DNA of 64,000 nucleotides from the NCBI GenBank assembly GCA_963822445.1, contig CAWGHO010000003.1, positions 1,792,333-1,856,332 of the forward strand, given 5' to 3'. The position numbers and the translations under genes are program-made. The notes beneath the pieces were generated by a model that worked only from the letters and a program-made list of their open reading frames with translations, made no database searches and was not told where the DNA came from. This document shows, piece after piece, positions 1 through 64,000 of this stretch. The stretch comes from an uncultured Acidobacteriota bacterium. GTDB taxonomy: Bacteria; Acidobacteriota; Thermoanaerobaculia; Gp7-AA8. How positions within the stretch are numbered: position 1 is the stretch's first letter; the number at the start of each line of letters is the position of its first letter.

Positions 1-38
1 TGTGCTTCGGCGCGGCGGTTTCCGCTGTCCTGGCGCTG

Positions 39-353
39 GTGACCGCGATCCGGGGGCCGCGTCACGGTTCGAGACGTTCAACGGTGATGACGGTGTTCGC
101 CCTCGCGGCTGCAGCGGGCGTCAGCATCTGGTTCGCTCCATTCGTCCTCGGCGGCCGCTATGACCTGCTGCTCCTGCAGCGGGTGTTCTTCGGCAGCATC
201 GCGTTGCTGATCGCGATCATCGTGTTGCTCCTGATCGGAACGTGGCGGCACCCGCCCGCACCTCTCGCCGTTGCGGCGATCAACCTCGTCGTGTGCATCG
301 CGGCGTGGCAGCAGATCGAGGTCTACCGGCGTATCGCGATGACCGGTTTTTAA
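39..353 (+). CDS. hypothetical small membrane protein (2-3 predicted TM helices)
   Basis: ORF with hydrophobic stretches (VFALAAAAGVSIWFAPFVLGG; IALLIAIIVLLLIGTW); ends just before convergent tsaA; no recognisable motif. Confidence 0.35.
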   Translation: MTAIRGPRHGSRRSTVMTVFALAAAAGVSIWFAPFVLGGRYDLLLLQRVFFGSIALLIAIIVLLLIGTWRHPPAPLAVAAINLVVCIAAWQQIEVYRRIAMTGF

Positions 354-798
354 CGCTCGGTCGCGTCCAGCCAGCCGCGTCTGAGCTCTTCGGCCGGCAC
401 GCCCGACAGATACGGCTTGATGTCGAGCACGGGCGTCCCGTCGAGCATGTCCACGCCGCGCACGCGCAAACGCGAGCCGTCGCGACCCAGCAAGCGGACG
501 ACCGTAAGACCGATGGGGTTCGGACGGCGTGGCGAGCGCGTGGCGAACAGGCCATGCGGGAGCGGCTCGCCCGGCGGTGTGGTGAGCAGGTCGTATCCCT
601 CCGCGGAGCGATCGAACATCCAGATCACGAAGAGATGGGAGAACCCTTCGATGTCAGTGAGCCCTTCTTCGAGCTCCGGCAGGATCTCGATCGAGCCTTC
701 CTCGGTGTGGCTGGCGCCCCGCCCTTTCGGAATCTGCGAGGTGGATGTGTAGCCGCAACGAATGACGCCGATCGGTCGCATGGTGATTTCGTTGTTCA
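350..798 (-). CDS. tsaA: tRNA (N6-threonylcarbamoyladenosine) methyltransferase TsaA/YaeB family
   Basis: MRPIGVIRCGY...PRQ-type N-terminus, PNPIGLTVVRLLGRDGSRLRVRGVDMLDGTPVLDIKPY is the TsaA/YaeB (UPF0066) signature. Start chosen at the ATG at 798 (MNNEITMRPIG), which has GAGG/GAGAG immediately upstream; the ORF extends to 838. Confidence 0.75.
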
Positions 799-844
799 TC
801 TCTCTGTGTCCTCTGTGCCCCGCGAAGCTATCATTCACCGCTCG

Positions 845-2395
845 ATGCGCATGCGCGATCAGGTCGCCCGCGTTCTCGAGGCGCGGACCGGCACTCTCGA
901 AGAAACGCCGTACGCCGTCCTCCTGGTCGCGCTCGCCGCGAGCGGCGCCGACGCCGTCCTCGAGCTTCGCCGCAACGTCCTCCAGAAGACGGTCATCTTC
1001 GACGCCGGCGCGCCCGTCGATTGCCGCTCCAACATCGCCACGGAGATCCTCGGCCGCTTCCTCGTCACCGCCGGCAAAGTGAGCGAGGCCGACGCCACCG
1101 CCGCGTTCGCCGTTGCCGCATCGCGCGGTGTGCCGCTCGGCGAGATCCTCATCGAGCGCAAGCTCCTCACGCCCACCGAGCTCTATCGCGCGCTCCAGCA
1201 GAACCTCGGCCGCAAGCTGCTCGAGCCCTTCAGCTGGACCGACGGCACCTGGTCCATCGCCGACAATCCCCTGCCGCTCGCGTCTTCTCTTCGGGTGAAG
1301 GTCCCGCAGTTACTGGTCACGGGCATTCAGAAAGTCGAGCCGCAGGAGAACGCGGACGAAGCGGCCGCGGGCGCGGAAGGCCTCCATCTCGCCATCACGC
1401 CCGATCCGCTTTTCGAGCTCGATGAGCTTCGCCTCAGCGCGGCGCAGCAGAAGGTCGTCGACGCCGCGCGCAATGCCTGGAAGCTCGACCAACTCCGCGC
1501 CACTCCGGGCATCGACACGGACGAGATGAATCGCACGCTGTACGCGCTGCTCCTCCTCGGGATCGTCGAGCCGACCGTGCAGCCTCGTCGCGAAGCGCCG
1601 CGATTCGAGATGGCGAATCCGTTCGCGTCCGCGGAGGAGGAGACGCCGATCGAGGTCTCGCTCGCTACGATCGAACCTGAGGCCGAGCCTGAGCCCGAGC
1701 CGGAGCCTGCTCCGCCCGCGCACGCATCCGCCGAAGAGGTCGTGTCGGCCTACCTCTCCTTCCGCCGCAAAGACGCCTTCGATCTGCTCGGGGTCGAGGA
1801 GACCGCGGGGCCGGTGCCGATCATCAAGGCGTACCTGGCCATGGTCGAGCGCTTCCTCCCCTCGCGCTTTCCGGAGAAGACGCCGGACGGTCTGCGCGAT
1901 AAAGCGCAGGAAGTTTTCCTCGCCGCCGCGCGCGCGTACGCGGAGCTCGCCGATCCCGCGCGGCGCGAGGCGCTCGTGAAGAAACGGGCGAAGCTGCGCG
2001 AGGAAGCGGAAGCCGCGGCGAAAGCCGGACCGGCGGCGATGATCGATCCCGAAGTGCTCTGGAAGAGCGGCGTGAACCTCGCCGCCGGCGGCAAACTGCG
2101 CGAGGCCCTCGGTTCGTTCGAGCTCGCCGCGCAGTGCGATGCGCAGAACGGAACGTATGCCGCCGAGGTGGCGTGGTGCCGTTATCGGTTGGGGAACACG
2201 CCGGCCGCGAATGCGATCAAGCTGGTGAAGAACGCGCTGCGCATCGATCCCAACGCCGGCGTCGCCTACCTCTACGCCGGCCAGCTCCAGGCAGTCCTCG
2301 GCAAGACCGTCGAGGCCCAGGGTTACCTGCAGCGCGCGGCGAGCCTGCTGCCGGACGATCCGCGTCCGATCGAAGCGGCGAAACGGGTGCGCTAG
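845..2395 (+). CDS. multidomain protein: two T2SS-E N-terminal (GspE-N/MshEN)-like domains, a J-domain-like segment, and C-terminal TPR repeats
   Basis: VPLGEILIERKLLTPTELYRALQQNLGRKLLEPFSW is typical of the GspE N-terminal domain; YLSFRRKDAFDLLGVEETAG...IKAYLAMVERFLPSRF resembles a DnaJ J-domain; TPR-like C-terminus. The ORF extends upstream to 242 but that part is antisense to tsaA, so the start was set at the first ATG after tsaA. Confidence 0.55.
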   Translation: MRMRDQVARVLEARTGTLEETPYAVLLVALAASGADAVLELRRNVLQKTVIFDAGAPVDCRSNIATEILGRFLVTAGKVSEADATAAFAVAASRGVPLGEILIERKLLTPTELYRALQQNLGRKLLEPFSWTDGTWSIADNPLPLASSLRVKVPQLLVTGIQKVEPQENADEAAAGAEGLHLAITPDPLFELDELRLSAAQQKVVDAARNAWKLDQLRATPGIDTDEMNRTLYALLLLGIVEPTVQPRREAPRFEMANPFASAEEETPIEVSLATIEPEAEPEPEPEPAPPAHASAEEVVSAYLSFRRKDAFDLLGVEETAGPVPIIKAYLAMVERFLPSRFPEKTPDGLRDKAQEVFLAAARAYAELADPARREALVKKRAKLREEAEAAAKAGPAAMIDPEVLWKSGVNLAAGGKLREALGSFELAAQCDAQNGTYAAEVAWCRYRLGNTPAANAIKLVKNALRIDPNAGVAYLYAGQLQAVLGKTVEAQGYLQRAASLLPDDPRPIEAAKRVR

Positions 2396-2536
2396 CAATC
2401 GGCGCGGCAGAGATCGCGCCTCAGGGGACCCGCGCGTGCACTCTGCGGAGCGACCAACGCTGCCGGGCGTCCCGGCTTGCCCCGCGCGCTCTTTGCATGT
2501 AAAAAGCGCGCGCGTAACTAGGAGCTGAAGAATCCA

Positions 2537-3919
2537 ATGGCCCAAGACGTACTGATGCCCCAGATGGGTGAGTCCATCGCCGAAGGAACCGTGTCGAAAT
2601 GGCTGAAGAAAGTCGGCGACACGGTCGAGCGCGATGAGCCGCTGCTCGAGATCTCTACCGACAAAGTCGACGCGGAGATCCCCTCGCCCGCTGCCGGCGT
2701 CCTCACCGAGATCCTGGCGAAGGAAGGCGACACCGTTCCGGTGAACGCCGTCGTCGCCCGAATCGGCGGCGCCGGTGAAAAAGCCGCGGAGGCTCCTGCC
2801 GCGCCCGAGCCAAAACCGGAAGACAAGACCGTCGAAAGACCCGTGCCGCCACCGGAGACGAACGACCAGCCCGCCGCGGAAGCGCCGCAGGCCACCGAGT
2901 CGACGCCGCGCGTGGAAAGCACGCGCACACCGGAACCGGCCGCTCGCGAAGCGGATGACGCCGAAGTCACGTCGCTCGATGAGCGACGCCGCACGAAGTC
3001 CTCGCCTCTCGTTCGCAAGATCGCCCAGGAAAACAACGTCGACATCTCCCAGATCCCCGGCACCGGCGTCTCCGGCCGCGTGACGAAGAACGACATCCTC
3101 GATTTCATCCAGCAGCCGAAACCCGCCGCGGCCGCCGCATCAGCGCCTGCTGCCGCTCCGCGTCAGGCCGAAGCGCCCGCACCGCAGGCTCGTGCGGCCG
3201 GTCCGCAGTTCGGCGAAGGCGAGAACGTCCGCCTCGAACCGCTCTCGGTCATGCGCAAGCGCATCGCGCATCACATGACCCAGTCGAAGCAGACCTCCGC
3301 CCACGTGCACACCGTGTTCGAGGTCGACTTCACCAACATCGACAAGCTCCGCCGCCGGCACAAAGACGCCTACGGCGAGCGCGGCGTGAAGCTCACCTTC
3401 ATGCCGTTCGTCGTCCAGGCCGTCATCGCCGGACTGCGCGAGTTTCCGATCCTCAACGCGTCGATGGACGAGTCCAACGTCATCTATCACCGCGAGCACA
3501 ACATCGGCATCGCCGTGGCCCTCGACTGGGGCCTGATCGTTCCCGTGCTCAAACATGCCGACGAGCTGAACGTCCTCGGCGCCGCCCGCGCCATTAACGA
3601 CCTCGGCGACCGTGCCCGCCAGAAAAAACTCTCCCCCGACGACGTGCAGGGCGGAACGTTCACCATCACCAACCCCGGCGTGTTCGGCGGTCTGTTCGGA
3701 CTGCCGATCATCAATCAGCCCCAGGTCGCGATCCTCGGCGTCGGCGGCATCAAGAAACGTCCGGTGGTGATCGAGAGCAAGGACGGCGACTCGATCGCCA
3801 TCCGCTCGATGTGCTACCTCTCGCTCGGGTTCGATCACCGCCTGATCGACGGCGCGGTCGCGGATCAGTTCATGGCGAGGGTGAAGCAGATCATCGAGGC
3901 CGGGCAGTTCACGATGTAA
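2537..3919 (+). CDS. dihydrolipoamide acyltransferase (E2 component of a 2-oxo-acid dehydrogenase complex), single lipoyl domain
   Basis: Lipoyl domain (MPQMGESIAEGTVSKWLKKVGDTVERDEPLLEISTDKVDAEIPSP), Ala/Pro-rich linker, E3-binding segment, catalytic domain with the DHRLIDGA motif; AGGAG RBS about 8 nt upstream of the ATG. Confidence 0.9.
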   Translation: MAQDVLMPQMGESIAEGTVSKWLKKVGDTVERDEPLLEISTDKVDAEIPSPAAGVLTEILAKEGDTVPVNAVVARIGGAGEKAAEAPAAPEPKPEDKTVERPVPPPETNDQPAAEAPQATESTPRVESTRTPEPAAREADDAEVTSLDERRRTKSSPLVRKIAQENNVDISQIPGTGVSGRVTKNDILDFIQQPKPAAAAASAPAAAPRQAEAPAPQARAAGPQFGEGENVRLEPLSVMRKRIAHHMTQSKQTSAHVHTVFEVDFTNIDKLRRRHKDAYGERGVKLTFMPFVVQAVIAGLREFPILNASMDESNVIYHREHNIGIAVALDWGLIVPVLKHADELNVLGAARAINDLGDRARQKKLSPDDVQGGTFTITNPGVFGGLFGLPIINQPQVAILGVGGIKKRPVVIESKDGDSIAIRSMCYLSLGFDHRLIDGAVADQFMARVKQIIEAGQFTM

Positions 3920-6719
3920 CGCCGGCCGCAGGCACCGTCCGTGCGGCCACCGGCACCGAATACAGCGTCGCCACCTTGTCCGAATCCGGCTCGAGCAGTT
4001 CCGGATAACGGATGCCGTGCAGCACCTGCACGTCGAAGATCTCCTGCACCGATCCTTCGAACTTCAGGAAGGCCACGATGTTCCCGCTGCGGACGTCGAT
4101 CACCCACACACCGCATGCGCGATCGGACGGCGCGAGCCGTTTCGCCAGCGGGATGCCTTCGAACACGCTCTCGCGGACCTGCGAGAGCCCGACGAATGCG
4201 TACGGACCAGCGAACGCAAGGCCGCGCGTGAATCCCGGAAGCTCCGCGACGACGTGACCGCGGCCTTCAGCGAGATCGACAGTCGACAGCGTTCCTTTTC
4301 CCGATTCCAGAATCCACATCCGTCCCGCGTACCAGCGCGGCGAGTGCGGCATCGAGAGGCCGGTGAGGACGACCGATCCCGAATCGATCTCCATCAGCAC
4401 GCCGCCGCTGGCTTTCTTCTCGCGCCAGCCGTCGCGCTGATCGGAGATGCCGAGGGCTGTGACGAAGCGGGGGCGGCCGTCGATCATTGCCAATCCGTTG
4501 AGGTGACAACGATCCTCGGCCGCGAGTGCCGTGATGAACGAAGGCCGCCAGCGCGGCACGAAACTGTGCGCGCCGTCGAGCGTGCACAACGTCGAGAAGC
4601 GCGTGTTGACCAGCCACAGCTCGCCGGCCGAGTCGTACGCGATCTCGTGAATGCGGATGTCGCCGGTGATGTGCGTGCCGCGCGGCGCGAAACAGGCGTC
4701 GTGTTTTCCCGCCGGCTCGAGCTTCGACGCGAACGTTCCGGCGTTGCGATACGTGACCACTTGTCGCGCCGTGCCGATCGACAGCGTCTCCGGTCCGACG
4801 GCCATCCCCATCGGACTCGGCGCCGCGACCAGATGCGTGTTCAGCACTCCGCCATCCGCGCGCACCACCACCACCCGCCCGCTCTGGTATGTCGAGACCA
4901 GCAGCGATGCGCCGAGGCTGGAGAGGATTTCCGGGAAGGAGCTCGTGTGGATGCTGCGGAAGGAGATCTCGCTCTTCGGTTCTTCGGGAGGAGGCAGTGC
5001 CGGAACGAGGCGCACGCGCTGCAACGGCTCGCGCGCGAAGACATCGCGGGCGCGATCGGCCGTTTCGCGAACGCGATCGAACACCGCGTCGATCTCCGGA
5101 CCGTTGCGCTCCAGCTTCTGGATGCCCGGCGGCGTGAGCGTGTGCTTCGAAAGCGGCAGCGGCGCGGTAAGCGGCGTGTCCCAGCCGAATCCCACGAACG
5201 TGCAGAGCCGCTCGATCTCCTTCTGCGGATCGGCGACGAGCCGGTCGTAGCTGGCGACGCACCATGAGTCAGCCGGCAGCGCTTCAAGGTCGTCGAGCAT
5301 GATCCGCGTGGCCGTCTCCCACTGATGGGCGACCACTTCGTTCAGCGGCTGCTCGACGACGTCCCTCCAACCGGGAACGAGCAGCAGCGACCACTTCTGC
5401 GCGGGATACGTGACGAAGCGGCCCGACCGCCAGGCGTCCAGCATGCTGCTGATCGTGGCCCGCGGATCGCGATAGAGATAGATGAAGAACGCGTCGGGAA
5501 ACACGGCTTTGAGAAACGGAATGCGCAGCGCGTTCTTGGGCGTCTTCTCGAGCATGCGCACGCGGTCCGGTAGGCGCATGTCCCCTTTGCGATCGCGCAA
5601 TGAGTCGAGAAAGCGGCGCTCCAGCTTGGCGATGACTTCCGGCGTCGCATCAGCGGCCGTGAGACGGTTCGACTCCCACTCCTTCGCCGCGGGATGGAGT
5701 GCCTCGATGCCTTCGATGATGCCGTGACTCTCGCCGCCCGGCGAGAACACGCGCGGCGCCCGGGCCAGCGTTTCGAACAGCAGACTCGATCCCGACCGCG
5801 GCGAGGAGACGATGAAAACGGGCCTGTCAAAACGCCGCAAGGCGACGTGCGGCGCCGCCGCGGGCTCGGGCTCGGCCAGATCAGGATTCAACGCCGCGTG
5901 CACGAACATGTGCCGGGCGATCGTCGCCGCACGCGCATTGCCGCTCGCCGAAAGGGCGCGATCGAATTCATCCAGCAGCGCCCGATACTTCGGCCACCCG
6001 CTCTTCCCCTCACCGTGCGCATGCCAGACCTGACGCCAGTCGTCGAGAAAACGGTCGACTTCCGCGCGCAACGCACCGTCGAGCAGCGGAACGAGCGAGG
6101 CTTGCTCGTCAGGGGACATGACTACCGGATGATTGCGAGACTCAAACTCGACCTCGGAACCCCGCAACCCCGAAACCCCGTCCCCCTCCACCATCCCCCA
6201 GAACTCCGGCGACCCCTTCGTATCGATCACCAGATGAATCCGCCGTGTCGGATTCGGATTGATCACGTTGTGCGTCTTCGACGTGTCGAAGATCCACGTT
6301 TCGCCCGCGGTCATGTGCAGCTCTTTGTCGCCGCAGAGGAAGCGCACCGCCGGATCGGTGATGACCGGCACGTGCACGCGCGCGCGCTGCGTCCAGTAGT
6401 AATTCATGTCCATGTGCGGCGTGGCCTCGGCATTTCCGTCGATGCGCATCAGCCGCGTGCGGCCGATCGGCGCGCGAAGCGACGCGAGCACTTCCTGGAT
6501 GTACGGACAGCGCGCGAGATGGGGCGTGGGATGCATCGCCCCCTTCACGCCGTCGTTCGACGGATCGCCACCGACGCTCACCAGCGGCAGCGCCCAGTTC
6601 CCGCGATGCCCCTCGGGATGCGGACGCCAGTCAGCCTCTTCGAACTGCGCGACCTCCATCGCCAGACGCGCGGCGTCGAAGGTCAGCGGAAGGCGAATGA
6701 ACTCAGTCGGGAGACGCAA
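3909..6719 (-). CDS. three-domain fusion: aspartyl/asparaginyl beta-hydroxylase-like (cupin), sulfotransferase, and an uncharacterised ~400-aa C-terminal domain (TIGR03032-like; beta-propeller-like)
   Basis: N-terminus HMDMNYYWTQ...HVPVITDP...TWIFDTSKTHNVIN resembles the Asp/Asn beta-hydroxylase family; middle FIVSSPRSGSSLLFETLA ... RDPRATISSMLDAW are PAPS-binding sulfotransferase motifs; the C-terminus (ILSSLGASLLVSTYQSGRVVVVRADGG...) looks like a conserved hypothetical family I recall co-occurring with sulfotransferases (tentative). Confidence 0.7.
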   Translation of the reverse strand: MRLPTEFIRLPLTFDAARLAMEVAQFEEADWRPHPEGHRGNWALPLVSVGGDPSNDGVKGAMHPTPHLARCPYIQEVLASLRAPIGRTRLMRIDGNAEATPHMDMNYYWTQRARVHVPVITDPAVRFLCGDKELHMTAGETWIFDTSKTHNVINPNPTRRIHLVIDTKGSPEFWGMVEGDGVSGLRGSEVEFESRNHPVVMSPDEQASLVPLLDGALRAEVDRFLDDWRQVWHAHGEGKSGWPKYRALLDEFDRALSASGNARAATIARHMFVHAALNPDLAEPEPAAAPHVALRRFDRPVFIVSSPRSGSSLLFETLARAPRVFSPGGESHGIIEGIEALHPAAKEWESNRLTAADATPEVIAKLERRFLDSLRDRKGDMRLPDRVRMLEKTPKNALRIPFLKAVFPDAFFIYLYRDPRATISSMLDAWRSGRFVTYPAQKWSLLLVPGWRDVVEQPLNEVVAHQWETATRIMLDDLEALPADSWCVASYDRLVADPQKEIERLCTFVGFGWDTPLTAPLPLSKHTLTPPGIQKLERNGPEIDAVFDRVRETADRARDVFAREPLQRVRLVPALPPPEEPKSEISFRSIHTSSFPEILSSLGASLLVSTYQSGRVVVVRADGGVLNTHLVAAPSPMGMAVGPETLSIGTARQVVTYRNAGTFASKLEPAGKHDACFAPRGTHITGDIRIHEIAYDSAGELWLVNTRFSTLCTLDGAHSFVPRWRPSFITALAAEDRCHLNGLAMIDGRPRFVTALGISDQRDGWREKKASGGVLMEIDSGSVVLTGLSMPHSPRWYAGRMWILESGKGTLSTVDLAEGRGHVVAELPGFTRGLAFAGPYAFVGLSQVRESVFEGIPLAKRLAPSDRACGVWVIDVRSGNIVAFLKFEGSVQEIFDVQVLHGIRYPELLEPDSDKVATLYSVPVAARTVPAAGVTS

Positions 6720-6782
6720 GCGGCTTATACTCGCACGAGTCTTCGCTCCAAAAAATCCGGCTTCGCGCTAAGAGGTAAATGT

Positions 6783-9700
6783 ATGCAAAAGCGGAAGAAA
6801 ATCGCCACGGGAGCGGCATTGGCGATGGGCGCGGTCCTCGCGCCGGAGGCGGTCGAAGCTGCAGTGATCACCGTCAACAGCACTGCCGATACCGCGGCGG
6901 TCGACGCGCAGTGCACTCTGCGCGAGGCCATCACCAACGCCAACGCCAACGCGGCAACCGAAGTCGATTGCGCGGCCGGCACGGGCCTCGACACGATCGA
7001 CTTCGCGCTCACCCTTCCGGCCACGATCACGCTGTCGGGCACTTCCCTGTCGATCGTCGATCCGCTGATCATCGACGGCCCCGGCCAGACCGATCTCACC
7101 ATCGACGCGAACGACGCCTCCCGGATCTTCGAGATTGCGGACGGCGACTCCGGCACGTCGATGACGGTCGAGATCAACGACCTCACGCTTGCCAACGGCA
7201 ACGACGCCACCGAATCGTTTCCCGGTGGCGGCGCGATCCTCAGCGCCGAAACTCTCGTCATCACCAACGTGACCTTTTCGGGCAACGACGGTGCTGCCGG
7301 CGGTGCGATCTATCTGTACTCCCCCTCGAATCCGAACCTGACCGTGACCGGCTCGACCTTCACCGGAAACACTTCGGCTGCCGACGGCGGCGCGATCCTG
7401 GCGGTGGGCGGCGACGTCACGATCACCGGCTCCACACTGACGCTCAACACCGCCCTCTGCTGCGGCGGCGCGATCAAAAAGATCGAAGGGGCCTTCACCC
7501 TCACCGATTCGACCGTCACCGGGAACTCCGCGACCATCGGCGGCGGCATCGCGCTGTACTACACGGACACGACGACCATCACCAACTCCACCATCAGCGG
7601 CAACGAGGCGCTCCTTTCCGGCGGCGGTCTCTATTTCTATGGGCCGGCCGGGCTGGTCACCATCGAGGATTCGGTCATCAGCGCGAACGAGGCGGCCTAC
7701 GGCGGCGGCGTTTGGCTTTCGTATGCGGGCGAGAGCCCGGTCGTCATCCGCGACACCGAGATCAGCGGCAATACCGCCACTGATTCGGCCGGCGGCTTGT
7801 ACCTCTACGACGTCGACGACGTCACCCTCGAACGGGTCCGCCTGATCAACAACACCGCCGACGCGTACGACGGCGGCGGAGCGCTCTGGGATGCCAAAGT
7901 CACCATCATCGAGTCGCAGATCAGCGGCAATCAGGCGCCGATCGTCGGCGGGTTGTACGTGGCTTATGGCAGCTACCTGTATCTGATCAACTCCACGGTC
8001 GCGAACAACACCGCCAGTACCGGTTCGGTCGGCGGTCTCGGAATCAACTTTTCCTTCGCGGCCATCGACGTCTCGACCATCTCCGGCAACAGCGCACCAG
8101 CCGGCGCCGCCGGAAACATCTTCAGCTACGGCTCAGGTCTGTACATCACCAACTCCATCGTCGCCAACGGAATCGCGTTAGCGGGGCCCGACCTCGTGAC
8201 CGCGACGTCGACCGTCGAGATCAACTACTCGCTGATCGAGGACACCGCCGGCGCCTCGTTCACCGGCTCGAACAACATCACCGGCGTCGATCCGCAACTT
8301 GGACCGCTGCAGAACAACGGCGGGCCGACCGAGACCGTGAAGCCGGCGCCGGCGAGCCCCGTCGTGAACGCGGGCGATCCCCTGTACACCACGCCGCCCA
8401 ACGACCAGCGCGGCTTCCCCCGGCCGGTCGGCATCGTCGACATGGGCGCGGTGGAGCTCAGTCCCGGTGTCCTCGACATCTCCGCGGCGAATGCCGTCGG
8501 AGAAGGCGCGGGCTTCATCACCATCACCGTGACCCGCACCGGCGGATCGGACGGCGCGGCCTCGGTGAACTACACGACCAACAGCGGCACCGCCACCTCC
8601 GGCGCCGACTTCACCGCGACCGCGGGCACGCTGAACTGGGCCGACGGAGACGCGGCGCCGAAGTCGTTCAACGTCAACATCACCGACGACCTCATCTTCG
8701 AGGGCAACGAGCAATTCACGGTCACCCTGAGCGGCGCGACCGTCGCGACGCTCGGCGCGGACACGGCGCTCATCACCATCACCGACAACGACGCCGCACC
8801 GACGATCTCCATCAACGACACCGGCAATACCGAGGGCTCGAACGTCGTCTTCAACGTCACCCTCTCCAATCCGACCACGCAGACGGTGACGGTCGACTTC
8901 GCGACCGCCGGCGTCACGGCCGCGTCGGGCGTCGACTTCACGGCGAACAGCGGCACGATCACCTTCAACCCGCTCGTCACCAGCCAGCCGATCACCATCG
9001 TCACCACGCAGGACGCGATCGACGAGCCGAACGAGACCTTCAACGTCGTGCTGACCAATCCCAACGCCAACGCGACGATCTTCGACGGCACCGGCGTCGG
9101 CACGATCACCGACGACGATCCCACGCCGACGATCTCCATCAACGACGCCGGGCAGACCGAGGGGACGAATATCGTTTTCCAGGTCACGTTGTCGGGGGCG
9201 AGCTCGGAGACGATCACCGTCGACTTCGCGACCGCCGCCGTCACCGCAACGTCAGGGACCGATTTCACCGCGAACAGCGGCACCATCACCTTCACTCCGG
9301 GCGATACGAGCGAGCAGATCACGGTTGTCACCGCGCAGGACGCGGTCGACGAGGCCAACGAGACCTTCAACGTCAACCTCACCAATCCCAGCGCCGGCGC
9401 AACGATTCTCGACGGTACGGGCGTGGGAACGATTGGCGATGACGATCCGTCGCCGACGATCTCCATCGGCGATTCGGGGGCCCTCGAGGGTGCGAACGTC
9501 GTGTTCAACGTCACGCTGTCCGCGCCGACCGAGCAGGTCGTCACCGTCGACTTCGCGACAGCCGGCAACACCGCGACGTCGGGCGTCGACTTCACGCCGA
9601 ACAGCGGCACGCTGACCTTCAACCCGCTCGTCACCAGTCAACAGATCACCGTCGCGACCAGTCCGGACGGGTTCGACGAGCCGAACGAGACCTTCAACGT

Positions 9701-10571
9701 CGTGCTCACCAATCCGAACGCAAACGCGGTCCTCCTCGACGACACCGCCATCGGCACGATCACCGACGATGACGGCGCGCCTGCGCTGAGCATCGACGAC
9801 GTCACGCTCGCCGAAGGGAACGCCGGCACGACCAACTTCGTCTTCAACGTCACCCTCGCGCCGGCGAGCGGACAGACAGTCACCGTCGATTACACGACCA
9901 GCGGCGGCGACGCCACGGCCGGCAGCGACTACACGCCGACGTCCGGTACGCTCACGTTCACGCCCGGCGACACCAGCGAGACCATCACCGTAACGGTAGC
10001 CGGCGACACGAGCATCGAGCCGACCGAGACGTTCAACGTCGTGCTCTCGAATGCGCCGCTCGCTGCAATCACGGACGCCACCGGTCAGGGCACGATCACC
10101 AACGACGACGTCGCGCCGGTCGCTGACCTGAGCCTGACCAAAGCCGTCGTCGGCAGCGGACCGTTCGTCGTCGGCCAGAACGCGACGTTCACGATCACGC
10201 TTTCGAATGCCGGTCCCGACGCGGCCGCGAATGCGACCGTCACCGACATCCTCCCCGCCGGAACGACGTTCGTCTCGGCGACGCCAACCAGCGGAACGTG
10301 CAACGGAACGACGACCGTGATCTGCAACGTGGGAACGCTCGCCAACGGCGCGAACGCGACTGTCACGCTGACTGTGCAACTCAACACGCCCGGGACCATC
10401 ACCAACACGGCCACGGGCGCCTCCGAAGCCGGCGACCTCTCCCCCGCCCTCGGCACCGCCGCGATCAACGTGACCGCCGCCGCCGAAGGCGTTGCCATTC
10501 CGACGCTTTCGCAGTGGATGCTGATTGCCCTCGCCGCAGCCCTGGCTTGTTTAGGAGTGCGGCGGCCCTAG
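6783..10571 (+). CDS. giant secreted protein: signal peptide, CSLREA (choice-of-anchor Q) motif, right-handed parallel beta-helix repeats, 5 Calx-beta domains, DUF11-like domain, C-terminal IPTL-CTERM-type sorting signal
   Basis: Signal peptide MQKRKKIATGAALAMGAVLAPEAVEA; AAGAGG RBS upstream of the ATG at 6783. CTLREAITNANAN motif; GGAIY/GGAIL beta-helix repeats; five VDFATAG..ATSG.DFT..SGT.TF....TS..ITV...D...EPNETFNV repeats (Calx-beta); DUF11-like segment LSLTKAVVGSGPFVVGQNATFTITLSNAGPDAA; C-terminus IPTLSQWMLIALAAALACLGVRRP. The ORF extends upstream to 5694, but that part is antisense to the preceding gene. Confidence 0.8.
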   Translation: MQKRKKIATGAALAMGAVLAPEAVEAAVITVNSTADTAAVDAQCTLREAITNANANAATEVDCAAGTGLDTIDFALTLPATITLSGTSLSIVDPLIIDGPGQTDLTIDANDASRIFEIADGDSGTSMTVEINDLTLANGNDATESFPGGGAILSAETLVITNVTFSGNDGAAGGAIYLYSPSNPNLTVTGSTFTGNTSAADGGAILAVGGDVTITGSTLTLNTALCCGGAIKKIEGAFTLTDSTVTGNSATIGGGIALYYTDTTTITNSTISGNEALLSGGGLYFYGPAGLVTIEDSVISANEAAYGGGVWLSYAGESPVVIRDTEISGNTATDSAGGLYLYDVDDVTLERVRLINNTADAYDGGGALWDAKVTIIESQISGNQAPIVGGLYVAYGSYLYLINSTVANNTASTGSVGGLGINFSFAAIDVSTISGNSAPAGAAGNIFSYGSGLYITNSIVANGIALAGPDLVTATSTVEINYSLIEDTAGASFTGSNNITGVDPQLGPLQNNGGPTETVKPAPASPVVNAGDPLYTTPPNDQRGFPRPVGIVDMGAVELSPGVLDISAANAVGEGAGFITITVTRTGGSDGAASVNYTTNSGTATSGADFTATAGTLNWADGDAAPKSFNVNITDDLIFEGNEQFTVTLSGATVATLGADTALITITDNDAAPTISINDTGNTEGSNVVFNVTLSNPTTQTVTVDFATAGVTAASGVDFTANSGTITFNPLVTSQPITIVTTQDAIDEPNETFNVVLTNPNANATIFDGTGVGTITDDDPTPTISINDAGQTEGTNIVFQVTLSGASSETITVDFATAAVTATSGTDFTANSGTITFTPGDTSEQITVVTAQDAVDEANETFNVNLTNPSAGATILDGTGVGTIGDDDPSPTISIGDSGALEGANVVFNVTLSAPTEQVVTVDFATAGNTATSGVDFTPNSGTLTFNPLVTSQQITVATSPDGFDEPNETFNVVLTNPNANAVLLDDTAIGTITDDDGAPALSIDDVTLAEGNAGTTNFVFNVTLAPASGQTVTVDYTTSGGDATAGSDYTPTSGTLTFTPGDTSETITVTVAGDTSIEPTETFNVVLSNAPLAAITDATGQGTITNDDVAPVADLSLTKAVVGSGPFVVGQNATFTITLSNAGPDAAANATVTDILPAGTTFVSATPTSGTCNGTTTVICNVGTLANGANATVTLTVQLNTPGTITNTATGASEAGDLSPALGTAAINVTAAAEGVAIPTLSQWMLIALAAALACLGVRRP

Positions 10572-10625
10572 CCGCCGCTTTGCGATCCCTTCGCAAAGCG
10601 GCGGCTCTGCCGCCGCACTCCTATA
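10550..10625. repeat. palindromic repeat element, copy A (TTTAGGAGTGCGGCGGC...GCCGCCGCACTCCTATA); contains the stop codon and last ~7 codons of the upstream giant gene
   Basis: Nested inverted repeats GGAGT/ACTCC, GCGGCGGC/GCCGCCGC (twice), central CGCTTTG...CAAAGCG; shares its ends and internal stems with copies at 12586, 48136 and 56861. Confidence 0.8.
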
Positions 10626-10633
10626 CTTTCCCT

Positions 10634-11680
10634 ATGAAGCTTCTCTGCGCACTTCTCCTCACGTTCCCGCTCGCCGCCCAACTCCGCCCCGTCAACACCT
10701 ACTCGATCGTCGCCCGCGATCCGGCGAACGGCCAGATCGGCGTGGCCGTGCAATCGCACTGGTTCGCGGTCGGGCAGATCGTTCCCTGGGCGGAAGCCGG
10801 AGTCGGTGCGGTTGCGACGCAGAGCTTCGTCGATCCGTCGTACGGCAAGCTCGGACTCGATCTCCTCCGCGCCGGCAAGAGCGCACCTGACTCCTTGCGA
10901 GCGCTCCTCGGCGGCGACGCCGCCTGTGAAGTGCGCCAGGTCGCATTCGTCGACGCATCCGGCAACGTGGCCACGTTCACCGGCGCGCGGGACATCGTCG
11001 CCGCGGGCGGAATCGCATCGCAGGCCTCATCGACCCAGGAAACGAAATGCGGCACTCACGGCGGAACGCTGAGCATTGGCAAAGACTTCGCCGTGCAGGC
11101 CAATCTCATGGAGAACGACAAAGTCTGGCCGGCCATGGCCAGGGCTTACTCCGAATCGAAAGGCGATCTCGCCGAGCGCATGCTCGCCGCGCTCGATGCC
11201 GCGCAGGCCGTCGGCGGCGACATCCGCGGCAAGCAGTCCGCGGCGCTGGTCGTCGTCGGTGCGAAATCGACCGGACGCTCCTGGCAGGATCGTGTCTTCG
11301 ACCTTCGCGTCGACGACGCTCCCGATCCACTCGCCGAGCTCCGCCGCCTCGTCGCGTTGCAGCGCGCCTACAACCACATGAACGCCGGCGATCTCGCCGT
11401 CGAGCACAAGGACCATCAATCTGCGTTGCGCGAGTACAGCGCGGCCGAGACCATCGCCTCGACCACGCCCGGCATTCCCCAGAGCCGCCTCGCCGAGATG
11501 ACCTACTGGCACGCGGTGTCGCTGGTGAACATGGGCCGCGCGGACGAAGCGCTGCCTCTCTTCGCGCGGGTCTTCAAGCTCGAGCCCGCGTGGCGCGAAC
11601 TGACCCCGCGCCTGGTGAAGTCCGGCCTGCTACCCGACGACGCCAAGCTCACTGAGCGCATCGTCAAGGTCAAGCCCTGA
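10634..11680 (+). CDS. secreted DUF1028 (Ntn-hydrolase superfamily) protein with C-terminal TPR-like region
   Basis: Signal peptide MKLLCALLLTFPLAAQ; TYSIVARDPANGQIGVAVQSHWFAVGQIVPWAEAGVGAVATQS matches the DUF1028 signature; C-terminal TPR-like helices. Confidence 0.7.
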   Translation: MKLLCALLLTFPLAAQLRPVNTYSIVARDPANGQIGVAVQSHWFAVGQIVPWAEAGVGAVATQSFVDPSYGKLGLDLLRAGKSAPDSLRALLGGDAACEVRQVAFVDASGNVATFTGARDIVAAGGIASQASSTQETKCGTHGGTLSIGKDFAVQANLMENDKVWPAMARAYSESKGDLAERMLAALDAAQAVGGDIRGKQSAALVVVGAKSTGRSWQDRVFDLRVDDAPDPLAELRRLVALQRAYNHMNAGDLAVEHKDHQSALREYSAAETIASTTPGIPQSRLAEMTYWHAVSLVNMGRADEALPLFARVFKLEPAWRELTPRLVKSGLLPDDAKLTERIVKVKP

Positions 11681-11957
11681 AGGTTTCCATCCCCTTCAGC
11701 ACGAGCAGCGTGTTTCGGCGGTCCCATGCGCCGAGGGCGACCATGCCGATGATGACGATGGTGTAGGTGGCGATCGTCGAGAGAAAGAGCAGCACGTGCA
11801 GCCGCTGCGAGAAATCGGCGAGCAGCAGAAACGCCACGAGGAAGGCCAGCTCGATCAGCGCTGCCCCGAAGAACGCCAGTTTGTAGTGGCGCTCCGCGCG
11901 GTCGATGCGCTCGAGAGTGGAACGGCGGATCGTGTCGAGATCGGGATTCGTGTTCAT
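11670..11957 (-). CDS. small membrane protein (2 TM), downstream of the ECF sigma factor; candidate minimal anti-sigma/regulatory partner
   Basis: AAAGGAGAA RBS immediately upstream of the ATG; N-terminal 25 aa soluble, then two hydrophobic helices. Confidence 0.5.
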   Translation of the reverse strand: MNTNPDLDTIRRSTLERIDRAERHYKLAFFGAALIELAFLVAFLLLADFSQRLHVLLFLSTIATYTIVIIGMVALGAWDRRNTLLVLKGMETFRA

Positions 11958-11967
11958 GGTTCTCCTT

Positions 11968-12075
11968 TCACTTCCTGCACGCCAGGTAGATCACCAGAGG
12001 AATGAGCACGAGGGCCTCGATGACGACGTACGCCCAGACCATGGCCTTCTCGCTCATTCCTTTTTGTTCGCTCAT
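11968..12075 (-). CDS. 35-aa single-TM micro-protein translationally coupled to the sigma factor (start ATG overlaps the sigma stop as ATGA)
   Basis: MSEQKGMSEKAMVWAYVVIEALVLIPLVIYLACRK; start/stop overlap with the sigma-factor gene; no homology evidence. Confidence 0.35.
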   Translation of the reverse strand: MSEQKGMSEKAMVWAYVVIEALVLIPLVIYLACRK

Positions 12076-12581
12076 GACGGTTTGATCGCCGCGCGCAGGC
12101 AACGCAGGCCGTACGCGAGACGCGATTTGACGGTTCCGATGCTGATGCCGAGGACTTCGGCGATGTCGCTGAGGGTCATCGATTGCGTGTAATGCAGCGT
12201 GAGCACGGCCCGGCTCGCCGGTGAGAGCGCGTCGATGTGTGCCGGAAGCGCTTCGAGCAGAGGCTCGTGCTCGTCCGGGACGACTTCGGCGGGTAGATCG
12301 GGCGGCAACGGCTCTTCGTGCAATCGCCGCGTCTTCTTCAGCTTCCTGAATGCGGCCCGCGACGCGATGCGAAACGCCCACGGCTCGAACAGCGCCGGAT
12401 CGCGCAGCCAGTCGAGCTTGCGGTAGATCGTGAACAGCACCTCCTGCAGCACATCCTCGGCGAGCGTCGCGTCGCCGAGGACCGCGCGGAGGTAGCGGAA
12501 CAGCGGGCCCTGCATGCGGGTGAGGAGCGCGTCGAGCGCCTCCCGATCACCTGCCTGAGCCTTCAGAACGAGCCATTGCAT
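12072..12581 (-). CDS. RNA polymerase ECF-type sigma-70 factor
   Basis: Region 2 (EDVLQEVLFTIYRKLDWLRDPALFEPWAFRIASRAA) and region 4 HTH (SMTLSDIAEVLGISIGTVKSRLAYGLRCLR). Confidence 0.85.
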   Translation of the reverse strand: MQWLVLKAQAGDREALDALLTRMQGPLFRYLRAVLGDATLAEDVLQEVLFTIYRKLDWLRDPALFEPWAFRIASRAAFRKLKKTRRLHEEPLPPDLPAEVVPDEHEPLLEALPAHIDALSPASRAVLTLHYTQSMTLSDIAEVLGISIGTVKSRLAYGLRCLRAAIKPS

Positions 12582-12585
12582 AGTT

Positions 12586-12640
12586 GGAGTGCGGCGACTC
12601 TGTCGCCGCTTTCAAAGCGGTGGCAGAGCCACCGCACTCC
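12586..12640. repeat. palindromic repeat element, copy B, in the divergent promoter region between the sigma factor and the peptidase gene
   Basis: GGAGTGCGGCGAC-TCT-GTCGCCGC-TTTCAAA-GCGGTGGC-AGA-GCCACCGC-ACTCC; begins 5 nt upstream of the sigma-factor start codon. Confidence 0.8.
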
Positions 12641-12662
12641 ATTAGAGCCAGGAAGTAGCCAG

Positions 12663-14453
12663 GTGTTCGAATTGTTTTTGCGGCCGGTGCTACTCCTCGC
12701 CGCGTTCCTCGCCCTCGCCCAGGACGTCTTCGTGCCGCCCGTGCCCATCGGCGTCGCGCGCGAGGGCAAGGTCCGCACGGTCAAGCAGCCCATCCCCTTT
12801 CCGAAAGAGTCGCAGAAGTGGATCCGCGTCCGGACGCCGCGCTTCGACGTCCTCAGCAACGCTGACGAGGCTCGCACGCGCGACATTGCCGGCGACCTCG
12901 AATCGCTCGCCGCCGCGCTGGTCGAAGCGGCGCCACGGTTCGAGAACGCCCGCGTGCCGGCGACGGTGTTCGTCTTCGCCGATCGCGGCGAAAGCCAGCC
13001 GTACTTCGATCTCCTGACCGGGATGGAAGGCACGAACGTGTCCGGCCTTTACGTCCGGCACAGCGGCGGCGGAACGATGTTCATCGACGGCTCCCGGCGC
13101 CATTTCGAGCGCACGGCCACACATGAGCTGGTGCACGACCTCTTGCGACAGGGTGACGTCGTACCGCCGCTCTGGCTCGAAGAAGGGCTGGCCGAGTATG
13201 TCGCCAACGCGCAGGTCACGAAGAAAGGCGTGGCGGCCGGTCTGCCGATCGTTGCGCACGCGAAGATTCTCGAGTCGAAACCGAAGCGGACGATCGAGCA
13301 GATGCTGGAGATGAAAAACGAATCGCCCGAATCGGCATCGTCGTACTTTTACGCGCAGAGCTGGGCGGCCGTGCACTGGCTGATGAAGACCAATGCGAAA
13401 GCGTTCTGGCCCTTCCTGCGCGATCTCGAGCGAGACACGCCCGCCGTGGACGCGCTGAAGGCGCACTACCACCAGTCGCTGGAGGATTTGAATCGCGGTC
13501 TTCACGCGAACGTTCGCCGCAGCGCACCGGTCGATCTCGCCGGCCATGCGCCGGCCGTCACGACCGATGTCGCGACCATCGATCGCGCCACGGTTCTGTA
13601 CGAGCTCGGCGCCTTCCTTGGACACGTCGCCGGCGCCGAGACGGAATCGGACCGCCACTATCGCGAGGCGCTGCGGATCGAGCCGAAGCACGCTCGCACG
13701 CTCGCCGCAATCGGCGACTTCGAAGCGGCGCTCGCCGCCGATCCGCGCGACGCCGAGATTCCGCTGAAATACGCCGAAGTCCTCCTCGGCCCCGCCATCG
13801 GCGATTTCGCCGGCGTATTCGAGCCCGCCGATCCCGAGCGCTTCCGCAAGGCCCGCGAGATGGCCCTGCGCGCGCTGAGCCTCGGCGCGAGCGAAGCTCG
13901 CGCTCGCGGCGCGCTCGGCATCAGCTACCTCGCCGACGACGATTTCGCCTCCGGAATCACGGCGCTCGAACGTGCGCGTGCGCTCGCGCCCTGGCGGATG
14001 GACTACGCCATCCACCTCTACTCGATGTACCTCCAGACCGGCGAGCGCGCGAAAGCCGACGCGCTCTTCGCGGCCGCGTTCGAGAACGCGCGCGATAAGC
14101 AGGTGGCCTTCGCCGCGCGCAACGTGCTGCTGGATGCGGAAACGAATCGCGCGAACGCGCTTGCGCAGGAGGGGAAGCTGGAAGAGGCCGCGGCGCTCGT
14201 TCGGCAAATCGCCGCAACGATCCCCGATGTAAACGCGCGCGGCGACCTCGAGCGTCAGGCCGCGGAGATCGAGTCGCTGGTGCTCGTGAACCAGCACATC
14301 GGCTTGTACAACGAGGCGGTGACCCACTCGAACGCCGGCCGGAAGAAAGCCGCGCTGAAGATTCTCGATGATCTGATGAAGGTCGTTACCGACGCGAGAG
14401 TAAAGCGCGACGCCGAGAAACTGCGGCGCGAATTGCGAGGGCAGAAGCCTTAG
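12663..14453 (+). CDS. secreted HExxH zinc-metallopeptidase-like protein with C-terminal TPR repeats
   Basis: Signal-like N-terminus VFELFLRPVLLLAAFLALAQD (GTG start at 12663 inferred; the ORF extends to 12318, but that part is antisense to the sigma factor); TATHELVHDLL (HExxH); the C-terminal half is TPR-like. Confidence 0.55.
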   Translation: MFELFLRPVLLLAAFLALAQDVFVPPVPIGVAREGKVRTVKQPIPFPKESQKWIRVRTPRFDVLSNADEARTRDIAGDLESLAAALVEAAPRFENARVPATVFVFADRGESQPYFDLLTGMEGTNVSGLYVRHSGGGTMFIDGSRRHFERTATHELVHDLLRQGDVVPPLWLEEGLAEYVANAQVTKKGVAAGLPIVAHAKILESKPKRTIEQMLEMKNESPESASSYFYAQSWAAVHWLMKTNAKAFWPFLRDLERDTPAVDALKAHYHQSLEDLNRGLHANVRRSAPVDLAGHAPAVTTDVATIDRATVLYELGAFLGHVAGAETESDRHYREALRIEPKHARTLAAIGDFEAALAADPRDAEIPLKYAEVLLGPAIGDFAGVFEPADPERFRKAREMALRALSLGASEARARGALGISYLADDDFASGITALERARALAPWRMDYAIHLYSMYLQTGERAKADALFAAAFENARDKQVAFAARNVLLDAETNRANALAQEGKLEEAAALVRQIAATIPDVNARGDLERQAAEIESLVLVNQHIGLYNEAVTHSNAGRKKAALKILDDLMKVVTDARVKRDAEKLRRELRGQKP

Positions 14454-14459
14454 GCTATT

Positions 14460-15557
14460 TTGCCGAAGCCCACCATGCGTCCCTGCGAAATCCATCGTCT
14501 CCATCTCGTCACCTACGAAAACGGGATGAAGCTCCAGCAGAAACTGGTCGAGCTGCGGCAGCGCGAGGAGATCGCCGATCAACTGCTCCTCCTCGAACAT
14601 CCACCAGTGATCACCCTCGGCCGCGGCGGCGACACCACCAACCTGCTCGCGCCACCCCACGTCCTCGCCGAGCAGCGCGTGCGCTTCTTCGAGACCACCC
14701 GCGGCGGCGACATCACCTACCACGGCCCCGGCCAGATCGTCGGCTACCCCATCCTCCACCTCGGCGAAGGCAACCGCGACGTCCGCAAGTACGTCACCAA
14801 ACTCGAGGAAGTGCTCATCCGCACCGTCGCCGAATACGGCATCACCGCGGAGCGCTTCGAAGGCAAGCGCGGGATCTGGGTCGGCTCGAACAAGATCGCC
14901 GCGATCGGCGTCCGCATCGCGCGCTGGGTCACGTCCCATGGCTGGGCGCTCAACGTCAGCACGAACCTCGATCACTTCCGTCTGATCACCCCCTGCGGCA
15001 TCCGCGGCATGGGCGTCACCTCGATCGAACGGGAGATCGGCCGCCCCGTTCCTCTCGACGAAGTGCGCGAGACTCTCGCGGCGAAGTTCGCAGAGATCTT
15101 CGAGCGCGAGCTAGTGGCGCGTCCCGAAACGATCCGCCTGGTGAAGGTGCTCGTGCACGATGGCGATCGCGTGCTGCTCCTGCATCGCCGCGCCGAGCGG
15201 GGAAACTTCTGGCAACCCATCACCGGCTCGATCGAGGAAGGCGAGCTGCCGGTGGAGACCGCACGGCGGGAGCTGATCGAAGAGACCGGTCATCCCGGCG
15301 ATCCGCGCGCTCTGGATCTTCGCCAGTCGTTCCTCATCGAGTCCGCGTACCTCTCCGCGAAGTATTCAGGGCCGATCATCGCCAGCGAAGTCGGCTTCGC
15401 GGCGACGCTCGACTCCAGCCTGCCGATCGCGCTCGATGAGCAGGAACACGATGGGCATGGCTGGTTCACGTTTGCCGAGGCTTATGAAAAGATCCGGTGG
15501 ACCGACGATCGGGAGGCTTTGGAACGGTTGGAAGCCTCGCTGCCGGTGACCGCATGA
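14460..15557 (+). CDS. lipB: octanoyltransferase LipB fused to a C-terminal NUDIX hydrolase domain
   Basis: LipB core (HPPVITLGRGG, YHGPGQIVGYPI, RGIWVGSNKIAAIGVRI); C-terminal Nudix box GSIEEGELPVETARRELIEETG. Confidence 0.85.
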   Translation: MPKPTMRPCEIHRLHLVTYENGMKLQQKLVELRQREEIADQLLLLEHPPVITLGRGGDTTNLLAPPHVLAEQRVRFFETTRGGDITYHGPGQIVGYPILHLGEGNRDVRKYVTKLEEVLIRTVAEYGITAERFEGKRGIWVGSNKIAAIGVRIARWVTSHGWALNVSTNLDHFRLITPCGIRGMGVTSIEREIGRPVPLDEVRETLAAKFAEIFERELVARPETIRLVKVLVHDGDRVLLLHRRAERGNFWQPITGSIEEGELPVETARRELIEETGHPGDPRALDLRQSFLIESAYLSAKYSGPIIASEVGFAATLDSSLPIALDEQEHDGHGWFTFAEAYEKIRWTDDREALERLEASLPVTA

Positions 15558-16456
15558 CCCCCATCAATAAACGAGCTGGCGTCCGCCCGGAGTGGCTGAA
15601 GATCCGCGTGCCGGGCGACCTCGCTTCGCTCCCCGTGTCGCAGCTCATGAACGACCTGCGGCTGAACACTGTCTGCCAGGAAGCGCGCTGCCCGAACATC
15701 TTCGAATGCTGGACCGCGGGCACCGCGACGTTCATGGTCCTCGGCGAGATCTGCACGCGGCGCTGCACCTTCTGCGCGGTCGGCCGCGGCGAGCCGCTCG
15801 TTGCCGATGGCGACGAGCCGCGGCGCGTGGCCGAAGCGGTTGCGGCGATGGGCGTCAAACACGCGGTCATCACCATGGTCAATCGCGACGACATGGCGGA
15901 CGGCGGCGCGGAGCATGTCGCGGAGACTGTTCGCTCCGTGCGCGATCGCACGGGAGCTGCGGTGGAAGTGCTGATCTCCGACCTCGAAGGAAACCGCGAC
16001 GCGTTGCGCACCGTGATGGCTTCGCAGCCGGAAGTGCTCGCGCACAATGTCGAGACCGTGCCGCGGCTCTACGCGCAAGTGCGTCCCGTCGCGAAGTACC
16101 AGCGCTCGATCGAACTGCTCCGCTGGGCTCACGAAGAACGCGCCGAGGGAATGCTCACCAAGTCCAGCATCATGCTCGGCCTCGGCGAAACGGAAGAGGA
16201 GATCCTCGCCGTCGCCCGCGATCTCCGCGAAGCCGGGGTGGACATCTTCACCATGGGCCAATACCTCGCCCCGAGCGAGAAAAATCACCCCGTCCGCCGC
16301 TACTACACCCCCGACGAATTCGCGGAGCTCGGCCGCCAGGCCCGGGCCCTCGGCTTTCACCACGTGGAGAGCGCGCCGCTGGTGCGGAGCTCGTACATGG
16401 CGCACAGGGCAGTACGCGCGCCTGACGACGCGCTCGCAGTGGGCAGTGGGCAGTAG
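15554..16456 (+). CDS. lipA: lipoyl synthase LipA
   Basis: Radical-SAM and Fe-S cysteine motifs (CQEARCPNIFEC; CTRRCTFCAV); start ATG overlaps the lipB stop (ATGA). Confidence 0.9.
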   Translation: MTPINKRAGVRPEWLKIRVPGDLASLPVSQLMNDLRLNTVCQEARCPNIFECWTAGTATFMVLGEICTRRCTFCAVGRGEPLVADGDEPRRVAEAVAAMGVKHAVITMVNRDDMADGGAEHVAETVRSVRDRTGAAVEVLISDLEGNRDALRTVMASQPEVLAHNVETVPRLYAQVRPVAKYQRSIELLRWAHEERAEGMLTKSSIMLGLGETEEEILAVARDLREAGVDIFTMGQYLAPSEKNHPVRRYYTPDEFAELGRQARALGFHHVESAPLVRSSYMAHRAVRAPDDALAVGSGQ

Positions 16457-16531
16457 GCAGGCCCACCCGCCCGCGGGGAGAAGTGCAACGTGGTTGGGCG
16501 GTGGCCCACTGCCTACTGCCCACTGCCTGCT
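16436..16531. repeat. long imperfect hairpin built from GTGGGCA/GTAGGCA heptamers (family 2, copy 1); encodes the last residues and stop of lipA
   Basis: 5' arm GCAGTGGGCAGTGGGCAGTAGGCAGGCCCACC; 3' arm GGTGGCCCACTGCCTACTGCCCACTGCCTGC; ~24-nt loop. Confidence 0.7.
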
Positions 16532-16576
16532 GCGAGCGCCCGCAGGGCGCGTACTGACTGCTAGAATCCCGGCCCG

Positions 16577-16855
16577 ATGCCCCGAGTGACGTTCGCAGAC
16601 GAAGGTAAATCGGGCGAATTTCCCTCGGGCAAGTCGCTCCTCTCCATCGCCGGAGAGCTCGGCGTTCGCGTCAGCCAGGTCTGCGGCGGCGACGGCGCGT
16701 GCGGGACTTGCAGGATCGAGGTCATCGAGGGCTGGGACTGCCTCACCCCCCCCACCCCCGACGAGACGTACAAAGAGCTCGATCCGCCCCACCGGCTGAG
16801 CTGTCAGGCGAAGTTGATGGGTGATGTAGTGATCAAAGTAGCGAAGATCGAATGA
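16577..16855 (+). CDS. 2Fe-2S ferredoxin
   Basis: CGGDGACGTC ... C cysteine pattern of plant-type/adrenodoxin-like ferredoxins. Confidence 0.8.
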   Translation: MPRVTFADEGKSGEFPSGKSLLSIAGELGVRVSQVCGGDGACGTCRIEVIEGWDCLTPPTPDETYKELDPPHRLSCQAKLMGDVVIKVAKIE

Positions 16856-16862
16856 GGTACGA

Positions 16863-17372
16863 ATGACAGCCGTCGAAACGACAACCAGCTCGCTCTCCGA
16901 ACAGAACCTTGCCCTGTTCTTCCAGTACACCGTCGAGGCCTACAAGAGCTTCGAGAAACTGGCCGAGAACCTCCCCAACCCCATGACCCAGCTCATGTTC
17001 AAGCAGTTCGCAGCCGACGAGCGCGGCAACCGCGACCTGATCGAGATGAAGGTCGCCGCCACCGGCCGCGGCCGCGTGCGGGTCACGCTCGGCGCGGACA
17101 TGATCTTCAACGACATCCTCGAAGGCGAGCTCTCCTACCGCGCCGCGTCGGAGTTCCTCATCGCCCGCGAGCGGACCATGCAGAAGAAGCTGCGGGAGCT
17201 CCTCGCCACGGCCAGCCCGGCTGATCGCAACCTGCTCATCTACCTCGAGGCCGTCAAGCGCGCGCACATCGTCGAGCTCGAGCGCGATCTCGAGCTGATC
17301 AAAGGCGACTCGGACTGGTGGAAGCGCGAGGACGCCGAGTGGCGGGTCGTGCACGGCGCCCGCGAATCATGA
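16863..17372 (+). CDS. ferritin-like (di-iron ExxH) domain protein
   Basis: ExxH pairs (ADERGNRDLIEM ... VKRAHIVELE); TGAGGT RBS upstream. Confidence 0.5.
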   Translation: MTAVETTTSSLSEQNLALFFQYTVEAYKSFEKLAENLPNPMTQLMFKQFAADERGNRDLIEMKVAATGRGRVRVTLGADMIFNDILEGELSYRAASEFLIARERTMQKKLRELLATASPADRNLLIYLEAVKRAHIVELERDLELIKGDSDWWKREDAEWRVVHGARES

Positions 17373-17656
17373 ACCTCTCCCTCTCCCCCGAAGCGGCCTC
17401 GCACCTCGGCCACGATCTCGACGGCCGCATGCTCCGCATCGCCTTCACCACCGGCTGCGGCGGCTCGGGCTATCGGCTCAGCTACGCCACGGAACCGGTG
17501 GACGGTGATGAAGTCATTTCCGTCGACGGAGTGCAGGTCGCCCTCGACGCGATGTCCGCCTCGCGGCTCGAAGGGGCGGTGATCGAGTACAGCGAGGAAG
17601 AGGATGGCTATCTGCTCGATCACCCGGACGCGGTGACGGCTGTGTGGTGTGGCTAG
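17369..17656 (+). CDS. IscA/HesB-family iron-sulfur cluster insertion protein
   Basis: IAFTTGCGGSGYRL and C-terminal Cys; ATGA overlap with the upstream gene. Confidence 0.7.
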   Translation: MNLSLSPEAASHLGHDLDGRMLRIAFTTGCGGSGYRLSYATEPVDGDEVISVDGVQVALDAMSASRLEGAVIEYSEEEDGYLLDHPDAVTAVWCG

Positions 17657-17661
17657 GGCTC

Positions 17662-18342
17662 ATGGCTAACGGCAGCCGCACGTGCACCAGCGCAGCAACC
17701 AGCGCCGCCGGTCGTACCGGCATCCATGTCGTTTCTCTCGGCGACTCGCTCGCTTACGGTGCCGGCGACGAGTCCGGCAAAGGAATCGCCGGCCGTCTCG
17801 AATCGGAGTTGCGCGCACACGGCATCGCCGACGTCGAAACGGTGAATCTCGGCGTGAACGGCGCGCAGACCTCCGACCTGATGTCGCGCCTGAAACAGAA
17901 ACGCGTGCGCGACGAGATCGCCCGCGTAGACGCGATCGTGCTGTCCATCGGCGCGAACGACCTGTTCCGCACTCCGCATTCACGCGAGGAAACGCTCCGC
18001 GCGCCGCTGGCCGTGGCCGAGCGCATCCTCGGCCGCATCGAAACTATCGTCGCCGACCTGCACACGATCAACCCGCGCGCCCGCGTCCTGGTGCTCGGCG
18101 GCTACAACCCCGTTCCGCGGCACGAATGGGCGTCGACGATCAACCAGATGCTCGGCGTTTGGGACGCCGCGCTCGCCGCACGGTTCGAGCCCGACCAGCG
18201 CGTGGCGGTGGTGAAGATGTCCGACATCGTGACCGCGCAACGGCTCAGCCGCTACGACTCGTTTCACCCCGGCGCCGATGCGTATCGCGAAGCGGCGAAG
18301 CGCATCGCCGGCATGCTCGTGCGCGAGCTCAGCGCTGCGTGA
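17662..18342 (+). CDS. SGNH/GDSL hydrolase
   Basis: VVSLGDSLAYG (GDS block), GVNG, SIGANDLF (GxND); start ambiguous (GTG at 17644 or ATG at 17662). Confidence 0.7.
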   Translation: MANGSRTCTSAATSAAGRTGIHVVSLGDSLAYGAGDESGKGIAGRLESELRAHGIADVETVNLGVNGAQTSDLMSRLKQKRVRDEIARVDAIVLSIGANDLFRTPHSREETLRAPLAVAERILGRIETIVADLHTINPRARVLVLGGYNPVPRHEWASTINQMLGVWDAALAARFEPDQRVAVVKMSDIVTAQRLSRYDSFHPGADAYREAAKRIAGMLVRELSAA

Positions 18343-19357
18343 ACGAGGTCGCGAACTCCATGGCGTGATAGGTGATGATCAGATCGGCGCCGGCGCGCTT
18401 GATCGAGGTCAGGATCTCGTTCATGACCCGCGGCCCGTCAATCCATCCCTTCGCCGCCGCGGCTTTGACCATCGCGTACTCGCCGCTGACGTTGTACGCC
18501 GCGATCGGAAGCGCCACGCGGTCGCGCGCCTGGCGGATGACGTCGAGATACGACAAGGCCGGTTTGACCATGACGATGTCGGCCCCTTCGTCGACGTCGA
18601 TCTCGATCTCGCGCATGGCCTCGCGGCTGTTCGCCGGATCCATCTGATACGTGCGGCGATCGCCGAACTGCGGCGCGGACTCGGCAGCCTCGCGGAACGG
18701 GCCGTAGAAGCCCGAAGCGAATTTGGCGGAGTAGGCCATGATCCCGACCTCGCTCAATGACCGATCGTCGAGCGCGCGGCGGATGGCGCCGATGCGCCCA
18801 TCCATCATGTCGGACGGCGCGACGAAATCCGCGCCCGCCGCGGCGAAGGAAACGGCCTGCTTCATGAGCAGCGGCAGGGTCTGGTCGTTGTCGACGTCTT
18901 TGACTCCGTTGTGATCGACGATGACGCCGCAATGTCCATGGTCGGTGTACTCACACAGACAAACGTCGGCCATGACGGTCATCGCCGGCACACTGCGCTT
19001 GATGGCCTCGATCGCCAGCTGCACGGGCCCGGACGGATCCCACGAGGAGGACCCGATGCCATCTTTGGCTTCGGGAAGCCCGAAGAGAAGCACGGCCCGA
19101 ATCCCCGCTTCGTAAGCCCGCTGAGCGTCTTCGACCGCATCGCGAACGCGAAGCTGGAAAACGCCGGGCATGGAACCGATCTCGGTCTTCGATCGCGAGT
19201 TGGGAACGATGAAGAGCGGGTAGATGAGGTCTTCGGGACGAACGATGGTCTCCCGCACGAGCGAGCGGATGGATTCGCTCCGCCGCAGCCGTCGCGGGCG
19301 GTTGGTCAGGGCCGCGGGTGCGGCGGTCTCAGTCCGATTCAGGGTCCTGGTCGTCAT
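18329..19357 (-). CDS. hemB: porphobilinogen synthase (delta-aminolevulinate dehydratase)
   Basis: Full-length HemB signature incl. active-site lysines (VMVKPA..., AYSAKFASGFYGPFREA); start set at MTTRTLNRTE (19357); the 58 upstream codons of the ORF are a low-complexity extension. Confidence 0.9.
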   Translation of the reverse strand: MTTRTLNRTETAAPAALTNRPRRLRRSESIRSLVRETIVRPEDLIYPLFIVPNSRSKTEIGSMPGVFQLRVRDAVEDAQRAYEAGIRAVLLFGLPEAKDGIGSSSWDPSGPVQLAIEAIKRSVPAMTVMADVCLCEYTDHGHCGVIVDHNGVKDVDNDQTLPLLMKQAVSFAAAGADFVAPSDMMDGRIGAIRRALDDRSLSEVGIMAYSAKFASGFYGPFREAAESAPQFGDRRTYQMDPANSREAMREIEIDVDEGADIVMVKPALSYLDVIRQARDRVALPIAAYNVSGEYAMVKAAAAKGWIDGPRVMNEILTSIKRAGADLIITYHAMEFATSFTQR

Positions 19358-19535
19358 CGTTCTCTCCGGTGAAATAGTAGGCGCGGGCACAATCGGGCGA
19401 GCAGAACTTGCGGCCGTACCCTTTGTGGGCGCAGTCGGCACAGAAGTGCCGCTGGCAGATGGTGCAAAGCTCGAGCGGCGCGGCCTCCTGCGCCGCCCCG
19501 CAGCCCACACAGATCCGATCGTGGATCTCACTCAT
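19329..19535 (-). CDS. 68-aa cysteine-rich (4x CxxC) zinc-ribbon-like micro-protein overlapping the hemB start
   Basis: MSEIHDRICVGCGAAQEAAPLELCTICQRHFCADCAHKGYGRKFCSPDCARAYY...; regular CxxC spacing is unlikely by chance; no obvious SD. Confidence 0.4.
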   Translation of the reverse strand: MSEIHDRICVGCGAAQEAAPLELCTICQRHFCADCAHKGYGRKFCSPDCARAYYFTGENDDDQDPESD

Positions 19536-19586
19536 CGCTCGAAATATCCAGTCATTCGGGCTGTTAAGTCTAGTCCCGGCCGCTCC

Positions 19587-19616
19587 TTGACGGTCGGAAG
19601 CCGGGCCTCCTACAAT
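19587..19616 (+). promoter_or_regulatory. sigma-70-like promoter for the tRNA gene (TTGACG -18- TACAAT)
   Basis: TTGACG at 19587-19592 and TACAAT at 19611-19616, ~19 nt upstream of the mature tRNA 5' end. Confidence 0.45.
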
Positions 19617-19634
19617 CCCGGTCCCCTCGCACCT

Positions 19635-19711
19635 GGCGGTGTAGCTCAGATGGTTAGAGCGGGCGTCTCATAAGCGCTAGGTCATAGGTTCGATTCCTAT
19701 CACCGCCACCA
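19635..19711 (+). tRNA. tRNA with CAT anticodon (elongator Met or lysidine-modified Ile2; G1-C72 paired so not initiator)
   Basis: Cloverleaf: acceptor GGCGGTG/CACCGCC, D-arm GCTC AGATGGTTA GAGC, anticodon stem GGCGT/GCGCT with loop CTCATAA, T-arm ATAGG TTCGATT CCTAT, 3' CCA encoded. Confidence 0.85.
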
Positions 19712-19877
19712 ACTCCCCGCAACACGCGGACCTTCGGCCGCGGTTGCTCGCCGCGATGCAGCGGACGCTTCGCGCCGCTGATCGACGGCGTTGCATCTCG
19801 CCAACCGCGGCGCTCAGCCGCGCGATACGCGCCGGCTGCGGCGGCGCGAGCGACATGGGCGCGGAGCGTCCTCATGT

Positions 19878-19953
19878 CGCGCTATGTAGCCAGGTTTAGA
19901 GCGGGCGTCTCCTAGGCGCCAGGTCATAGGTTCGATTCCGATCACCGCCACCA
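19878..19953 (+). pseudogene. decayed duplicate of the adjacent tRNA (intact anticodon and T arms, anticodon now CCT, 5' acceptor strand destroyed, D-loop shortened)
   Basis: GAGCGGGCGTCTCCTAGGCGCCAGGTCATAGGTTCGATTCCGATCACCGCCACCA is near-identical to the 3' two-thirds of the tRNA at 19635; the 5' part GCGCTATGTAGCCAGGTTTAGAGC cannot pair with CACCGCC. Confidence 0.5.
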
Positions 19954-20226
19954 CGCACCCTCCCGCGGCTCCTGTCGTCCTCGATCCCATCACCTGCCGC
20001 GCCGCGCGGCCCTTCGGCCGGTCGCTCGCCGCGATGCAGCGGACGCTTCGCGCAGGTCATCGGCGAGCATTCGCGCGCGACTTCGCGAGAAGAGGGGCGG
20101 CTCCGCGGATAGCGCCGATCGAGGGGGCTTGCTGTAAGGGGGCGGCCGCTCGCCGCGCTGTAGCGGAGCGCTGGACTCCAGCGGCTGTCGATGGGGAGGG
20201 TGTCGGGAAGGGATTTCTCGTACCCG

Positions 20227-23061
20227 TTATTCGCGGCGAAAGATCATCAGCCGGACATTGGAGGGCAGCGCGTTGTTTTCGGAATCGCGCGCCTTGATGA
20301 ACGCACGGCCCGACGCCACGCCCACACGGGAGTACACCGCTCCCCCTCCGCTCGAGAGAGTGAAGCTGTCGGTCACGCCATTCGCCGGATCCCTGGTATC
20401 CAGCTCATACGCGCACGAGCAACCCGCGCCCGGGTCGTAGTCGAGATTCTGGAAGATCTCGCGGAACTTCCAGCTCGGTTGCGTGAACTGCGCCGCCACC
20501 CCCGTCGTAGCGTCGTCGCTGTACGTCGCGAGCGCGAAGTCGGCGATCCACGGTTCCGCATCCGCTCCGAGATTCGTCTCGAGATTGGTCAGGCCGGTCT
20601 GTTGTGTATTGACCAATCCCTGCCAGAACGAAGTTTCTGTACTGCCGCGGCGATCCGACGCGTAGCGGAGGAACGCCCACGCCTCACCGCGCGTAGCGTC
20701 ATCGTCATCCTCCTGGGTAAGGCCGCTGGCATGCGGCGACAACAGCCAGTCACGCAACCGTGCGAAGTTCGGCTCTCCATATCGGAAGAACGCGTCGACC
20801 GCGCCGCCCACCTGGCCGACGCCGAGATTCGATCGCGGTGAAAGCGCAGCGGCCTGGTAGAACACCAGTTCCTCCGCGACCAGCGCCAGCCCTTCGTCGA
20901 GCCAGACCTCTTCGAGCTCGACGAACGGCGTGTTGACATGCATGCGCCGCGACGCGTTGAGCAGATGCTCGAGCTCGTGCGCGAGCGTGCGGAGCGTCCT
21001 CTCCTTCACGAAGGAAACGCTCCGCGCGTTTCCGTTGATCGAGCCGGCCGGATCGGCCATCAGCGTGTAAATCATCTCGCCGACGTTGCTCGTCGTACAG
21101 CTCGCCGCGGGAGACAGATCGCGCGAGAAGAAGAAGCCGTCGACGAGAGGCGCGCTCGTCGGGGTGAGCTGATTGACGGCTGATGTGTAGAACGCGATGA
21201 CACGCAGGTTGCTGTCGATGTCCGCCGGTTGTCCGAACGCCGTGGTCACCGCGGGCCAGATCGTGTCGTCGAACTCGGCGGCGATCTCCTGGTAGTCCGC
21301 GGTCGTCAGCCCGTTCGCAATGACCGGAGATCCGCCGCTGACCTCCTGCATGACGATGATGTGCGTACCGACGACCTCCACGCGCGCCTGCCGGTTGTCG
21401 AACGTGCTGCAGGAGTTGTCGGTCTCCACGTTGATCGTCATCAGCGCGCCGACCGAAGGGACGCCGGGCGTGATCGCATTCCACTGCACTCCGTCATGGT
21501 GGGTCTGGAGACGCTTCTTCATCTCCCGGCGCTCGCGCACGCGGAGTTGCGACTCGAACGCGCGGTCCTCGACCAGGCTCCGGCTCGCATCAGGAGAGGG
21601 GCGGAGCCGGCTCGCCAGTGGCAGCGGCGGACCACTCACCGCCACGATTCCGGTCGCCGTCAACTCGACACCGACGGAACTTTCAGAAGATGCATTGACC
21701 GGCACGATGGTGTACTCGGCAGTGCTCGAGAGACAGAGCGTCGGCGGCACCGGCGTCGCCGACGTGAAGACGCCGCCTACAGACAGCGAGACGCATGTCA
21801 TCTGGGTCACTGTGATCGAAAGCGTTTGCACGGCCGTCCCGCCGGAACTGCTTGCGGTCACGTCGATGACGTAGACGTTGTTCCCGTCCGAGTCCGCGGG
21901 AGCAAGAAAATCAGGTGGGACGCTGAACGAGAGCGCGCCGTTGCCGGCGATCGACAGGTCGCCCTGATCCGCGCCGCCGGTGATCGTGAAGGTGACCGGA
22001 TCGCCTTCGGGATCGGGGGCGACGGCGGTATGGAACACGCCGTCCGCCTGTTCCGTCGTGCTGATTGCACTCGAGCTCGTGAACGACGGCCCCTCGTTGA
22101 CGTTCGTCACCGTCACCGCGATGGCCTCGGCAGCTACGTTTCCCTGTCCATCGCTGGCGGCGACGATGACCTCGTACACGTTGTTGGCACCGCCGTCGGT
22201 TGGCGATTCGAAGTTCGGCGCCGCGTTGAACGTCAGCGCACCCACCGTGGGATGGATCGAGAACTTCGCCGCGTCCGCGCCGCCGAAGATCGAATAGGTG
22301 CGCGGATTCGCTTCCGGGTCCGTGGTCGTCACGGTCATCACCGCCGTGGCGTTCTCGGCGGCGGCCGGCACCGTCGATGATGTAAAGACAGGGGGGCCGT
22401 TCAACGGCGCACCCGTCGTCGACGCCTGCCGCGCACCGCTTCTCAGCTCGTGGACGTGCGCGGACTTGACCGTCGTGACGCCGGCCGTGAGCGAGCTGTC
22501 GGTGAACGTGATCGTGGCCATGCCCAATGCGGTCCGGGCAGCGTTCAACGCCGAACGCAGCTCCGAAATGTGAACGGCGCGGATCGTCGTCGAGGTCGTC
22601 AGCGTCGGATCGGTGAACGACGTAGCCCCAAGTCCGCCGAACACGCGCATCGCGTTCACGTCGGTGCGAAGCTGCGAAATGTGGGTGGTTTTTACGGGTG
22701 TCGCGCCGGCGACGAGAGGATCGTCGGTGAATGAGAACGTGCCGGCGTAAACGGCCGTGCTGCTCGAGCCTCCTGCCACCCGCACCTGGTAGCGGTAGGT
22801 CGTGTTCGCCGCCGCGGTCGTATCAGTGAATCTCGTCGACGAGGAGGAACCGATCTGTACGGGCAGGCCGCCGGTCGACCGGAGCACCTCGTAGGTCTGC
22901 GCGCCGGCAACGGCGTTCCATGTGATCGTCACCGACGTCGTGCTGTTCACCGTCGCCTGCAGGTTGGCCGGAGGGGTGTCGGTGACGGCGGTCGGGTGAG
23001 CTAGCGCCCCTGTCGCCGCGAGGGCAAACGAAAAGACGACGACGAACCGGCGGCGCCCCAT
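20227..23061 (-). CDS. secreted zinc metalloprotease (HExxH) with N-terminal FN3-like domain, three ~45-aa TFTD...HISELR repeats and two cadherin-like domains
   Basis: Signal peptide MGRRRFVVVFSFALAATGALA; cadherin-like NVYEVIVAASDGQGNVAAEAIAVTVTNVNEGPSF; C-terminal TLAHELEHLLN ... WLDEGLA. Confidence 0.7.
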   Translation of the reverse strand: MGRRRFVVVFSFALAATGALAHPTAVTDTPPANLQATVNSTTSVTITWNAVAGAQTYEVLRSTGGLPVQIGSSSSTRFTDTTAAANTTYRYQVRVAGGSSSTAVYAGTFSFTDDPLVAGATPVKTTHISQLRTDVNAMRVFGGLGATSFTDPTLTTSTTIRAVHISELRSALNAARTALGMATITFTDSSLTAGVTTVKSAHVHELRSGARQASTTGAPLNGPPVFTSSTVPAAAENATAVMTVTTTDPEANPRTYSIFGGADAAKFSIHPTVGALTFNAAPNFESPTDGGANNVYEVIVAASDGQGNVAAEAIAVTVTNVNEGPSFTSSSAISTTEQADGVFHTAVAPDPEGDPVTFTITGGADQGDLSIAGNGALSFSVPPDFLAPADSDGNNVYVIDVTASSSGGTAVQTLSITVTQMTCVSLSVGGVFTSATPVPPTLCLSSTAEYTIVPVNASSESSVGVELTATGIVAVSGPPLPLASRLRPSPDASRSLVEDRAFESQLRVRERREMKKRLQTHHDGVQWNAITPGVPSVGALMTINVETDNSCSTFDNRQARVEVVGTHIIVMQEVSGGSPVIANGLTTADYQEIAAEFDDTIWPAVTTAFGQPADIDSNLRVIAFYTSAVNQLTPTSAPLVDGFFFSRDLSPAASCTTSNVGEMIYTLMADPAGSINGNARSVSFVKERTLRTLAHELEHLLNASRRMHVNTPFVELEEVWLDEGLALVAEELVFYQAAALSPRSNLGVGQVGGAVDAFFRYGEPNFARLRDWLLSPHASGLTQEDDDDATRGEAWAFLRYASDRRGSTETSFWQGLVNTQQTGLTNLETNLGADAEPWIADFALATYSDDATTGVAAQFTQPSWKFREIFQNLDYDPGAGCSCAYELDTRDPANGVTDSFTLSSGGGAVYSRVGVASGRAFIKARDSENNALPSNVRLMIFRRE

Positions 23062-23193
23062 AGGAATCTCAGCTAACGGGATTACGGGAATTGTACGTCA
23101 GCAATCGCCGAAGTGAGGCGCTCAGCCGCGCGTAATCGGCTGCGGCGGCGCGAGCGACCGTGGGGAAGGTCCGCGCGTCGCTACAATCTACGC

Positions 23194-23622
23194 ATGCCGT
23201 TCGTACAGACCTTCTTCAACGACACCCCCTACCCGTCCGCGATGATCGTGGAAGCCCTGGATGGATGGGCTCTCTTCGCCTCGCCGGGACAGTACGGCGC
23301 GGACAACATCGGGGGCCGCCGTTGGTTCAATGACGGAGCGGCGTACATCTGGTTTTACGCGCCCGGCGCGCCACCATTCGGCGCGCCGCAGGTCGTCTGC
23401 CGTGATCGTGAACAACACCGACGACGACGTCGCTTTGCTCCAGATGAACGACACGCCCGGATACGGAACGTTCCGCTGCCCTGCGAACAGCACCACCAGT
23501 ACTGATGCCGGCGAGGGCGGAGTACAGATCAACCGAGCGCCGGCCCTCACCTGGCTGCTCCTCGGTCGCGGCGCTTTCATGATGTGGGACAACGGGCAAC
23601 ACCAGATCGAGGCAGCCTGATT
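23194..23622 (+). pseudogene. small conserved-looking gene interrupted by an apparent +1 frameshift near 23395-23410 (or sequencing indel)
   Basis: Frame A MPFVQTFFNDTPYPSAMIVEALDGWALFASPGQYGADNIGGRRWFNDGAAYIWFYAPGAPPFGAPQ then degenerates into Arg-rich junk; frame B continues protein-like (AVIVNNTDDDVALLQMNDTPGYGTFRCPANSTT...WDNGQHQIEAA) to a stop at 23622. Confidence 0.35.
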
Positions 23623-23985
23623 CGGCGCCGCGGGCGGCGGAGATTTCCGCACTCCTCGACGTCTCGCGCGGGCGGAGGCCGAAATGCCTCTCAGGCGTCG
23701 AGAATCTCGACCTTTCGGGACACGATCTGCGAAGGATCGACTTTCGCGGGCTTTCGATCGAAGGAGCGGACCTGCGGCGCGACGATCGCCGACGTCGAAG
23801 AAAACGGGCTCGCCAACGCGGCGCGCTTCGAGGTCAGCCGCGGAAACGTCAGAGGCGTGAAGTTCGACCGCAAGGCCATTCGCTACCTCACCGACGTCGT
23901 GAACGGGGAGTTCGGAGGCCAGCTTCGCGTCGTCCCGATGGAAAAACTCGCGGCGTCGACCCGATCCTCGACCAGGATTGAGCGC

Positions 23986-24480
23986 TTAATCCGTCTGGGT
24001 CACATCCGGATAAATGATGAAACTCCCGTTTGCCCAGACGATGTCGCAGTCGAAGTCGCTCGTGATTCCGTTCACGTACGTCGCGTCGAAGTTGCCGTCG
24101 CGGCCTGCCGAGCGGATCGCGTAGCCGCCCGAGTCCGAGCCGCTCACCTCCGGCGTCACGGCGAACTGCAGCGGGCGGAGCCAGCCGTCGACGCTGGGAA
24201 TGTCGCGGAGGTACGTCGGGCGGAGCGCGGTCACCAACGCGTCGTATGTCACCGGCGCCGCCGACGGGAACGTGTAGCCGGACAGCATGTAACTCTGCGT
24301 GTCCGTGGCGCGGGCTTCCCAGGCATGGGCGATGATGCGGATGTCGTTCACGGTCCGTTTCTGGCGCGCGCGGTTGATCGCGTTCATGTAGTTCACGATG
24401 CCGATGGCCACGAGAATGGCGATGATCGCGCCGATGATGAGAAGCTCGAGGACCGAGAAACCAGCCTGCCGTCTGCGCAT
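23986..24480 (-). CDS. type IV pilin / type II secretion pseudopilin (prepilin-type N-terminal cleavage/methylation domain)
   Basis: MRRRQAGFSVLELLIIGAIIAILVAIGI N-terminus; AAAGGAG RBS. Confidence 0.8.
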   Translation of the reverse strand: MRRRQAGFSVLELLIIGAIIAILVAIGIVNYMNAINRARQKRTVNDIRIIAHAWEARATDTQSYMLSGYTFPSAAPVTYDALVTALRPTYLRDIPSVDGWLRPLQFAVTPEVSGSDSGGYAIRSAGRDGNFDATYVNGITSDFDCDIVWANGSFIIYPDVTQTD

Positions 24481-24530
24481 ACCCGGACTCCTTTTGACGT
24501 ACTTTTGGCAAAGTTACGCCAGGGACCTCA

Positions 24531-25856
24531 ATGCTCCTTAGTGCCGTTCGTCAGTTTTTCGTCAAACAGAACATCGGACCGCGTGCCATCGTCGCCGCGG
24601 TGTCGGGAGGCACTGACTCCACGGCGCTGTTGCTCGCCCTCGCCGATCTCCGCGACGAAGGCTTCGACCTCGCCGCCGTTCACGTCAACCATCATCTTCG
24701 CGGCGCGGAGTCCGATGGCGATGAAGCATTCGTTCGCGATCTCTGCGCGCAATTGGGCGTGCCGCTCGATGTCGTCGACGGAACGCTCGATACCGAAGCG
24801 ATCAGGCGGCGCGGGATCGAAGCCGCGGCTCGCGAGGTGCGTTACGCGAAGTTGCGCGAAAAAGGCGGCGATCGTCTCGTCGCCACCGCCCATCAGAAGA
24901 ACGATCAGGCCGAAACGGTGCTCATGCGGCTGCTCACCGGCAGCGGCATCGCCGGCCTTCGCGGCGTGCATCCCGTGCGGGCCGACGGCTTCATTCGCCC
25001 GTTGCTCGACCTCACCCGCGAAGAGATCGAAGCGTTTCTGCGTGAACGCGGCGTCACGGCGCGGATCGACAGGTCCAACGAAGATCCCCGCTTCCTGCGC
25101 AATCGCGTCCGCGCGATCGTGCGCGAGCTGAACGCCGTCGACAACCTCGTCGCCGTCGCCGCGCAGGCTCGCGAGCAATGGCCGATGCTCGAACAGGCCA
25201 TCGACGCGGCGGAGCCGGCGGCGCTGCAAGGACACTGGCCCCCCGAACTCTGGTTGCGCCAGGCGCTCCTCCAGCGACTGGTTCGGCGGCTCGATCCCGA
25301 CGCTCGCGATTTCGACGCGCGGCGGCTCGCCGAAGAGCTGGATGGAGTGATGCGCGTCAGCGTTTCCAGGTCGGTCGAACTGGTCCGGCGCCGCGGCGCA
25401 CTTCTTCTCGAGCGCAAGCGCGAGGAAGCCGCCGAGTTCGCGGTGAGCGTCGCCGCCGGAGCCGCGGTCTACATCCCCGAGCTCGATCTGACGCTCGGCA
25501 TCAGCGAAGGCGTGACCGGCCGTGGCCAGCGCTTCCAGCTCCCCTCCGGCGCGGCGGCCAGGTTCATCGTCCGCAACCGTCGCAACGGCGACCGCTTTCA
25601 GCCTCTTGGACTTACGAGCCCGAAAAAGCTGAAGGATTTTCTGATTGATCGTAAAATCGCCGCGGACGTCCGAGACCGCCTACCCCTGCTGCTGTGGAAC
25701 GACGAGATCGTCTGGATCGGTGGGGTGGAGGTTTCCGAACGCTTCAAGGTGACCACGGCCCCGGGGGGAATGCTCTACGAAGTGTGGATGGAGGGCTTGG
25801 GTGCAGAACATCACTCCCGTCTTCACCGAGGAACAGATCAGGGGGCGGATCCGTGA
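24531..25856 (+). CDS. tilS: tRNA(Ile)-lysidine synthetase
   Basis: PP-loop SGGTDSTALL and TilS core; canonical position upstream of hpt-ftsH; the 3' end overlaps hpt by ~56 nt. Confidence 0.85.
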   Translation: MLLSAVRQFFVKQNIGPRAIVAAVSGGTDSTALLLALADLRDEGFDLAAVHVNHHLRGAESDGDEAFVRDLCAQLGVPLDVVDGTLDTEAIRRRGIEAAAREVRYAKLREKGGDRLVATAHQKNDQAETVLMRLLTGSGIAGLRGVHPVRADGFIRPLLDLTREEIEAFLRERGVTARIDRSNEDPRFLRNRVRAIVRELNAVDNLVAVAAQAREQWPMLEQAIDAAEPAALQGHWPPELWLRQALLQRLVRRLDPDARDFDARRLAEELDGVMRVSVSRSVELVRRRGALLLERKREEAAEFAVSVAAGAAVYIPELDLTLGISEGVTGRGQRFQLPSGAAARFIVRNRRNGDRFQPLGLTSPKKLKDFLIDRKIAADVRDRLPLLLWNDEIVWIGGVEVSERFKVTTAPGGMLYEVWMEGLGAEHHSRLHRGTDQGADP

Positions 25857-26316
25857 GCTGGGAGCTGCGATCCGCGCCGACGCCGGCGACGCCGAAGTGT
25901 TCCTCCTCGGCATCCTCAAAGGCGCCTCCTGTTTCCTGAGCGATCTCCTGCGCGCCATCCCCGGCGATGTCAGTTATGGCTTCATCGACGTCGTCCGCGA
26001 CGCCGCTGACAGCCAGATCGCCGACGCCATCGAGATCGACTTTCTCAGCTACACCGACATCCGCGAGCGCCGGGTCTACGTCCTGAAGGATGTGGTCGCC
26101 ACCGGCGTGATCGAGAACTACCTCCTCAGCCAGCTGCGCGTGCACGGCCCGGCCACGCTCCGCCTTGTGGCCCTCCTAGACCGCCCCGACGCCCGAACGT
26201 CCGATGTAACCACCCATTTTCACTGCTTCACCATCAGCGACGGCATCTACGCCGGCTACGGCCTCGAGCACGAGCGGAGGCATGGGAATCTGCCGTTTAT
26301 TGGGAGGGTGGGCTAG
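25801..26316 (+). CDS. hpt: hypoxanthine-guanine phosphoribosyltransferase
   Basis: PRPP-binding VYVLKDVVATG, typical HPRT N-terminus; conserved tilS-hpt-ftsH order. Confidence 0.85.
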   Translation: MQNITPVFTEEQIRGRIRELGAAIRADAGDAEVFLLGILKGASCFLSDLLRAIPGDVSYGFIDVVRDAADSQIADAIEIDFLSYTDIRERRVYVLKDVVATGVIENYLLSQLRVHGPATLRLVALLDRPDARTSDVTTHFHCFTISDGIYAGYGLEHERRHGNLPFIGRVG

Positions 26317-26504
26317 CGCCGCTGCGCGGCGCGTTACGCGGTTTCGAGGTTGCGGGGTTACGAGGAAGACGGATCCAAACCTCGTAACCTCCAAACCCCG
26401 TAACCCCGTAACCCGCAACAGAATATCGACCCGGCAGACCTCGTTACGTCCGTGAGTAGATGGCATGGGCGAAGCATCGCCCAGCCCTCGTTGGAGGCAA
26501 TCCG

Positions 26505-28439
26505 TTGAATTCGACCGTCAAAACTGCACTCCTGTGGGTCGTGATCATCGTGCTGGTCTTCCTCCTCTGGAGCCTGTTCAACACGGCCAAGGGAGCGAGT
26601 GACCCCATTGAATACAGCACGTTTCGCGATCGCGTTACGCAGGGGCATGTAGAGAAGATCACCGTCCGCGGCGATGAAATCCGCGGCGAGACCAAGACCA
26701 CCGCACCCGGTGGGAAGAAGCAGTTCCACACCACCGGTCCCACCCCCCTTCCCGACGACTTTCACAACCTGCTCAACGACCAGAAAGTGGTCGTCACGTT
26801 CGAGCCGCAGCGCGATGCGCCGTTCGTCACCGCGCTCATCACCTGGGCCCCGTTCCTGTTCCTGATCGGCCTCTGGATCTTCTTCATGCGCCAGATGCAG
26901 GCCGGCGGCAACAAGGCCCTTTCCTTCGGCAAGTCGAAGGCGAAGCTCCTCTCCGGCAGCGCGAAGAAAGTCACGTTCAAGGACGTGGCCGGCGTCGACG
27001 AGGCCAAGGTCGAGCTGCACGAGATCATCGAGTTCCTCAAAGAGCCGCAGAAGTTCACCAAGCTCGGCGGCAAGATCCCCAAGGGCGTTCTGCTCATGGG
27101 TCCTCCGGGAACCGGCAAGACCCTTCTCGCCCGCGCAATCGCCGGCGAGGCCAACGTTCCCTTCTTCTCGATCTCCGGGTCGGACTTCGTGGAGATGTTC
27201 GTCGGCGTCGGAGCGTCTCGTGTCAGAGATCTGTTCGAGCAGGGCAAGAAGAACGCGCCCTGCATCATCTTCATCGATGAGATCGACGCCGTCGGCCGTC
27301 ACCGCGGCGCAGGCCTCGGCGGCGGACACGACGAGCGCGAGCAGACCCTCAACCAGCTCCTCGTGGAGATGGACGGCTTCGAATCGAATGACGGCGTGAT
27401 CCTCATCGCCGGCACGAACCGTCCCGACGTGCTCGACCCCGCCCTGCTTCGCCCGGGCCGCTTCGACCGTCGCGTGGTCGTCGATCTTCCCGATCTCAAG
27501 GGCCGCGAGGGCATCCTCCGCGTGCACACCCGCAACATCCCGCTGGCCGAGGATGTGGACATGGCTGTGATCGCGCGGGGCACGCCTGGATTCTCCGGGG
27601 CCGATCTCGCGAATCTCGTCAACGAGTCCGCGCTGAACGCCGCCCGTTACGACAAGAAGAAAGTCCAGATGGTCGACTTCGAGTACGCGAAGGACAAGGT
27701 CATCATGGGCGTCGAGCGGAAGTCGATGATGATGTCCGATCGCGAGAAGCGGAACACCGCGTATCACGAGTCCGGTCACACCATCGTCGCGGCCATGCTG
27801 CCGGCCGCCGATCCGCTGCACAAAGTCACGATCATTCCGCGCGGCCGCGCGCTGGGACTCACCCAGCAGCTGCCGGTCGAGGACAAGTACTCGTACTCGA
27901 AGAAGTACCTCGAGGCCATGCTGGCCGTGCTGATGGGCGGCCGCATCGCCGAAGAGGTGTTCCTCAACGAGATCACCACCGGCGCCGGAAACGACATCGA
28001 GCGCGCCACGGGCATGGCCCGCAAGATGGTCTGCGAGTGGGGCATGTCCGATCTCGGCCCCGTCACCTACGGCAAGAAAGAAGAAGCGATCTTCCTCGGC
28101 CGCGAGTTCGCGCAGCACCAGGACTTCTCCGAATCGACCGCGGTCGAGATCGACAAGGAAGTCCGCCGCATTCTCGACAAGGCCTACAAGGCCGCGCACG
28201 AGATCATCAGCGGCAACAAAGGCTCGCTCGATCGCATCGCGCGCAAGCTGCTCGAGCGCGAGACTCTCGAAGGCTGGGAAGTGAACCAGATCCTGACCGA
28301 AGAAACCGGAACGGATTACCTGAAGCTCAAGGAGTACTACCCCGAGCAAAGCCCCGGCGAGGCCATGACCATCGCGCCGGGATCGGGCCCGTCCACCGAC
28401 GTGACCACACCGGTGGTGCAACCCGATCGAACGACGTAG
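26505..28439 (+). CDS. ftsH: ATP-dependent zinc metalloprotease FtsH
   Basis: Walker A GPPGTGKT, Walker [18 protein letters not shown] (HESGHTIV). Start chosen at the TTG at 26505 (GGAGG 7 nt upstream, giving [11 protein letters not shown]); the ORF extends to the ATG at 26460. Confidence 0.9.
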
Positions 28440-28456
28440 TCCACGATGACAACGAC

Positions 28457-28490
28457 GAAAAACGCCGGCCGCGAGGTCGGCGTTTTTCGT
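28457..28490 (+). terminator. rho-independent terminator after ftsH
   Basis: AAAAACGCCGGCC-gcgag-GTCGGCGTTTTTCG hairpin followed by a T-run. Confidence 0.55.
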
Positions 28491-28557
28491 TGGGGGCGCC
28501 GACCCCGTAACGGCGATTCGTAACCTCGTTAAGATGCGTACCTTCGGAGGTCAGCTC

Positions 28558-29409
28558 ATGTCCACAACGTTGCAGCTTGCCGGACGTCTGTCCGCGGTCG
28601 TGCAGACGCAGCATGAAGTCCTCGCGGCCATCACCGATCTGGAGAGAGTGATGGCGCTCGTCGTCGAGCGCACACCGGAGGTGACCAGCGGCGACGGCGC
28701 GGTCATCGAGATCGTGGAAGGAGACCAGCTCGTCTACCGCGCCGCGTCAGGCGCCGCGCGCGAACACGTCGGCCTGCGCCTCCCGTTCAAAGGCAGCCTC
28801 TCCGGCCTGGCCGTCACGGAGAAGTCGATCATGCAATGCGACGACGTCGAAGACGATCCGCGCGTCGATCGCGACGCCTGTCGCGCGATCGGAATCCGGT
28901 CGATGCTGATCGCCCCGCTGCTCGAAGGGGACGTCGCCGTCGGCGCGCTCAAGACCTTCTCCTCCCGGGCTCGCGCATTCGGCGATCTCGACGTGTATGC
29001 GCTGCAACTCCTCGCGGGAATGGCCTCGGGCGGTCTGACTCAGGCGCAAACGTTCCGCGCGCTCCAAACCTCCGACACCCGCTACCGAATGCTCTTCGAC
29101 CGCAACGTCGCCGGCGTGTTCCGCACCACGTTCGAAGGAGCCATCCTCGACTGCAACAACGCCCTGGTCCACTTCCTTGGATACGACTCGCGCGACGACC
29201 TGCTGGCCCACACGGCCTGGGACTTCTACCACGAGCGCTCCATGCGCGAAGAAGTTCTTCGCCTCGTGCAGGAGAATCGGATGATGCTCAACATCCGCAT
29301 CCCGATGAAGCGGAAAGACGGCACCTCGCTCCTGGCGCTGATGACAGCGAGTCTGGTCCCCGGCGAGCGTGACGAGCCGAACCTGCTGGGGACGATCGTG
29401 GAGGCCTGA
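28558..29409 (+). CDS. GAF + PAS domain protein (sensor module with no output domain)
   Basis: GAF-like N-terminal half, PAS-like C-terminal half; GGAGG RBS upstream of the ATG at 28558. Confidence 0.65.
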   Translation: MSTTLQLAGRLSAVVQTQHEVLAAITDLERVMALVVERTPEVTSGDGAVIEIVEGDQLVYRAASGAAREHVGLRLPFKGSLSGLAVTEKSIMQCDDVEDDPRVDRDACRAIGIRSMLIAPLLEGDVAVGALKTFSSRARAFGDLDVYALQLLAGMASGGLTQAQTFRALQTSDTRYRMLFDRNVAGVFRTTFEGAILDCNNALVHFLGYDSRDDLLAHTAWDFYHERSMREEVLRLVQENRMMLNIRIPMKRKDGTSLLALMTASLVPGERDEPNLLGTIVEA

Positions 29410-29457
29410 GGCCTCGGGTTCCTCACGTTTCGTTTCGGACGGACTTACGTTGAGCAC

Positions 29458-30900
29458 ATGCTCACGTTCGTTTTCGCCCTCGCCATCGCGGCCGAGCCGG
29501 CCATTCGATGGGAGCCGTTCCTGGTTCCCTTTCCCTCAGCGCTGCGGGCCCAACTCGGACGACTGACCGTCCCTCTGCGCCGCGCGCAACCCGACGCGGG
29601 CTCGGTGGATCTCGCGTTCGTTCGTCTTTCAACGGCAGGTGAGAAACGCGGCGCGCCGATCGTCTACCTCGCCGGCGGTCCCGGCACATCGGGGATCGCC
29701 GCGGCGCGCAATCCTTTTGCGATCGCGAACCTCACCCGCCTCGCCGAATCGGCCGACGTCATCCTGCTCGATCAGCGCGGCATCGGCCTCTCCACTCCCC
29801 GACCTGTCTGTGGACCGAGGACCGTCGAGCCGCAAGCGCGGTTCGCGTCGACGCCTGAGGTTCTGCCGCGCGTGGTCGCCGCCGCGCGCGCGTGCGCCGA
29901 GGAGTGGGCGGCGAAGGGCATCGACGTCACTGGATTCAACGTCGCCGAAAGCGCCGCCGATCTCGACGACCTCCGCAAAGCCCTCGGCGTCCCGAAGATC
30001 AGTCTCCTCGGCCACAGCTACGGAACCTACCTCGCGCTGACTGCCATCCGTGCGTACGGCGGCACGATCGAGCGCGCTGCGCTGATCGGCACCGCCGGAC
30101 CGAATCACATGCGCAAGCTTCCGCTCATGCTCGATGCGCAACTGGCGAAGCTGTCGATGCTCGCGAAGGACGATCCGTCGATCGGCAGCGAGGTGCCGGA
30201 CATGACCGTGCTTCTCCGCAGGGTTCTCGCGAAGCTCGAGCGCGAGCCGATGGCCGTGACCATCACCGATCGCGCGCGGAAGGAGAAGGTGCAGCTGCGC
30301 ATCGGACCGGATGCACTTCGCAGGATCCTCATTCTCGACATCGGCGATGGCAACGATTTCCCCTTCTTCCCTGCCCTGCTGCTCACGATCGAGCGCGGCG
30401 ATCCTTCGATCCTCGCCTGGTTCGTGGAGAAGCGGTTCAACCAGGCTGCCGGCACTGATCTGATGACCTACGGAATGCGTTGTTCGGCGGGCGCGAGTGC
30501 GAGCCGCGATCGCGAGATCGTTCTGCAGGCGCAGACCTCGATCCTGGGAAACGCGTTGAACACGCCGTATCCAGATGTCTGCGCGGCACTGCCGTCGATC
30601 GAAGGCGCCGACGCGCTACGCGCTCCGATCCACTCCGACCTCCCCGTGCTTTTCATCAGCGGCACGCTGGACAGCAACACGCCGCCGCATCAGGCCGAGG
30701 AGGTGCGCTGGGGGATGCCGCGTGCGATGCATCTCATCGTGCCGAATGCCGGCCACGAAGATCTCGAACCGAACGCGGAAGTGCAGGCCGTCATCGCCGA
30801 CTACTTCGCCGGCAAAGACGTTTCGGCGCGGCGTGTCGTGCTGCCGGTGCCCGATTTCAAGAGCGTCGAGGAAGCGAAGAAAGAGCGCCGCGTCGAATGA
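29458..30900 (+). CDS. alpha/beta hydrolase, S33 (proline iminopeptidase/tripeptidyl aminopeptidase-like) family
   Basis: GGPGTSG oxyanion region, nucleophile elbow GHSYGT, C-terminal His region. Confidence 0.7.
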   Translation: MLTFVFALAIAAEPAIRWEPFLVPFPSALRAQLGRLTVPLRRAQPDAGSVDLAFVRLSTAGEKRGAPIVYLAGGPGTSGIAAARNPFAIANLTRLAESADVILLDQRGIGLSTPRPVCGPRTVEPQARFASTPEVLPRVVAAARACAEEWAAKGIDVTGFNVAESAADLDDLRKALGVPKISLLGHSYGTYLALTAIRAYGGTIERAALIGTAGPNHMRKLPLMLDAQLAKLSMLAKDDPSIGSEVPDMTVLLRRVLAKLEREPMAVTITDRARKEKVQLRIGPDALRRILILDIGDGNDFPFFPALLLTIERGDPSILAWFVEKRFNQAAGTDLMTYGMRCSAGASASRDREIVLQAQTSILGNALNTPYPDVCAALPSIEGADALRAPIHSDLPVLFISGTLDSNTPPHQAEEVRWGMPRAMHLIVPNAGHEDLEPNAEVQAVIADYFAGKDVSARRVVLPVPDFKSVEEAKKERRVE

Positions 30901-30918
30901 CGCGGCGCTCACTCTCGA

Positions 30919-33444
30919 CTACTTGAGATGATGCAGGTTCGCCTGGACCGCGGCCAGCGCGTAATCGCCACGGGTGATGCCGGACTGGGGCTGGAACACC
31001 GCCTTGATCTTCGGCAACAGCGGGTTGGTGTTGTCGACGTAGAACGTCGCGTTGAGGATGCCGAGATCGAGGGCCAGCTGCACGTAGCCGCGGAGCTCGG
31101 GCCGGATCCGGTTCTCGTCGGAGAGCACGATGCGCGCGCCTTCGTACGGCGCTGTCACCGAGCCAGTGGTCTCCTCCGCTGTCTTCTGCAGGCCGAGCGC
31201 CTGGATGAGCGCATACGCGAGCTCCTGGCGCTCCATGTCGGCGTTCGGCTTGAACATGCCGCGGCTGCGGTCGACGAGCGAGACCGGCTTCGCATCGTGA
31301 TTGAGATCGAAGAGCAGCGTGCCGTTCGCGGTGACCATCTGCGCGAAGACTTCCGCGGCCGGGTTGTCGTTGGTCAGGTCCGCGAACAGCCGCCGGCCGA
31401 ACAGGTCCAGGCGTTGGCGGATGCCGAAACCGGAGACCAGATACTCGGCGGCGGCAATGCGATCGATCTTGCGGTCCGGACTGAACGTTCCGTTCGTCAA
31501 CGAATCGACGAGCCGGTTGCTGGCGGCAAACTCGATCACGCCGCGCATCGGGTGCGCGGCAATGTCGTTGAGTCCTGTGAAGCCTTGCGTGATGTAGGTC
31601 CGCACCGTGACGTTGGCGGTTCCCGGCCCGGCGATGCCGTTCGTCAGCTGCAGCGGATCCACCGCGACTCCCGATACTCCGCCGATGCCGCGCATGGTGA
31701 CGGTCCAGCGGCCCGGCTTGCCCGGCGCCGCCGCCGAGACGATCGGCGCGAGCACCGGCTGCGCGATCCCCGAGCCATACGACTTGCCGTCCGGATCGAT
31801 GAGCAGGACCGCGCAGGTACACGGGCTGCCCGTCGGCTGCGACCACCGCGCCGTCACCACCGCGACCTCGGGACCGATCTCAAACTCTGCGAATCCGGTC
31901 TGCCCGCGCGGCGCCGGCATGAACGCGATGCTGTAGGTATTGACCACCGGGCTTTCGACGACGGTGGCGTTCGCGTTGAAACCGCCGGGACGCGTGAGGT
32001 TGTTGGCGAGGCCGAAATCGGTGCGCCTGCCGAGAGCCATCGCCACGGCCGCCTCGACGTTCGCGTGACCGGCGCCGACTTCCCACGGCTCGTAGCCGGA
32101 CATGTTCGTCGCCGTCGCTTTGAGAATCGACTTCACTTCACGCCAGCCGAGGTTCGGGTTCGCTTCGAGGATGATGGCCACCAGGCCGGCCACGTGCGGC
32201 GCGGCCATCGAGGTGCCCGTCTTGATCGAGTAGAACGGAGCGAGCGTCGGGCCGAGGACTTCGAGATCGGTCTGGAAGCCGATGTTGCCGGTGGCGTCGG
32301 CGGTGGCGAGCGCGCGCGGCGCCGCGATGGACGTGCCCGGAGCGACGACCGTCGGACGATCCTCCACCGTGAACGTCTCGCTGCCGATCGTCACCTGATA
32401 GACGCCGCCTGAGATCTGACCGCGCGACGACGACGGCGCGAGCGTCCCCTTCTTCGTGCCGTTGCCCGCCAGGATGACCCACGGCGACTTCTTGTACGGG
32501 CCGGTGATCGTGTCCGGGCCGGAGCCGCTGTTGCCGGCGGAGAAGACGGTGATCACGCCGACGTCCGCGAGCAGCTTGGAGGCGATGACCGTCGGATCGT
32601 TGGGGTTGAACGGCTGGCCGATCGTGCTCGGACCGCCGAACGAATTGGTGATGATGCGGATGTTGTATCGCGCGTGGTTGGCGAGCGCGTAGTCGAACGC
32701 ACCTGCCGTGTTCAGGATGGAGATCGCCGCGCCGGAGCCGTAGCCGATGATGTGCGCTCCTCGCGCTGCTCCCGCGTAAACGCCGTTGGACATCGTTCCG
32801 AGACCGGCGGCGATGCCGGCGACGTGGGTTCCGTGCGAGCCGGCGACGTCGGTGTTGGGCACGTTCTCGATGTTGAGGAACGGCTCCAGCGTGCCGGCGT
32901 TGACCGGGCCGCCGGCGTGTCCGAGGACGTTCTGGACGACCTTCGTGCCGAAGAGGAGGTCGGGATGGGTACCGTCGACCCCGGAGTCATTGACGAGGAT
33001 GCCGATGCCGCGGCCTGTGAATGGGAGGCCGACCGCCGTCCGCAGCTGCTGGTTCGCGGCGAGCTGATCGACGGAGCTGAGCGTGCGCGCCTGCGACATC
33101 TCGTACTCGAGCCGGTCGTTGAGCCAGACCGAGCGCACGTCCGGCATCGCGGCGATAGCTTGCACCTGCGCGGGCGTGGCCAGCACGCCGGCCATCGGAA
33201 GTCTCTGAAAATAAAGGCCTCCCACGCCGATCGTGCGGAGTGCGTCGAGCTGGGCCGCGGTGACCGGTCCGCTGCCGTGGTAGGTGACGATGACCTCAAT
33301 GAGGTCGGCCGGCGCCGCCGATTGCAGCCGCTGGACGAGCGTCGGGCCGAGATCGGCCTTCGCCGTGGCGGAAAGCGCAGGCAAGAGGCTGAGAAGGACG
33401 AGGGCGATGAGGCCGGCACGAAGCCGCGAGGTTGAAGCTGCCAT
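30919..33444 (-). CDS. secreted subtilisin-like serine protease (S8) with C-terminal SLH-like domains
   Basis: Signal peptide; catalytic D (VNDSGVD), H (HGTHVAG), S (GTSMAAPHVAG); C-terminal repeats resembling S-layer-homology domains; AGGAGGA RBS. Confidence 0.85.
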   Translation of the reverse strand: MAASTSRLRAGLIALVLLSLLPALSATAKADLGPTLVQRLQSAAPADLIEVIVTYHGSGPVTAAQLDALRTIGVGGLYFQRLPMAGVLATPAQVQAIAAMPDVRSVWLNDRLEYEMSQARTLSSVDQLAANQQLRTAVGLPFTGRGIGILVNDSGVDGTHPDLLFGTKVVQNVLGHAGGPVNAGTLEPFLNIENVPNTDVAGSHGTHVAGIAAGLGTMSNGVYAGAARGAHIIGYGSGAAISILNTAGAFDYALANHARYNIRIITNSFGGPSTIGQPFNPNDPTVIASKLLADVGVITVFSAGNSGSGPDTITGPYKKSPWVILAGNGTKKGTLAPSSSRGQISGGVYQVTIGSETFTVEDRPTVVAPGTSIAAPRALATADATGNIGFQTDLEVLGPTLAPFYSIKTGTSMAAPHVAGLVAIILEANPNLGWREVKSILKATATNMSGYEPWEVGAGHANVEAAVAMALGRRTDFGLANNLTRPGGFNANATVVESPVVNTYSIAFMPAPRGQTGFAEFEIGPEVAVVTARWSQPTGSPCTCAVLLIDPDGKSYGSGIAQPVLAPIVSAAAPGKPGRWTVTMRGIGGVSGVAVDPLQLTNGIAGPGTANVTVRTYITQGFTGLNDIAAHPMRGVIEFAASNRLVDSLTNGTFSPDRKIDRIAAAEYLVSGFGIRQRLDLFGRRLFADLTNDNPAAEVFAQMVTANGTLLFDLNHDAKPVSLVDRSRGMFKPNADMERQELAYALIQALGLQKTAEETTGSVTAPYEGARIVLSDENRIRPELRGYVQLALDLGILNATFYVDNTNPLLPKIKAVFQPQSGITRGDYALAAVQANLHHLK

Positions 33445-33624
33445 TGGTGAACATCCTCCTGATTTGCTGAAGCGGGCACCACTTTCGTGGTAGTCGTAAT
33501 ACTACCATGATGCGTGCCAAGGCAGCTCAGCCGGTGATCCGCGTCACTGGCCGCCACACTCGCAGCCGAGCTGGCTCAGCGCGGCACCCGTCGTGCTCTA
33601 CGCAGGGCAGGAGGCCCGAAAATT

Positions 33625-34128
33625 ATGAGAAAAATCTTTCTGGCAGTGACATTGGTATTGATGACGGTGGTGGTGGTCGGTTGTGGCCGCGACGAGACGG
33701 CCGAGCCGCCGGCGACGACGACGACTGTCGAACAGGCCGGGACCAGCAGCCCCTCGGACGTCGCGCCGATCACGGCGCAGACCTGGCTGGATGACTTCAC
33801 CCTCGGCCACGAGCTCGCTCCGGACGGCACGATGGTCGCGGGCAAGGGCGGCGACGATTTCGCACCCGGCCAGCCGGTCAACCTGTCGATGGAAGTCGGC
33901 GACGCTCCCCCGAACTCGACCGTCAAGGTCGTCTGGTACGGCCCGAACGAGACCAAGATCGGCGAAGAGAACAAGCCGGTCGTGGCCGGTCAGAAGTACC
34001 TCGCCTTCACCTCAGCCGACACGAAGTCGTGGGCGAAAGGCGACTATCGCGCCGAGGTCTGGATCGGCGACGAGAAGGTCAACACGCAGCAGTTCCAGAT
34101 CGTCGACCCCGCCGGCGCCGGCAAATAA
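33625..34128 (+). CDS. lipoprotein of unknown function
   Basis: Lipobox LMTVVVVGCG; GGAGG RBS; followed by a strong terminator. Confidence 0.6.
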   Translation: MRKIFLAVTLVLMTVVVVGCGRDETAEPPATTTTVEQAGTSSPSDVAPITAQTWLDDFTLGHELAPDGTMVAGKGGDDFAPGQPVNLSMEVGDAPPNSTVKVVWYGPNETKIGEENKPVVAGQKYLAFTSADTKSWAKGDYRAEVWIGDEKVNTQQFQIVDPAGAGK

Positions 34129-34146
34129 CGAGCGCACCCGCAGTGA

Positions 34147-34180
34147 GGGGCTCCGCAAGCGCGGAGCCCCTCTTTTTTTT
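34147..34180 (+). terminator. rho-independent terminator (GGGGCTCCGC-aagc-GCGGAGCCCC-TTTTTTTT)
   Basis: Perfect 10-bp GC-rich stem, 4-nt loop, T8 run. Confidence 0.85.
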
Positions 34181-34185
34181 GCGAG

Positions 34186-37100
34186 TTACGGAGTGCAGGC
34201 CGCGGTCTCACCGACCAGGGCCGTGAACGGAGTGTTCGCGAGTCCGGAGACGGTGATGTTGTCGATCTCCCATCCCGGCGCGCCGGTGGAGTCGTCGGCG
34301 CCGACGCGGAAGCGGATCATCACGGTCTGGTTCGCGTAGGTAGTGCCGAGGTTGCGGGTCACGGTGGCGAAGTTCGGCCAGCCCACCATGCGGTTGACGA
34401 AGGCCGGGCGGCTCGCGCCGATCGGAGCGTTGGTGGCCGCGCTGGTCACGCCGTTGTACGAGCCGACGCCGATGTCGGTCCAGCTGGCGCCGCCGTTCGT
34501 GCTGAGCTCGATCACGCCGCCATCCCAGTTACCGGCCTCGAATGCGAAGCGATGCTGGAAGGTGATCACCAGCGGCCCGCTGCCGACCTGCATCGCCGGC
34601 GAGATCAGCGACTGCTGATCGGGCAGGCTCGGGTTGATGTCGTCGATCTGCCCGTTGTTGTCCGGTCCCCACCAGACGTGCTGCGTCGGCGTGATCGCAC
34701 GCCGCTGCCAGCGGTCGATGTTCGGCGCGGTAGTGGCGTTGCCGGCCACGGTCCAGCCGGGATTTCCGGCCTCGACCGACTCCGTCGCGGATGCCGCGGC
34801 CTGCTCGTCGTAATTCACGCGATGAGTCGAGACGATGTTCAGCGGACCGGGCAGACCGAGCTCCGGTGATGCGACGGACACCTTGAAATCAGCAGTCTCG
34901 AGTCCGGCGGCGCCGTTGACCGCGACGCGGATCGAACCGGTGCTGGTGCCGTTCTTCTGCACGGGCGGGAACGAGACCGTGTTGCCGTCGGGGAAGCTGA
35001 CGTTGGCGTTGGTCGAGGTGACGGTCAGCGTCACATGGTTCACGTTGTTCGGACCCTGGTTCATCAGCGTGACCGTCAGATTTCCGGTCTCGCCGTTGTC
35101 GATGACGCCGTCGGCGTCGCACGAGGCCACGTCATCCGCGAGCGTGGCGTCGACGAGCTCGAGCTGCGCCAGCTCCCAGATTCCGCGGCCGTACGTGGCG
35201 ATGCGGAGGAAGCCCCCGTCCGGCGGCATGTAGATGTCGTTGACGCGCACGGTCGGCAGGCCGTTGCCGTACGGCGACCAGTTCGCTCCCCCATCGGTCG
35301 TTCTGTAAATCCCGACGTGGGTCGCCGCGTAGATCGTGTTGCGCGACGCGTCGCGCGGGTCGAAGTAGACGCGCGTGACCGGCAGATCGGGAAGACCGTT
35401 CTGCATCGGCGTCCAGGTCGCGGTTGCCCAGCTCGCGCTCGGGCTGGCGATCGTCCCTTTGATAACGCGCACCGAGCCCGGTGCCTGCGCGACGGCGGTG
35501 ACCCAGAGATTCTGATTGTCCTGCCAGGTCAGGTTCGACACGAAGCCCTGATAGCCCGGGACCAGCGCGATCAGATTGACGTCCGTCCAGCTCGCGCCGT
35601 TGTTGGTGGTGATGTCGATGAAGCCGCCGCCGGCGCCGACGGCGATCCGGCCCAGATCGAGCGGGCTGACGCCGAGGTTGTAGGGGCTGGAGCGGAAGCG
35701 GCGCGTCGGCGGAAGGCCAGGCGAAACCGGCGGAGTGGCTGAGCCGAGCAACACAAAGCTCAAGCCGCCGTCGTTGGTCCGCCAGACGCGCGACGCGGTG
35801 AAGTGGAAGAACACCTTCCCCGTCGCATCGAGGCTCGCCTCGGGCGCAATGATCGCGGTGAAGAAGCCGGCGCCCGCGGTGTCAGTCAATCCGCCGCGAG
35901 AGACCCAGTTCTGAAAGACGTTCGGATTGCTGATCAGGCTCGTGCGGATGCCGGAGCCCTGCGAGCTGCCGAGGAGCGCGTTGGTGTTGGCCTGGCTGTG
36001 GGCGGTGCCCATGCCGTCGCCGCCGATCACCTGATCGTGGATGCCGCTGTTGTCGGTGCGCAGGCGCGTGCCGTTGTCCTGCGTGCCGCCGATGACCAGG
36101 TTCGGGAAGCCGGGGCTGCCGGCGACCGTGTAGTAGAGGTGCGAGACGAGCCCGTTGTTCTTGTCGCTGCTGAACGTCACCCCGTCATCGGTGCTGATGT
36201 TCAAGCCGCCGTCGTTGCCGAGGATGATCGTCGGCGTGCCGGTCGTCTTGAAGGCCGCGGCATGGTGATCGGCGTGCGCGTACGGAAGGGTCGGGAACTG
36301 GCTATACAGCCACCAGGTCTTGACCGACCAGCTCGTGCCGCCGTTCGTGGTCTGTGCGGTGGCGAGGTCGCCGCCGATCCAGACCGTGTTCCGCGCGGGG
36401 TCGCGCGGATCTACGAGGATCATCTGGTTGTACCAGCACTGGCCGTGGCAGATGTTCATGTTGGTCATGCCGGCGACCGGGTTGAGCGGCACTTTCGTCG
36501 AATTGACGCCGTTCGCGACCCAGGTCTGGCCGCCGTCCGCGGAGCGATAGACGTCGCGGAGCTGGGTGTCGTTCTGCACGTTCGCATAGGCGTACACGAC
36601 GCTGTCGCCGGGAAGCGCGACACCGAGCGTCGTCCGGCCGTTGGCCGAGAAAACGGTGCCGGCGTTCGAGATCGGCGCCCAGGTCGCGCCTTTGTCGGTA
36701 GAGAGATAAAGCGTCGTTGCCAATCCGCACTGCAGACCGTTGTTCACCGCGGGACACGGCTGCGCCGAGGCCAGCCATCCCGCGCTGGTGCGCACGATGT
36801 TCCAGACGGACATGCCGTTGAATGTGGCAACCGCCGAGTACGTGTCGCCTTCATTGGCCGAGCGATATAGACCGTCATTCGTCGCCACGAGGACGATGTC
36901 GCGGTTCGTGCTGGTGTCGACTTTCACGTCGCGAACGGCGATCGAGCTGCCCAGCTCGATCACGTCCGACCAGGTGTTGCCGCCGTTGGTCGACTTGACC
37001 ATCGAGCCGCCGACGAGGATCTGGTCGACGAAGTCGCCGAGGCCGAGGTAGAGCGTGTTGGGATTCTTTCCGAAGGCTACCGAGCCGCCGCCCGTCGTCG

Positions 37101-37602
37101 GCAGGTCGTCCGTCAGCGGGGTCCACTCCGTATTCGGCGAGCTCCAGTTGTTGGTGCGCCACAGGCCGCCGCCCGAGGTCAGGAAGTAGACCACTTCCGG
37201 ATTCGTCGGATGCGGCAGGACCGTGCGAGCGCGTCCGCTGTCGCGAACGTGACCGGTGAAGCTGCCGTTCTGCTCGAAGTTCGCGCCCATCGGTCCGATG
37301 TTCACCCACTTCGGTCCGGGTGCGTTCTTCTTCGCCGAGTGGTTCTTCCCTTCCTTCATCGCATTGCTGCGGAATTCGGGAGTCACGACGCCCCAGGCCG
37401 CGCGCTGCCATTCGAGCCGCGCCGTCGGGTTGTCCTGTTCGGGAAGGCTTGCTTTCGCTTCCGCGTCCGCTTCTTCGGTCAGCGCGACGTACGGAGTCTC
37501 GTCGACGGGGACGCTTTCCTGGGCGAGAGCCGGCAGCATCATCGCCAGCGAGACGACCAGGACGAGGGAAAGCCGTGGCCAGAGAAACTTCGTTTTCTTC
37601 AT
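34186..37602 (-). CDS. secreted BNR/Asp-box repeat (sialidase/sortilin-like beta-propeller) protein with C-terminal beta-sandwich domains
   Basis: Signal peptide MKKTKFLWPRLSLVLVVSLAMMLPALAQ with GGAGGA RBS; many SxDxGxTW Asp-box repeats (STDKGATW, SADGGQTW, TNGGTSW, STNGGASW, TTDGGANW). The ORF extends upstream to 37764. Confidence 0.75.
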   Translation of the reverse strand: MKKTKFLWPRLSLVLVVSLAMMLPALAQESVPVDETPYVALTEEADAEAKASLPEQDNPTARLEWQRAAWGVVTPEFRSNAMKEGKNHSAKKNAPGPKWVNIGPMGANFEQNGSFTGHVRDSGRARTVLPHPTNPEVVYFLTSGGGLWRTNNWSSPNTEWTPLTDDLPTTGGGSVAFGKNPNTLYLGLGDFVDQILVGGSMVKSTNGGNTWSDVIELGSSIAVRDVKVDTSTNRDIVLVATNDGLYRSANEGDTYSAVATFNGMSVWNIVRTSAGWLASAQPCPAVNNGLQCGLATTLYLSTDKGATWAPISNAGTVFSANGRTTLGVALPGDSVVYAYANVQNDTQLRDVYRSADGGQTWVANGVNSTKVPLNPVAGMTNMNICHGQCWYNQMILVDPRDPARNTVWIGGDLATAQTTNGGTSWSVKTWWLYSQFPTLPYAHADHHAAAFKTTGTPTIILGNDGGLNISTDDGVTFSSDKNNGLVSHLYYTVAGSPGFPNLVIGGTQDNGTRLRTDNSGIHDQVIGGDGMGTAHSQANTNALLGSSQGSGIRTSLISNPNVFQNWVSRGGLTDTAGAGFFTAIIAPEASLDATGKVFFHFTASRVWRTNDGGLSFVLLGSATPPVSPGLPPTRRFRSSPYNLGVSPLDLGRIAVGAGGGFIDITTNNGASWTDVNLIALVPGYQGFVSNLTWQDNQNLWVTAVAQAPGSVRVIKGTIASPSASWATATWTPMQNGLPDLPVTRVYFDPRDASRNTIYAATHVGIYRTTDGGANWSPYGNGLPTVRVNDIYMPPDGGFLRIATYGRGIWELAQLELVDATLADDVASCDADGVIDNGETGNLTVTLMNQGPNNVNHVTLTVTSTNANVSFPDGNTVSFPPVQKNGTSTGSIRVAVNGAAGLETADFKVSVASPELGLPGPLNIVSTHRVNYDEQAAASATESVEAGNPGWTVAGNATTAPNIDRWQRRAITPTQHVWWGPDNNGQIDDINPSLPDQQSLISPAMQVGSGPLVITFQHRFAFEAGNWDGGVIELSTNGGASWTDIGVGSYNGVTSAATNAPIGASRPAFVNRMVGWPNFATVTRNLGTTYANQTVMIRFRVGADDSTGAPGWEIDNITVSGLANTPFTALVGETAACTP

Positions 37603-37794
37603 GAATCCTCCACCAAAGTTGGTTCGAGAACGGAGTAAGAGGGACTGCGAGCCGGGGAAGAAAACCGAACGTTGGTGGCCGCGCGCATGCAGCTGCGGAG
37701 AGAGGCCGCGAGCCGAATGAGCGTCACCCTGCACACCCGAAGTAGCGATGAAGAGAGGCGCCAATAGTACCAGTGACGGAAGGAAATCGTGCTG

Positions 37795-38928
37795 TCAGAC
37801 GTACCTCAGCCAGCCGTCGGTCCGGCGCGCTTTGAGATCCGCGAACCGGCGGCACGGGAGGTAAAGCAGCGCGACAGCCACGATCCACACGAGGTAGAGC
37901 AGCCAGAGGCTCCATCGATACCCCTCGGGCGCCGGCGGAACCATGGCCGGATGATCGGCGAAGAGCCACGGCGTGACCGTTCCGAAGCGCACCAGCGAGA
38001 CGACGATCGCGGCGATGTGAATCAGCGGAATGTGCAGCAGGTAGTAGAACAGCGGCACTCGTCCGAAGATCTCGAGGACTCGCGCGATCGGACCACGTGC
38101 GCGCTCGAGCAGCGGGATCACCGCGATGGTTGGGCCGAGGGTCATCAGGAGAAAGTCGAGCGAGGCCGGGTACTTCGCTGGATTCAGGAACGACAGCCAG
38201 GCCGGTTGCCACTCGGCGTTCCATGGACTGGGATTGCCGTAACGGTTGATCGCCCGCAAAACGATAAACAGCGCCGTGGCTCCGAGTCCGATCGCGAAAC
38301 AGAGTCGGCGGCGCCGAGCCGGTTCCATGAGCATCACCGCGCCGAAGGCATACCCCGCGGCCATGACGCCGATCCACGGAATCAGCGAGTAGAGAACGAA
38401 GCCATTGCCGACCGGTCCTCCGAAATAGAGCACTTTCCAGAGCGCGCTCCAGTCGCGATCGTGCAGACCGGGGATGAGATCGGTGACGTTGTGCGCGGCG
38501 ATGATCACCAGTCCGAACATGGCGATGGCCACGACCGGCAGACGCACCAGCAGCGCGAGCACGATCATGCTCCACCCGATCACCCAGATCACACCTGCCA
38601 GCAGATGGCTGATCTGGAAGTTGAACGTCCAGAAGAAGCGGATGACCGTGAGCTCGAGGAGGATCAGCCACGCACCGCGGATCAGCAGAAACCGCGACAG
38701 CTTCCCGACGTCGCCCAGCTTGCGCGCGAGGAAGTACGCGGATGTGCCGGCGAGAAACACGAATGCGGGCGCGCAGAAATGCGTGACCCAGCGCGTGAAG
38801 AACACTCCCGGAGTCGGGCCGCCCGCGGGAACTCCCGAATAGACGCGGACATGGTCGATAGCCATGAGCACCATGACCGCGCCGCGGACGATGTCGATGG
38901 ACGCCGCGCGTGGCGAAGCCGCTTGCAT
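37795..38928 (-). CDS. DUF1624 / heparan-alpha-glucosaminide N-acetyltransferase-like polytopic membrane protein
   Basis: IDIVRGAVMVLMAIDH N-terminal motif and ~10 TM helices. Confidence 0.6.
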   Translation of the reverse strand: MQAASPRAASIDIVRGAVMVLMAIDHVRVYSGVPAGGPTPGVFFTRWVTHFCAPAFVFLAGTSAYFLARKLGDVGKLSRFLLIRGAWLILLELTVIRFFWTFNFQISHLLAGVIWVIGWSMIVLALLVRLPVVAIAMFGLVIIAAHNVTDLIPGLHDRDWSALWKVLYFGGPVGNGFVLYSLIPWIGVMAAGYAFGAVMLMEPARRRRLCFAIGLGATALFIVLRAINRYGNPSPWNAEWQPAWLSFLNPAKYPASLDFLLMTLGPTIAVIPLLERARGPIARVLEIFGRVPLFYYLLHIPLIHIAAIVVSLVRFGTVTPWLFADHPAMVPPAPEGYRWSLWLLYLVWIVAVALLYLPCRRFADLKARRTDGWLRYV

Positions 38929-39205
38929 TCAGTTGAGCTCGGGATGCGGATGCTAGCAGTTCCCCGGCGGAATGCGCCCCGCTCATGCCGCCGTTTGACG
39001 CGGCGTGGACGAACCGATCGAGCCGCGCGCGGAGGAGGAAGTACCGCCGCCCCAACCTCCGCAATGCGAGCACGCGCCCCCCGAGCCGCGCTGGCGCCCC
39101 GCGTCGGAACCGACGTGCTGCGGATCGCTGTGTGAGGATTGCCCGTTTTAGCGGGCAGGTAGGGAAATCCCCCAGTCCGCCTCTCCTTCTCCAGAGAGGT
39201 GAGGA

Positions 39206-42169
39206 ATGTCCGAGTGCGATGATCTCGATTTCACGGAACGGATCCGCTTTGATGACGTCCTGAGTCGCGAGTACGTGGAGGTCGAGCACCGGCGTAGCCG
39301 CGCGGCCGGATTGCCGGACGCGCCGCCATCAGGAACGCGTCCCGCGCGCCTGACCGGTCTGTCACTCTCCGGTGGAGGCATCCGCAGCGCGACCTTCAAT
39401 CTGGGCGTTCTTCAGGCCCTCGCCGAGAAACTGAAGCTGGGCACGTTCGACTACCTGTCCACCGTTTCCGGCGGCGGCTACACCGGCGGCTGGTGGAGCG
39501 CCTGGCTCGCGCGCGACGAGCAGAACGGCGATCCGCCGCGGCTCTTCCCGCCGCGGGAGAACATCGTCACCGAGCGCGATAACCGCCGCGCGTCGATGGA
39601 ACAGGCCGGCTACAAAGGCGGCGTCGACCGCCAGCAGGTCCAGGACAGCGCCCTCACCGCTGCCGACGATCCCATTCACCACCTTCGCCTGTTCTCGAAT
39701 TTCATCACGCCGCGCAAGGGACTGCTCAGCGCCGACACCTGGCGGGCAATCGCCATCACCCTTCGCAACATCGTCCTGACCTGGCTGATCCTCCTGCCGA
39801 TCATCCTCGCGGCGATCATCATCGGCCAGGCCGCCTTCGTCCTCGCCCTCGGCGACTCGAAAGACCTCGCAAAACGCCTTCTGTTCGCGCTGGCCGCGCC
39901 CGGTCTTCTCGCGGCGGGAAACGCGGCGGCCGTAGCGATCTGGATCCTGGCCACACGACGGCTGAAAACCTGGGGCGACAAGATCGTGGTCACCCTCGGC
40001 GGCGTCGTCTTCGTGACCCTCACCGCGATCGGACTCTCCGTGCTCGACGTTTCCGACGGCGTGATCATCGGCCTGGCCGCGCTGTTCATCCTCTGGTTCA
40101 TCTACGTCTTCGTGCGGCTGTTCTGGTGGCAGTACGTCAGCAAGTCGAAATTCACCGACGCCGATTACTGGCGCAACCGCCTGGTCGTGATCCAGACCAA
40201 GACCCTCGCGTACGCGGTCTTCGCCGCGGTCATCCTCCTCTTCGCGGGCTTCGGACATGTGCTCTTCAACTTTCTGCTAGACAAGACAACGCACGCCGCG
40301 ACGCAGGCTGGCGGCTTCGGTGCGCTGGCGCTGTCGCTCCTCGGCGCCGCGTACACGGCGTACAAGGCCTCGCCCACCGGCGGCGCGGATCAGAAGTCGA
40401 AAGCGAAGCCGTCGCTCGTGCACCGCGTCGCATTTGCCGTCGCGCCATTCCTGCTGATCCTCACGCTCGGCATCGTGCTGTCGTGGGTCGGCAATGAGTT
40501 GTACGAGATCATCCACAGGTCACCGCATCGTCTCCATCTCGTCAGCCGCGGCGCGATCGTGGCCGCGTTCCTCTTTCTCATCTTCGGCCTCTACGAATTC
40601 CGCCCGCGGCAGAAAGGCCCGACGCTGATCGCATTGAGCCTGGTCTGGATCGCGATCGTCGTGGGAGCGCTGCGCTTCAAGCTCGAGCCGTCGCGCCTCC
40701 TGTCGCTCAGCGTGATCATCCTGGCCATCCTCGCGGTGGTGCTGATCGGCCGCTCGATTCTCCGGCGCCGCCGCTGGATCGCTTTTTACGCCGCGGTCCT
40801 CGGACTCGTGGCCTGGTGGTTCTCCACGCTCGACGCCAGCGCGGTCACGCTGTGGGGCCTCGGGCTTTCGCAGATCGTCGTCGCGGGCACGCTGGCCACA
40901 CTGGCGCTGCTCGTCCTCGAACTGGCCGCGGGCCGCGGCGCGAATACGCGCTGCATCGCCTTGACGATCATCGCCTGCAGCATCTTCGTGCTCGTCGGCG
41001 CGTCCGCGTCCGTTCATGGACTGATCGGCCAGCGCGCCCTGACGATCATCAGCCTGATCGCGATCATCCTCGGCTGGGTCCTGGCCCTGGGATGGCTCGC
41101 CGATCCGAACTCGCTGACCATCCACGCCTTCTACAAAGCACGTCTCGTCCGCGCGTACATGGGCGCGTCGAACCCGCAACGCGCTCAGGCGACCGAGGCG
41201 GACATCACGGATGCGGTGCCTGGCGATGATGTGTTGCTCACACAGCTCCGCAACACCGACCGCGGCGCGCCCTACCACCTCGTCAACACGATGCTGAACC
41301 TCGTCGGCGGCGGCGATCTGGCCACGCAGGCGCGTGCGTCCGAGCTGTTCCTGATGTCGAAGCATTTCTGCGGATCGATGCGCACCGGATACCGACGGAC
41401 CTCCGAATACGCGTGCGGCGCGATCTCGCTCGGCACCGCGGTGGCGGTCTCCGGCGCGGCCGCGAGCCCGACGATGGGCGCGCAGACGCCGTCAGCCGCG
41501 CTGTCCGCATTGATGACGCTGTTCAACGTCCGCACGGGGTACTGGGCTCCGACGCCGAGTCTCAGCTACTGGCGCAGCGGTTCCACGCGACTCTGGCCGG
41601 TGTACACACTGCAGGAGCTCGTGTCGCAAACGACCGATCTACTTCCCTACTGCTACCTCACCGACGGCGGCCATTACGAGAACACCGGCGCGTATTCGCT
41701 CGTGCAACGCGGCTGCAATCTCATCGTCATCGGTGAATGCGGCGCGGATCCCGACACGACGCTCGACGACCTCGGGAATCTCATCCGCAAAGTGCGCATC
41801 GATTTCGGCGCGGAGATCACCTTCGACGATCCCGACATCAAGAAGCTGCGCACGCGTCCTCCCGGCGAGCGAATCATCGTCGGCAAGATCCGCTACGGCG
41901 ACAAGCACAGCGAAGCCCTCGGCCTTCCCGACTCGGAACGCGTCGGCACGATCATCATCATGAAGCCGAACCTCTCCGGCAGCGAGCCGGTCGACGTGCA
42001 GCAGTACGGCTTCCTCAACACCGACTTCCCGCAGCAGCAGACCTTCGACCTCTTTTACGACGAGGCCCAGTTCGAGAGCTATCGGCGGCTCGGCCAGCTG
42101 TCCGGTGAGCTTGCCGCGGCGCGGATGACGATGTGGGAAGCAGAGGTGAACCGGCCGCCGGCGACGTGA
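39206..42169 (+). CDS. patatin-like phospholipase whose catalytic domain is interrupted by a ~550-aa multi-pass membrane domain
   Basis: N-terminus LSLSGGGIRSATFNLGVLQAL (GGGxR oxyanion) and FDYLSTVSGGGYTGG (nucleophile-elbow position); >12 hydrophobic helices in the middle; C-terminus LLPYCYLTDGGHYENTGAYSLV (catalytic Asp DGG motif). Confidence 0.65.
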   Translation: MSECDDLDFTERIRFDDVLSREYVEVEHRRSRAAGLPDAPPSGTRPARLTGLSLSGGGIRSATFNLGVLQALAEKLKLGTFDYLSTVSGGGYTGGWWSAWLARDEQNGDPPRLFPPRENIVTERDNRRASMEQAGYKGGVDRQQVQDSALTAADDPIHHLRLFSNFITPRKGLLSADTWRAIAITLRNIVLTWLILLPIILAAIIIGQAAFVLALGDSKDLAKRLLFALAAPGLLAAGNAAAVAIWILATRRLKTWGDKIVVTLGGVVFVTLTAIGLSVLDVSDGVIIGLAALFILWFIYVFVRLFWWQYVSKSKFTDADYWRNRLVVIQTKTLAYAVFAAVILLFAGFGHVLFNFLLDKTTHAATQAGGFGALALSLLGAAYTAYKASPTGGADQKSKAKPSLVHRVAFAVAPFLLILTLGIVLSWVGNELYEIIHRSPHRLHLVSRGAIVAAFLFLIFGLYEFRPRQKGPTLIALSLVWIAIVVGALRFKLEPSRLLSLSVIILAILAVVLIGRSILRRRRWIAFYAAVLGLVAWWFSTLDASAVTLWGLGLSQIVVAGTLATLALLVLELAAGRGANTRCIALTIIACSIFVLVGASASVHGLIGQRALTIISLIAIILGWVLALGWLADPNSLTIHAFYKARLVRAYMGASNPQRAQATEADITDAVPGDDVLLTQLRNTDRGAPYHLVNTMLNLVGGGDLATQARASELFLMSKHFCGSMRTGYRRTSEYACGAISLGTAVAVSGAAASPTMGAQTPSAALSALMTLFNVRTGYWAPTPSLSYWRSGSTRLWPVYTLQELVSQTTDLLPYCYLTDGGHYENTGAYSLVQRGCNLIVIGECGADPDTTLDDLGNLIRKVRIDFGAEITFDDPDIKKLRTRPPGERIIVGKIRYGDKHSEALGLPDSERVGTIIIMKPNLSGSEPVDVQQYGFLNTDFPQQQTFDLFYDEAQFESYRRLGQLSGELAAARMTMWEAEVNRPPAT

Positions 42170-42342
42170 TTCAATCGCGCCCCGTGACATTCGAGATCCT
42201 GCTGCGCGATGGAATGTCCGCGCTCGATCGCGGCGGCTACCGGAGCGCTGGCGTTCCCGCCGGCTGGACCGCAGGCGTCCCCGCCGGCCAAGCCGCCGGG
42301 ACGGCGGCGCAACAGCCGCCGAGCCGGCGGCGCTCCAAAGCG

Positions 42343-43122
42343 CTAGCGCTTGAGCAACCCCACCCACCGCTTCCACGCTTCCTCGTACGCCTTGCGATTC
42401 GCTTCGATCGCGTCGGGCATTTCGCCGAGGCGCATGAAGGCGTGGCCGGCGCCCTCGTAGATCACCGGCTCGAAGGTCTTGCCGGCGGCTTTCATCAGCT
42501 CTTCCGTCTTCGGAATGCTCGCGTTCACGCGGGCGTCGTTGCCGCCGTAGAAGCCGTACACCGGCGCTTCGATCCCGGCGACACCCGACGCTTCCTGCGG
42601 ACCGCCGCCGTAAAACGGATACGCCGCGGTGATGCCGTCGATATTGTTCGCCACGTCCCAGGTCCGCGACCCGCCCCAGCAGAAACCGGCGACCGACACT
42701 TTCCCGTTCGCGGCGGGGATCTTCCGCGCGTAGTCGACGACGGCGCGCAGGTCTTCGATCACCTTCGCGCGATCGAGCTTGCCGATCGCCTCGCGGGCCG
42801 CGTCTTCGGTCGGAAAGTCTTTCGTGTTCCCGCCGTTCGGCGCGGTGCCGGAAAGCAGGTCCGGCGCAACGGCGATGTATCCCTCTTCGGCAAGACGATC
42901 CGCAACGGTGCGGACCCAATCGGTGAGCCCGCGGTTCTCGTGAATGACCACGATGGCGGGCGCGCGATTCGACAACTGCGGATAGACGACATACGTGCGC
43001 ACCTTGCCGACGTCGACCCACTCATCGTGACGGGGCGTGGCTTCGAGTCGCGAGGTCGTGGGCGCGGTGGTCGTGGTCTGGCAGGCAACGAGGAACAGGA
43101 GACCGATCAGCATCTTTCGCAT
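42343..43122 (-). CDS. dienelactone hydrolase family lipoprotein
   Basis: MRKMLIGLLFLVACQ lipobox; DLH-family alpha/beta fold (GFCWGG nucleophile region, HAF); start ATG overlaps the upstream stop as TGATG. Confidence 0.75.
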   Translation of the reverse strand: MRKMLIGLLFLVACQTTTTAPTTSRLEATPRHDEWVDVGKVRTYVVYPQLSNRAPAIVVIHENRGLTDWVRTVADRLAEEGYIAVAPDLLSGTAPNGGNTKDFPTEDAAREAIGKLDRAKVIEDLRAVVDYARKIPAANGKVSVAGFCWGGSRTWDVANNIDGITAAYPFYGGGPQEASGVAGIEAPVYGFYGGNDARVNASIPKTEELMKAAGKTFEPVIYEGAGHAFMRLGEMPDAIEANRKAYEEAWKRWVGLLKR

Positions 43123-43494
43123 CAGGCACTCTCCAGCAGTTTCACCAGTTTTTTCGGGGCGATGGCGCGGTAGCTTTCGTCGATCCACGACTTCAGCAGA
43201 TCGAGCGGCACGTCGGCGACCTTGGTGAAGCTCGCCGTCACCCAGCCGCTCTTGCCGAGACCGTACCCGGTCGGCTCCGCGAACGGCAGATCGACGGCCA
43301 TGTCCCGCGAAGCAGGGCAGCTTCACCGACAGGCTGAGCTCCTTCGCGTTCTTGTCGCCGCCGAGGAAGACGAACGATTTGCCCTTCACCTTCATCGCCC
43401 GGTGGCCCCACGGATGATCCTCGGTGACCTCGGGGAAAGTCAGGGCGTAATCGCGTAACTGCAGCTCCAGTGATTCGAGAGTCTTCTTTGGCAT
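43122..43494 (-). pseudogene. MmcQ/YjbR-family gene with an internal frameshift near 43290
   Basis: N-terminal 65 aa in one frame (MPKKTLESLELQLRDYALTFPEVTEDHPWGHRAMKVKGKSFVFLGG...SVKLP) and the conserved C-terminal half (PFAEPTGYGLGKSGWVTASFTKVADVPLDLLKSWIDESYRAIAPKKLVKLLESA) in another; the six-frame ORF joins it artificially to the DLH gene via Arg-rich junk. Confidence 0.5.
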
Positions 43495-44537
43495 GGCCGG
43501 GTATTATCGCGCCGCGATGCGCAAGAAGCGTCTACATCGTTTACACCGGCGGCACGATCGGCATGGAGCGGACCCGCTCCGGCTACCGGCCCCGCTCCGG
43601 ATCGCTTCAGGCGCAGATGGCGGAGATGCCTGAGTTGAAGCACGCCTCCATGCCCTCGTACACGATTCACGAGTACGACCCGCTGCTCGACTCGTCGAAC
43701 ATGACCCCGCGCGAGTGGATCGAGATCGCGCGCGACATCGAAACGAACTACGACCGCTACGACGGCTTCATCGTGCTGCACGGCACTGACACGATGGCCT
43801 ACACCGCGTCGGCCCTCCCCTTTCTCCTCAGCGGCCTGCGCAAGCCGGTCATCATCACCGGATCGCAGATTCCGCTCTGCGAGATCCGCAACGACGCGCG
43901 CGAGAACCTCATCACCTCGCTGATGCTCGCCGCGTCGTATGACATCCCCGAGGTCTGCCTCTACTTCGGGGGAAAACTGCTGCGCGGTTGCCGGTCGACG
44001 AAAGTCAGCGCGGACGGCTTCGCCGCATTCGACTCCCCGAACTTCCCGCCGCTGGGCACCGTCGGAATCGACATCGAGATCGACTTCGATCGCGTTCGCC
44101 GGGTGAAAGGGAAACGGTTGAAGGTGAAGGAGATTACGCGGCCCATCGTGAGTGCGCTACGGCTCTTTCCCGGGATCTCTCCCGAGCTCGTCCGCAACGT
44201 TCTGCGGCCGCCGCTGCAGGGCCTCGTGCTGGAGGCGTACGGTGTCGGCAACGGTCCCGACCAGGATCGCGAGTTCATCGCCGCGATTGCCGATGCCACC
44301 GAGCGCGGCGTCGTCGTCGTCGACTGCACGCAGTGCCTCGAAGGGACCGTCGATCTCGGCGAATACGCCGCCGGTTCCGCGCTCGCCCAGGCCGGCGTGA
44401 TCAGCGGGTACGACATGACCGTCGAAGCCGCGCTGGCCAAACTGTACTGCCTCCTCGGCCGCCGCCTGAGTCCCGCCCGCGTGCGCGAGGAAATGCAGCG
44501 CGACCTCTGCGGCGAGATGACCATTCGGGTAGCATAG
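43470..44537 (+). CDS. ansA: L-asparaginase type I
   Basis: VYIVYTGGTIGM, HGTDTMAYTAS; a canonical MRKKS start exists in the +1 frame 1 nt off, so the true start is uncertain. Confidence 0.8.
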   Translation: MIRESSLAWPGIIAPRCARSVYIVYTGGTIGMERTRSGYRPRSGSLQAQMAEMPELKHASMPSYTIHEYDPLLDSSNMTPREWIEIARDIETNYDRYDGFIVLHGTDTMAYTASALPFLLSGLRKPVIITGSQIPLCEIRNDARENLITSLMLAASYDIPEVCLYFGGKLLRGCRSTKVSADGFAAFDSPNFPPLGTVGIDIEIDFDRVRRVKGKRLKVKEITRPIVSALRLFPGISPELVRNVLRPPLQGLVLEAYGVGNGPDQDREFIAAIADATERGVVVVDCTQCLEGTVDLGEYAAGSALAQAGVISGYDMTVEAALAKLYCLLGRRLSPARVREEMQRDLCGEMTIRVA

Positions 44538-44559
44538 ACACCCGAAAGGAAATCCCTCC

Positions 44560-45474
44560 ATGGCACGTTTATTCTTCGCTCGCGGGGCGCGCGGCGCGAT
44601 CATTCAGCGCATTCAGGAGAAGCTCACCGCGTCGGGTTGCGACACGAAAGGCCACGACGGGATCTACGGCGGCGATACCGTCGCGGCTGTGAAGGCGTTT
44701 CAGAAGCTGTATGACCTGCCGGAAACCGGATCCGTCGACGAGGACACCTGGAAGACGCTGATGGAAGAGCCGGTGCCGCCGGTCCTCGATCGCTGTCTCG
44801 GTCTCACCTCGACCTTCGAAGGCCACGGCTTCACGCTCGCCCAGGGCAACTTCGACGGCGCGGGGATCACCTGGGGAATCATCGGCTTCACCCTCAAGCA
44901 CGGCGAGCTCACCAAGATATTGAAATCGGCGTTTGCAGAGGATGAAGCGCTGGTGCGCGAGTGCTTCGGCGACAAGACCGACGAGATCCTGCACATGCTC
45001 GACGAGCCATGGGAGAAGCAGAAATCGTGGGCCGACGCAATCAGCCTCGGCTCATCGAAAGCGACGCTCGCCGAGCCTTACAAAAGCGGCTTCGCGAAGT
45101 TCGGTGAGACGGCGCTCGCGCAGCGCCTGCAGCTCGAGCGGGTGCGCGACGCTTACTACACGCCGGCCCTGCAGACCGCGCAGAAGTTCGGGATCAAGAC
45201 CGAAGTCGGAACCGCGCTCTGCTTCGACATCCACGTGCAGAACGGCGGCGTGAAAGCGGCTGCCGAAACCGCGGTCAAATCCAAGCTCCAGCCGGGCATG
45301 GCCGAGGCCGAGATCCGGCTGCTGATCGCGAATGCCGTCGCCGACAACGCGTTGCCGGAATGGCGCGAAGACGTTCGCAACCGCAAGGTGACCATTGCCA
45401 AAGGCAGCGGCAGCGTGCATGGCCTGAAGGCCGAGCTGAAAAACTGGGGACTGGACGAATTCAGCGTGAGCTAG
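44560..45474 (+). CDS. peptidoglycan-binding domain + glycoside hydrolase family 46 (chitosanase)-like domain protein
   Basis: PG_binding_1-like GHDGIYGGDTVAAVKAFQKLYDLPETGSVDEDTWKTL; TSTFEGHGFTLAQGNFDGAGITWGIIGFT resembles the GH46 catalytic region; no signal peptide. Confidence 0.5.
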   Translation: MARLFFARGARGAIIQRIQEKLTASGCDTKGHDGIYGGDTVAAVKAFQKLYDLPETGSVDEDTWKTLMEEPVPPVLDRCLGLTSTFEGHGFTLAQGNFDGAGITWGIIGFTLKHGELTKILKSAFAEDEALVRECFGDKTDEILHMLDEPWEKQKSWADAISLGSSKATLAEPYKSGFAKFGETALAQRLQLERVRDAYYTPALQTAQKFGIKTEVGTALCFDIHVQNGGVKAAAETAVKSKLQPGMAEAEIRLLIANAVADNALPEWREDVRNRKVTIAKGSGSVHGLKAELKNWGLDEFSVS

Positions 45475-45963
45475 ATGAGCGGCCGGGCGCTGTTGACGCT
45501 GTGGGTGATCGCCGTCGCCATGACGGTCGCGATCGTTCTCGCGGTTTACGGCGCGGGCGAGGAAGGCATCGGCGCCGCCGTTCGCGCGACAGCACGCCTT
45601 TCGACGTTTGCGATCGCCTGCGCATTCGCCGGAATCCGCACTCGTGCGGCACTCATCGCCCTGCCGATCTCGCACGCCGCGCACTACGCTTTGATCGCGA
45701 AGCGCGCCGCGATCACCAGTGCGGAACACGTGGGAATGAACGCCGAGACGCTAATCGTCGGCACGCTGATTTACTCGCTCATGGTCTTCGCCGCCTTTCG
45801 CGCGCCGCGCTGGGCGATCTACGTCCTGTGGATGATCTTCCTCTACGCGATCCTCGTCCGGGTGCACACTTCCTGGATCTACCCGCCAATCGTGCTGCTG
45901 TTGCTCGCCGCGGCGGCGGTCCGCTTCACTCCACGCCGGGTAGAGACCCGTTCGACAACGTAG
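45475..45963 (+). CDS. hypothetical polytopic membrane protein
   Basis: 4-5 hydrophobic helices; ATG immediately follows the upstream stop. Confidence 0.45.
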   Translation: MSGRALLTLWVIAVAMTVAIVLAVYGAGEEGIGAAVRATARLSTFAIACAFAGIRTRAALIALPISHAAHYALIAKRAAITSAEHVGMNAETLIVGTLIYSLMVFAAFRAPRWAIYVLWMIFLYAILVRVHTSWIYPPIVLLLLAAAAVRFTPRRVETRSTT

Positions 45964-45975
45964 AATCGCCTCCGA

Positions 45976-47328
45976 GTGGCGAAAAAAGCGGTCGTCTTTT
46001 CCTGTACTGAATGCGGCGCCCAGGCGTCCAAGTGGCTCGGCCGCTGTCCCGACTGCAACGCCTGGAACTCGTACGCGCAGGACGAGGCGCCCGCCACCAG
46101 TCATGCGCACCCTGCCGCGATGAGTGGTGCCGCCGCGCCGATGTCGATCGGCGCGATCGACGCCGACCGCGCGCCGCGGATCTCCACGCACATCCCCAGT
46201 CTCGATCGCGTGCTCGGCGGCGGTCTGGTCATCGGCGCGGTCACGCTGGTTGGCGGCGAGCCGGGCATCGGCAAGTCGACACTCTTGCTGCAGGTCGCGA
46301 ATGAGCTGGCCGAGGATGGACCCGTGCTTTACGTGTCCGGCGAGGAGTCGCCGCGGCAGATCGCATTGCGGGCCCGGCGCCTCGGCACAGCCAACGACAA
46401 CATCCGCCTCTTCACCGAAACCTCGGTCGAGCGGATTCTGGCCGAGGTCGAGAAGATGAAGCCGGTCGCGGTCATCGTCGACTCCATCCAGACCGTGCAC
46501 ACCTCCGCGAACGCGTCGACGCCCGGCTCAGTCGGGCAGGTTCGCGATTCCGCGGGAACCCTGATGTCCGCCGCGAAGAGCCTGTCCGTGCCGATCTTCC
46601 TCATCGGCCACATCACCAAGGAAGGGACGATCGCCGGCCCGAAGACTCTCGAGCACATCGTCGACACCGTCCTCTACTTCGAGGGCGAGAAGTTTCAGAA
46701 CTACCGGGTCGTCCGGGCCTACAAGAACCGCTTCGGCCCGGTGAACGAGGTCGCGATCTTCGAGATGCACGACAACGGTCTCGAGGAAGTGCCGAACCCC
46801 TCGGCCGCGCTCATCTCCCAGCGCAGCCAGTCGCCCGGCTCGGCGATTCTCGCGGCCGTCGAGGGCACCCGGCCGCTGCTGATCGAAGTGCAGGCGCTGG
46901 TCTCACCGACGCACTTTCCGTCACCGCGGCGGATGGCCATGGGGATCGACGCGAACCGCGTCTCGCTCCTGCTGGCCGTGCTGGAGCGCAAAGGCGGCGC
47001 GACCTTCGTCCAGCACGACATCTACGTGAATGTCGCCGGCGGCCTGGAGATCGACGAGCCGGCCCTCGACCTCGGCGTGATCGCGGCCATCCTCTCCTCC
47101 CAGCGCAACGTGCCGATCGCCCACGATCTGGCCCTTTTCGGCGAGGTCGGCCTGCTCGGCGAGATCCGCAGCGTGTCCCAGCCCGACCTCCGGGCTCGCG
47201 AGGCCGTGGCCCTCGGATTCCGGAAGCTGGTCGTACCGCAGTCCAACGCCGCGGAGATCCGCGCGGACATCCAGGTCCTCCCGGTGAGGCGGGTCGAGGA
47301 CGTCGCCGAGGCCCTTTTCCGGGCTTAA
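45976..47328 (+). CDS. radA: DNA repair protein RadA/Sms
   Basis: Zn-ribbon CTECGAQASKWLGRCPDCNAWNS, Walker A GEPGIGKST, KNRFG motif, Lon-like C-terminal domain. Confidence 0.9.
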   Translation: MAKKAVVFSCTECGAQASKWLGRCPDCNAWNSYAQDEAPATSHAHPAAMSGAAAPMSIGAIDADRAPRISTHIPSLDRVLGGGLVIGAVTLVGGEPGIGKSTLLLQVANELAEDGPVLYVSGEESPRQIALRARRLGTANDNIRLFTETSVERILAEVEKMKPVAVIVDSIQTVHTSANASTPGSVGQVRDSAGTLMSAAKSLSVPIFLIGHITKEGTIAGPKTLEHIVDTVLYFEGEKFQNYRVVRAYKNRFGPVNEVAIFEMHDNGLEEVPNPSAALISQRSQSPGSAILAAVEGTRPLLIEVQALVSPTHFPSPRRMAMGIDANRVSLLLAVLERKGGATFVQHDIYVNVAGGLEIDEPALDLGVIAAILSSQRNVPIAHDLALFGEVGLLGEIRSVSQPDLRAREAVALGFRKLVVPQSNAAEIRADIQVLPVRRVEDVAEALFRA

Positions 47329-47382
47329 TTCTTTACAAGCTCGGCTGTCACCCTTAAACTCGACCGGTTCATTCCGGTAACC

Positions 47383-48138
47383 ATGAAGACCACAATGCCT
47401 CGTGTCGGGTGGGTTGGCAGGCTGATGGCCTTGCCTATCCTCCTTTCCCTCCTCACCGCCTGTTCCACGACCACGGTCGTGGCCACGCCGCCCGTGCCGG
47501 TCTCGGATGACGAAGATTTCAGCGATCTCATCGCCCAGATGCGGGCCGATCTGACCCGCCGCAAGAGCCGCGAGGTGGTCCAGACCGCGACGACGACGCC
47601 GACGGTCGACACGAAGAAGCAGCGCGACAAAGAGTTCGCCGCCCGGGCCCAGGAGCTGTGCGCGCCTCTCTCCCGCGCTTCCCTGGCCATGCCGGTCGTC
47701 GGCGTGCAGCCGTACGACCTCTACAACAGCTGGGGGCAACCGCGCGACGGCGGCCGCCGGAAACACCGCGGTATCGACATCTTCGCGCCGAAAGGCACGG
47801 GCGTCGTCGCAGTCGCGGACGGAATCATCAGCTTCATCGGCGAGCAGCCGAAAGGCGGCCAGTGCATCTGGCTGACCACCGAAGCCGGTGCCTCGTTCTA
47901 CTACGCGCATCTCGATCGCTGGGCACCCGGCCTCTACGAAGGCATGGAAGTCCGCACCGGCGATCTTCTCGGCTACGTCGGCAACACCGGCAACGCCAAG
48001 ACCACCCCTCCGCATCTCCATTTCGGGATCAACGACAACGACGAAATGGTGAACCCCTACCCTGTCCTCGCGAAGGCAACGCCGGTCAAGCGCGCGCGGG
48101 TGATGGTGGAAGCGGGCGGCTCAATGGGCACGCGGTAG
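47383..48138 (+). CDS. M23 family metallopeptidase lipoprotein
   Basis: Lipobox LLTACS; HRGIDIFAP..., YAHL, TGNAKTTPPHLHF. Confidence 0.85.
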   Translation: MKTTMPRVGWVGRLMALPILLSLLTACSTTTVVATPPVPVSDDEDFSDLIAQMRADLTRRKSREVVQTATTTPTVDTKKQRDKEFAARAQELCAPLSRASLAMPVVGVQPYDLYNSWGQPRDGGRRKHRGIDIFAPKGTGVVAVADGIISFIGEQPKGGQCIWLTTEAGASFYYAHLDRWAPGLYEGMEVRTGDLLGYVGNTGNAKTTPPHLHFGINDNDEMVNPYPVLAKATPVKRARVMVEAGGSMGTR

Positions 48139-48226
48139 TGGAGTGCGGCGGCTCTGCCGCCGCTTTCACATCGCGCGGAGCGCGGCTCCGCCGCGTCTCA
48201 AAGCGGTGGCAGAGCCACCGCACTCC
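48136..48226. repeat. palindromic repeat element, copy C (expanded central loop), between convergent M23 peptidase and folK; supplies the folK stop and last ~9 codons
   Basis: TAGTGGAGTGCGGCGGC-TCT-GCCGCCGC-TTTCACA...TCTCAAA-GCGGTGGC-AGA-GCCACCGC-ACTCC. Confidence 0.8.
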
Positions 48227-48722
48227 AAACCTCGGCTAACGGCTCGATCACGAACGACCTCTCACGCGCCCGCGGATGCGGCAACGTCAGCGTCTTCGTC
48301 CGCAGACGATGACCGCCGTGCAGGATCAGATCGAGATCGATGACCCGCGGCTCGTTTTTCCCACCGCGGCGTTTGCGTCCGAGGCGGCTCTCGATCTCGA
48401 GAAGCGCATCCATCAACGCCTCCGGGTCGAGCGACGTGTACCCGCTCAAGACCATGTTCAGAAACGGCGGGGGCGGCGCGTCGACCGGCTCGGTCTCGTG
48501 AATCGAGCTGAGTCGCACGACTCGCACGATATCGCCTAGAGCGTGAACGGCACGAAGCAGGTTGTAGCGGCGGTCGCCGAGGTTCGAGCCGAGGGCGATG
48601 ACAACAGAGCTAGTGATGCTCGATGTTGATGTCGTTGGTGAGCTCGTTGACGTCGGCGTGCGCGCGCGGGAAGTAGTGCCGGAGCTCTTCCCCCGCGCTG
48701 TGAATGGCTTCGACGATGCCAT
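48198..48722 (-). CDS. folK: 2-amino-4-hydroxy-6-hydroxymethyldihydropteridine pyrophosphokinase
   Basis: VVIALGSNLGDR...PFLNMVL...PRVIDLDLIL signature. No ATG/GTG/TTG between the Ser/Thr-rich 38-aa N-terminal extension and the conserved core, so the start is uncertain and the ORF overlaps the upstream TPM gene by 112 nt. Confidence 0.7.
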   Translation of the reverse strand: MASSKPFTARGKSSGTTSRARTPTSTSSPTTSTSSITSSVVIALGSNLGDRRYNLLRAVHALGDIVRVVRLSSIHETEPVDAPPPPFLNMVLSGYTSLDPEALMDALLEIESRLGRKRRGGKNEPRVIDLDLILHGGHRLRTKTLTLPHPRARERSFVIEPLAEVWSAVALPPL

Positions 48723-49050
48723 CGGTGAACTCTCCGTTCTTGAAGCGGATGGTCAGCTTCGCCGCGATCTCGTCCCAGAACCCGGCCGGCACTTTCTCGT
48801 CGATGCCCTTGTCGCCGAGGATCACGAAGCGCTGTTCCTCGGAGGCGATGAAGAGCAGGACACCGTTGCGAAGATCGGTCTTGGTCATCCCCAGCCGCTC
48901 GAACGTGCGCTCGGCAACCTCGCGGATCTCGCCGCGCGCCTTCGGCTCGATGTGCACGCGAATCTCGCCCGAGGTCATCTCCTCGGCCGTGCAGATCGCC
49001 TTGACCACCCGGTCCTGATCGACCGCGTCGATGAATGTCTTGTGGTTCAT
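48610..49050 (-). CDS. TPM-domain protein (cytoplasmic, second of pair)
   Basis: NGVLLFIASEEQRFVILGDKGIDEKVP...DGIVEAI parallels the TPM core of the upstream gene; TGATG stop/start overlap. Confidence 0.55.
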   Translation of the reverse strand: MNHKTFIDAVDQDRVVKAICTAEEMTSGEIRVHIEPKARGEIREVAERTFERLGMTKTDLRNGVLLFIASEEQRFVILGDKGIDEKVPAGFWDEIAAKLTIRFKNGEFTDGIVEAIHSAGEELRHYFPRAHADVNELTNDINIEHH

Positions 49051-49820
49051 CACCAGCCCCCTGTCGCGCCACCGCCACCGAAGCTGCCCCCGCCACCCGA
49101 AAACCCGCCGCCCCCGCCAAAACCACCGCCGCCGCCGAATCCGCCGCCGCCGAACGTCACCCCTCCGCCGCCGAACGGGATAAACAGCGGGATGCATCCG
49201 CCGCAACCACCGCCACCGCGTCGGCGGCTGAGCATCGGCAGGATGAAGAACACGACGATGACCACGATGAAGATGAGCAGCTGGACGTCGATGCCCTCTT
49301 CGCGCGCAGGCTGTCCCGATGGTTGCAGCGGCTCGACCGGTTTCTCGCCGGTGCGGATGCGCCGCATGATCTCGTCGGCCGCGGCGTTGAGGCCGGCGGC
49401 GTAGGCGCCGTTCCGGAAGTGCGGGCCGATCTGCTCCTCGATCACGCGCCGCGAGACGGCATCGGTGATCGTCCCTTCGAGACCGTAGCCGACCTCGACG
49501 CGAACCTTGCGCTCCTGGATGAAGACGAAGAGCACCAGGCCGTTGTCGTACTTCTTCTGGCCGACCTTCCACTTCTCCACGCAGCGGATGGTGAAGTCCT
49601 CGATGGACTCCCCTCCCACGGTCGGGAAGATGTAGATGATGAATTGAGCGCCGCTCTCCTGCTCGAAGTTCTTCAGCTTCGTGTCGAGGATCGCCGCTTC
49701 GGTTGTCGGCACGACGCCGGCCGTGTCAGTGAACCAGCGATCGGGCGGCGGAGGGACCTCCAGCGCATGAAGCGACTGCGCGAAGAGGAAAAGAAAAAGA
49801 AGAAGACGGATGGGGCGCAC
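49050..49820 (-). CDS. TPM-domain (TLP18.3/Psb32/MOLO-1-like) protein with TM helix and Gly-rich C-terminal tail
   Basis: Signal/TM N-terminus, NGLVLFVFIQERKVRVEVGYGLEG TPM core, TM segment, GGGGFGGGGG tail. Confidence 0.75.
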   Translation of the reverse strand: MRPIRLLLFLFLFAQSLHALEVPPPPDRWFTDTAGVVPTTEAAILDTKLKNFEQESGAQFIIYIFPTVGGESIEDFTIRCVEKWKVGQKKYDNGLVLFVFIQERKVRVEVGYGLEGTITDAVSRRVIEEQIGPHFRNGAYAAGLNAAADEIMRRIRTGEKPVEPLQPSGQPAREEGIDVQLLIFIVVIVVFFILPMLSRRRGGGGCGGCIPLFIPFGGGGVTFGGGGFGGGGGFGGGGGFSGGGGSFGGGGATGGW

Positions 49821-49833
49821 CGAGTGTGCGCCC

Positions 49834-50460
49834 CTAGAAGTTGAACTGGACGTTCGGAGCCTGGCTGCTGCCTGCAGCGCCCTTGAAGTAAGCCTTCGGT
49901 TTGAATCCGCTCATGCTCGCGACGAGGCTCGCCGGGAACTTGCGGATGGCGATGTTGTACGTCGACGCCACCTGGTTGAAGCGCTGCCGCTCGACGGCAA
50001 TGCGGTTCTCGGTTCCTTCGAGTTGCGACTGCAACTCGAGGAAGTTCTTGTTCGACTTGAGGTCGGGATACTGCTCGACGACGACGAGCAGTCGCGAGAG
50101 CGCACCGGAAAGGCCGGCCTGGGCCTGCTCGAACTCGGCGAGCTTCGCCGGATCGTTCGGAATGGCGGTACCGGACCCCGGAGGACCACTCGGCGCGGCA
50201 ACCTGTCCGACGCGCGCACGGGCATTGACGACCGCTTCGAGCGTCGACTTCTCGAAATTCGCCGCGCCCTGAACGGTGCGCACGAGATTCGGGATGAGGT
50301 CGTAGCGCCGCTGGTACTGGCTCTCGACCTGCGCCCATTGCGAGTTGACCTGCTCGTCGAGGCCGACCAGGTTGTTGCGGACACCGACGAAATATCCGCC
50401 GAAAATGAGGACCGCGAGAATCAGCGCTCCGACACAACCCAGCAGTCCAAGATTTTTCAT
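49834..50460 (-). CDS. lemA: LemA family protein
   Basis: N-terminal TM plus LemA core (NNLVGLDEQVNSQWAQVESQYQRRYDLIPNLV); canonical LemA-TPM-TPM operon. Confidence 0.8.
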   Translation of the reverse strand: MKNLGLLGCVGALILAVLIFGGYFVGVRNNLVGLDEQVNSQWAQVESQYQRRYDLIPNLVRTVQGAANFEKSTLEAVVNARARVGQVAAPSGPPGSGTAIPNDPAKLAEFEQAQAGLSGALSRLLVVVEQYPDLKSNKNFLELQSQLEGTENRIAVERQRFNQVASTYNIAIRKFPASLVASMSGFKPKAYFKGAAGSSQAPNVQFNF

Positions 50461-50461
50461 A

Positions 50462-50773
50462 TCAGTACTCTTCTTCTTCCTCTTCCGGCTCTTCTTCGCG
50501 GGTATCGACCGCGAAATCCTCTTCTTCTTCGCCTTCCGCAGCTTCGCTGCTGGGCGCCGCCGGAGTGAAATCCTCGTCCTCGGCCGGCTCGTCTACGACC
50601 GCGGCCGCGGCTGCACGCGAAGCGGCAGCGCGCCGGGAGGTCGTGTAAACCGGGGTGTCATCCGCGTCCCGCTGATCCGCGCCGCACTTCGGGCAAAGCG
50701 GAACGGGCTTGCCGAGGTCGTAGAACTTCGTGTGGCAGCTATAGCAGGTGTACTTTCTTCCCAGCTCAGGCAT
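50462..50773 (-). CDS. zinc-ribbon domain protein with acidic C-terminal tail
   Basis: YTCYSCHTKFYDLGKPVPLCPKCGA (CxxC...CxxC); poly-Glu tail. Confidence 0.6.
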   Translation of the reverse strand: MPELGRKYTCYSCHTKFYDLGKPVPLCPKCGADQRDADDTPVYTTSRRAAASRAAAAAVVDEPAEDEDFTPAAPSSEAAEGEEEEDFAVDTREEEPEEEEEEY

Positions 50774-50823
50774 GTGTGTGTGGATCCCCTTCCAAAAAAC
50801 GGGCGAAGGCTAGCATAAAAGAC

Positions 50824-50909
50824 AGTAGGCGGTAGGCAGTAGGCGGCAGGCGGGGGAACGGGGCCGTTGAGTCTCCCGCCTACCGCCTACCGCAAACCGC
50901 CTACTCGTC
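50824..50909. repeat. long imperfect hairpin built from GTAGGCR heptamers (family 2, copy 2), between the ctp gene 3' end and the Zn-ribbon/lemA operon 5' end
   Basis: 5' arm AGTAGGCGGTAGGCAGTAGGCGGCAGGCGGGGG; 3' arm CCCGCCTACCGCCTACCGCAAACCGCCTACTCGTCTGCCTACT. Confidence 0.7.
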
Positions 50910-50912
50910 TGC

Positions 50913-52583
50913 CTACTCCGTCTTGGGATTAGCCTGTGCGGCCCTCGTGCCTGCCTGACCGGACTGGCTCTCGGAGCCGCGCGAGCGTGCGTCCGCGGCC
51001 ACGGTGGCGAGCTTCTGGGCCTCGGGGAAGAGCTCCAGGGCCTTTTCGACCTGGGCGTCGCCCTGGAGGCGGTAGGGGTAAGAGGCGTCGAAGCCGTATT
51101 TCGCGGCGACGATCTCCGCTTTGAGGGCGCGCTCGATGTACTTGCGGTCGTCGGGCTTGGTCAGCGCCTCGCGGATGTCGTGCTCGGGCGCGACTTCCTT
51201 GTCGACGGCGAAGCGAACGAACTGCTCGACGATGGCCGGCGTGATCGCGATCTCTTTGCTGAGATCCGGGTTCTTCGCCGCGTATTCGACGGCGTAATTG
51301 AAGATCGTGCTGCGGACTTCGAGAAGCTGCGTGGTGCGCGAGAGCGTCGGCTGCTTGACGATCGCATCCGGCGTGATGCCGCCACCGCCGTAAACGATCC
51401 GGCCCGTGTCGGTGCGGAACTTCTCCCGCTGCTCGAGCGGCACTTCCGGCCCGTTCTCGGTCTCGTCGGCCATGTAGTAGTCGTAGACCGAGGTGAAGTC
51501 GCGCTGGATGTTGCGGCCGGCGGGGGTGAAGTACTTCGACGTCGTGAGCGCGAGGCCCGCGCCGTACTGCAGCGTGTAGACGCTCTGTACGAGACCCTTG
51601 CCCCAGCTGGTCTCGCCGACGACGAGACCGCGGTCGTGGTCCTGAATCGCGCCGGCGACGATCTCGGATGCCGAGGCGCTGCCGCGGTTGACGAGGACGA
51701 CCAGCGGCTTGTCGAACTTCTCCTGCTTGCCCGGCGCCGTGTACTCCTGCGCCGAATCCGCGGTGCGGCCCTTGGTGTAGACGACCATCTGCCCCTTGTC
51801 GAGGAAGTGATCGGAAACGCCGACGGCCGCGTCGAGCAGGCCGCCCGGGTTCATGCGCAGGTCGAGGACGAGCTTCTGCATGCCCTGCTCTTCGAGCTTG
51901 TCGATCGCGTCGGCGAGCTCGCGGACGGTCGTCGAGGTGAAGTCCTTGAGGCGGATGTAGCCGACGCCCGGACGGATCATCAGGACGTTGGAGATCGAGT
52001 TGGTGGGGATCGCGGCGCGGACGATCGTGAGCGGAATCGGCTCTTTCATCCCGACGCGCTTGATCTTGATGTTGACCGTGGTGCCTTTCGGCCCCTTCAG
52101 GCGCTTGACCGTTTCGTCGAGGGTGAGGTCTTCCGTGGCCACGCCTTCGACTTCGGAGATGACGTCCCCGGCGCGGATGCCCAGGCGGGCGGCCGGGGTG
52201 CCTTCGAGCGGCGTGATGACCGTGACCTGGTCGTTCCGCTTCGTCACCAGGATGCCCAGGCCGTAGAACGTGCCCTTCTGGCGATCCTGCATGTCCGAGT
52301 ACTCCTTCGGCTCGAGGAAGGAGGTGTGCGGATCGAGCGTGCGCAGCATGCCGTCGATCGAGGCGTAGACGAACTTGTCCGAGCCGATGTCCTCGGCCGA
52401 GTAGGTCGTCACCGCGCTGAGCAGATCGGTGTACTCCCGCATCCGCTTCTGCACTTCCGAGTTCTGCATCGGAGCGCCGAACAGGCGGTTGCCGTAGAAA
52501 CCGCCCATGAGCGTCGCACCGGCGATCGCGACGAGCAGCGTGAGCGAGAACGTCCACTTCTCAGTCTTTTGCACTTTGGCCAT
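50913..52583 (-). CDS. ctpA: carboxyl-terminal processing protease (S41 family, PDZ domain)
   Basis: N-terminal TM, PDZ, S41 catalytic region (GSASASEIVAGA ... TSWGKGLVQ). Confidence 0.88.
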   Translation of the reverse strand: MAKVQKTEKWTFSLTLLVAIAGATLMGGFYGNRLFGAPMQNSEVQKRMREYTDLLSAVTTYSAEDIGSDKFVYASIDGMLRTLDPHTSFLEPKEYSDMQDRQKGTFYGLGILVTKRNDQVTVITPLEGTPAARLGIRAGDVISEVEGVATEDLTLDETVKRLKGPKGTTVNIKIKRVGMKEPIPLTIVRAAIPTNSISNVLMIRPGVGYIRLKDFTSTTVRELADAIDKLEEQGMQKLVLDLRMNPGGLLDAAVGVSDHFLDKGQMVVYTKGRTADSAQEYTAPGKQEKFDKPLVVLVNRGSASASEIVAGAIQDHDRGLVVGETSWGKGLVQSVYTLQYGAGLALTTSKYFTPAGRNIQRDFTSVYDYYMADETENGPEVPLEQREKFRTDTGRIVYGGGGITPDAIVKQPTLSRTTQLLEVRSTIFNYAVEYAAKNPDLSKEIAITPAIVEQFVRFAVDKEVAPEHDIREALTKPDDRKYIERALKAEIVAAKYGFDASYPYRLQGDAQVEKALELFPEAQKLATVAADARSRGSESQSGQAGTRAAQANPKTE

Positions 52584-52708
52584 AGTCTCAGCGCCCTACG
52601 ATAAACTTTGCGATGGTAACGCGTTTAGTGAGACGGAGTATTCATCGGAAGGTTGCTGTTCACGCCGCCGTCACACCGTTCCAATCGTTCGCGAAAGTCC
52701 TCACATAA

Positions 52709-53053
52709 ATGTTCGGCTCACTCGGAGTTCCCGAGCTACTGCTCATCTTCGTCGTCATCCTGATCGTGTTCGGGCCGCGGAGGATTCCGGAGATCGGCCG
52801 CACCCTCGGCAAGGCCCTCGGCGAGTTCCGCAAAGCCACCGACGACCTCAAGAGCACCATCGAGCGCGAGGTACGGCTCGAAGAGCTCAAGAAGATCACC
52901 CCTCCGACGCTGGAATCGATCATTACGCCTTTCGAATCGGTATCAAGGAATGAGCCATCGGAGGTTCCGCCCGCCGAGGCCGCGCCCGAGCCCGCTCCTG
53001 TCGCCGAAACCGTGCCGGAGTCCGTCACGCCCGCAGCGTCGCGCGCCGAGTAA
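52709..53053 (+). CDS. tatA: twin-arginine translocase TatA/TatB family protein
   Basis: MFGSLGVPELLLIFVVILIVFGPRRIPEIGRTLGKALGEFRKA. Confidence 0.8.
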   Translation: MFGSLGVPELLLIFVVILIVFGPRRIPEIGRTLGKALGEFRKATDDLKSTIEREVRLEELKKITPPTLESIITPFESVSRNEPSEVPPAEAAPEPAPVAETVPESVTPAASRAE

Positions 53054-53056
53054 CGA

Positions 53057-53818
53057 ATGGCCGCCGATCCCACCATCGATACGCAGGATCCCGATGCCGA
53101 GCTCCCCAAGATGGGGTTCCTCGATCACCTCGAGGAGCTTCGCAAGCGCCTGATGATCTCGCTGATCGCGGTTGCGGTCGGCTTCCTGGCGTGCTGGGCC
53201 TTTGCGGAGGAGATCTTCGGCTACCTGCAGGCGCCGCTGACCCGGTTCCTGCCGCCCGGCGACAAGCTCGCCTTCACCCGCCTGACCGCGCCGTTTTTCC
53301 TATACATGAAGGTGGCTTTCTTCGCGGGCCTCTTCGTCGCCGCGCCGGTGATCCTGCTGCAGCTCTGGCTCTTCATCGCGCCCGGCCTGTACAAGAAGGA
53401 GCGCCGCCTGGCCGCGCCGTTCATCATCTTCGGCTCGGTCTTCTTCATCGCCGGCGGCTACTTCGGCTATCGCTACCTGCTCCCGGCGACGTGCAGCTTC
53501 TTCGTCGAGACCGGCAAGCAGTTCAAGCAGATGGTGACCGTCGACGATTACTTCGGCTTTGCCAGCGTGATCATCCTCGCCACCGGCGTGGTCTTCGAGA
53601 CCCCGATCCTGATCTTCTTCCTGGCCCGCCTGGGCATCGTGACGCCGGCGTTCCTGATGCAGAAGTTCAAATACGCGATCGTGCTGGCGTTCGTGATCTC
53701 CGCGGTCATCACCCCGACGCCGGACATGGTGACTCAGGCCGCGCTGGCCATCCCGATGATCCTGCTCTACCTGCTGGGCGTGGGCGTGGCGTACCTGTTC
53801 GCGAAGCCGATCGAGTGA
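53057..53818 (+). CDS. tatC: twin-arginine translocase subunit TatC
   Basis: LDHLEELRKRL, 6-TM TatC core. Confidence 0.88.
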   Translation: MAADPTIDTQDPDAELPKMGFLDHLEELRKRLMISLIAVAVGFLACWAFAEEIFGYLQAPLTRFLPPGDKLAFTRLTAPFFLYMKVAFFAGLFVAAPVILLQLWLFIAPGLYKKERRLAAPFIIFGSVFFIAGGYFGYRYLLPATCSFFVETGKQFKQMVTVDDYFGFASVIILATGVVFETPILIFFLARLGIVTPAFLMQKFKYAIVLAFVISAVITPTPDMVTQAALAIPMILLYLLGVGVAYLFAKPIE

Positions 53819-53822
53819 CCGG

Positions 53823-54322
53823 CTACCAGCTTCGTTCCCACTGCCACCAGCGGGGATGAATGCGGCGATAGGTGTCCTCGCCGATTCTCGGCGGCTCACT
53901 CTGGCTGAACACGACCCCGCAGTCGTCGAACATGCACTCGGTGGTGATCAGCCGAACGACGCCGCTGGACACGCGCTCTGTCTCCAACACCTTGAAAAGC
54001 GCGACGCGCCGCGGCTCGCGATTCGCGACGGCACTGGCGACGTATTGCTCCAGAGCCGGCCGGCTGACAAGAAATCGAACGCGAAATGGGGCGCCGGTCA
54101 GAATGAGTCCGAGGATTAGCAGGACCACGGTTGGCTCGAGCCAGATCCGGCTGAGGCGCTCGTGCCGGTAGCGGAGTGTGCTCGAGGCGATGACCCAGCC
54201 AAGGAGCATGGCGAAGCCGCCATAAAGAACCAGGAGTAAGGCCAGGACGGACAACCCCGCGTCGCTGCCGAGCCAGAGACTGGTTGCGCCCCAGACGGTG
54301 ACGATCGCGACGCGAAGGGCGC
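53823..54322 (-). CDS. hypothetical membrane protein (3 TM + soluble C-terminal domain)
   Basis: Protein-like C-terminal ~165 aa of ORF 53823..54569; GTG start inferred after the upstream small ORF; the N-terminal part of the long ORF is low-complexity. Confidence 0.35.
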
Positions 54323-54334
54323 GGATCACTGCCC

Positions 54335-54550
54335 TCAGCGTTCGACTTCGAAATCCGCCGAAACCGCGGGCAGGGCCTCGTTGAAGATGATTACCGTCTC
54401 CGCGATCGGAAACAGGACCGTGTGGTTCCGCGACTGCACTTCCAGCACGATCTCGTAGTAGCCGCTGTCGCTGATCGCGATCAGCGTGCCGGGCTTCCCC
54501 TTCACTTCGAGCGTGCGGTTGAAAATCGAAACCTTGGACGGAATCTCCAT
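54335..54550 (-). CDS. hypothetical 71-aa protein
   Basis: Compositionally protein-like (MEIPSKVSIFNRTLEVKGKPGTLIAISDSGYYEIVLEV...), lower Arg/Ala content than surrounding antisense ORFs. Confidence 0.35.
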   Translation of the reverse strand: MEIPSKVSIFNRTLEVKGKPGTLIAISDSGYYEIVLEVQSRNHTVLFPIAETVIIFNEALPAVSADFEVER

Positions 54551-54573
54551 GCGCGACGAACTCTAGCACGACG

Positions 54574-56364
54574 CTACGGGCGTCGTGGACCCCACACCAG
54601 CATGGTCAGTTTGAGGACCTGTTCGCGCGGCGGATCGACGTCGATGCGCAGCAGATTGGCCGGCCGTCCCTGCACGTCGTAGTCGCGATCGACGAAGCCG
54701 GGAGCACGCGCGATCCGGTCGATGACCTGGCCGTTGAAGGTGATGGTCACGTTCGCGTTGTCGTGCACGTTGAACGCGAGACGGAGCTTGGCGTCCCCTT
54801 CGACTCGCGGGAGTTGGATGGCCGACGTTCCCGACATCCATCGCCATTCGAATCGCCCCGAGCGCTCCGGCGCACTCCAGCCGCTCACGAATCGCGGTCG
54901 CGCGATCAGAGGCCGCAAGGCAACGTCGTAGTAGTAGTGACGGGTGATGTTCCAGAGGTTGCCCCGCTCCCGCGCGAAGAGCGTCCCGCCACTTCCCCCT
55001 CCCCGCGCCTCGGCAAGCACGATGGCCCGATGCCCGTTCGTCGTCAGCGGCATGGCCCTCTCCTCGGCCACCTGCAGAAACCCCAGTTGCGGCGCAAGGT
55101 ACTCGACGAACGGCACCATGCTGAAGCCGACATACAACTGATCGCGCACCGGATGAATTTGCGCGGCCGCAGCCTCGATCGCGCGCACCGGCGGCGATTT
55201 TTCGTTGCGCACCGGCGTGAGCGCGGGCCAGGTCCAGAGCACGAATGCGGCGATGAGCGCCGCGGCGACGACGCTCTCGTACTTGCGCGCCGCGCGTGAG
55301 ATGCCGTACGCGGCGAGGATCGCAAACAACGGCGCGTAGCCGATCGAGAAGCGGTTGACGCTGAAGCGGTCGAGCATCAGCCAGGTCATGACCGCCACCG
55401 GCGCAAAGGTCAGCGCCGCGTACAACACCGGTTTCTCGCGCGATCGAATGGCCGCCACGACGCCGAACAGCACGAAGATCGAGGTGATGATGCTCAGCGG
55501 CCGCGATTGGTACTGCAGCAGAAAAAAGCGATCGAAAAGACGCCAGAGCGGCGGGCGGTCGGGACTGCGGAACGAATCGACGCGGGCGATGTAGTCGCCA
55601 TGCTCGCGAACGGCGCGCATGTAGCGATCGATCCCGCCGGTCGCTTCGGCGGCGAACCAGAATGCGCCGCCGGCGATGGTGATGCCGAGGATCGCGGCGA
55701 GGGCGACGTCGCGCCAGTCCTTTCGGGCGCGATACCAGGTCGCGAAAAGGCCCGGCGCCAGTCCGATGAGGATGTTCTGCGGACGGATCCCGATGGCGAT
55801 GGCCAGCAGGAATGTGCCGAGGAGGTACCACTCTGAGCCGCGGCAGCCGCGGAAGAGAAGCGCGGCAGCCAGCGACGCGATGACGATCCCCGGGACGTCG
55901 CTCAGCGCCGTGCCGCCGAAGAACCAGACGTTCGGGAAGAACGCGCAGAGCGTCGCCGCCGTCGCCGCAACGGCGAAGCGGAAGCGGAGCTCGCGCGCGA
56001 GGAGGAAGATCGAGGGAAAAAGGAAGACGCCCGCCGTCAGACTGATCGACTGCAGCGCGCGGAAGTCGCTGCCCACGATCAAGCGCGCGACTTTGGCCAT
56101 GGCCATGAACGCGGGGAATCCCGGCGGATGGGGATGATGGCTGCTGACGTCGTACGCGCGCATCCCCAGGCAGAAAAGCGCTTCGTCCCAGCCCCAGATG
56201 GATCGGGCCATGGCCGCGAAGCGCGTGGCCGCGCAGAGCACGGCCAGGACCCAGAGGATGGTCCATTGGCGGCGCGTCAATGGGTCGGGAGGCTGAAGCA
56301 GATTCAAACGGGGGCGAATGTTACGCTGCCGGTCAATGCTCCGACGCGTGGTCATCCTGGCCAT
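54574..56364 (-). CDS. membrane glycosyltransferase of the ArnT/PMT (GT39/GT83-like, GT-C fold) family
   Basis: TM1 followed by the WGWDEALF loop motif, >10 TM helices, soluble C-terminal domain; start uncertain (ATG 56364 overlaps the divergent gene; an in-frame TTG lies at 56280). Confidence 0.7.
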   Translation of the reverse strand: MARMTTRRSIDRQRNIRPRLNLLQPPDPLTRRQWTILWVLAVLCAATRFAAMARSIWGWDEALFCLGMRAYDVSSHHPHPPGFPAFMAMAKVARLIVGSDFRALQSISLTAGVFLFPSIFLLARELRFRFAVAATAATLCAFFPNVWFFGGTALSDVPGIVIASLAAALLFRGCRGSEWYLLGTFLLAIAIGIRPQNILIGLAPGLFATWYRARKDWRDVALAAILGITIAGGAFWFAAEATGGIDRYMRAVREHGDYIARVDSFRSPDRPPLWRLFDRFFLLQYQSRPLSIITSIFVLFGVVAAIRSREKPVLYAALTFAPVAVMTWLMLDRFSVNRFSIGYAPLFAILAAYGISRAARKYESVVAAALIAAFVLWTWPALTPVRNEKSPPVRAIEAAAAQIHPVRDQLYVGFSMVPFVEYLAPQLGFLQVAEERAMPLTTNGHRAIVLAEARGGGSGGTLFARERGNLWNITRHYYYDVALRPLIARPRFVSGWSAPERSGRFEWRWMSGTSAIQLPRVEGDAKLRLAFNVHDNANVTITFNGQVIDRIARAPGFVDRDYDVQGRPANLLRIDVDPPREQVLKLTMLVWGPRRP

Positions 56365-57655
56365 CCTGTCGACCGCCGTGCGCGTCTGGCTCGCCCACCA
56401 CTACTACGGGTTCGAGACCGGTGACGACGTGGAGATCGCGCAGGAAGCGTTCCGCGCCGCGCTGGGGCTCGATTACGCGCCCTGGAACATCCGCAATCTC
56501 TTCGTCTCGAACGCGCTCGTCGCGCCGCTGCTGCAGATCGCGTCGCTCTTCGGCGTCACCGATCCCTTCGCGCTGGCGACGCTGGCCCGCTATCCGTTCA
56601 TCCTGTTCGCCGGAGTGAACGTCCTCCTGGTCTACTTCCTCGGCCGCCAGTGGTTTTCGGAGGAAGCGGGCTTTCTCGCCGCGGCGCTCTATTCGATTCA
56701 CTGGCTGCCGCTGGTGTTCGGGAGCTCGCTCTATCCGCGGATTCCGGGGACGACGTTTCTTTTGCTGGCGGCGCTGGCCGGACATTTCCCCGCCGGCTGG
56801 CTCGCTTCGCTCGCGTTCGCGATGAGGTACAGCGAGATCGTGTTTCTGCTTCCGTTGCTGTTTAGGAGTGCGGCGGCAGGGCCGCCGCTTTCCTACCAAA
56901 GCGGCGACTGGCGCCGCCGCACTCCTAAACTGGTCGGCGGCTTCGCACTGGGCGTCCTCCTCTTCGTCGGCCTCTACGACTGGCTCTCTTGGGGCCGCCC
57001 GTTCGCGAGCCTCATCGAGTTCGCGCGCTACACGCTCATCGCCCGCGAGTCCTCATCGCTCGTCAAAGCGCAGCCGCCCTGGTGGTACATCGCCGCGCTA
57101 CCGCAGTGGCTCGCGCCACCGCTTTGGCCGTTCCTTTGGCGTGAGAAAAAGAAAGCGCTCGCGTTCATCGTCCTGCCCGTGATCGCCCTCAGCCTCATCC
57201 ATCACAAGGAGCTGCGCTATCTGCAGGCGGTCATTCCCTTCGCCATGATCCTCGCCGCGGCAGGCGCGCTGGCCTGGTGGAAGGAGGGCCGGCGCAAGCT
57301 GGTGATCGTGCTGCTGATCCTCGCCCTGCCCCTTCAGCTCGCGCGCATTCGCTCGATCGAAAAGCGGACCATGGCCGCCGTCGATGCCGCCCGCTCCATG
57401 CAATCCGCGAATCGCGTCGCTTTGTCGCAAGAGTGGGCGTACGGGGGAAGACTCTTTCTGCACAACGTCGAGGAGCTGGGGATTCCGCCGGATGTGGCGC
57501 GGCTGCGCGAGGCTGCGCCGCGAGTCGATTGCGTGGCGATGTATCGGAGTCAGATCACGCCGGAGATGCGGGCGATCGTCGCGGAGGCAGGATTGACGAC
57601 TGCGCGCGGCTTCGAGCGCGCGCGCAGTCGTCCGGTGGACGTCTTCTGCCGGTGA
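56318..57655 (+). CDS. polytopic membrane protein, GT-C-type glycosyltransferase-like, carrying an in-frame 69-nt palindromic-element insertion
   Basis: ~10 TM helices, HHYYGFETGDDVE loop; continuous ORF through repeat copy D (56861-56929), which encodes LFRSAAAGPPLSYQSGDWRRRTPK. Confidence 0.5.
   Translation: MLRCRSMLRRVVILAILSTAVRVWLAHHYYGFETGDDVEIAQEAFRAALGLDYAPWNIRNLFVSNALVAPLLQIASLFGVTDPFALATLARYPFILFAGVNVLLVYFLGRQWFSEEAGFLAAALYSIHWLPLVFGSSLYPRIPGTTFLLLAALAGHFPAGWLASLAFAMRYSEIVFLLPLLFRSAAAGPPLSYQSGDWRRRTPKLVGGFALGVLLFVGLYDWLSWGRPFASLIEFARYTLIARESSSLVKAQPPWWYIAALPQWLAPPLWPFLWREKKKALAFIVLPVIALSLIHHKELRYLQAVIPFAMILAAAGALAWWKEGRRKLVIVLLILALPLQLARIRSIEKRTMAAVDAARSMQSANRVALSQEWAYGGRLFLHNVEELGIPPDVARLREAAPRVDCVAMYRSQITPEMRAIVAEAGLTTARGFERARSRPVDVFCR
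56861..56929. repeat. palindromic repeat element, copy D, inserted in-frame (69 nt = 23 codons) inside a coding sequence
   Basis: TTTAGGAGTGCGGCGGC-AGG-GCCGCCGC-TTTCCTACCAAA-GCGGCGAC-TGGC-GCCGCCGC-ACTCCTAAA; flanked by CTG on both sides. Confidence 0.8.
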
Positions 57656-60600
57656 TTACTTCCTCGCGTGAACGTTCATCGATCCTCCGTCGAGTGCCTG
57701 CTGGGAGGCCTTCAGACCGTTCCAGTTCGTGCTGAGCCAGAGGGCTCCGTCGGCGCTCCAGACCGTGGCCGCGAACGTGTCCGCATTGCCGGCATCCTTC
57801 AGGGACACGTGCAGACGGGCCGCCGGGTCGACGAGCACCGCCGCGTCGGCGTTGGTGACGTCTTCGATCCGCGCCGTGGCCAGCACTTCCGCCGACCCAC
57901 CACTCGGATTGACCTGAATGGCGGCGGCCTGCAACTCGGTGGTGGTGATGCGATAGGTGCGGACGACACCGCCGGCAGTGCGCTTCAGTTCGATTCGCAC
58001 CGATCCGGAGGCGCTCCGCTCGACGTTCTTCGCGTCGATGTTGATGTGAATCTTCGACCCCACGTCAGCCCCAAGGCGCCCGGCGCTCCGCGTGGCGACG
58101 AGGAATCCGGCTCCGGTGGTGAAGTCGCGTGTGGCCCGCTCGATGACGATGGTCACGTCGTCCGCCGCGGCGTTTCGAATGTAGTGCCCGCTCACGACGG
58201 TGCCAACGCCGATTGACGCGCGCGACGCCACATCGACCGTCGCCGTGCAGGTTGCGGTCGCGATGCGTGCATCGCTCGGGTCGAGCAACGCCAGGGCCGC
58301 GGTGCACAGCGCAGTGCCGGACAACCGATCGACGAACGTCACCGTGGCGTTCGCGACGTCGCCCGCGGCCGCGTCACCCGCCGCATCGGGAGTCGCGCTG
58401 ATGTCGGCGATCGTCGCGGCCAGGAGCAGCGTGGCAGTGGTGGATGTTTGACCGGACGGAGCCGCCACCGTGAGGCCGGTGTAAGCCGCCCGCGCATCCT
58501 CGGGCGTCACGGTGAGCGTGCCGGAAACGAAGGTGATGACGTAGTTGGTGCTGGTGAGGCCGGAGACCGAGACGGTGTAGGAGCCGGGTGCGCTCAGCGC
58601 GGTCGCGCTGGTCGCGAACAGCGGCAGGCCGCCGAGAACGGCCGGAGTCTCGCCGAGGACCAACCCGTCAACTGCGACGATGAACGGCGGCAGCGCGTCA
58701 CTGTACTGCTTCGCGCTGTCCACCACGCGTACCACCAGCGGCGACGGCAGCACCGCCAGCGTGGCCGGAACGATGGTCACGTTGTAGTTCGGCAAGCGGT
58801 TGGACGGATCGTTCAGAGAGGCGTTGATGGCATAGCTGCCGGTCGCGCTGGCGGCAGTCGCCGTGGTCGAGTACGAGGCGGTGACCGGGTCGCCGTTGAC
58901 GACGCCCGTCACTACGCCGGTGAGCGGCGGCAGCGGCGCGCCGTAGAGTTTCGACGCGGCGTTCACCGCGACGTGCAACGGAGCGCGAGTGACCATGATC
59001 GAAACGCTTGCACCGGCGGCAAGGTAGTTGTCAGTCGCGGCGGCCGTGACTTGCAGGACGTGCTGGCCGGCGTCGAGAACCGTTCCCACGGCAGGCGTGT
59101 ACGTCAGCAGTCCATGCGGTGCCGGTCCGGCGACGGAGACAGTCGCGTTGAGCTGCGCCGCGCCGAGGGCGGTGCCGTAGACGACGGAGGAGGGATTACT
59201 CCAGGCGATCGACTGAGCCGCCTTTTCGACAGTGACCTGCACTGCGGCTTCGGCGGCGTTGTAATTGGCGCCATCGGACGGCGCGAAGCGGACGCGCAGC
59301 GTGTGCGTGCCGGCGTCGAGGATCGTTCCGGCCGCGGGCGTGTAGACGAAGGCGCCCGCGACGTCGGCGGTCGCGTTGAGCTGCGCCGTGGAGAGCGCTC
59401 CGCCGTAGACGAATGCCGCCGGAGCCGGCCAGGTCAGAACCGGATCGGCTTTGCGCACGGTCAGCTCGACGGAGAGTGACGCGGCGGTGTAGTTGCCGGT
59501 TTCCGCCGCGTCGACGGTGAGGACGTGCGTACCGGCCGGGAGAAGCGTTCCGGCCACGGGGTTGTAGGTCAGCGCGCCGGCCGGGGAAGGTCCGGCGACG
59601 GAAACGGTCGCGTTGAGCTGCTGCGCGTCGAGACGCGTGCCGTAGACGATGGCGGCGGGATCGCTCCAGGCCAGCACCTGCGGCGCTTTGGTCACGACCA
59701 CCGTCACCGTCGCAGCGGCTGAGTTGTAGTTCGCCGGATCAGTCGGGGTGAAAGCGGCGCTGAGCATGTGCGCGCCGGCGTCGAGGACGGCCCCGGCTGC
59801 GGGTGTGTAGACGAACGTGCCGGACACGTCGGCCGTGGCGTTGAGCTGCGCCGATGACAGCGCGGTGCTGTAGACGATGTTCGCCGGATCGGCCCAGGTC
59901 AGGACCGGGGTCGCTTTGTTGACGGTGATGCTCACGCTCGAGGCCGCGGCGTTGTAATTCCCCCCGTCGTTCGGAGTGAACGTCGCATGGAGGGCGTGCG
60001 TCCCGGCGCTCAACACCGTTCCCGACGCGGGCGAGTACACAAACGTGCCCGGAACCGACGCGGTCGCGTTCAACTGCGACGCGGAGAGCGCGGTGCCATA
60101 GACGATCGCGGAGGGAGTGGCCCAACTGATCGACGGCGTGGCCTTGTTCACGACCAGCGACACCGTTGAGGTGGCGCCGTTGTAGTTCGCGGCGTCACTC
60201 GGGGTGAAGGTCGCGCTCAGCGAATGGGTGCCGGCGCTCAACACCGTTCCCGACGCGGGCGAGTACACGAACGTGCCCGGAACCGACGCGGTCGCGTTCA
60301 ACTGCGACGCGGAGAGCGCGGTGCCATAGACGATCGCGGAGGGAGTGGCCCAACTGATCGACGGCGTGGCCTTGTTCACGACCAGCGACATCGTTGAGGT
60401 GGCGCCGTTGTAGTTCGCGGCGTCACTCGGTGTGAAGGTCGCGCTCAGCGAATGGGTGCCGGCGCTCAGCACCGTTCCCGACGCGGGCGAGTAGGCGAAC
60501 GTCCCCGGAACCGACGCGGTCGCGTTCAACTGCGACGCGGAGAGCGGAGTGCCGTAAACGATCGCCGCGGGATTCGGCCAGGTGATCGACGGCGTGGCCT

Positions 60601-63600
60601 TGTTCACGAGCAGGCTCACCGTGGCAGTTGCCGCCTCGTAATTCGCGGTAGCCGCGGCGTTGGCGGTCAGCGTGTGCGTTCCGGCCGGGAGCACCGTTCC
60701 GGCCGCGGGGCTATACGTCAGCGCGCCGAGCGCGGTCGCGTTGAGCTGCGCGGTGCCGAGCGCCGTGCCGTATGGAATCGCTGCCGGTTGGGGCCAGGTG
60801 ATTTGCTGGGAGGCCTTGGAGACGACCAGCTGGACGGCGGCAGTGCCGCCGGTGTACGACGGATCGGCCGGCGTGAAAGTCGCTGTCAGCGTGTGCGTGC
60901 CGGCAGGCAGCACCGTTCCGGCCGCGGGCGTGTAGGTGAACGTGCCGGCGATGTCGGCGGTCGCGTCGAGTTGCGCCGCACCGAGGGGCGTGCCGTATGC
61001 AATCGACGCGGGAGGAGCCCACGCGATCGTCGCCGTGGCGCCACGAACGGTGATGAGGCGTGTCATCGTCGCCGTCGCGTAGTTGGTGGTGTTCGACGGA
61101 GTGAAGACCGCCTGCAGCGAATGCTCGCCGACCGGCAAAACCGTTCCGGACGGCGGGGCGTAGACGAACGATCCAGGCACGTCGGCGGTGGCGTTGAGTT
61201 GTGTGCTGCCGAGGGGCGTGCCGGCCACGATGCTTGCTGGATGGGGCCACGACAGAACCGGCACACCCTTGGTGATGGTGAGCGTTCCGGCGCGCGAGGC
61301 CGCAGGGTACGTGGTATCACCGGCGAAGCTGGCCACGACCGGATAGCTCCCGGCGTTGTACGTCCCGGCCACGGTGATCGAAGCGAAGCCGCCGCCGTCG
61401 GTCAGCGCGCTGCCGGCGGCGGCGCTGTTGATCTTGAAGGTGATCGTGCGGCCGGCGATCCCCTCCCCGTCCGAGGTGAGCTGCGCGTAGAGCGTGATCG
61501 ACGTTCCGTACGCGGCGGTGGCGTTCTGGAGGGTGACGCCCGACAGCGTCGGGGGCGCTTCCGGGGTTCCGCTTCCGCCCTGAATGGCCAGAGTCGGCTC
61601 GAGCTGTACCAGCGTCACGCTCGACTCCACCACGGTGTTGTTCATCACATCGATGCGCGTGCTGCCGTTGCTGCTCTGCCACAGCAGGTCGGGCTTGCCG
61701 TCGCCGCTGTAATCCTGCACGCCGACGATCGACCAGGACAGATCGTCATCGGTGGCGATGACCGCCTCGGTGCCGATGCGGCGCGCCGACAGCGGATCGT
61801 CGCCGCCGATCCGCGCCATCGACTGCACGTGCATGTGGTTCATGTACCAGACCTGGTTCTCGCCGCTGGCGCGGTTGCGCCAGACGAGGTCCGGGTCCTG
61901 ATCGCCGTCGAAGTCCTCGCTGCCGACGAGCTGCCACGATGAATTCATGGTCGGCAGCACGTACGCATTGTCCTCGCGCGCCGAATTGAGCGTGCGGACG
62001 AGCGTCTCGCCGGTGGCATAGTTGCGAACCACGAGATCGTCCTCGCCGTCGTTGTCGAAGTCGCCGACAGCGCCGATCTGCTCGTTTGGATCAGCGTGAA
62101 CCTCGATCGGCTGCTCGAGGGTCTTGACACCGTTCGACATCAGCCAGGCCTTGGTCTGGCCGGTGTTGCGATCGCGGAAGATGAGGTCGGGGTTGCCGTC
62201 GTTGTCGATGTCGCCGACGCCCTGGATCTGCTGGTTGGCGTCGGAAGGCTCCAGGGTCCACGTCGACGCGGTCCTGGTCTTGTCCATCATCCAGAGCGTT
62301 CCGTCGCCGGTTGCTGTCTCACGAATGATGACGTCCGACGAGCCGTCGTTGTTGAAGTCATGGCGCACGCTGCGCCGGCGTCCGGGATTGGCGTGGCGGA
62401 TGGTGATCATGGCGGTGCGGCTGTTGACCGTGCCGCAACTGTTGCCGACCTCCACCCAGTATTCGGTGGTCTCGTTCGGCCGGACGAAGAACGACCCGCC
62501 GGTGAGGCCCCAGAGACGCTGCGTGCGGTCGCCGGCCTTGCCGATGTACCAGACGTAGGTCGAGGCGTTGTCGGCGGAGACGCCGATGGTGGTCCCCTGG
62601 CCGCGCCGGAGCGTGGCCGAGCTGGGGTGATAGATGATGCGCGGCTTGCAGGACGGTCCGATGCCGAACGTCTCGCGCGCCGTGGTCAAGTCGGAGTCGG
62701 CCGTGATCGGACCGCCGGCGGGATCGCTGGAGGCAGCCCAATACTTGCCGTTCGCGGCCTCGATGACCACGCGGAATCCGTCGTGGATCGTCGCGCCGGG
62801 AACGATCCGTCCGGCGAAGGACATGAAGTGGACCGTGAACGTCGTCGCCGACGACGGCGAGCCGACGATGGAGAGCGTTCCGTCGGCCGCGGCCGAGAAG
62901 TAGCCGCCGTTGTCGTTCTGGATGTAGACCAGGTCGCCGCCGACGAGGGCGCCGGCATTGAAGTCGGTGAAGATCAGAGTCTGCGACGGGCCGAGGTTCG
63001 AAGAGGTCGCGGTGGCGGTGCCGGAGACGTAGTGATCGTTGTAGGTCTCGAGCGCGTAGTCGAGCTGGTTGTCGCCGACGACGCTCACCCGGGCCCGCGC
63101 TTCGACCTCGCCGCATGGCGTCGAGACGACCACGATGTATTCACGGGTGGCGGTCGGAGAGACCACCAGACCGGGCTCCGGTCCGTCCTGGATGGGCACG
63201 TGTCCGCTGGTCTGCCCGCCGACCGGTACCTCGTACCACTTGTAATTCATCACACCGCGGCCGGAGGCATCGACCATGAGGGTGGCCGGATCGCCGCGGT
63301 TGACCGTCTGCCACTCCGGAGCCTTGTTGATGCGTGGCGCCGCGCACGTCACCGTCACCAGCGCGTGCTGGCTGCGGACGCTCGTGCAGGCGTTGCTGAC
63401 CTTGACCCAGTAGTAGCCGGACTCGTTCGGCGCGCGGATGCGGAGCTGAGGGCCGGTCTGGCCGGTGATCGGTCCGGACTCGTCTTCTTCCTGTCCGTCG
63501 TACCACTGATAGGTGACGCCGGCCGATGAAGTGACGTCGACGTCGAGGGTGAAAAAGTCGCCCGCGTCGGCAACGACCGGGTCCGGATGGTCGCGGATCA

Positions 63601-64000
63601 GGATGGAGGGACAGGCCGTCGCGGACGCGCAGCCGGCGCCGCATTCGACCGGCGGATAAGGCAGTTTCTGCAGCCAGTCGGTAATGGCTTTCTTCGGCGC
63701 GGTGAAGCCCGCCCGCCAGATGCCCGTCGAGTCTTCGAAGTCTGCGATTCTGTAGATGAAGGCCTTGGTGATGTTCCAGTTCGCCCACTCGTCACAGCCG
63801 TCGTCGTGCGCGCCGGACATCACCTCCACGGAGCGGCGCAGCCGCTCCATCTGCAGTTTTTCGTCCTCGTGCTCGCTGTTCGGGAGGGTGAAGCGCCAGA
63901 AGCTGTTCTTGACCTCGGAGAGATATCCGAACTCGCTGATCCACAGCTCTTTTCCGGCCAGTGCGGGAGCCTGGCGCCGCATCGCGCGGACGGCGGAGTT
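57656..64000 (-). CDS. giant (>2100 aa) cell-surface protein, 5' end outside the window: GH5-like remnant, Ig-like domains, 5 FG-GAP/VCBS repeats, >=12 tandem ~78-aa Ig-like (MBG/YDG-type) repeats, C-terminal beta-rich domains
   Basis: FG-GAP repeats (DFNNDGSSDVIIR, DIDNDGNPDLIFR, DFDNDGEDDLVVR, DFDGDQDPDLVWR, DYSGDGKPDLLW); repeated AIVYGTALSASQLNATASVPGTFVYSPASGTVLSAGTHSLSATFTPSDAANYNGAT units; the frame stays open upstream of the ATG at 63982 to the window edge. Confidence 0.8.
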   Translation of the reverse strand, partial: NSAVRAMRRQAPALAGKELWISEFGYLSEVKNSFWRFTLPNSEHEDEKLQMERLRRSVEVMSGAHDDGCDEWANWNITKAFIYRIADFEDSTGIWRAGFTAPKKAITDWLQKLPYPPVECGAGCASATACPSILIRDHPDPVVADAGDFFTLDVDVTSSAGVTYQWYDGQEEDESGPITGQTGPQLRIRAPNESGYYWVKVSNACTSVRSQHALVTVTCAAPRINKAPEWQTVNRGDPATLMVDASGRGVMNYKWYEVPVGGQTSGHVPIQDGPEPGLVVSPTATREYIVVVSTPCGEVEARARVSVVGDNQLDYALETYNDHYVSGTATATSSNLGPSQTLIFTDFNAGALVGGDLVYIQNDNGGYFSAAADGTLSIVGSPSSATTFTVHFMSFAGRIVPGATIHDGFRVVIEAANGKYWAASSDPAGGPITADSDLTTARETFGIGPSCKPRIIYHPSSATLRRGQGTTIGVSADNASTYVWYIGKAGDRTQRLWGLTGGSFFVRPNETTEYWVEVGNSCGTVNSRTAMITIRHANPGRRRSVRHDFNNDGSSDVIIRETATGDGTLWMMDKTRTASTWTLEPSDANQQIQGVGDIDNDGNPDLIFRDRNTGQTKAWLMSNGVKTLEQPIEVHADPNEQIGAVGDFDNDGEDDLVVRNYATGETLVRTLNSAREDNAYVLPTMNSSWQLVGSEDFDGDQDPDLVWRNRASGENQVWYMNHMHVQSMARIGGDDPLSARRIGTEAVIATDDDLSWSIVGVQDYSGDGKPDLLWQSSNGSTRIDVMNNTVVESSVTLVQLEPTLAIQGGSGTPEAPPTLSGVTLQNATAAYGTSITLYAQLTSDGEGIAGRTITFKINSAAAGSALTDGGGFASITVAGTYNAGSYPVVASFAGDTTYPAASRAGTLTITKGVPVLSWPHPASIVAGTPLGSTQLNATADVPGSFVYAPPSGTVLPVGEHSLQAVFTPSNTTNYATATMTRLITVRGATATIAWAPPASIAYGTPLGAAQLDATADIAGTFTYTPAAGTVLPAGTHTLTATFTPADPSYTGGTAAVQLVVSKASQQITWPQPAAIPYGTALGTAQLNATALGALTYSPAAGTVLPAGTHTLTANAAATANYEAATATVSLLVNKATPSITWPNPAAIVYGTPLSASQLNATASVPGTFAYSPASGTVLSAGTHSLSATFTPSDAANYNGATSTMSLVVNKATPSISWATPSAIVYGTALSASQLNATASVPGTFVYSPASGTVLSAGTHSLSATFTPSDAANYNGATSTVSLVVNKATPSISWATPSAIVYGTALSASQLNATASVPGTFVYSPASGTVLSAGTHALHATFTPNDGGNYNAAASSVSITVNKATPVLTWADPANIVYSTALSSAQLNATADVSGTFVYTPAAGAVLDAGAHMLSAAFTPTDPANYNSAAATVTVVVTKAPQVLAWSDPAAIVYGTRLDAQQLNATVSVAGPSPAGALTYNPVAGTLLPAGTHVLTVDAAETGNYTAASLSVELTVRKADPVLTWPAPAAFVYGGALSTAQLNATADVAGAFVYTPAAGTILDAGTHTLRVRFAPSDGANYNAAEAAVQVTVEKAAQSIAWSNPSSVVYGTALGAAQLNATVSVAGPAPHGLLTYTPAVGTVLDAGQHVLQVTAAATDNYLAAGASVSIMVTRAPLHVAVNAASKLYGAPLPPLTGVVTGVVNGDPVTASYSTTATAASATGSYAINASLNDPSNRLPNYNVTIVPATLAVLPSPLVVRVVDSAKQYSDALPPFIVAVDGLVLGETPAVLGGLPLFATSATALSAPGSYTVSVSGLTSTNYVITFVSGTLTVTPEDARAAYTGLTVAAPSGQTSTTATLLLAATIADISATPDAAGDAAAGDVANATVTFVDRLSGTALCTAALALLDPSDARIATATCTATVDVASRASIGVGTVVSGHYIRNAAADDVTIVIERATRDFTTGAGFLVATRSAGRLGADVGSKIHINIDAKNVERSASGSVRIELKRTAGGVVRTYRITTTELQAAAIQVNPSGGSAEVLATARIEDVTNADAAVLVDPAARLHVSLKDAGNADTFAATVWSADGALWLSTNWNGLKASQQALDGGSMNVHARK
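60003..60700. repeat. three near-identical 234-bp tandem DNA repeats (coding Ig-like repeat units) inside the giant gene
   Basis: Units 60003-60236, 60237-60470, 60471-~60700 differ by only a few substitutions. Confidence 0.8.

Follow-up and report, generated by a model that had tools for sequence, protein, structure and literature searches.

How does a palindromic repeat come to lie within the reading frame of a membrane enzyme that appears to have stayed functional, and what has kept it there? This question is raised by a 64-kb stretch of DNA (hereafter the window) from a member of the Acidobacteriota class Thermoanaerobaculia, in which a 69-nt palindrome, termed element D, sits inside a glycosyltransferase gene. 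The original prediction had described it as an in-frame copy of a dispersed palindromic element, expected to be unique to its source genome, flanked by a possible target duplication and mirroring the Rickettsia palindromic elements (RPEs). The explanation that fits best, and one in which we place considerable confidence, is that a REPIN-like element (that is, an inverted pair of REP-like units) replaced loop codons in frame and was tolerated by a host gene that remained functional. The host gene and the element with its parts are laid out as follows:

56336..57655, plus strand: host gene, a GT22 (ALG9/ALG12/PIG-B-like) GT-C membrane glycosyltransferase according to Pfam, AF2 model, Foldseek and dN/dS
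56861..56929, plus strand: element D, an inverted REP-like pair (REPIN-like) of 69 nt, recognized as a palindrome that is missing in the orthologs L001 and L131
56861..56891, plus strand: left REP unit, composed of TTTA, tag GGAGT, stem GCGGCGGC, loop AGG, stem GCCGCCGC and tail TTT, which fits the family consensus
56892..56897, plus strand: spacer CCTACC between the units, the apical loop of the long hairpin according to folding
56898..56929, minus strand: right REP unit, inverted, which reads TTTA GGAGT GCGGCGGC GCCA GTCGCCGC TTT on the minus strand, from ortholog comparison and unit pairing

The sequence from 56861 to 56929 (TTTAGGAGTGCGGCGGCAGGGCCGCCGCTTTCCTACCAAAGCGGCGACTGGCGCCGCCGCACTCCTAAA) amounts to 69 nt or 23 codons, exactly as had been claimed, and forms a near-perfect palindrome of two inverted REP-like hairpin units. 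Its ends are perfect inverted repeats of 17 nt, and the palindrome continues for one base beyond either end (G56860 and C56930). Translated in frame, the 23 codons give FRSAAAGPPLSYQSGDWRRRTPK, residues 182–204 of the 445-aa ORF; the originally reported peptide of 24 residues had also taken in the preceding host Leu. The tryptic peptide within the insert is SAAAGPPLSYQSGDWR. The region folds as a single long hairpin, with an energy of −60 kcal/mol as RNA (z = −6.9) and of −35.4 kcal/mol as DNA (z = −8.9).

That element D is one copy of a dispersed family is borne out both within the window and in public genomes. The window holds four copies (A to D) with eight units, and the terminal 17-mer (≤3 mismatches) occurs there 6 times as compared to 0.28 expected, a count reached in 0 of 100 shuffles. 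The three further copies, all recognized by terminal repeats and folding, are:

10549..10626, no strand assigned: copy A, with termini TTTAGGAGTGCGGCGGC as in element D
12584..12643 (approximate), no strand assigned: copy B, a compact form with a 3-nt spacer, between divergent genes
48135..48232 (approximate), no strand assigned: copy C, a long form whose spacer contains an additional internal hairpin

Copy A overlaps the 3' end of ORF 5694–10571 and provides the last codons of this ORF together with its TAG stop, while copy C resembles a variant found in the GT22 gene of another lineage (L006, see below). In folding, every copy in the window, like that of L006, forms a long hairpin (z from −6 to −13.6). 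Copies A and B are separated by genes that, from their translations, we take to encode a DUF1028-like protein and an apparent ECF-type sigma factor; these are unrelated to transposases.

In public genomes, a scan recovered the family at no fewer than 119 loci (i.e., at least 119), and it is abundant in Thermoanaerobaculia. The REP-like unit spans 27–31 nt and consists of a T-rich flank, a GGAGT tag, an 8-bp GC stem, a 3–4-nt loop and a TTT tail, with the family consensus T-W-T GGAGT GCGGYGRC loop GYCRCCGC TTT. Among the matches listed, the T-W-T flank is conserved across the family units, and the unit pattern is found exactly in MAGs labelled as several phyla. The hairpin stem is conserved through complementary variants (covariation): in 254 units among the matches listed, the stem variants GCGGCGGC, GCGGCGAC, GCGGTGAC, GCGGTGGC and GCGGCAGC have their exact complement as partner in 83–94 % of cases. 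The same matches include 83 paired elements (inverted doublets), and the core lengths of the family elements listed are spread evenly modulo 3 (27, 32, and 24). The family is overwhelmingly intergenic, as only 1 of ~71 paired elements of unrelated loci among the matches listed (~1–2 %) lies in a true CDS, namely in PBP1C, where it replaces a variable loop in frame. In a second PBP1C lineage, another family member occupies the same loop.

As to the host, the ORF (56318–57655, 445 aa) is intact with the insert, in agreement with the original prediction, and the corresponding database protein P0001 begins at Met7 (439 aa). Its description as membrane glycosyltransferase-like holds as well, given a match to Pfam PF03901 (Glyco_transf_22) with E = 4.5e-14 and 52.9 bits vs. 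a cutoff of 23.8; in NCBIfam, neither the host protein nor its upstream neighbour had a match. The AF2 model (pLDDT 89.4) found its best folds by Foldseek in ALG12 (9s6t_A) and ALG9 (9s6u_A), with a TM score of 0.73, and its helices fit an arrangement of 11 TM helices and a C-terminal domain, while a PDB sequence search with the host family profile returned no GT-C match. The protein keeps 54 invariant alignment columns; in the ortholog alignment, G35, D36, E39, R59, R170, and R300 are invariant and D37 is nearly so. Judged from positions, without a residue-level structural alignment, conserved acidic and Arg residues are analogous to E35, R67, R185, and R312 of ALG12 (PMC13503287). In all carriers of the insert, dN/dS of the host gene is 0.10–0.17 (dS 0.33–0.80), and five independent assemblies all have an intact ORF. 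These sequence comparisons indicate that the gene is under purifying selection, not a pseudogene, and that its enzyme stays functional.

The predicted position of the insert between TM helices is matched by the AF2 model, in which helices 171–186 and 198–225 flank a low-confidence loop (pLDDT <50 at residues 189–195). Both flanking helices are lengthened by about one turn, and an 11-residue disordered, Arg-rich loop remains. GT22 enzymes possess 11 TM helices with a cytosolic N terminus and a conserved module of 7 TM helices, and their phosphate-binding Arg residues reside in the luminal loops TM5–TM6 and TM9–TM10 (PMC13503287). Since these residues correspond to the invariant R170 and R300, the insert would be placed in the cytoplasmic TM6–TM7 loop; distant orthologs have RR in the corresponding loop. 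By homology and the positive-inside rule, the insert thus most likely faces the cytoplasm, opposite the periplasmic active site.

The comparison of orthologs shows what the site looked like without the element. The protein P0004 (locus L001) shares 92 % amino acid identity with the window protein outside the insert, which is absent from it and from all relatives at ~73–79 % identity, confirming that orthologs without the segment exist. L001 and L131 are empty alleles whose short loops (..GGC GGG..) are homologous. Contrary to what had been expected, the insert also occurs outside its source genome: three other lineages (L003, L004, and L005; dS 0.5–0.8) carry the same element as the window at identical junctions, and a fifth lineage (L006) has a different, long-type family member at the identical host site. 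In L005 the copy is decaying: it differs at 7/69 sites and has lost 6 nt in frame at the junction. The stem of the right unit has one mismatch in the window copy and in that of L003, but none in the copies of L004 and L005. Element D replaced 6–7 host codons of the short loop, a net gain of 16–17 residues, so that the net change relative to the closest empty allele is +48 nt and not +69. The triplet CTG is indeed present on both sides of the element (56858–56860 and 56930–56932), but its reading as a 3-bp target duplication was rejected by the empty-site comparison, as the two CTGs align to distinct codons in L001 and L131 (Met/Val and Val, respectively) that are 6–7 codons apart. Moreover, the nucleotide identity between window and L001 is 0.916 overall and 0.847 in the ~190 nt around the loop (P ~0.002); in this tract the closest relative of the window is L003, with which it has a derived T-to-C change in the right unit in common. 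All this suggests that the filled allele is old and has moved between lineages by homologous recombination.

We propose that in an ancestor of the lineage the element replaced 6–7 codons of the short TM6–TM7 loop of a GT22 enzyme, putatively a polyprenyl-phosphate-sugar-dependent glycosyltransferase. As the element contains no stop codon in its frame and the net change was a multiple of three, the reading frame would have survived, presumably because only insertions that by chance stayed in frame persist, and not because the element is adapted to coding. The protein would thereby have gained 16–17 residues of probably neutral peptide, while the enzyme keeps its function and remains subject to purifying selection. 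This filled allele would then have been exchanged between lineages by homologous recombination, one lineage ending up with a different family member at the site. Mobilisation may have relied on a RAYT-type (IS200/IS605-like) mechanism, which leaves no target duplication, or on recombination, and the codon replacement is at least as compatible with ectopic recombination or template switching as with transposition. A tblastn search with an approximate E. coli RAYT query, a weak test, found no match in the window and ~0.9 Mb of loci.

At the DNA level, the insert is, unexpectedly, the most conserved 69 nt of the host gene. Only 3 of its 69 sites vary between the window, L003, and L004 (dS 0.53–0.70), as compared to a minimum of 6 and a median of 18 over 372 69-nt windows of the host, and pairwise differences amount to 2/69 vs. 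an all-site divergence of 15–19 % in the host (P ~1e-3). Synonymous differences number 0.5–1 vs. ~6.5 expected, the latter being a rough estimate from ~17 synonymous sites and a p-distance near 0.38. Furthermore, eight A/T-ending codons persist in the element (GC3 0.65 vs. 0.85 in the host), and the flanks diverge directly outside it. A merely tolerated passenger does not account for such low nucleotide divergence, and it is possible, albeit as a tentative reading that is compatible with the proposed origin, that selection maintains the insert for the nucleic-acid structure it forms within the coding loop. It could act as an mRNA hairpin (affecting stability, translation pausing, or membrane insertion) or as a DNA site for a host or transposase protein. 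This reading gains from the absence of the D-type-specific central sequence from the 119 other loci among the matches listed, which argues against homogenisation by other copies. It is weakened, however, by the small number of carriers (just three or four, which are not independent), by the lack of compensatory changes within the D type, by the ongoing decay in L005, and by the terminator and promoter scan of the host gene, which scored no sites. In addition, the different element at the L006 site means that turnover or conversion does occur, and the right half of element D is also found in longer intergenic elements (L126–L128), so that donors for gene conversion exist; a metagenome scan with this D-specific right half revealed no further GT22 carriers but only three longer intergenic elements. 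Still more speculative, and in our view rather doubtful, is the combined notion that the intragenic copy is a functional hairpin under selection on structure and that the GGAGT-tagged units represent an undescribed REP superfamily across Acidobacteriota, Planctomycetota, Verrucomicrobiota, and other soil phyla, which colonises the same variable loops of envelope enzymes (GT22 and PBP1C) again and again and is exchanged within them.

Repeated independent, site-specific insertions into a loop hotspot, as opposed to a single ancestral event with later recombination or conversion, appear unlikely. It is true that exactly the same host junctions hold both the D type and the long type of L006, that the PBP1C loop also harbours two different members in two lineages, and that the closest relative, L001, is empty; yet every carrier has identical junctions and misses the same 6–7 host codons, idiosyncratic internal features (AGR loop, CCTACC spacer, asymmetric right unit) are common to the four D-type copies, and a mosaic tract joins the window to L003. 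We consider a classical MITE, i.e., a deleted insertion sequence with terminal inverted repeats and a 3-bp CTG target-site duplication, very improbable: although the window, L003, and L004 have CTG on either side of the element, no single CTG occurs at the site in the empty alleles, matching flanks are missing from copies A, B, and C as well as from L006, L038, and L129, and the element is made of two autonomous hairpin units with covarying stems. Hardly credible at all is the view that the insertion turned the gene into a pseudogene, or that the segment is a native ancestral loop with coincidental palindromy; nothing speaks for it beyond the foreign-looking sequence in the ORF. Inactivation, the outcome that the original prediction had named as fatal to it, was rejected on the basis of the dN/dS values given above; the retained invariant residues, the five intact assemblies, and the confident AF2 model likewise contradict it, whereas a native loop is at odds with orthologs that miss the segment and with the same DNA being found intergenically.

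In-frame replacement by a REPIN-like element invites comparison with known repeats. Described REP superfamilies have a GTAG or CGTC tag, unlike the (T)GGAGT of the present family; GTAG occurs by chance only, upstream of copy C. Otherwise, the family resembles REPs and REPINs in its short GC-rich hairpin unit with conserved 5' tag, 3-nt tail, and covarying stem variants, in the arrangement of units mostly as inverted pairs that yield a long hairpin, in its numerous, dispersed, and mostly intergenic copies, and in termini that in part supply stop codons to neighbouring ORFs (copy A), but differs in that the exact unit pattern is common to MAGs labelled as several phyla. The GGAGT-tagged REP family is apparently undescribed. 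A Rfam gathering search of the whole window returned tRNA only, and a Rfam E-value search of the element region just sub-threshold matches to generic miRNA-type hairpins, hence no described RNA family. A full-text literature search for the motif GGAGTGCGGC gave only unrelated primer and eukaryotic matches, and a literature search on REPIN/RAYT with these phyla found no description of a GGAGT-tagged family.

RPE-1 type elements are ~100–150 bp long, and bacterial MITEs carry terminal inverted repeats that stem from insertion sequences and are usually flanked by target-site duplications. Element D shares with RPEs that a palindromic repeat lies in frame in a functional gene, adds a peptide at a permissive place, and is retained across species, and to this extent the predicted likeness stands. 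It does not extend to the family as a whole, which is overwhelmingly intergenic with only 1 of ~71 paired elements in a CDS (~1–2 %, among the matches listed), whereas nearly half of the RPEs are reported to be inserted into genomic ORFs (PMC10969869). Element D further differs from RPEs in its size (69 nt), its unrelated sequence, and its host, a free-living, GC-rich soil bacterium of the Thermoanaerobaculia/Acidobacteriota with no reduced intracellular genome. With bacterial MITEs such as Coxiella QMITE, ERIC, and Correia it shares the nature of a small non-autonomous repeat that can form in-frame fusions, but it lacks a target duplication and is a doublet of hairpin units. Closest in this respect are in-frame REP dimers encoding 20–30 aa in Opitutus, Thauera, Xanthomonas, and others, including different REPs at the same site in orthologous Xanthomonas recB genes (Di Nocera et al. 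2013, PMC3733652); the present family likewise shows occasional in-frame dimers in ORFs and different members at one site, but is not among the 28 families of that study, whose supplement contains no GGAGTGCGG sequence. Together with in-frame MITEs in Coxiella and enterobacteria (PMC10969869), these reports mean that in-frame REP and MITE inserts are already documented in several phyla and that the kind of event is known, and its supposed rarity outside Rickettsia was overstated.

What the locus adds is a clean and datable example of a repeat turning into protein in a soil bacterium that is free-living and GC-rich, and not in the endosymbionts best known for such events, with empty, filled, eroded, and replaced alleles all available for comparison. 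If the insert keeps its status as the slowest-evolving segment with more orthologs, this would point to selection or a homogenising mechanism acting on a palindrome inside a coding region, and sequence-level functions of REP-type elements would become testable. On a more practical note, such inserts give rise to 'RSAAA..PPLS..RRTPK' or 'ECG..PPHSK' peptides, which may confuse the annotation and alignment of MAG proteins.

The 69-nt palindromic repeat noticed from the sequence, hereafter element D, is real, as seen from its inverted-repeat ends, its hairpin fold and three further copies in the window.

56861-56929: element D, 69 nt, TTTAGGAGTGCGGCGGCAGGGCCGCCGCTTTCCTACCAAAGCGGCGACTGGCGCCGCCGCACTCCTAAA
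56861-56891: left unit of element D
56892-56897: spacer CCTACC of element D
56898-56929: right unit of element D, inverted
10549-10626: copy A
about 12584-12643: copy B
about 48135-48232: copy C
56318-57655: ORF hosting element D, 445 aa, Pfam Glyco_transf_22 (E 4.5e-14)

The 17-nt ends of element D are perfect inverted repeats, the palindrome reaches out to G56860 and C56930, and the terminal 17-mer (up to 3 mismatches) occurs 6 times in the window as compared to 0.28 expected occurrences. One long hairpin is predicted for element D, both as RNA (-60 kcal/mol, z = -6.9) and as DNA (-35.4 kcal/mol, z = -8.9), and likewise for copies A, B, and C.

Alignment of 30 homologs, with the junctions compared on fetched ortholog DNA, identifies the segment as an insertion relative to orthologs, as originally predicted. 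A short loop (PLxxxGGxxVxxGF) is seen both in P0004, the closest relative (92 % identity with the insert left aside), and in every relative at about 73-79 % identity. Contrary to the expectation that the insert would be unique to this genome, the extra segment is also present in the orthologs P0002, P0003, and P0005 (83-88 % identity). The alleles read as follows.

Empty allele L001 (locus of P0004): CCG TTG ATG ATC GCG GGC GGG GCG ATC AGA GTG GTT GCG GGG TTC
Empty allele L131: CCG CTC GTG ATG CTG GGC GGG CTC AAC GTG ATC GCG GGA TTC
Filled allele (window, L003, L004): CCG YTN CTG [69-nt element] CTG NTY ... TTC

Judging from these alleles, the empty state is evidently ancestral, since the empty loops of L001 and L131 are homologous to each other. 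Element D displaced 6-7 host codons (IAGGAIR in L001), with a net gain of 16-17 codons (+48 nt compared to L001). The proposed 3-bp CTG target-site duplication has to be rejected, as the two flanking CTGs correspond to separate codons in the empty alleles (Met/Val and Val) and the other copies are without matching flanks.

The host protein is a bacterial GT-C enzyme of family GT22. Its database version (P0001) starts at Met7 and comprises 439 aa; an AlphaFold model based on 30 homologs (mean pLDDT 89.4) matches best to ALG12 (9s6t_A) and ALG9 (9s6u_A), each with a TM-score of 0.73, followed by ArnT and oligosaccharyltransferases. The gene is alive with its insert, because dN/dS is 0.10-0.17 (dS 0.33-0.80, pairwise among six orthologs with DNA), 54 of 54 invariant columns of the family alignment are kept in the window protein, and the insert-bearing ORF is unbroken in five independent assemblies. 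The same evidence rules out a pseudogene and sustains the view of a functional membrane glycosyltransferase hosting an in-frame insert. At the left junction of the D-type carrier L005, 6 nt were lost with the frame kept.

The insert spans residues 182-204 and, as had been proposed, lies in a loop between membrane helices: in the model, it is flanked by helices 171-186 and 198-225, with pLDDT below 50 at residues 189-195, so that its ends are predicted to lengthen both helices while its middle would form a disordered loop. GT22 enzymes share a conserved seven-TM-helix module and a C-terminal luminal domain, and the donor-phosphate ligands of ALG12 reside in the first luminal loop, the TM5-TM6 loop (R185), and the TM9-TM10 loop (R312) (PMC13503287). 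In the 30-homolog alignment of the host family, R59, R170 (motif MRYSE), and R300 (motif HHKELRYLQ) are invariant and appear to be placed analogously. By this analogy, helices 171-186 and 198-225 would be TM6 and TM7, and the insert would occupy the cytoplasmic TM6-TM7 loop. Both the RR found in this loop in distant orthologs and the inside location of all Lys/Arg clusters (N terminus, REKKK, KEGRRK) in the inferred topology agree with this placement.

In the window, a 2108-aa protein with many ~228-nt tandem repeats (Ig-like) and FG-GAP/VCBS-like repeats is encoded downstream of the host gene (57656-63982, minus strand). The orthologous loci L001, L004, L005, and L131 have a convergent gene for a PpiC-type rotamase there, which likewise abuts the host stop codon, and synteny is lost precisely at the 3' terminus of the host gene. 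Upstream, a divergent 596-aa ORF (54574-56364, minus strand) with many hydrophobic segments and without a match in Pfam or NCBIfam overlaps, as listed, the 5' end of the host ORF and may encode a second, divergent GT-C enzyme. In L003-L005, the conserved neighbour is a gene of 545-577 aa for which no Pfam hit is recorded, and L131 has a cut neighbour with a PMT_2 hit.

Unexpectedly, no other DNA in the host gene is as conserved as the insert. Only 3 of its 69 sites are variable across the window, L003, and L004, whereas 69-nt segments of the host (n = 372) have at least 6 variable sites, with a median of 18. Pairwise, the elements differ at 2/69 positions, the host at 15-19 % (31-37 % at third codon positions; binomial P for the low element divergence about 1e-3 to 2e-4), and 0.5-1 synonymous differences contrast with about 6.5 expected by our own rough estimate (~17 synonymous sites, p-distance near 0.38). 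Eight A/T-ending codons are retained, and GC3 is 0.65 in the element versus 0.85 in the gene. Divergence begins immediately outside the element, so that recent transfer of a larger tract fails to account for the conservation; in the three or four carriers available, the palindrome is either constrained as nucleic acid or homogenised by some process. The L005 copy with its 7/69 differences indicates that decay is possible. The D-type central sequence was not found in the other loci among the matches listed (at least 119), and the D-type right half is present in three longer intergenic elements from metagenomes.

The insert is old, as the carriers differ from one another by a dS of 0.53-0.80. 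Nucleotide identity between window and L001 is 0.916 over most of the gene and falls to 0.847 in ~190 nt around the loop (loop excluded; 27 differences versus about 15 expected, P about 0.002). Within this tract, the closest relative of the window is L003, with which it has in common a derived T-to-C change in the right unit; L004 and L005 retain the perfect unit hairpin. The locus is therefore a mosaic, in which a tract of a few hundred bases with a filled or empty loop was moved between lineages by recombination.

The ortholog P0006 (locus L006, 83 % identity) carries a longer, different family member at the same place.

L006 1329-1420: element TGGAGTGCGGTGGCTCTGCCACCGCTTT ... GCCGCCGCACTCC, encoding 29 aa (WSAVALPPLSNAAEPLRGTGNRRQEPPHS)

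Its codon junctions are exactly those of element D and its right side is read in another frame; in-situ replacement via conversion between elements explains this member best, a second hit at a hotspot being less likely. The stem of the L006 element shows a compensatory variant (GCGGTGGC/GCCACCGC), and, as in copy C, there is an additional internal hairpin. In the DNA of the ortholog P0010 (L130, about 840-890), the loop F-LAG-RRTPR-V (...GGC CGC CGC ACA CCG AGG) exceeds other empty loops by three codons, and 13 of 17 nt agree with the right end of element D (GCCGCCGCACTCCTAAA). An old insert may have left its right end here in eroded form, for which the evidence is only suggestive. Known from the protein alone, P0007 (78 % identity) has another ~29-aa insertion in this loop, SGLPLVLSDLPSGLLTTAVPRDRWRVARALR.

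The family unit is a hairpin consisting of a T-rich flank, a GGAGT tag, an 8-bp stem (GCGGYGRC), a 3-4-nt loop, the complementary stem, and TTT, and each half of element D is one such unit. Scanning one genome per species with a half-unit pattern (24 specified bases) yielded at least 119 loci. Among the matches listed, the majority are Thermoanaerobaculia MAGs, and the remainder are labelled Planctomycetota, Verrucomicrobiota (Opitutia, Udaeobacter), Victivallales, Sphaerobacter, Methylomirabilota, Blastocatellia, and Acidoferrales. This phylum range is unusually wide for a REP-type family, with the proviso that these are MAG labels and binning contamination is possible. Exact half-unit matches under other-phylum labels (Planctomycetota, Verrucomicrobiota, Victivallales, Sphaerobacter (Chloroflexota), Methylomirabilota, Brocadiia), again in MAG bins with possible contamination, are L016, L017, L025, L026, L030, L034, L040, L042, L052, L099, L105, L111, L114, and L115.

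The listed loci and the window together contain 254 units, with the stem variants GCGGCGGC, GCGGCGAC, GCGGTGAC, GCGGTGGC, and GCGGCAGC; the 3' half of the stem is the exact complement in 83-94 % of cases, a covariation that is not forced by the search pattern, and positions -3 to -1 read T-W-T in 60-84 % of units. They also contain 83 inverted doublets (core length 53-218 nt), hence an architecture of REP units arranged as REPIN-like doublets. Rfam holds no family matching the element or the window repeats, and Di Nocera et al. 2013 do not have the GGAGT-tagged family among their GTAG/CGTC REP families, nor any GGAGTGCGG sequence in their supplement. Literature text searches found no description of it either; the GGAGT-tagged family found across phyla is apparently undescribed.

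In-frame residence of the family is rare but recurrent. With real coding context defined by codon-position GC (position 3 well above position 1, position 1 above 2, on both flanks), 1 of about 71 doublets in unrelated loci among the matches listed lies inside a real CDS, and a second case was found in another lineage of the same protein.

L038 7207-7261: doublet in penicillin-binding protein 1C (PBP1C), encoding MECGSKAAALKAAALPPHSK
L129 about 712-770: compact doublet in the same loop of a second PBP1C lineage (P0125)

According to homolog alignment, the L038 doublet takes the place of a variable loop in the transpeptidase region. P0121 and P0122, its closest homologs at 79-81 % identity, lack the doublet and show 10 other residues at this position. 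The L129 doublet is read in the same frame as in the GT22 gene, giving WSAAAMPPLSERRHGRRTPQ; both loci are from Thermoanaerobaculia, and the two different doublets are both in frame. Doublet core lengths are spread evenly across the modulo-3 classes (27, 32, 24), and the majority of cores are open in at least three of six frames. Any net change of 3n therefore keeps the host frame open, which makes in-frame survival a filter rather than a design.

In the best-supported account, a REPIN-like doublet would have entered a short, sequence-tolerant cytoplasmic loop, displacing a few codons, and only a frame-conserving event could have persisted. The enzyme would tolerate the longer loop because its active site, donor groove, and long periplasmic loop lie across the membrane or elsewhere, and the filled allele would later have spread and been reshuffled by homologous recombination. 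As to how the element moved, the lack of a target duplication would agree with transposition as in IS200/IS605 or RAYT systems, a mode established for REPs. No RAYT gene was found by tblastn with an E. coli RAYT query against the window and about 0.9 Mb of loci, although this is a weak test. Ectopic recombination or template switching between GC-rich hairpins fits at least as well, given that host codons were replaced and family members exchanged at the same junctions.

The first in-frame palindromic inserts to be described were those of Rickettsia (RPEs). The supposed rarity outside such lineages is overstated: intragenic REPs occur in several phyla, more than half of them being dimers or grouped repeats that encode 20-30 aa, with different REPs at about the same recB site in two Xanthomonas species and REP termini that also give stop codons to neighbouring ORFs (PMC3733652), and a 2024 review covers in-frame MITEs in Coxiella, enterobacteria, and cyanobacteria (PMC10969869). 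Element D behaves like intragenic REP dimers but, unlike the described REP families, lacks the GTAG/CGTC tag, and no RAYT is known for its family; for these reasons, it is filed only as REP/REPIN-like, outside the described families. Assignment as an RPE was rejected, as was that as a MITE with target duplication, there being no such duplication. The core of the original prediction is borne out: a functional membrane glycosyltransferase has a palindromic element in frame in one of its loops. In-frame palindromic inserts are already known, and the two points worth following are the apparently undescribed GGAGT-tagged family across phyla and the exceptional nucleotide conservation of the insert.

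A 1625-aa ORF (5694-10571, plus strand) runs with its 3' end into copy A. The element provides the final residues LGVRRP of the ORF, including the basic cluster, as well as its TAG stop, which is located in the loop of the left unit; the tail of this ORF (AIPTLSQWMLIALAAALACLGVRRP, followed by the stop) resembles an IPTL-CTERM-type sorting signal. An unrelated inverted repeat in the window (16430-16460 / 16509-16539, 31 nt, 94 % complementary) is composed of the repeated heptamer GGCAGTG/GGCAGTA and stands outside the GGAGTGCGG family.
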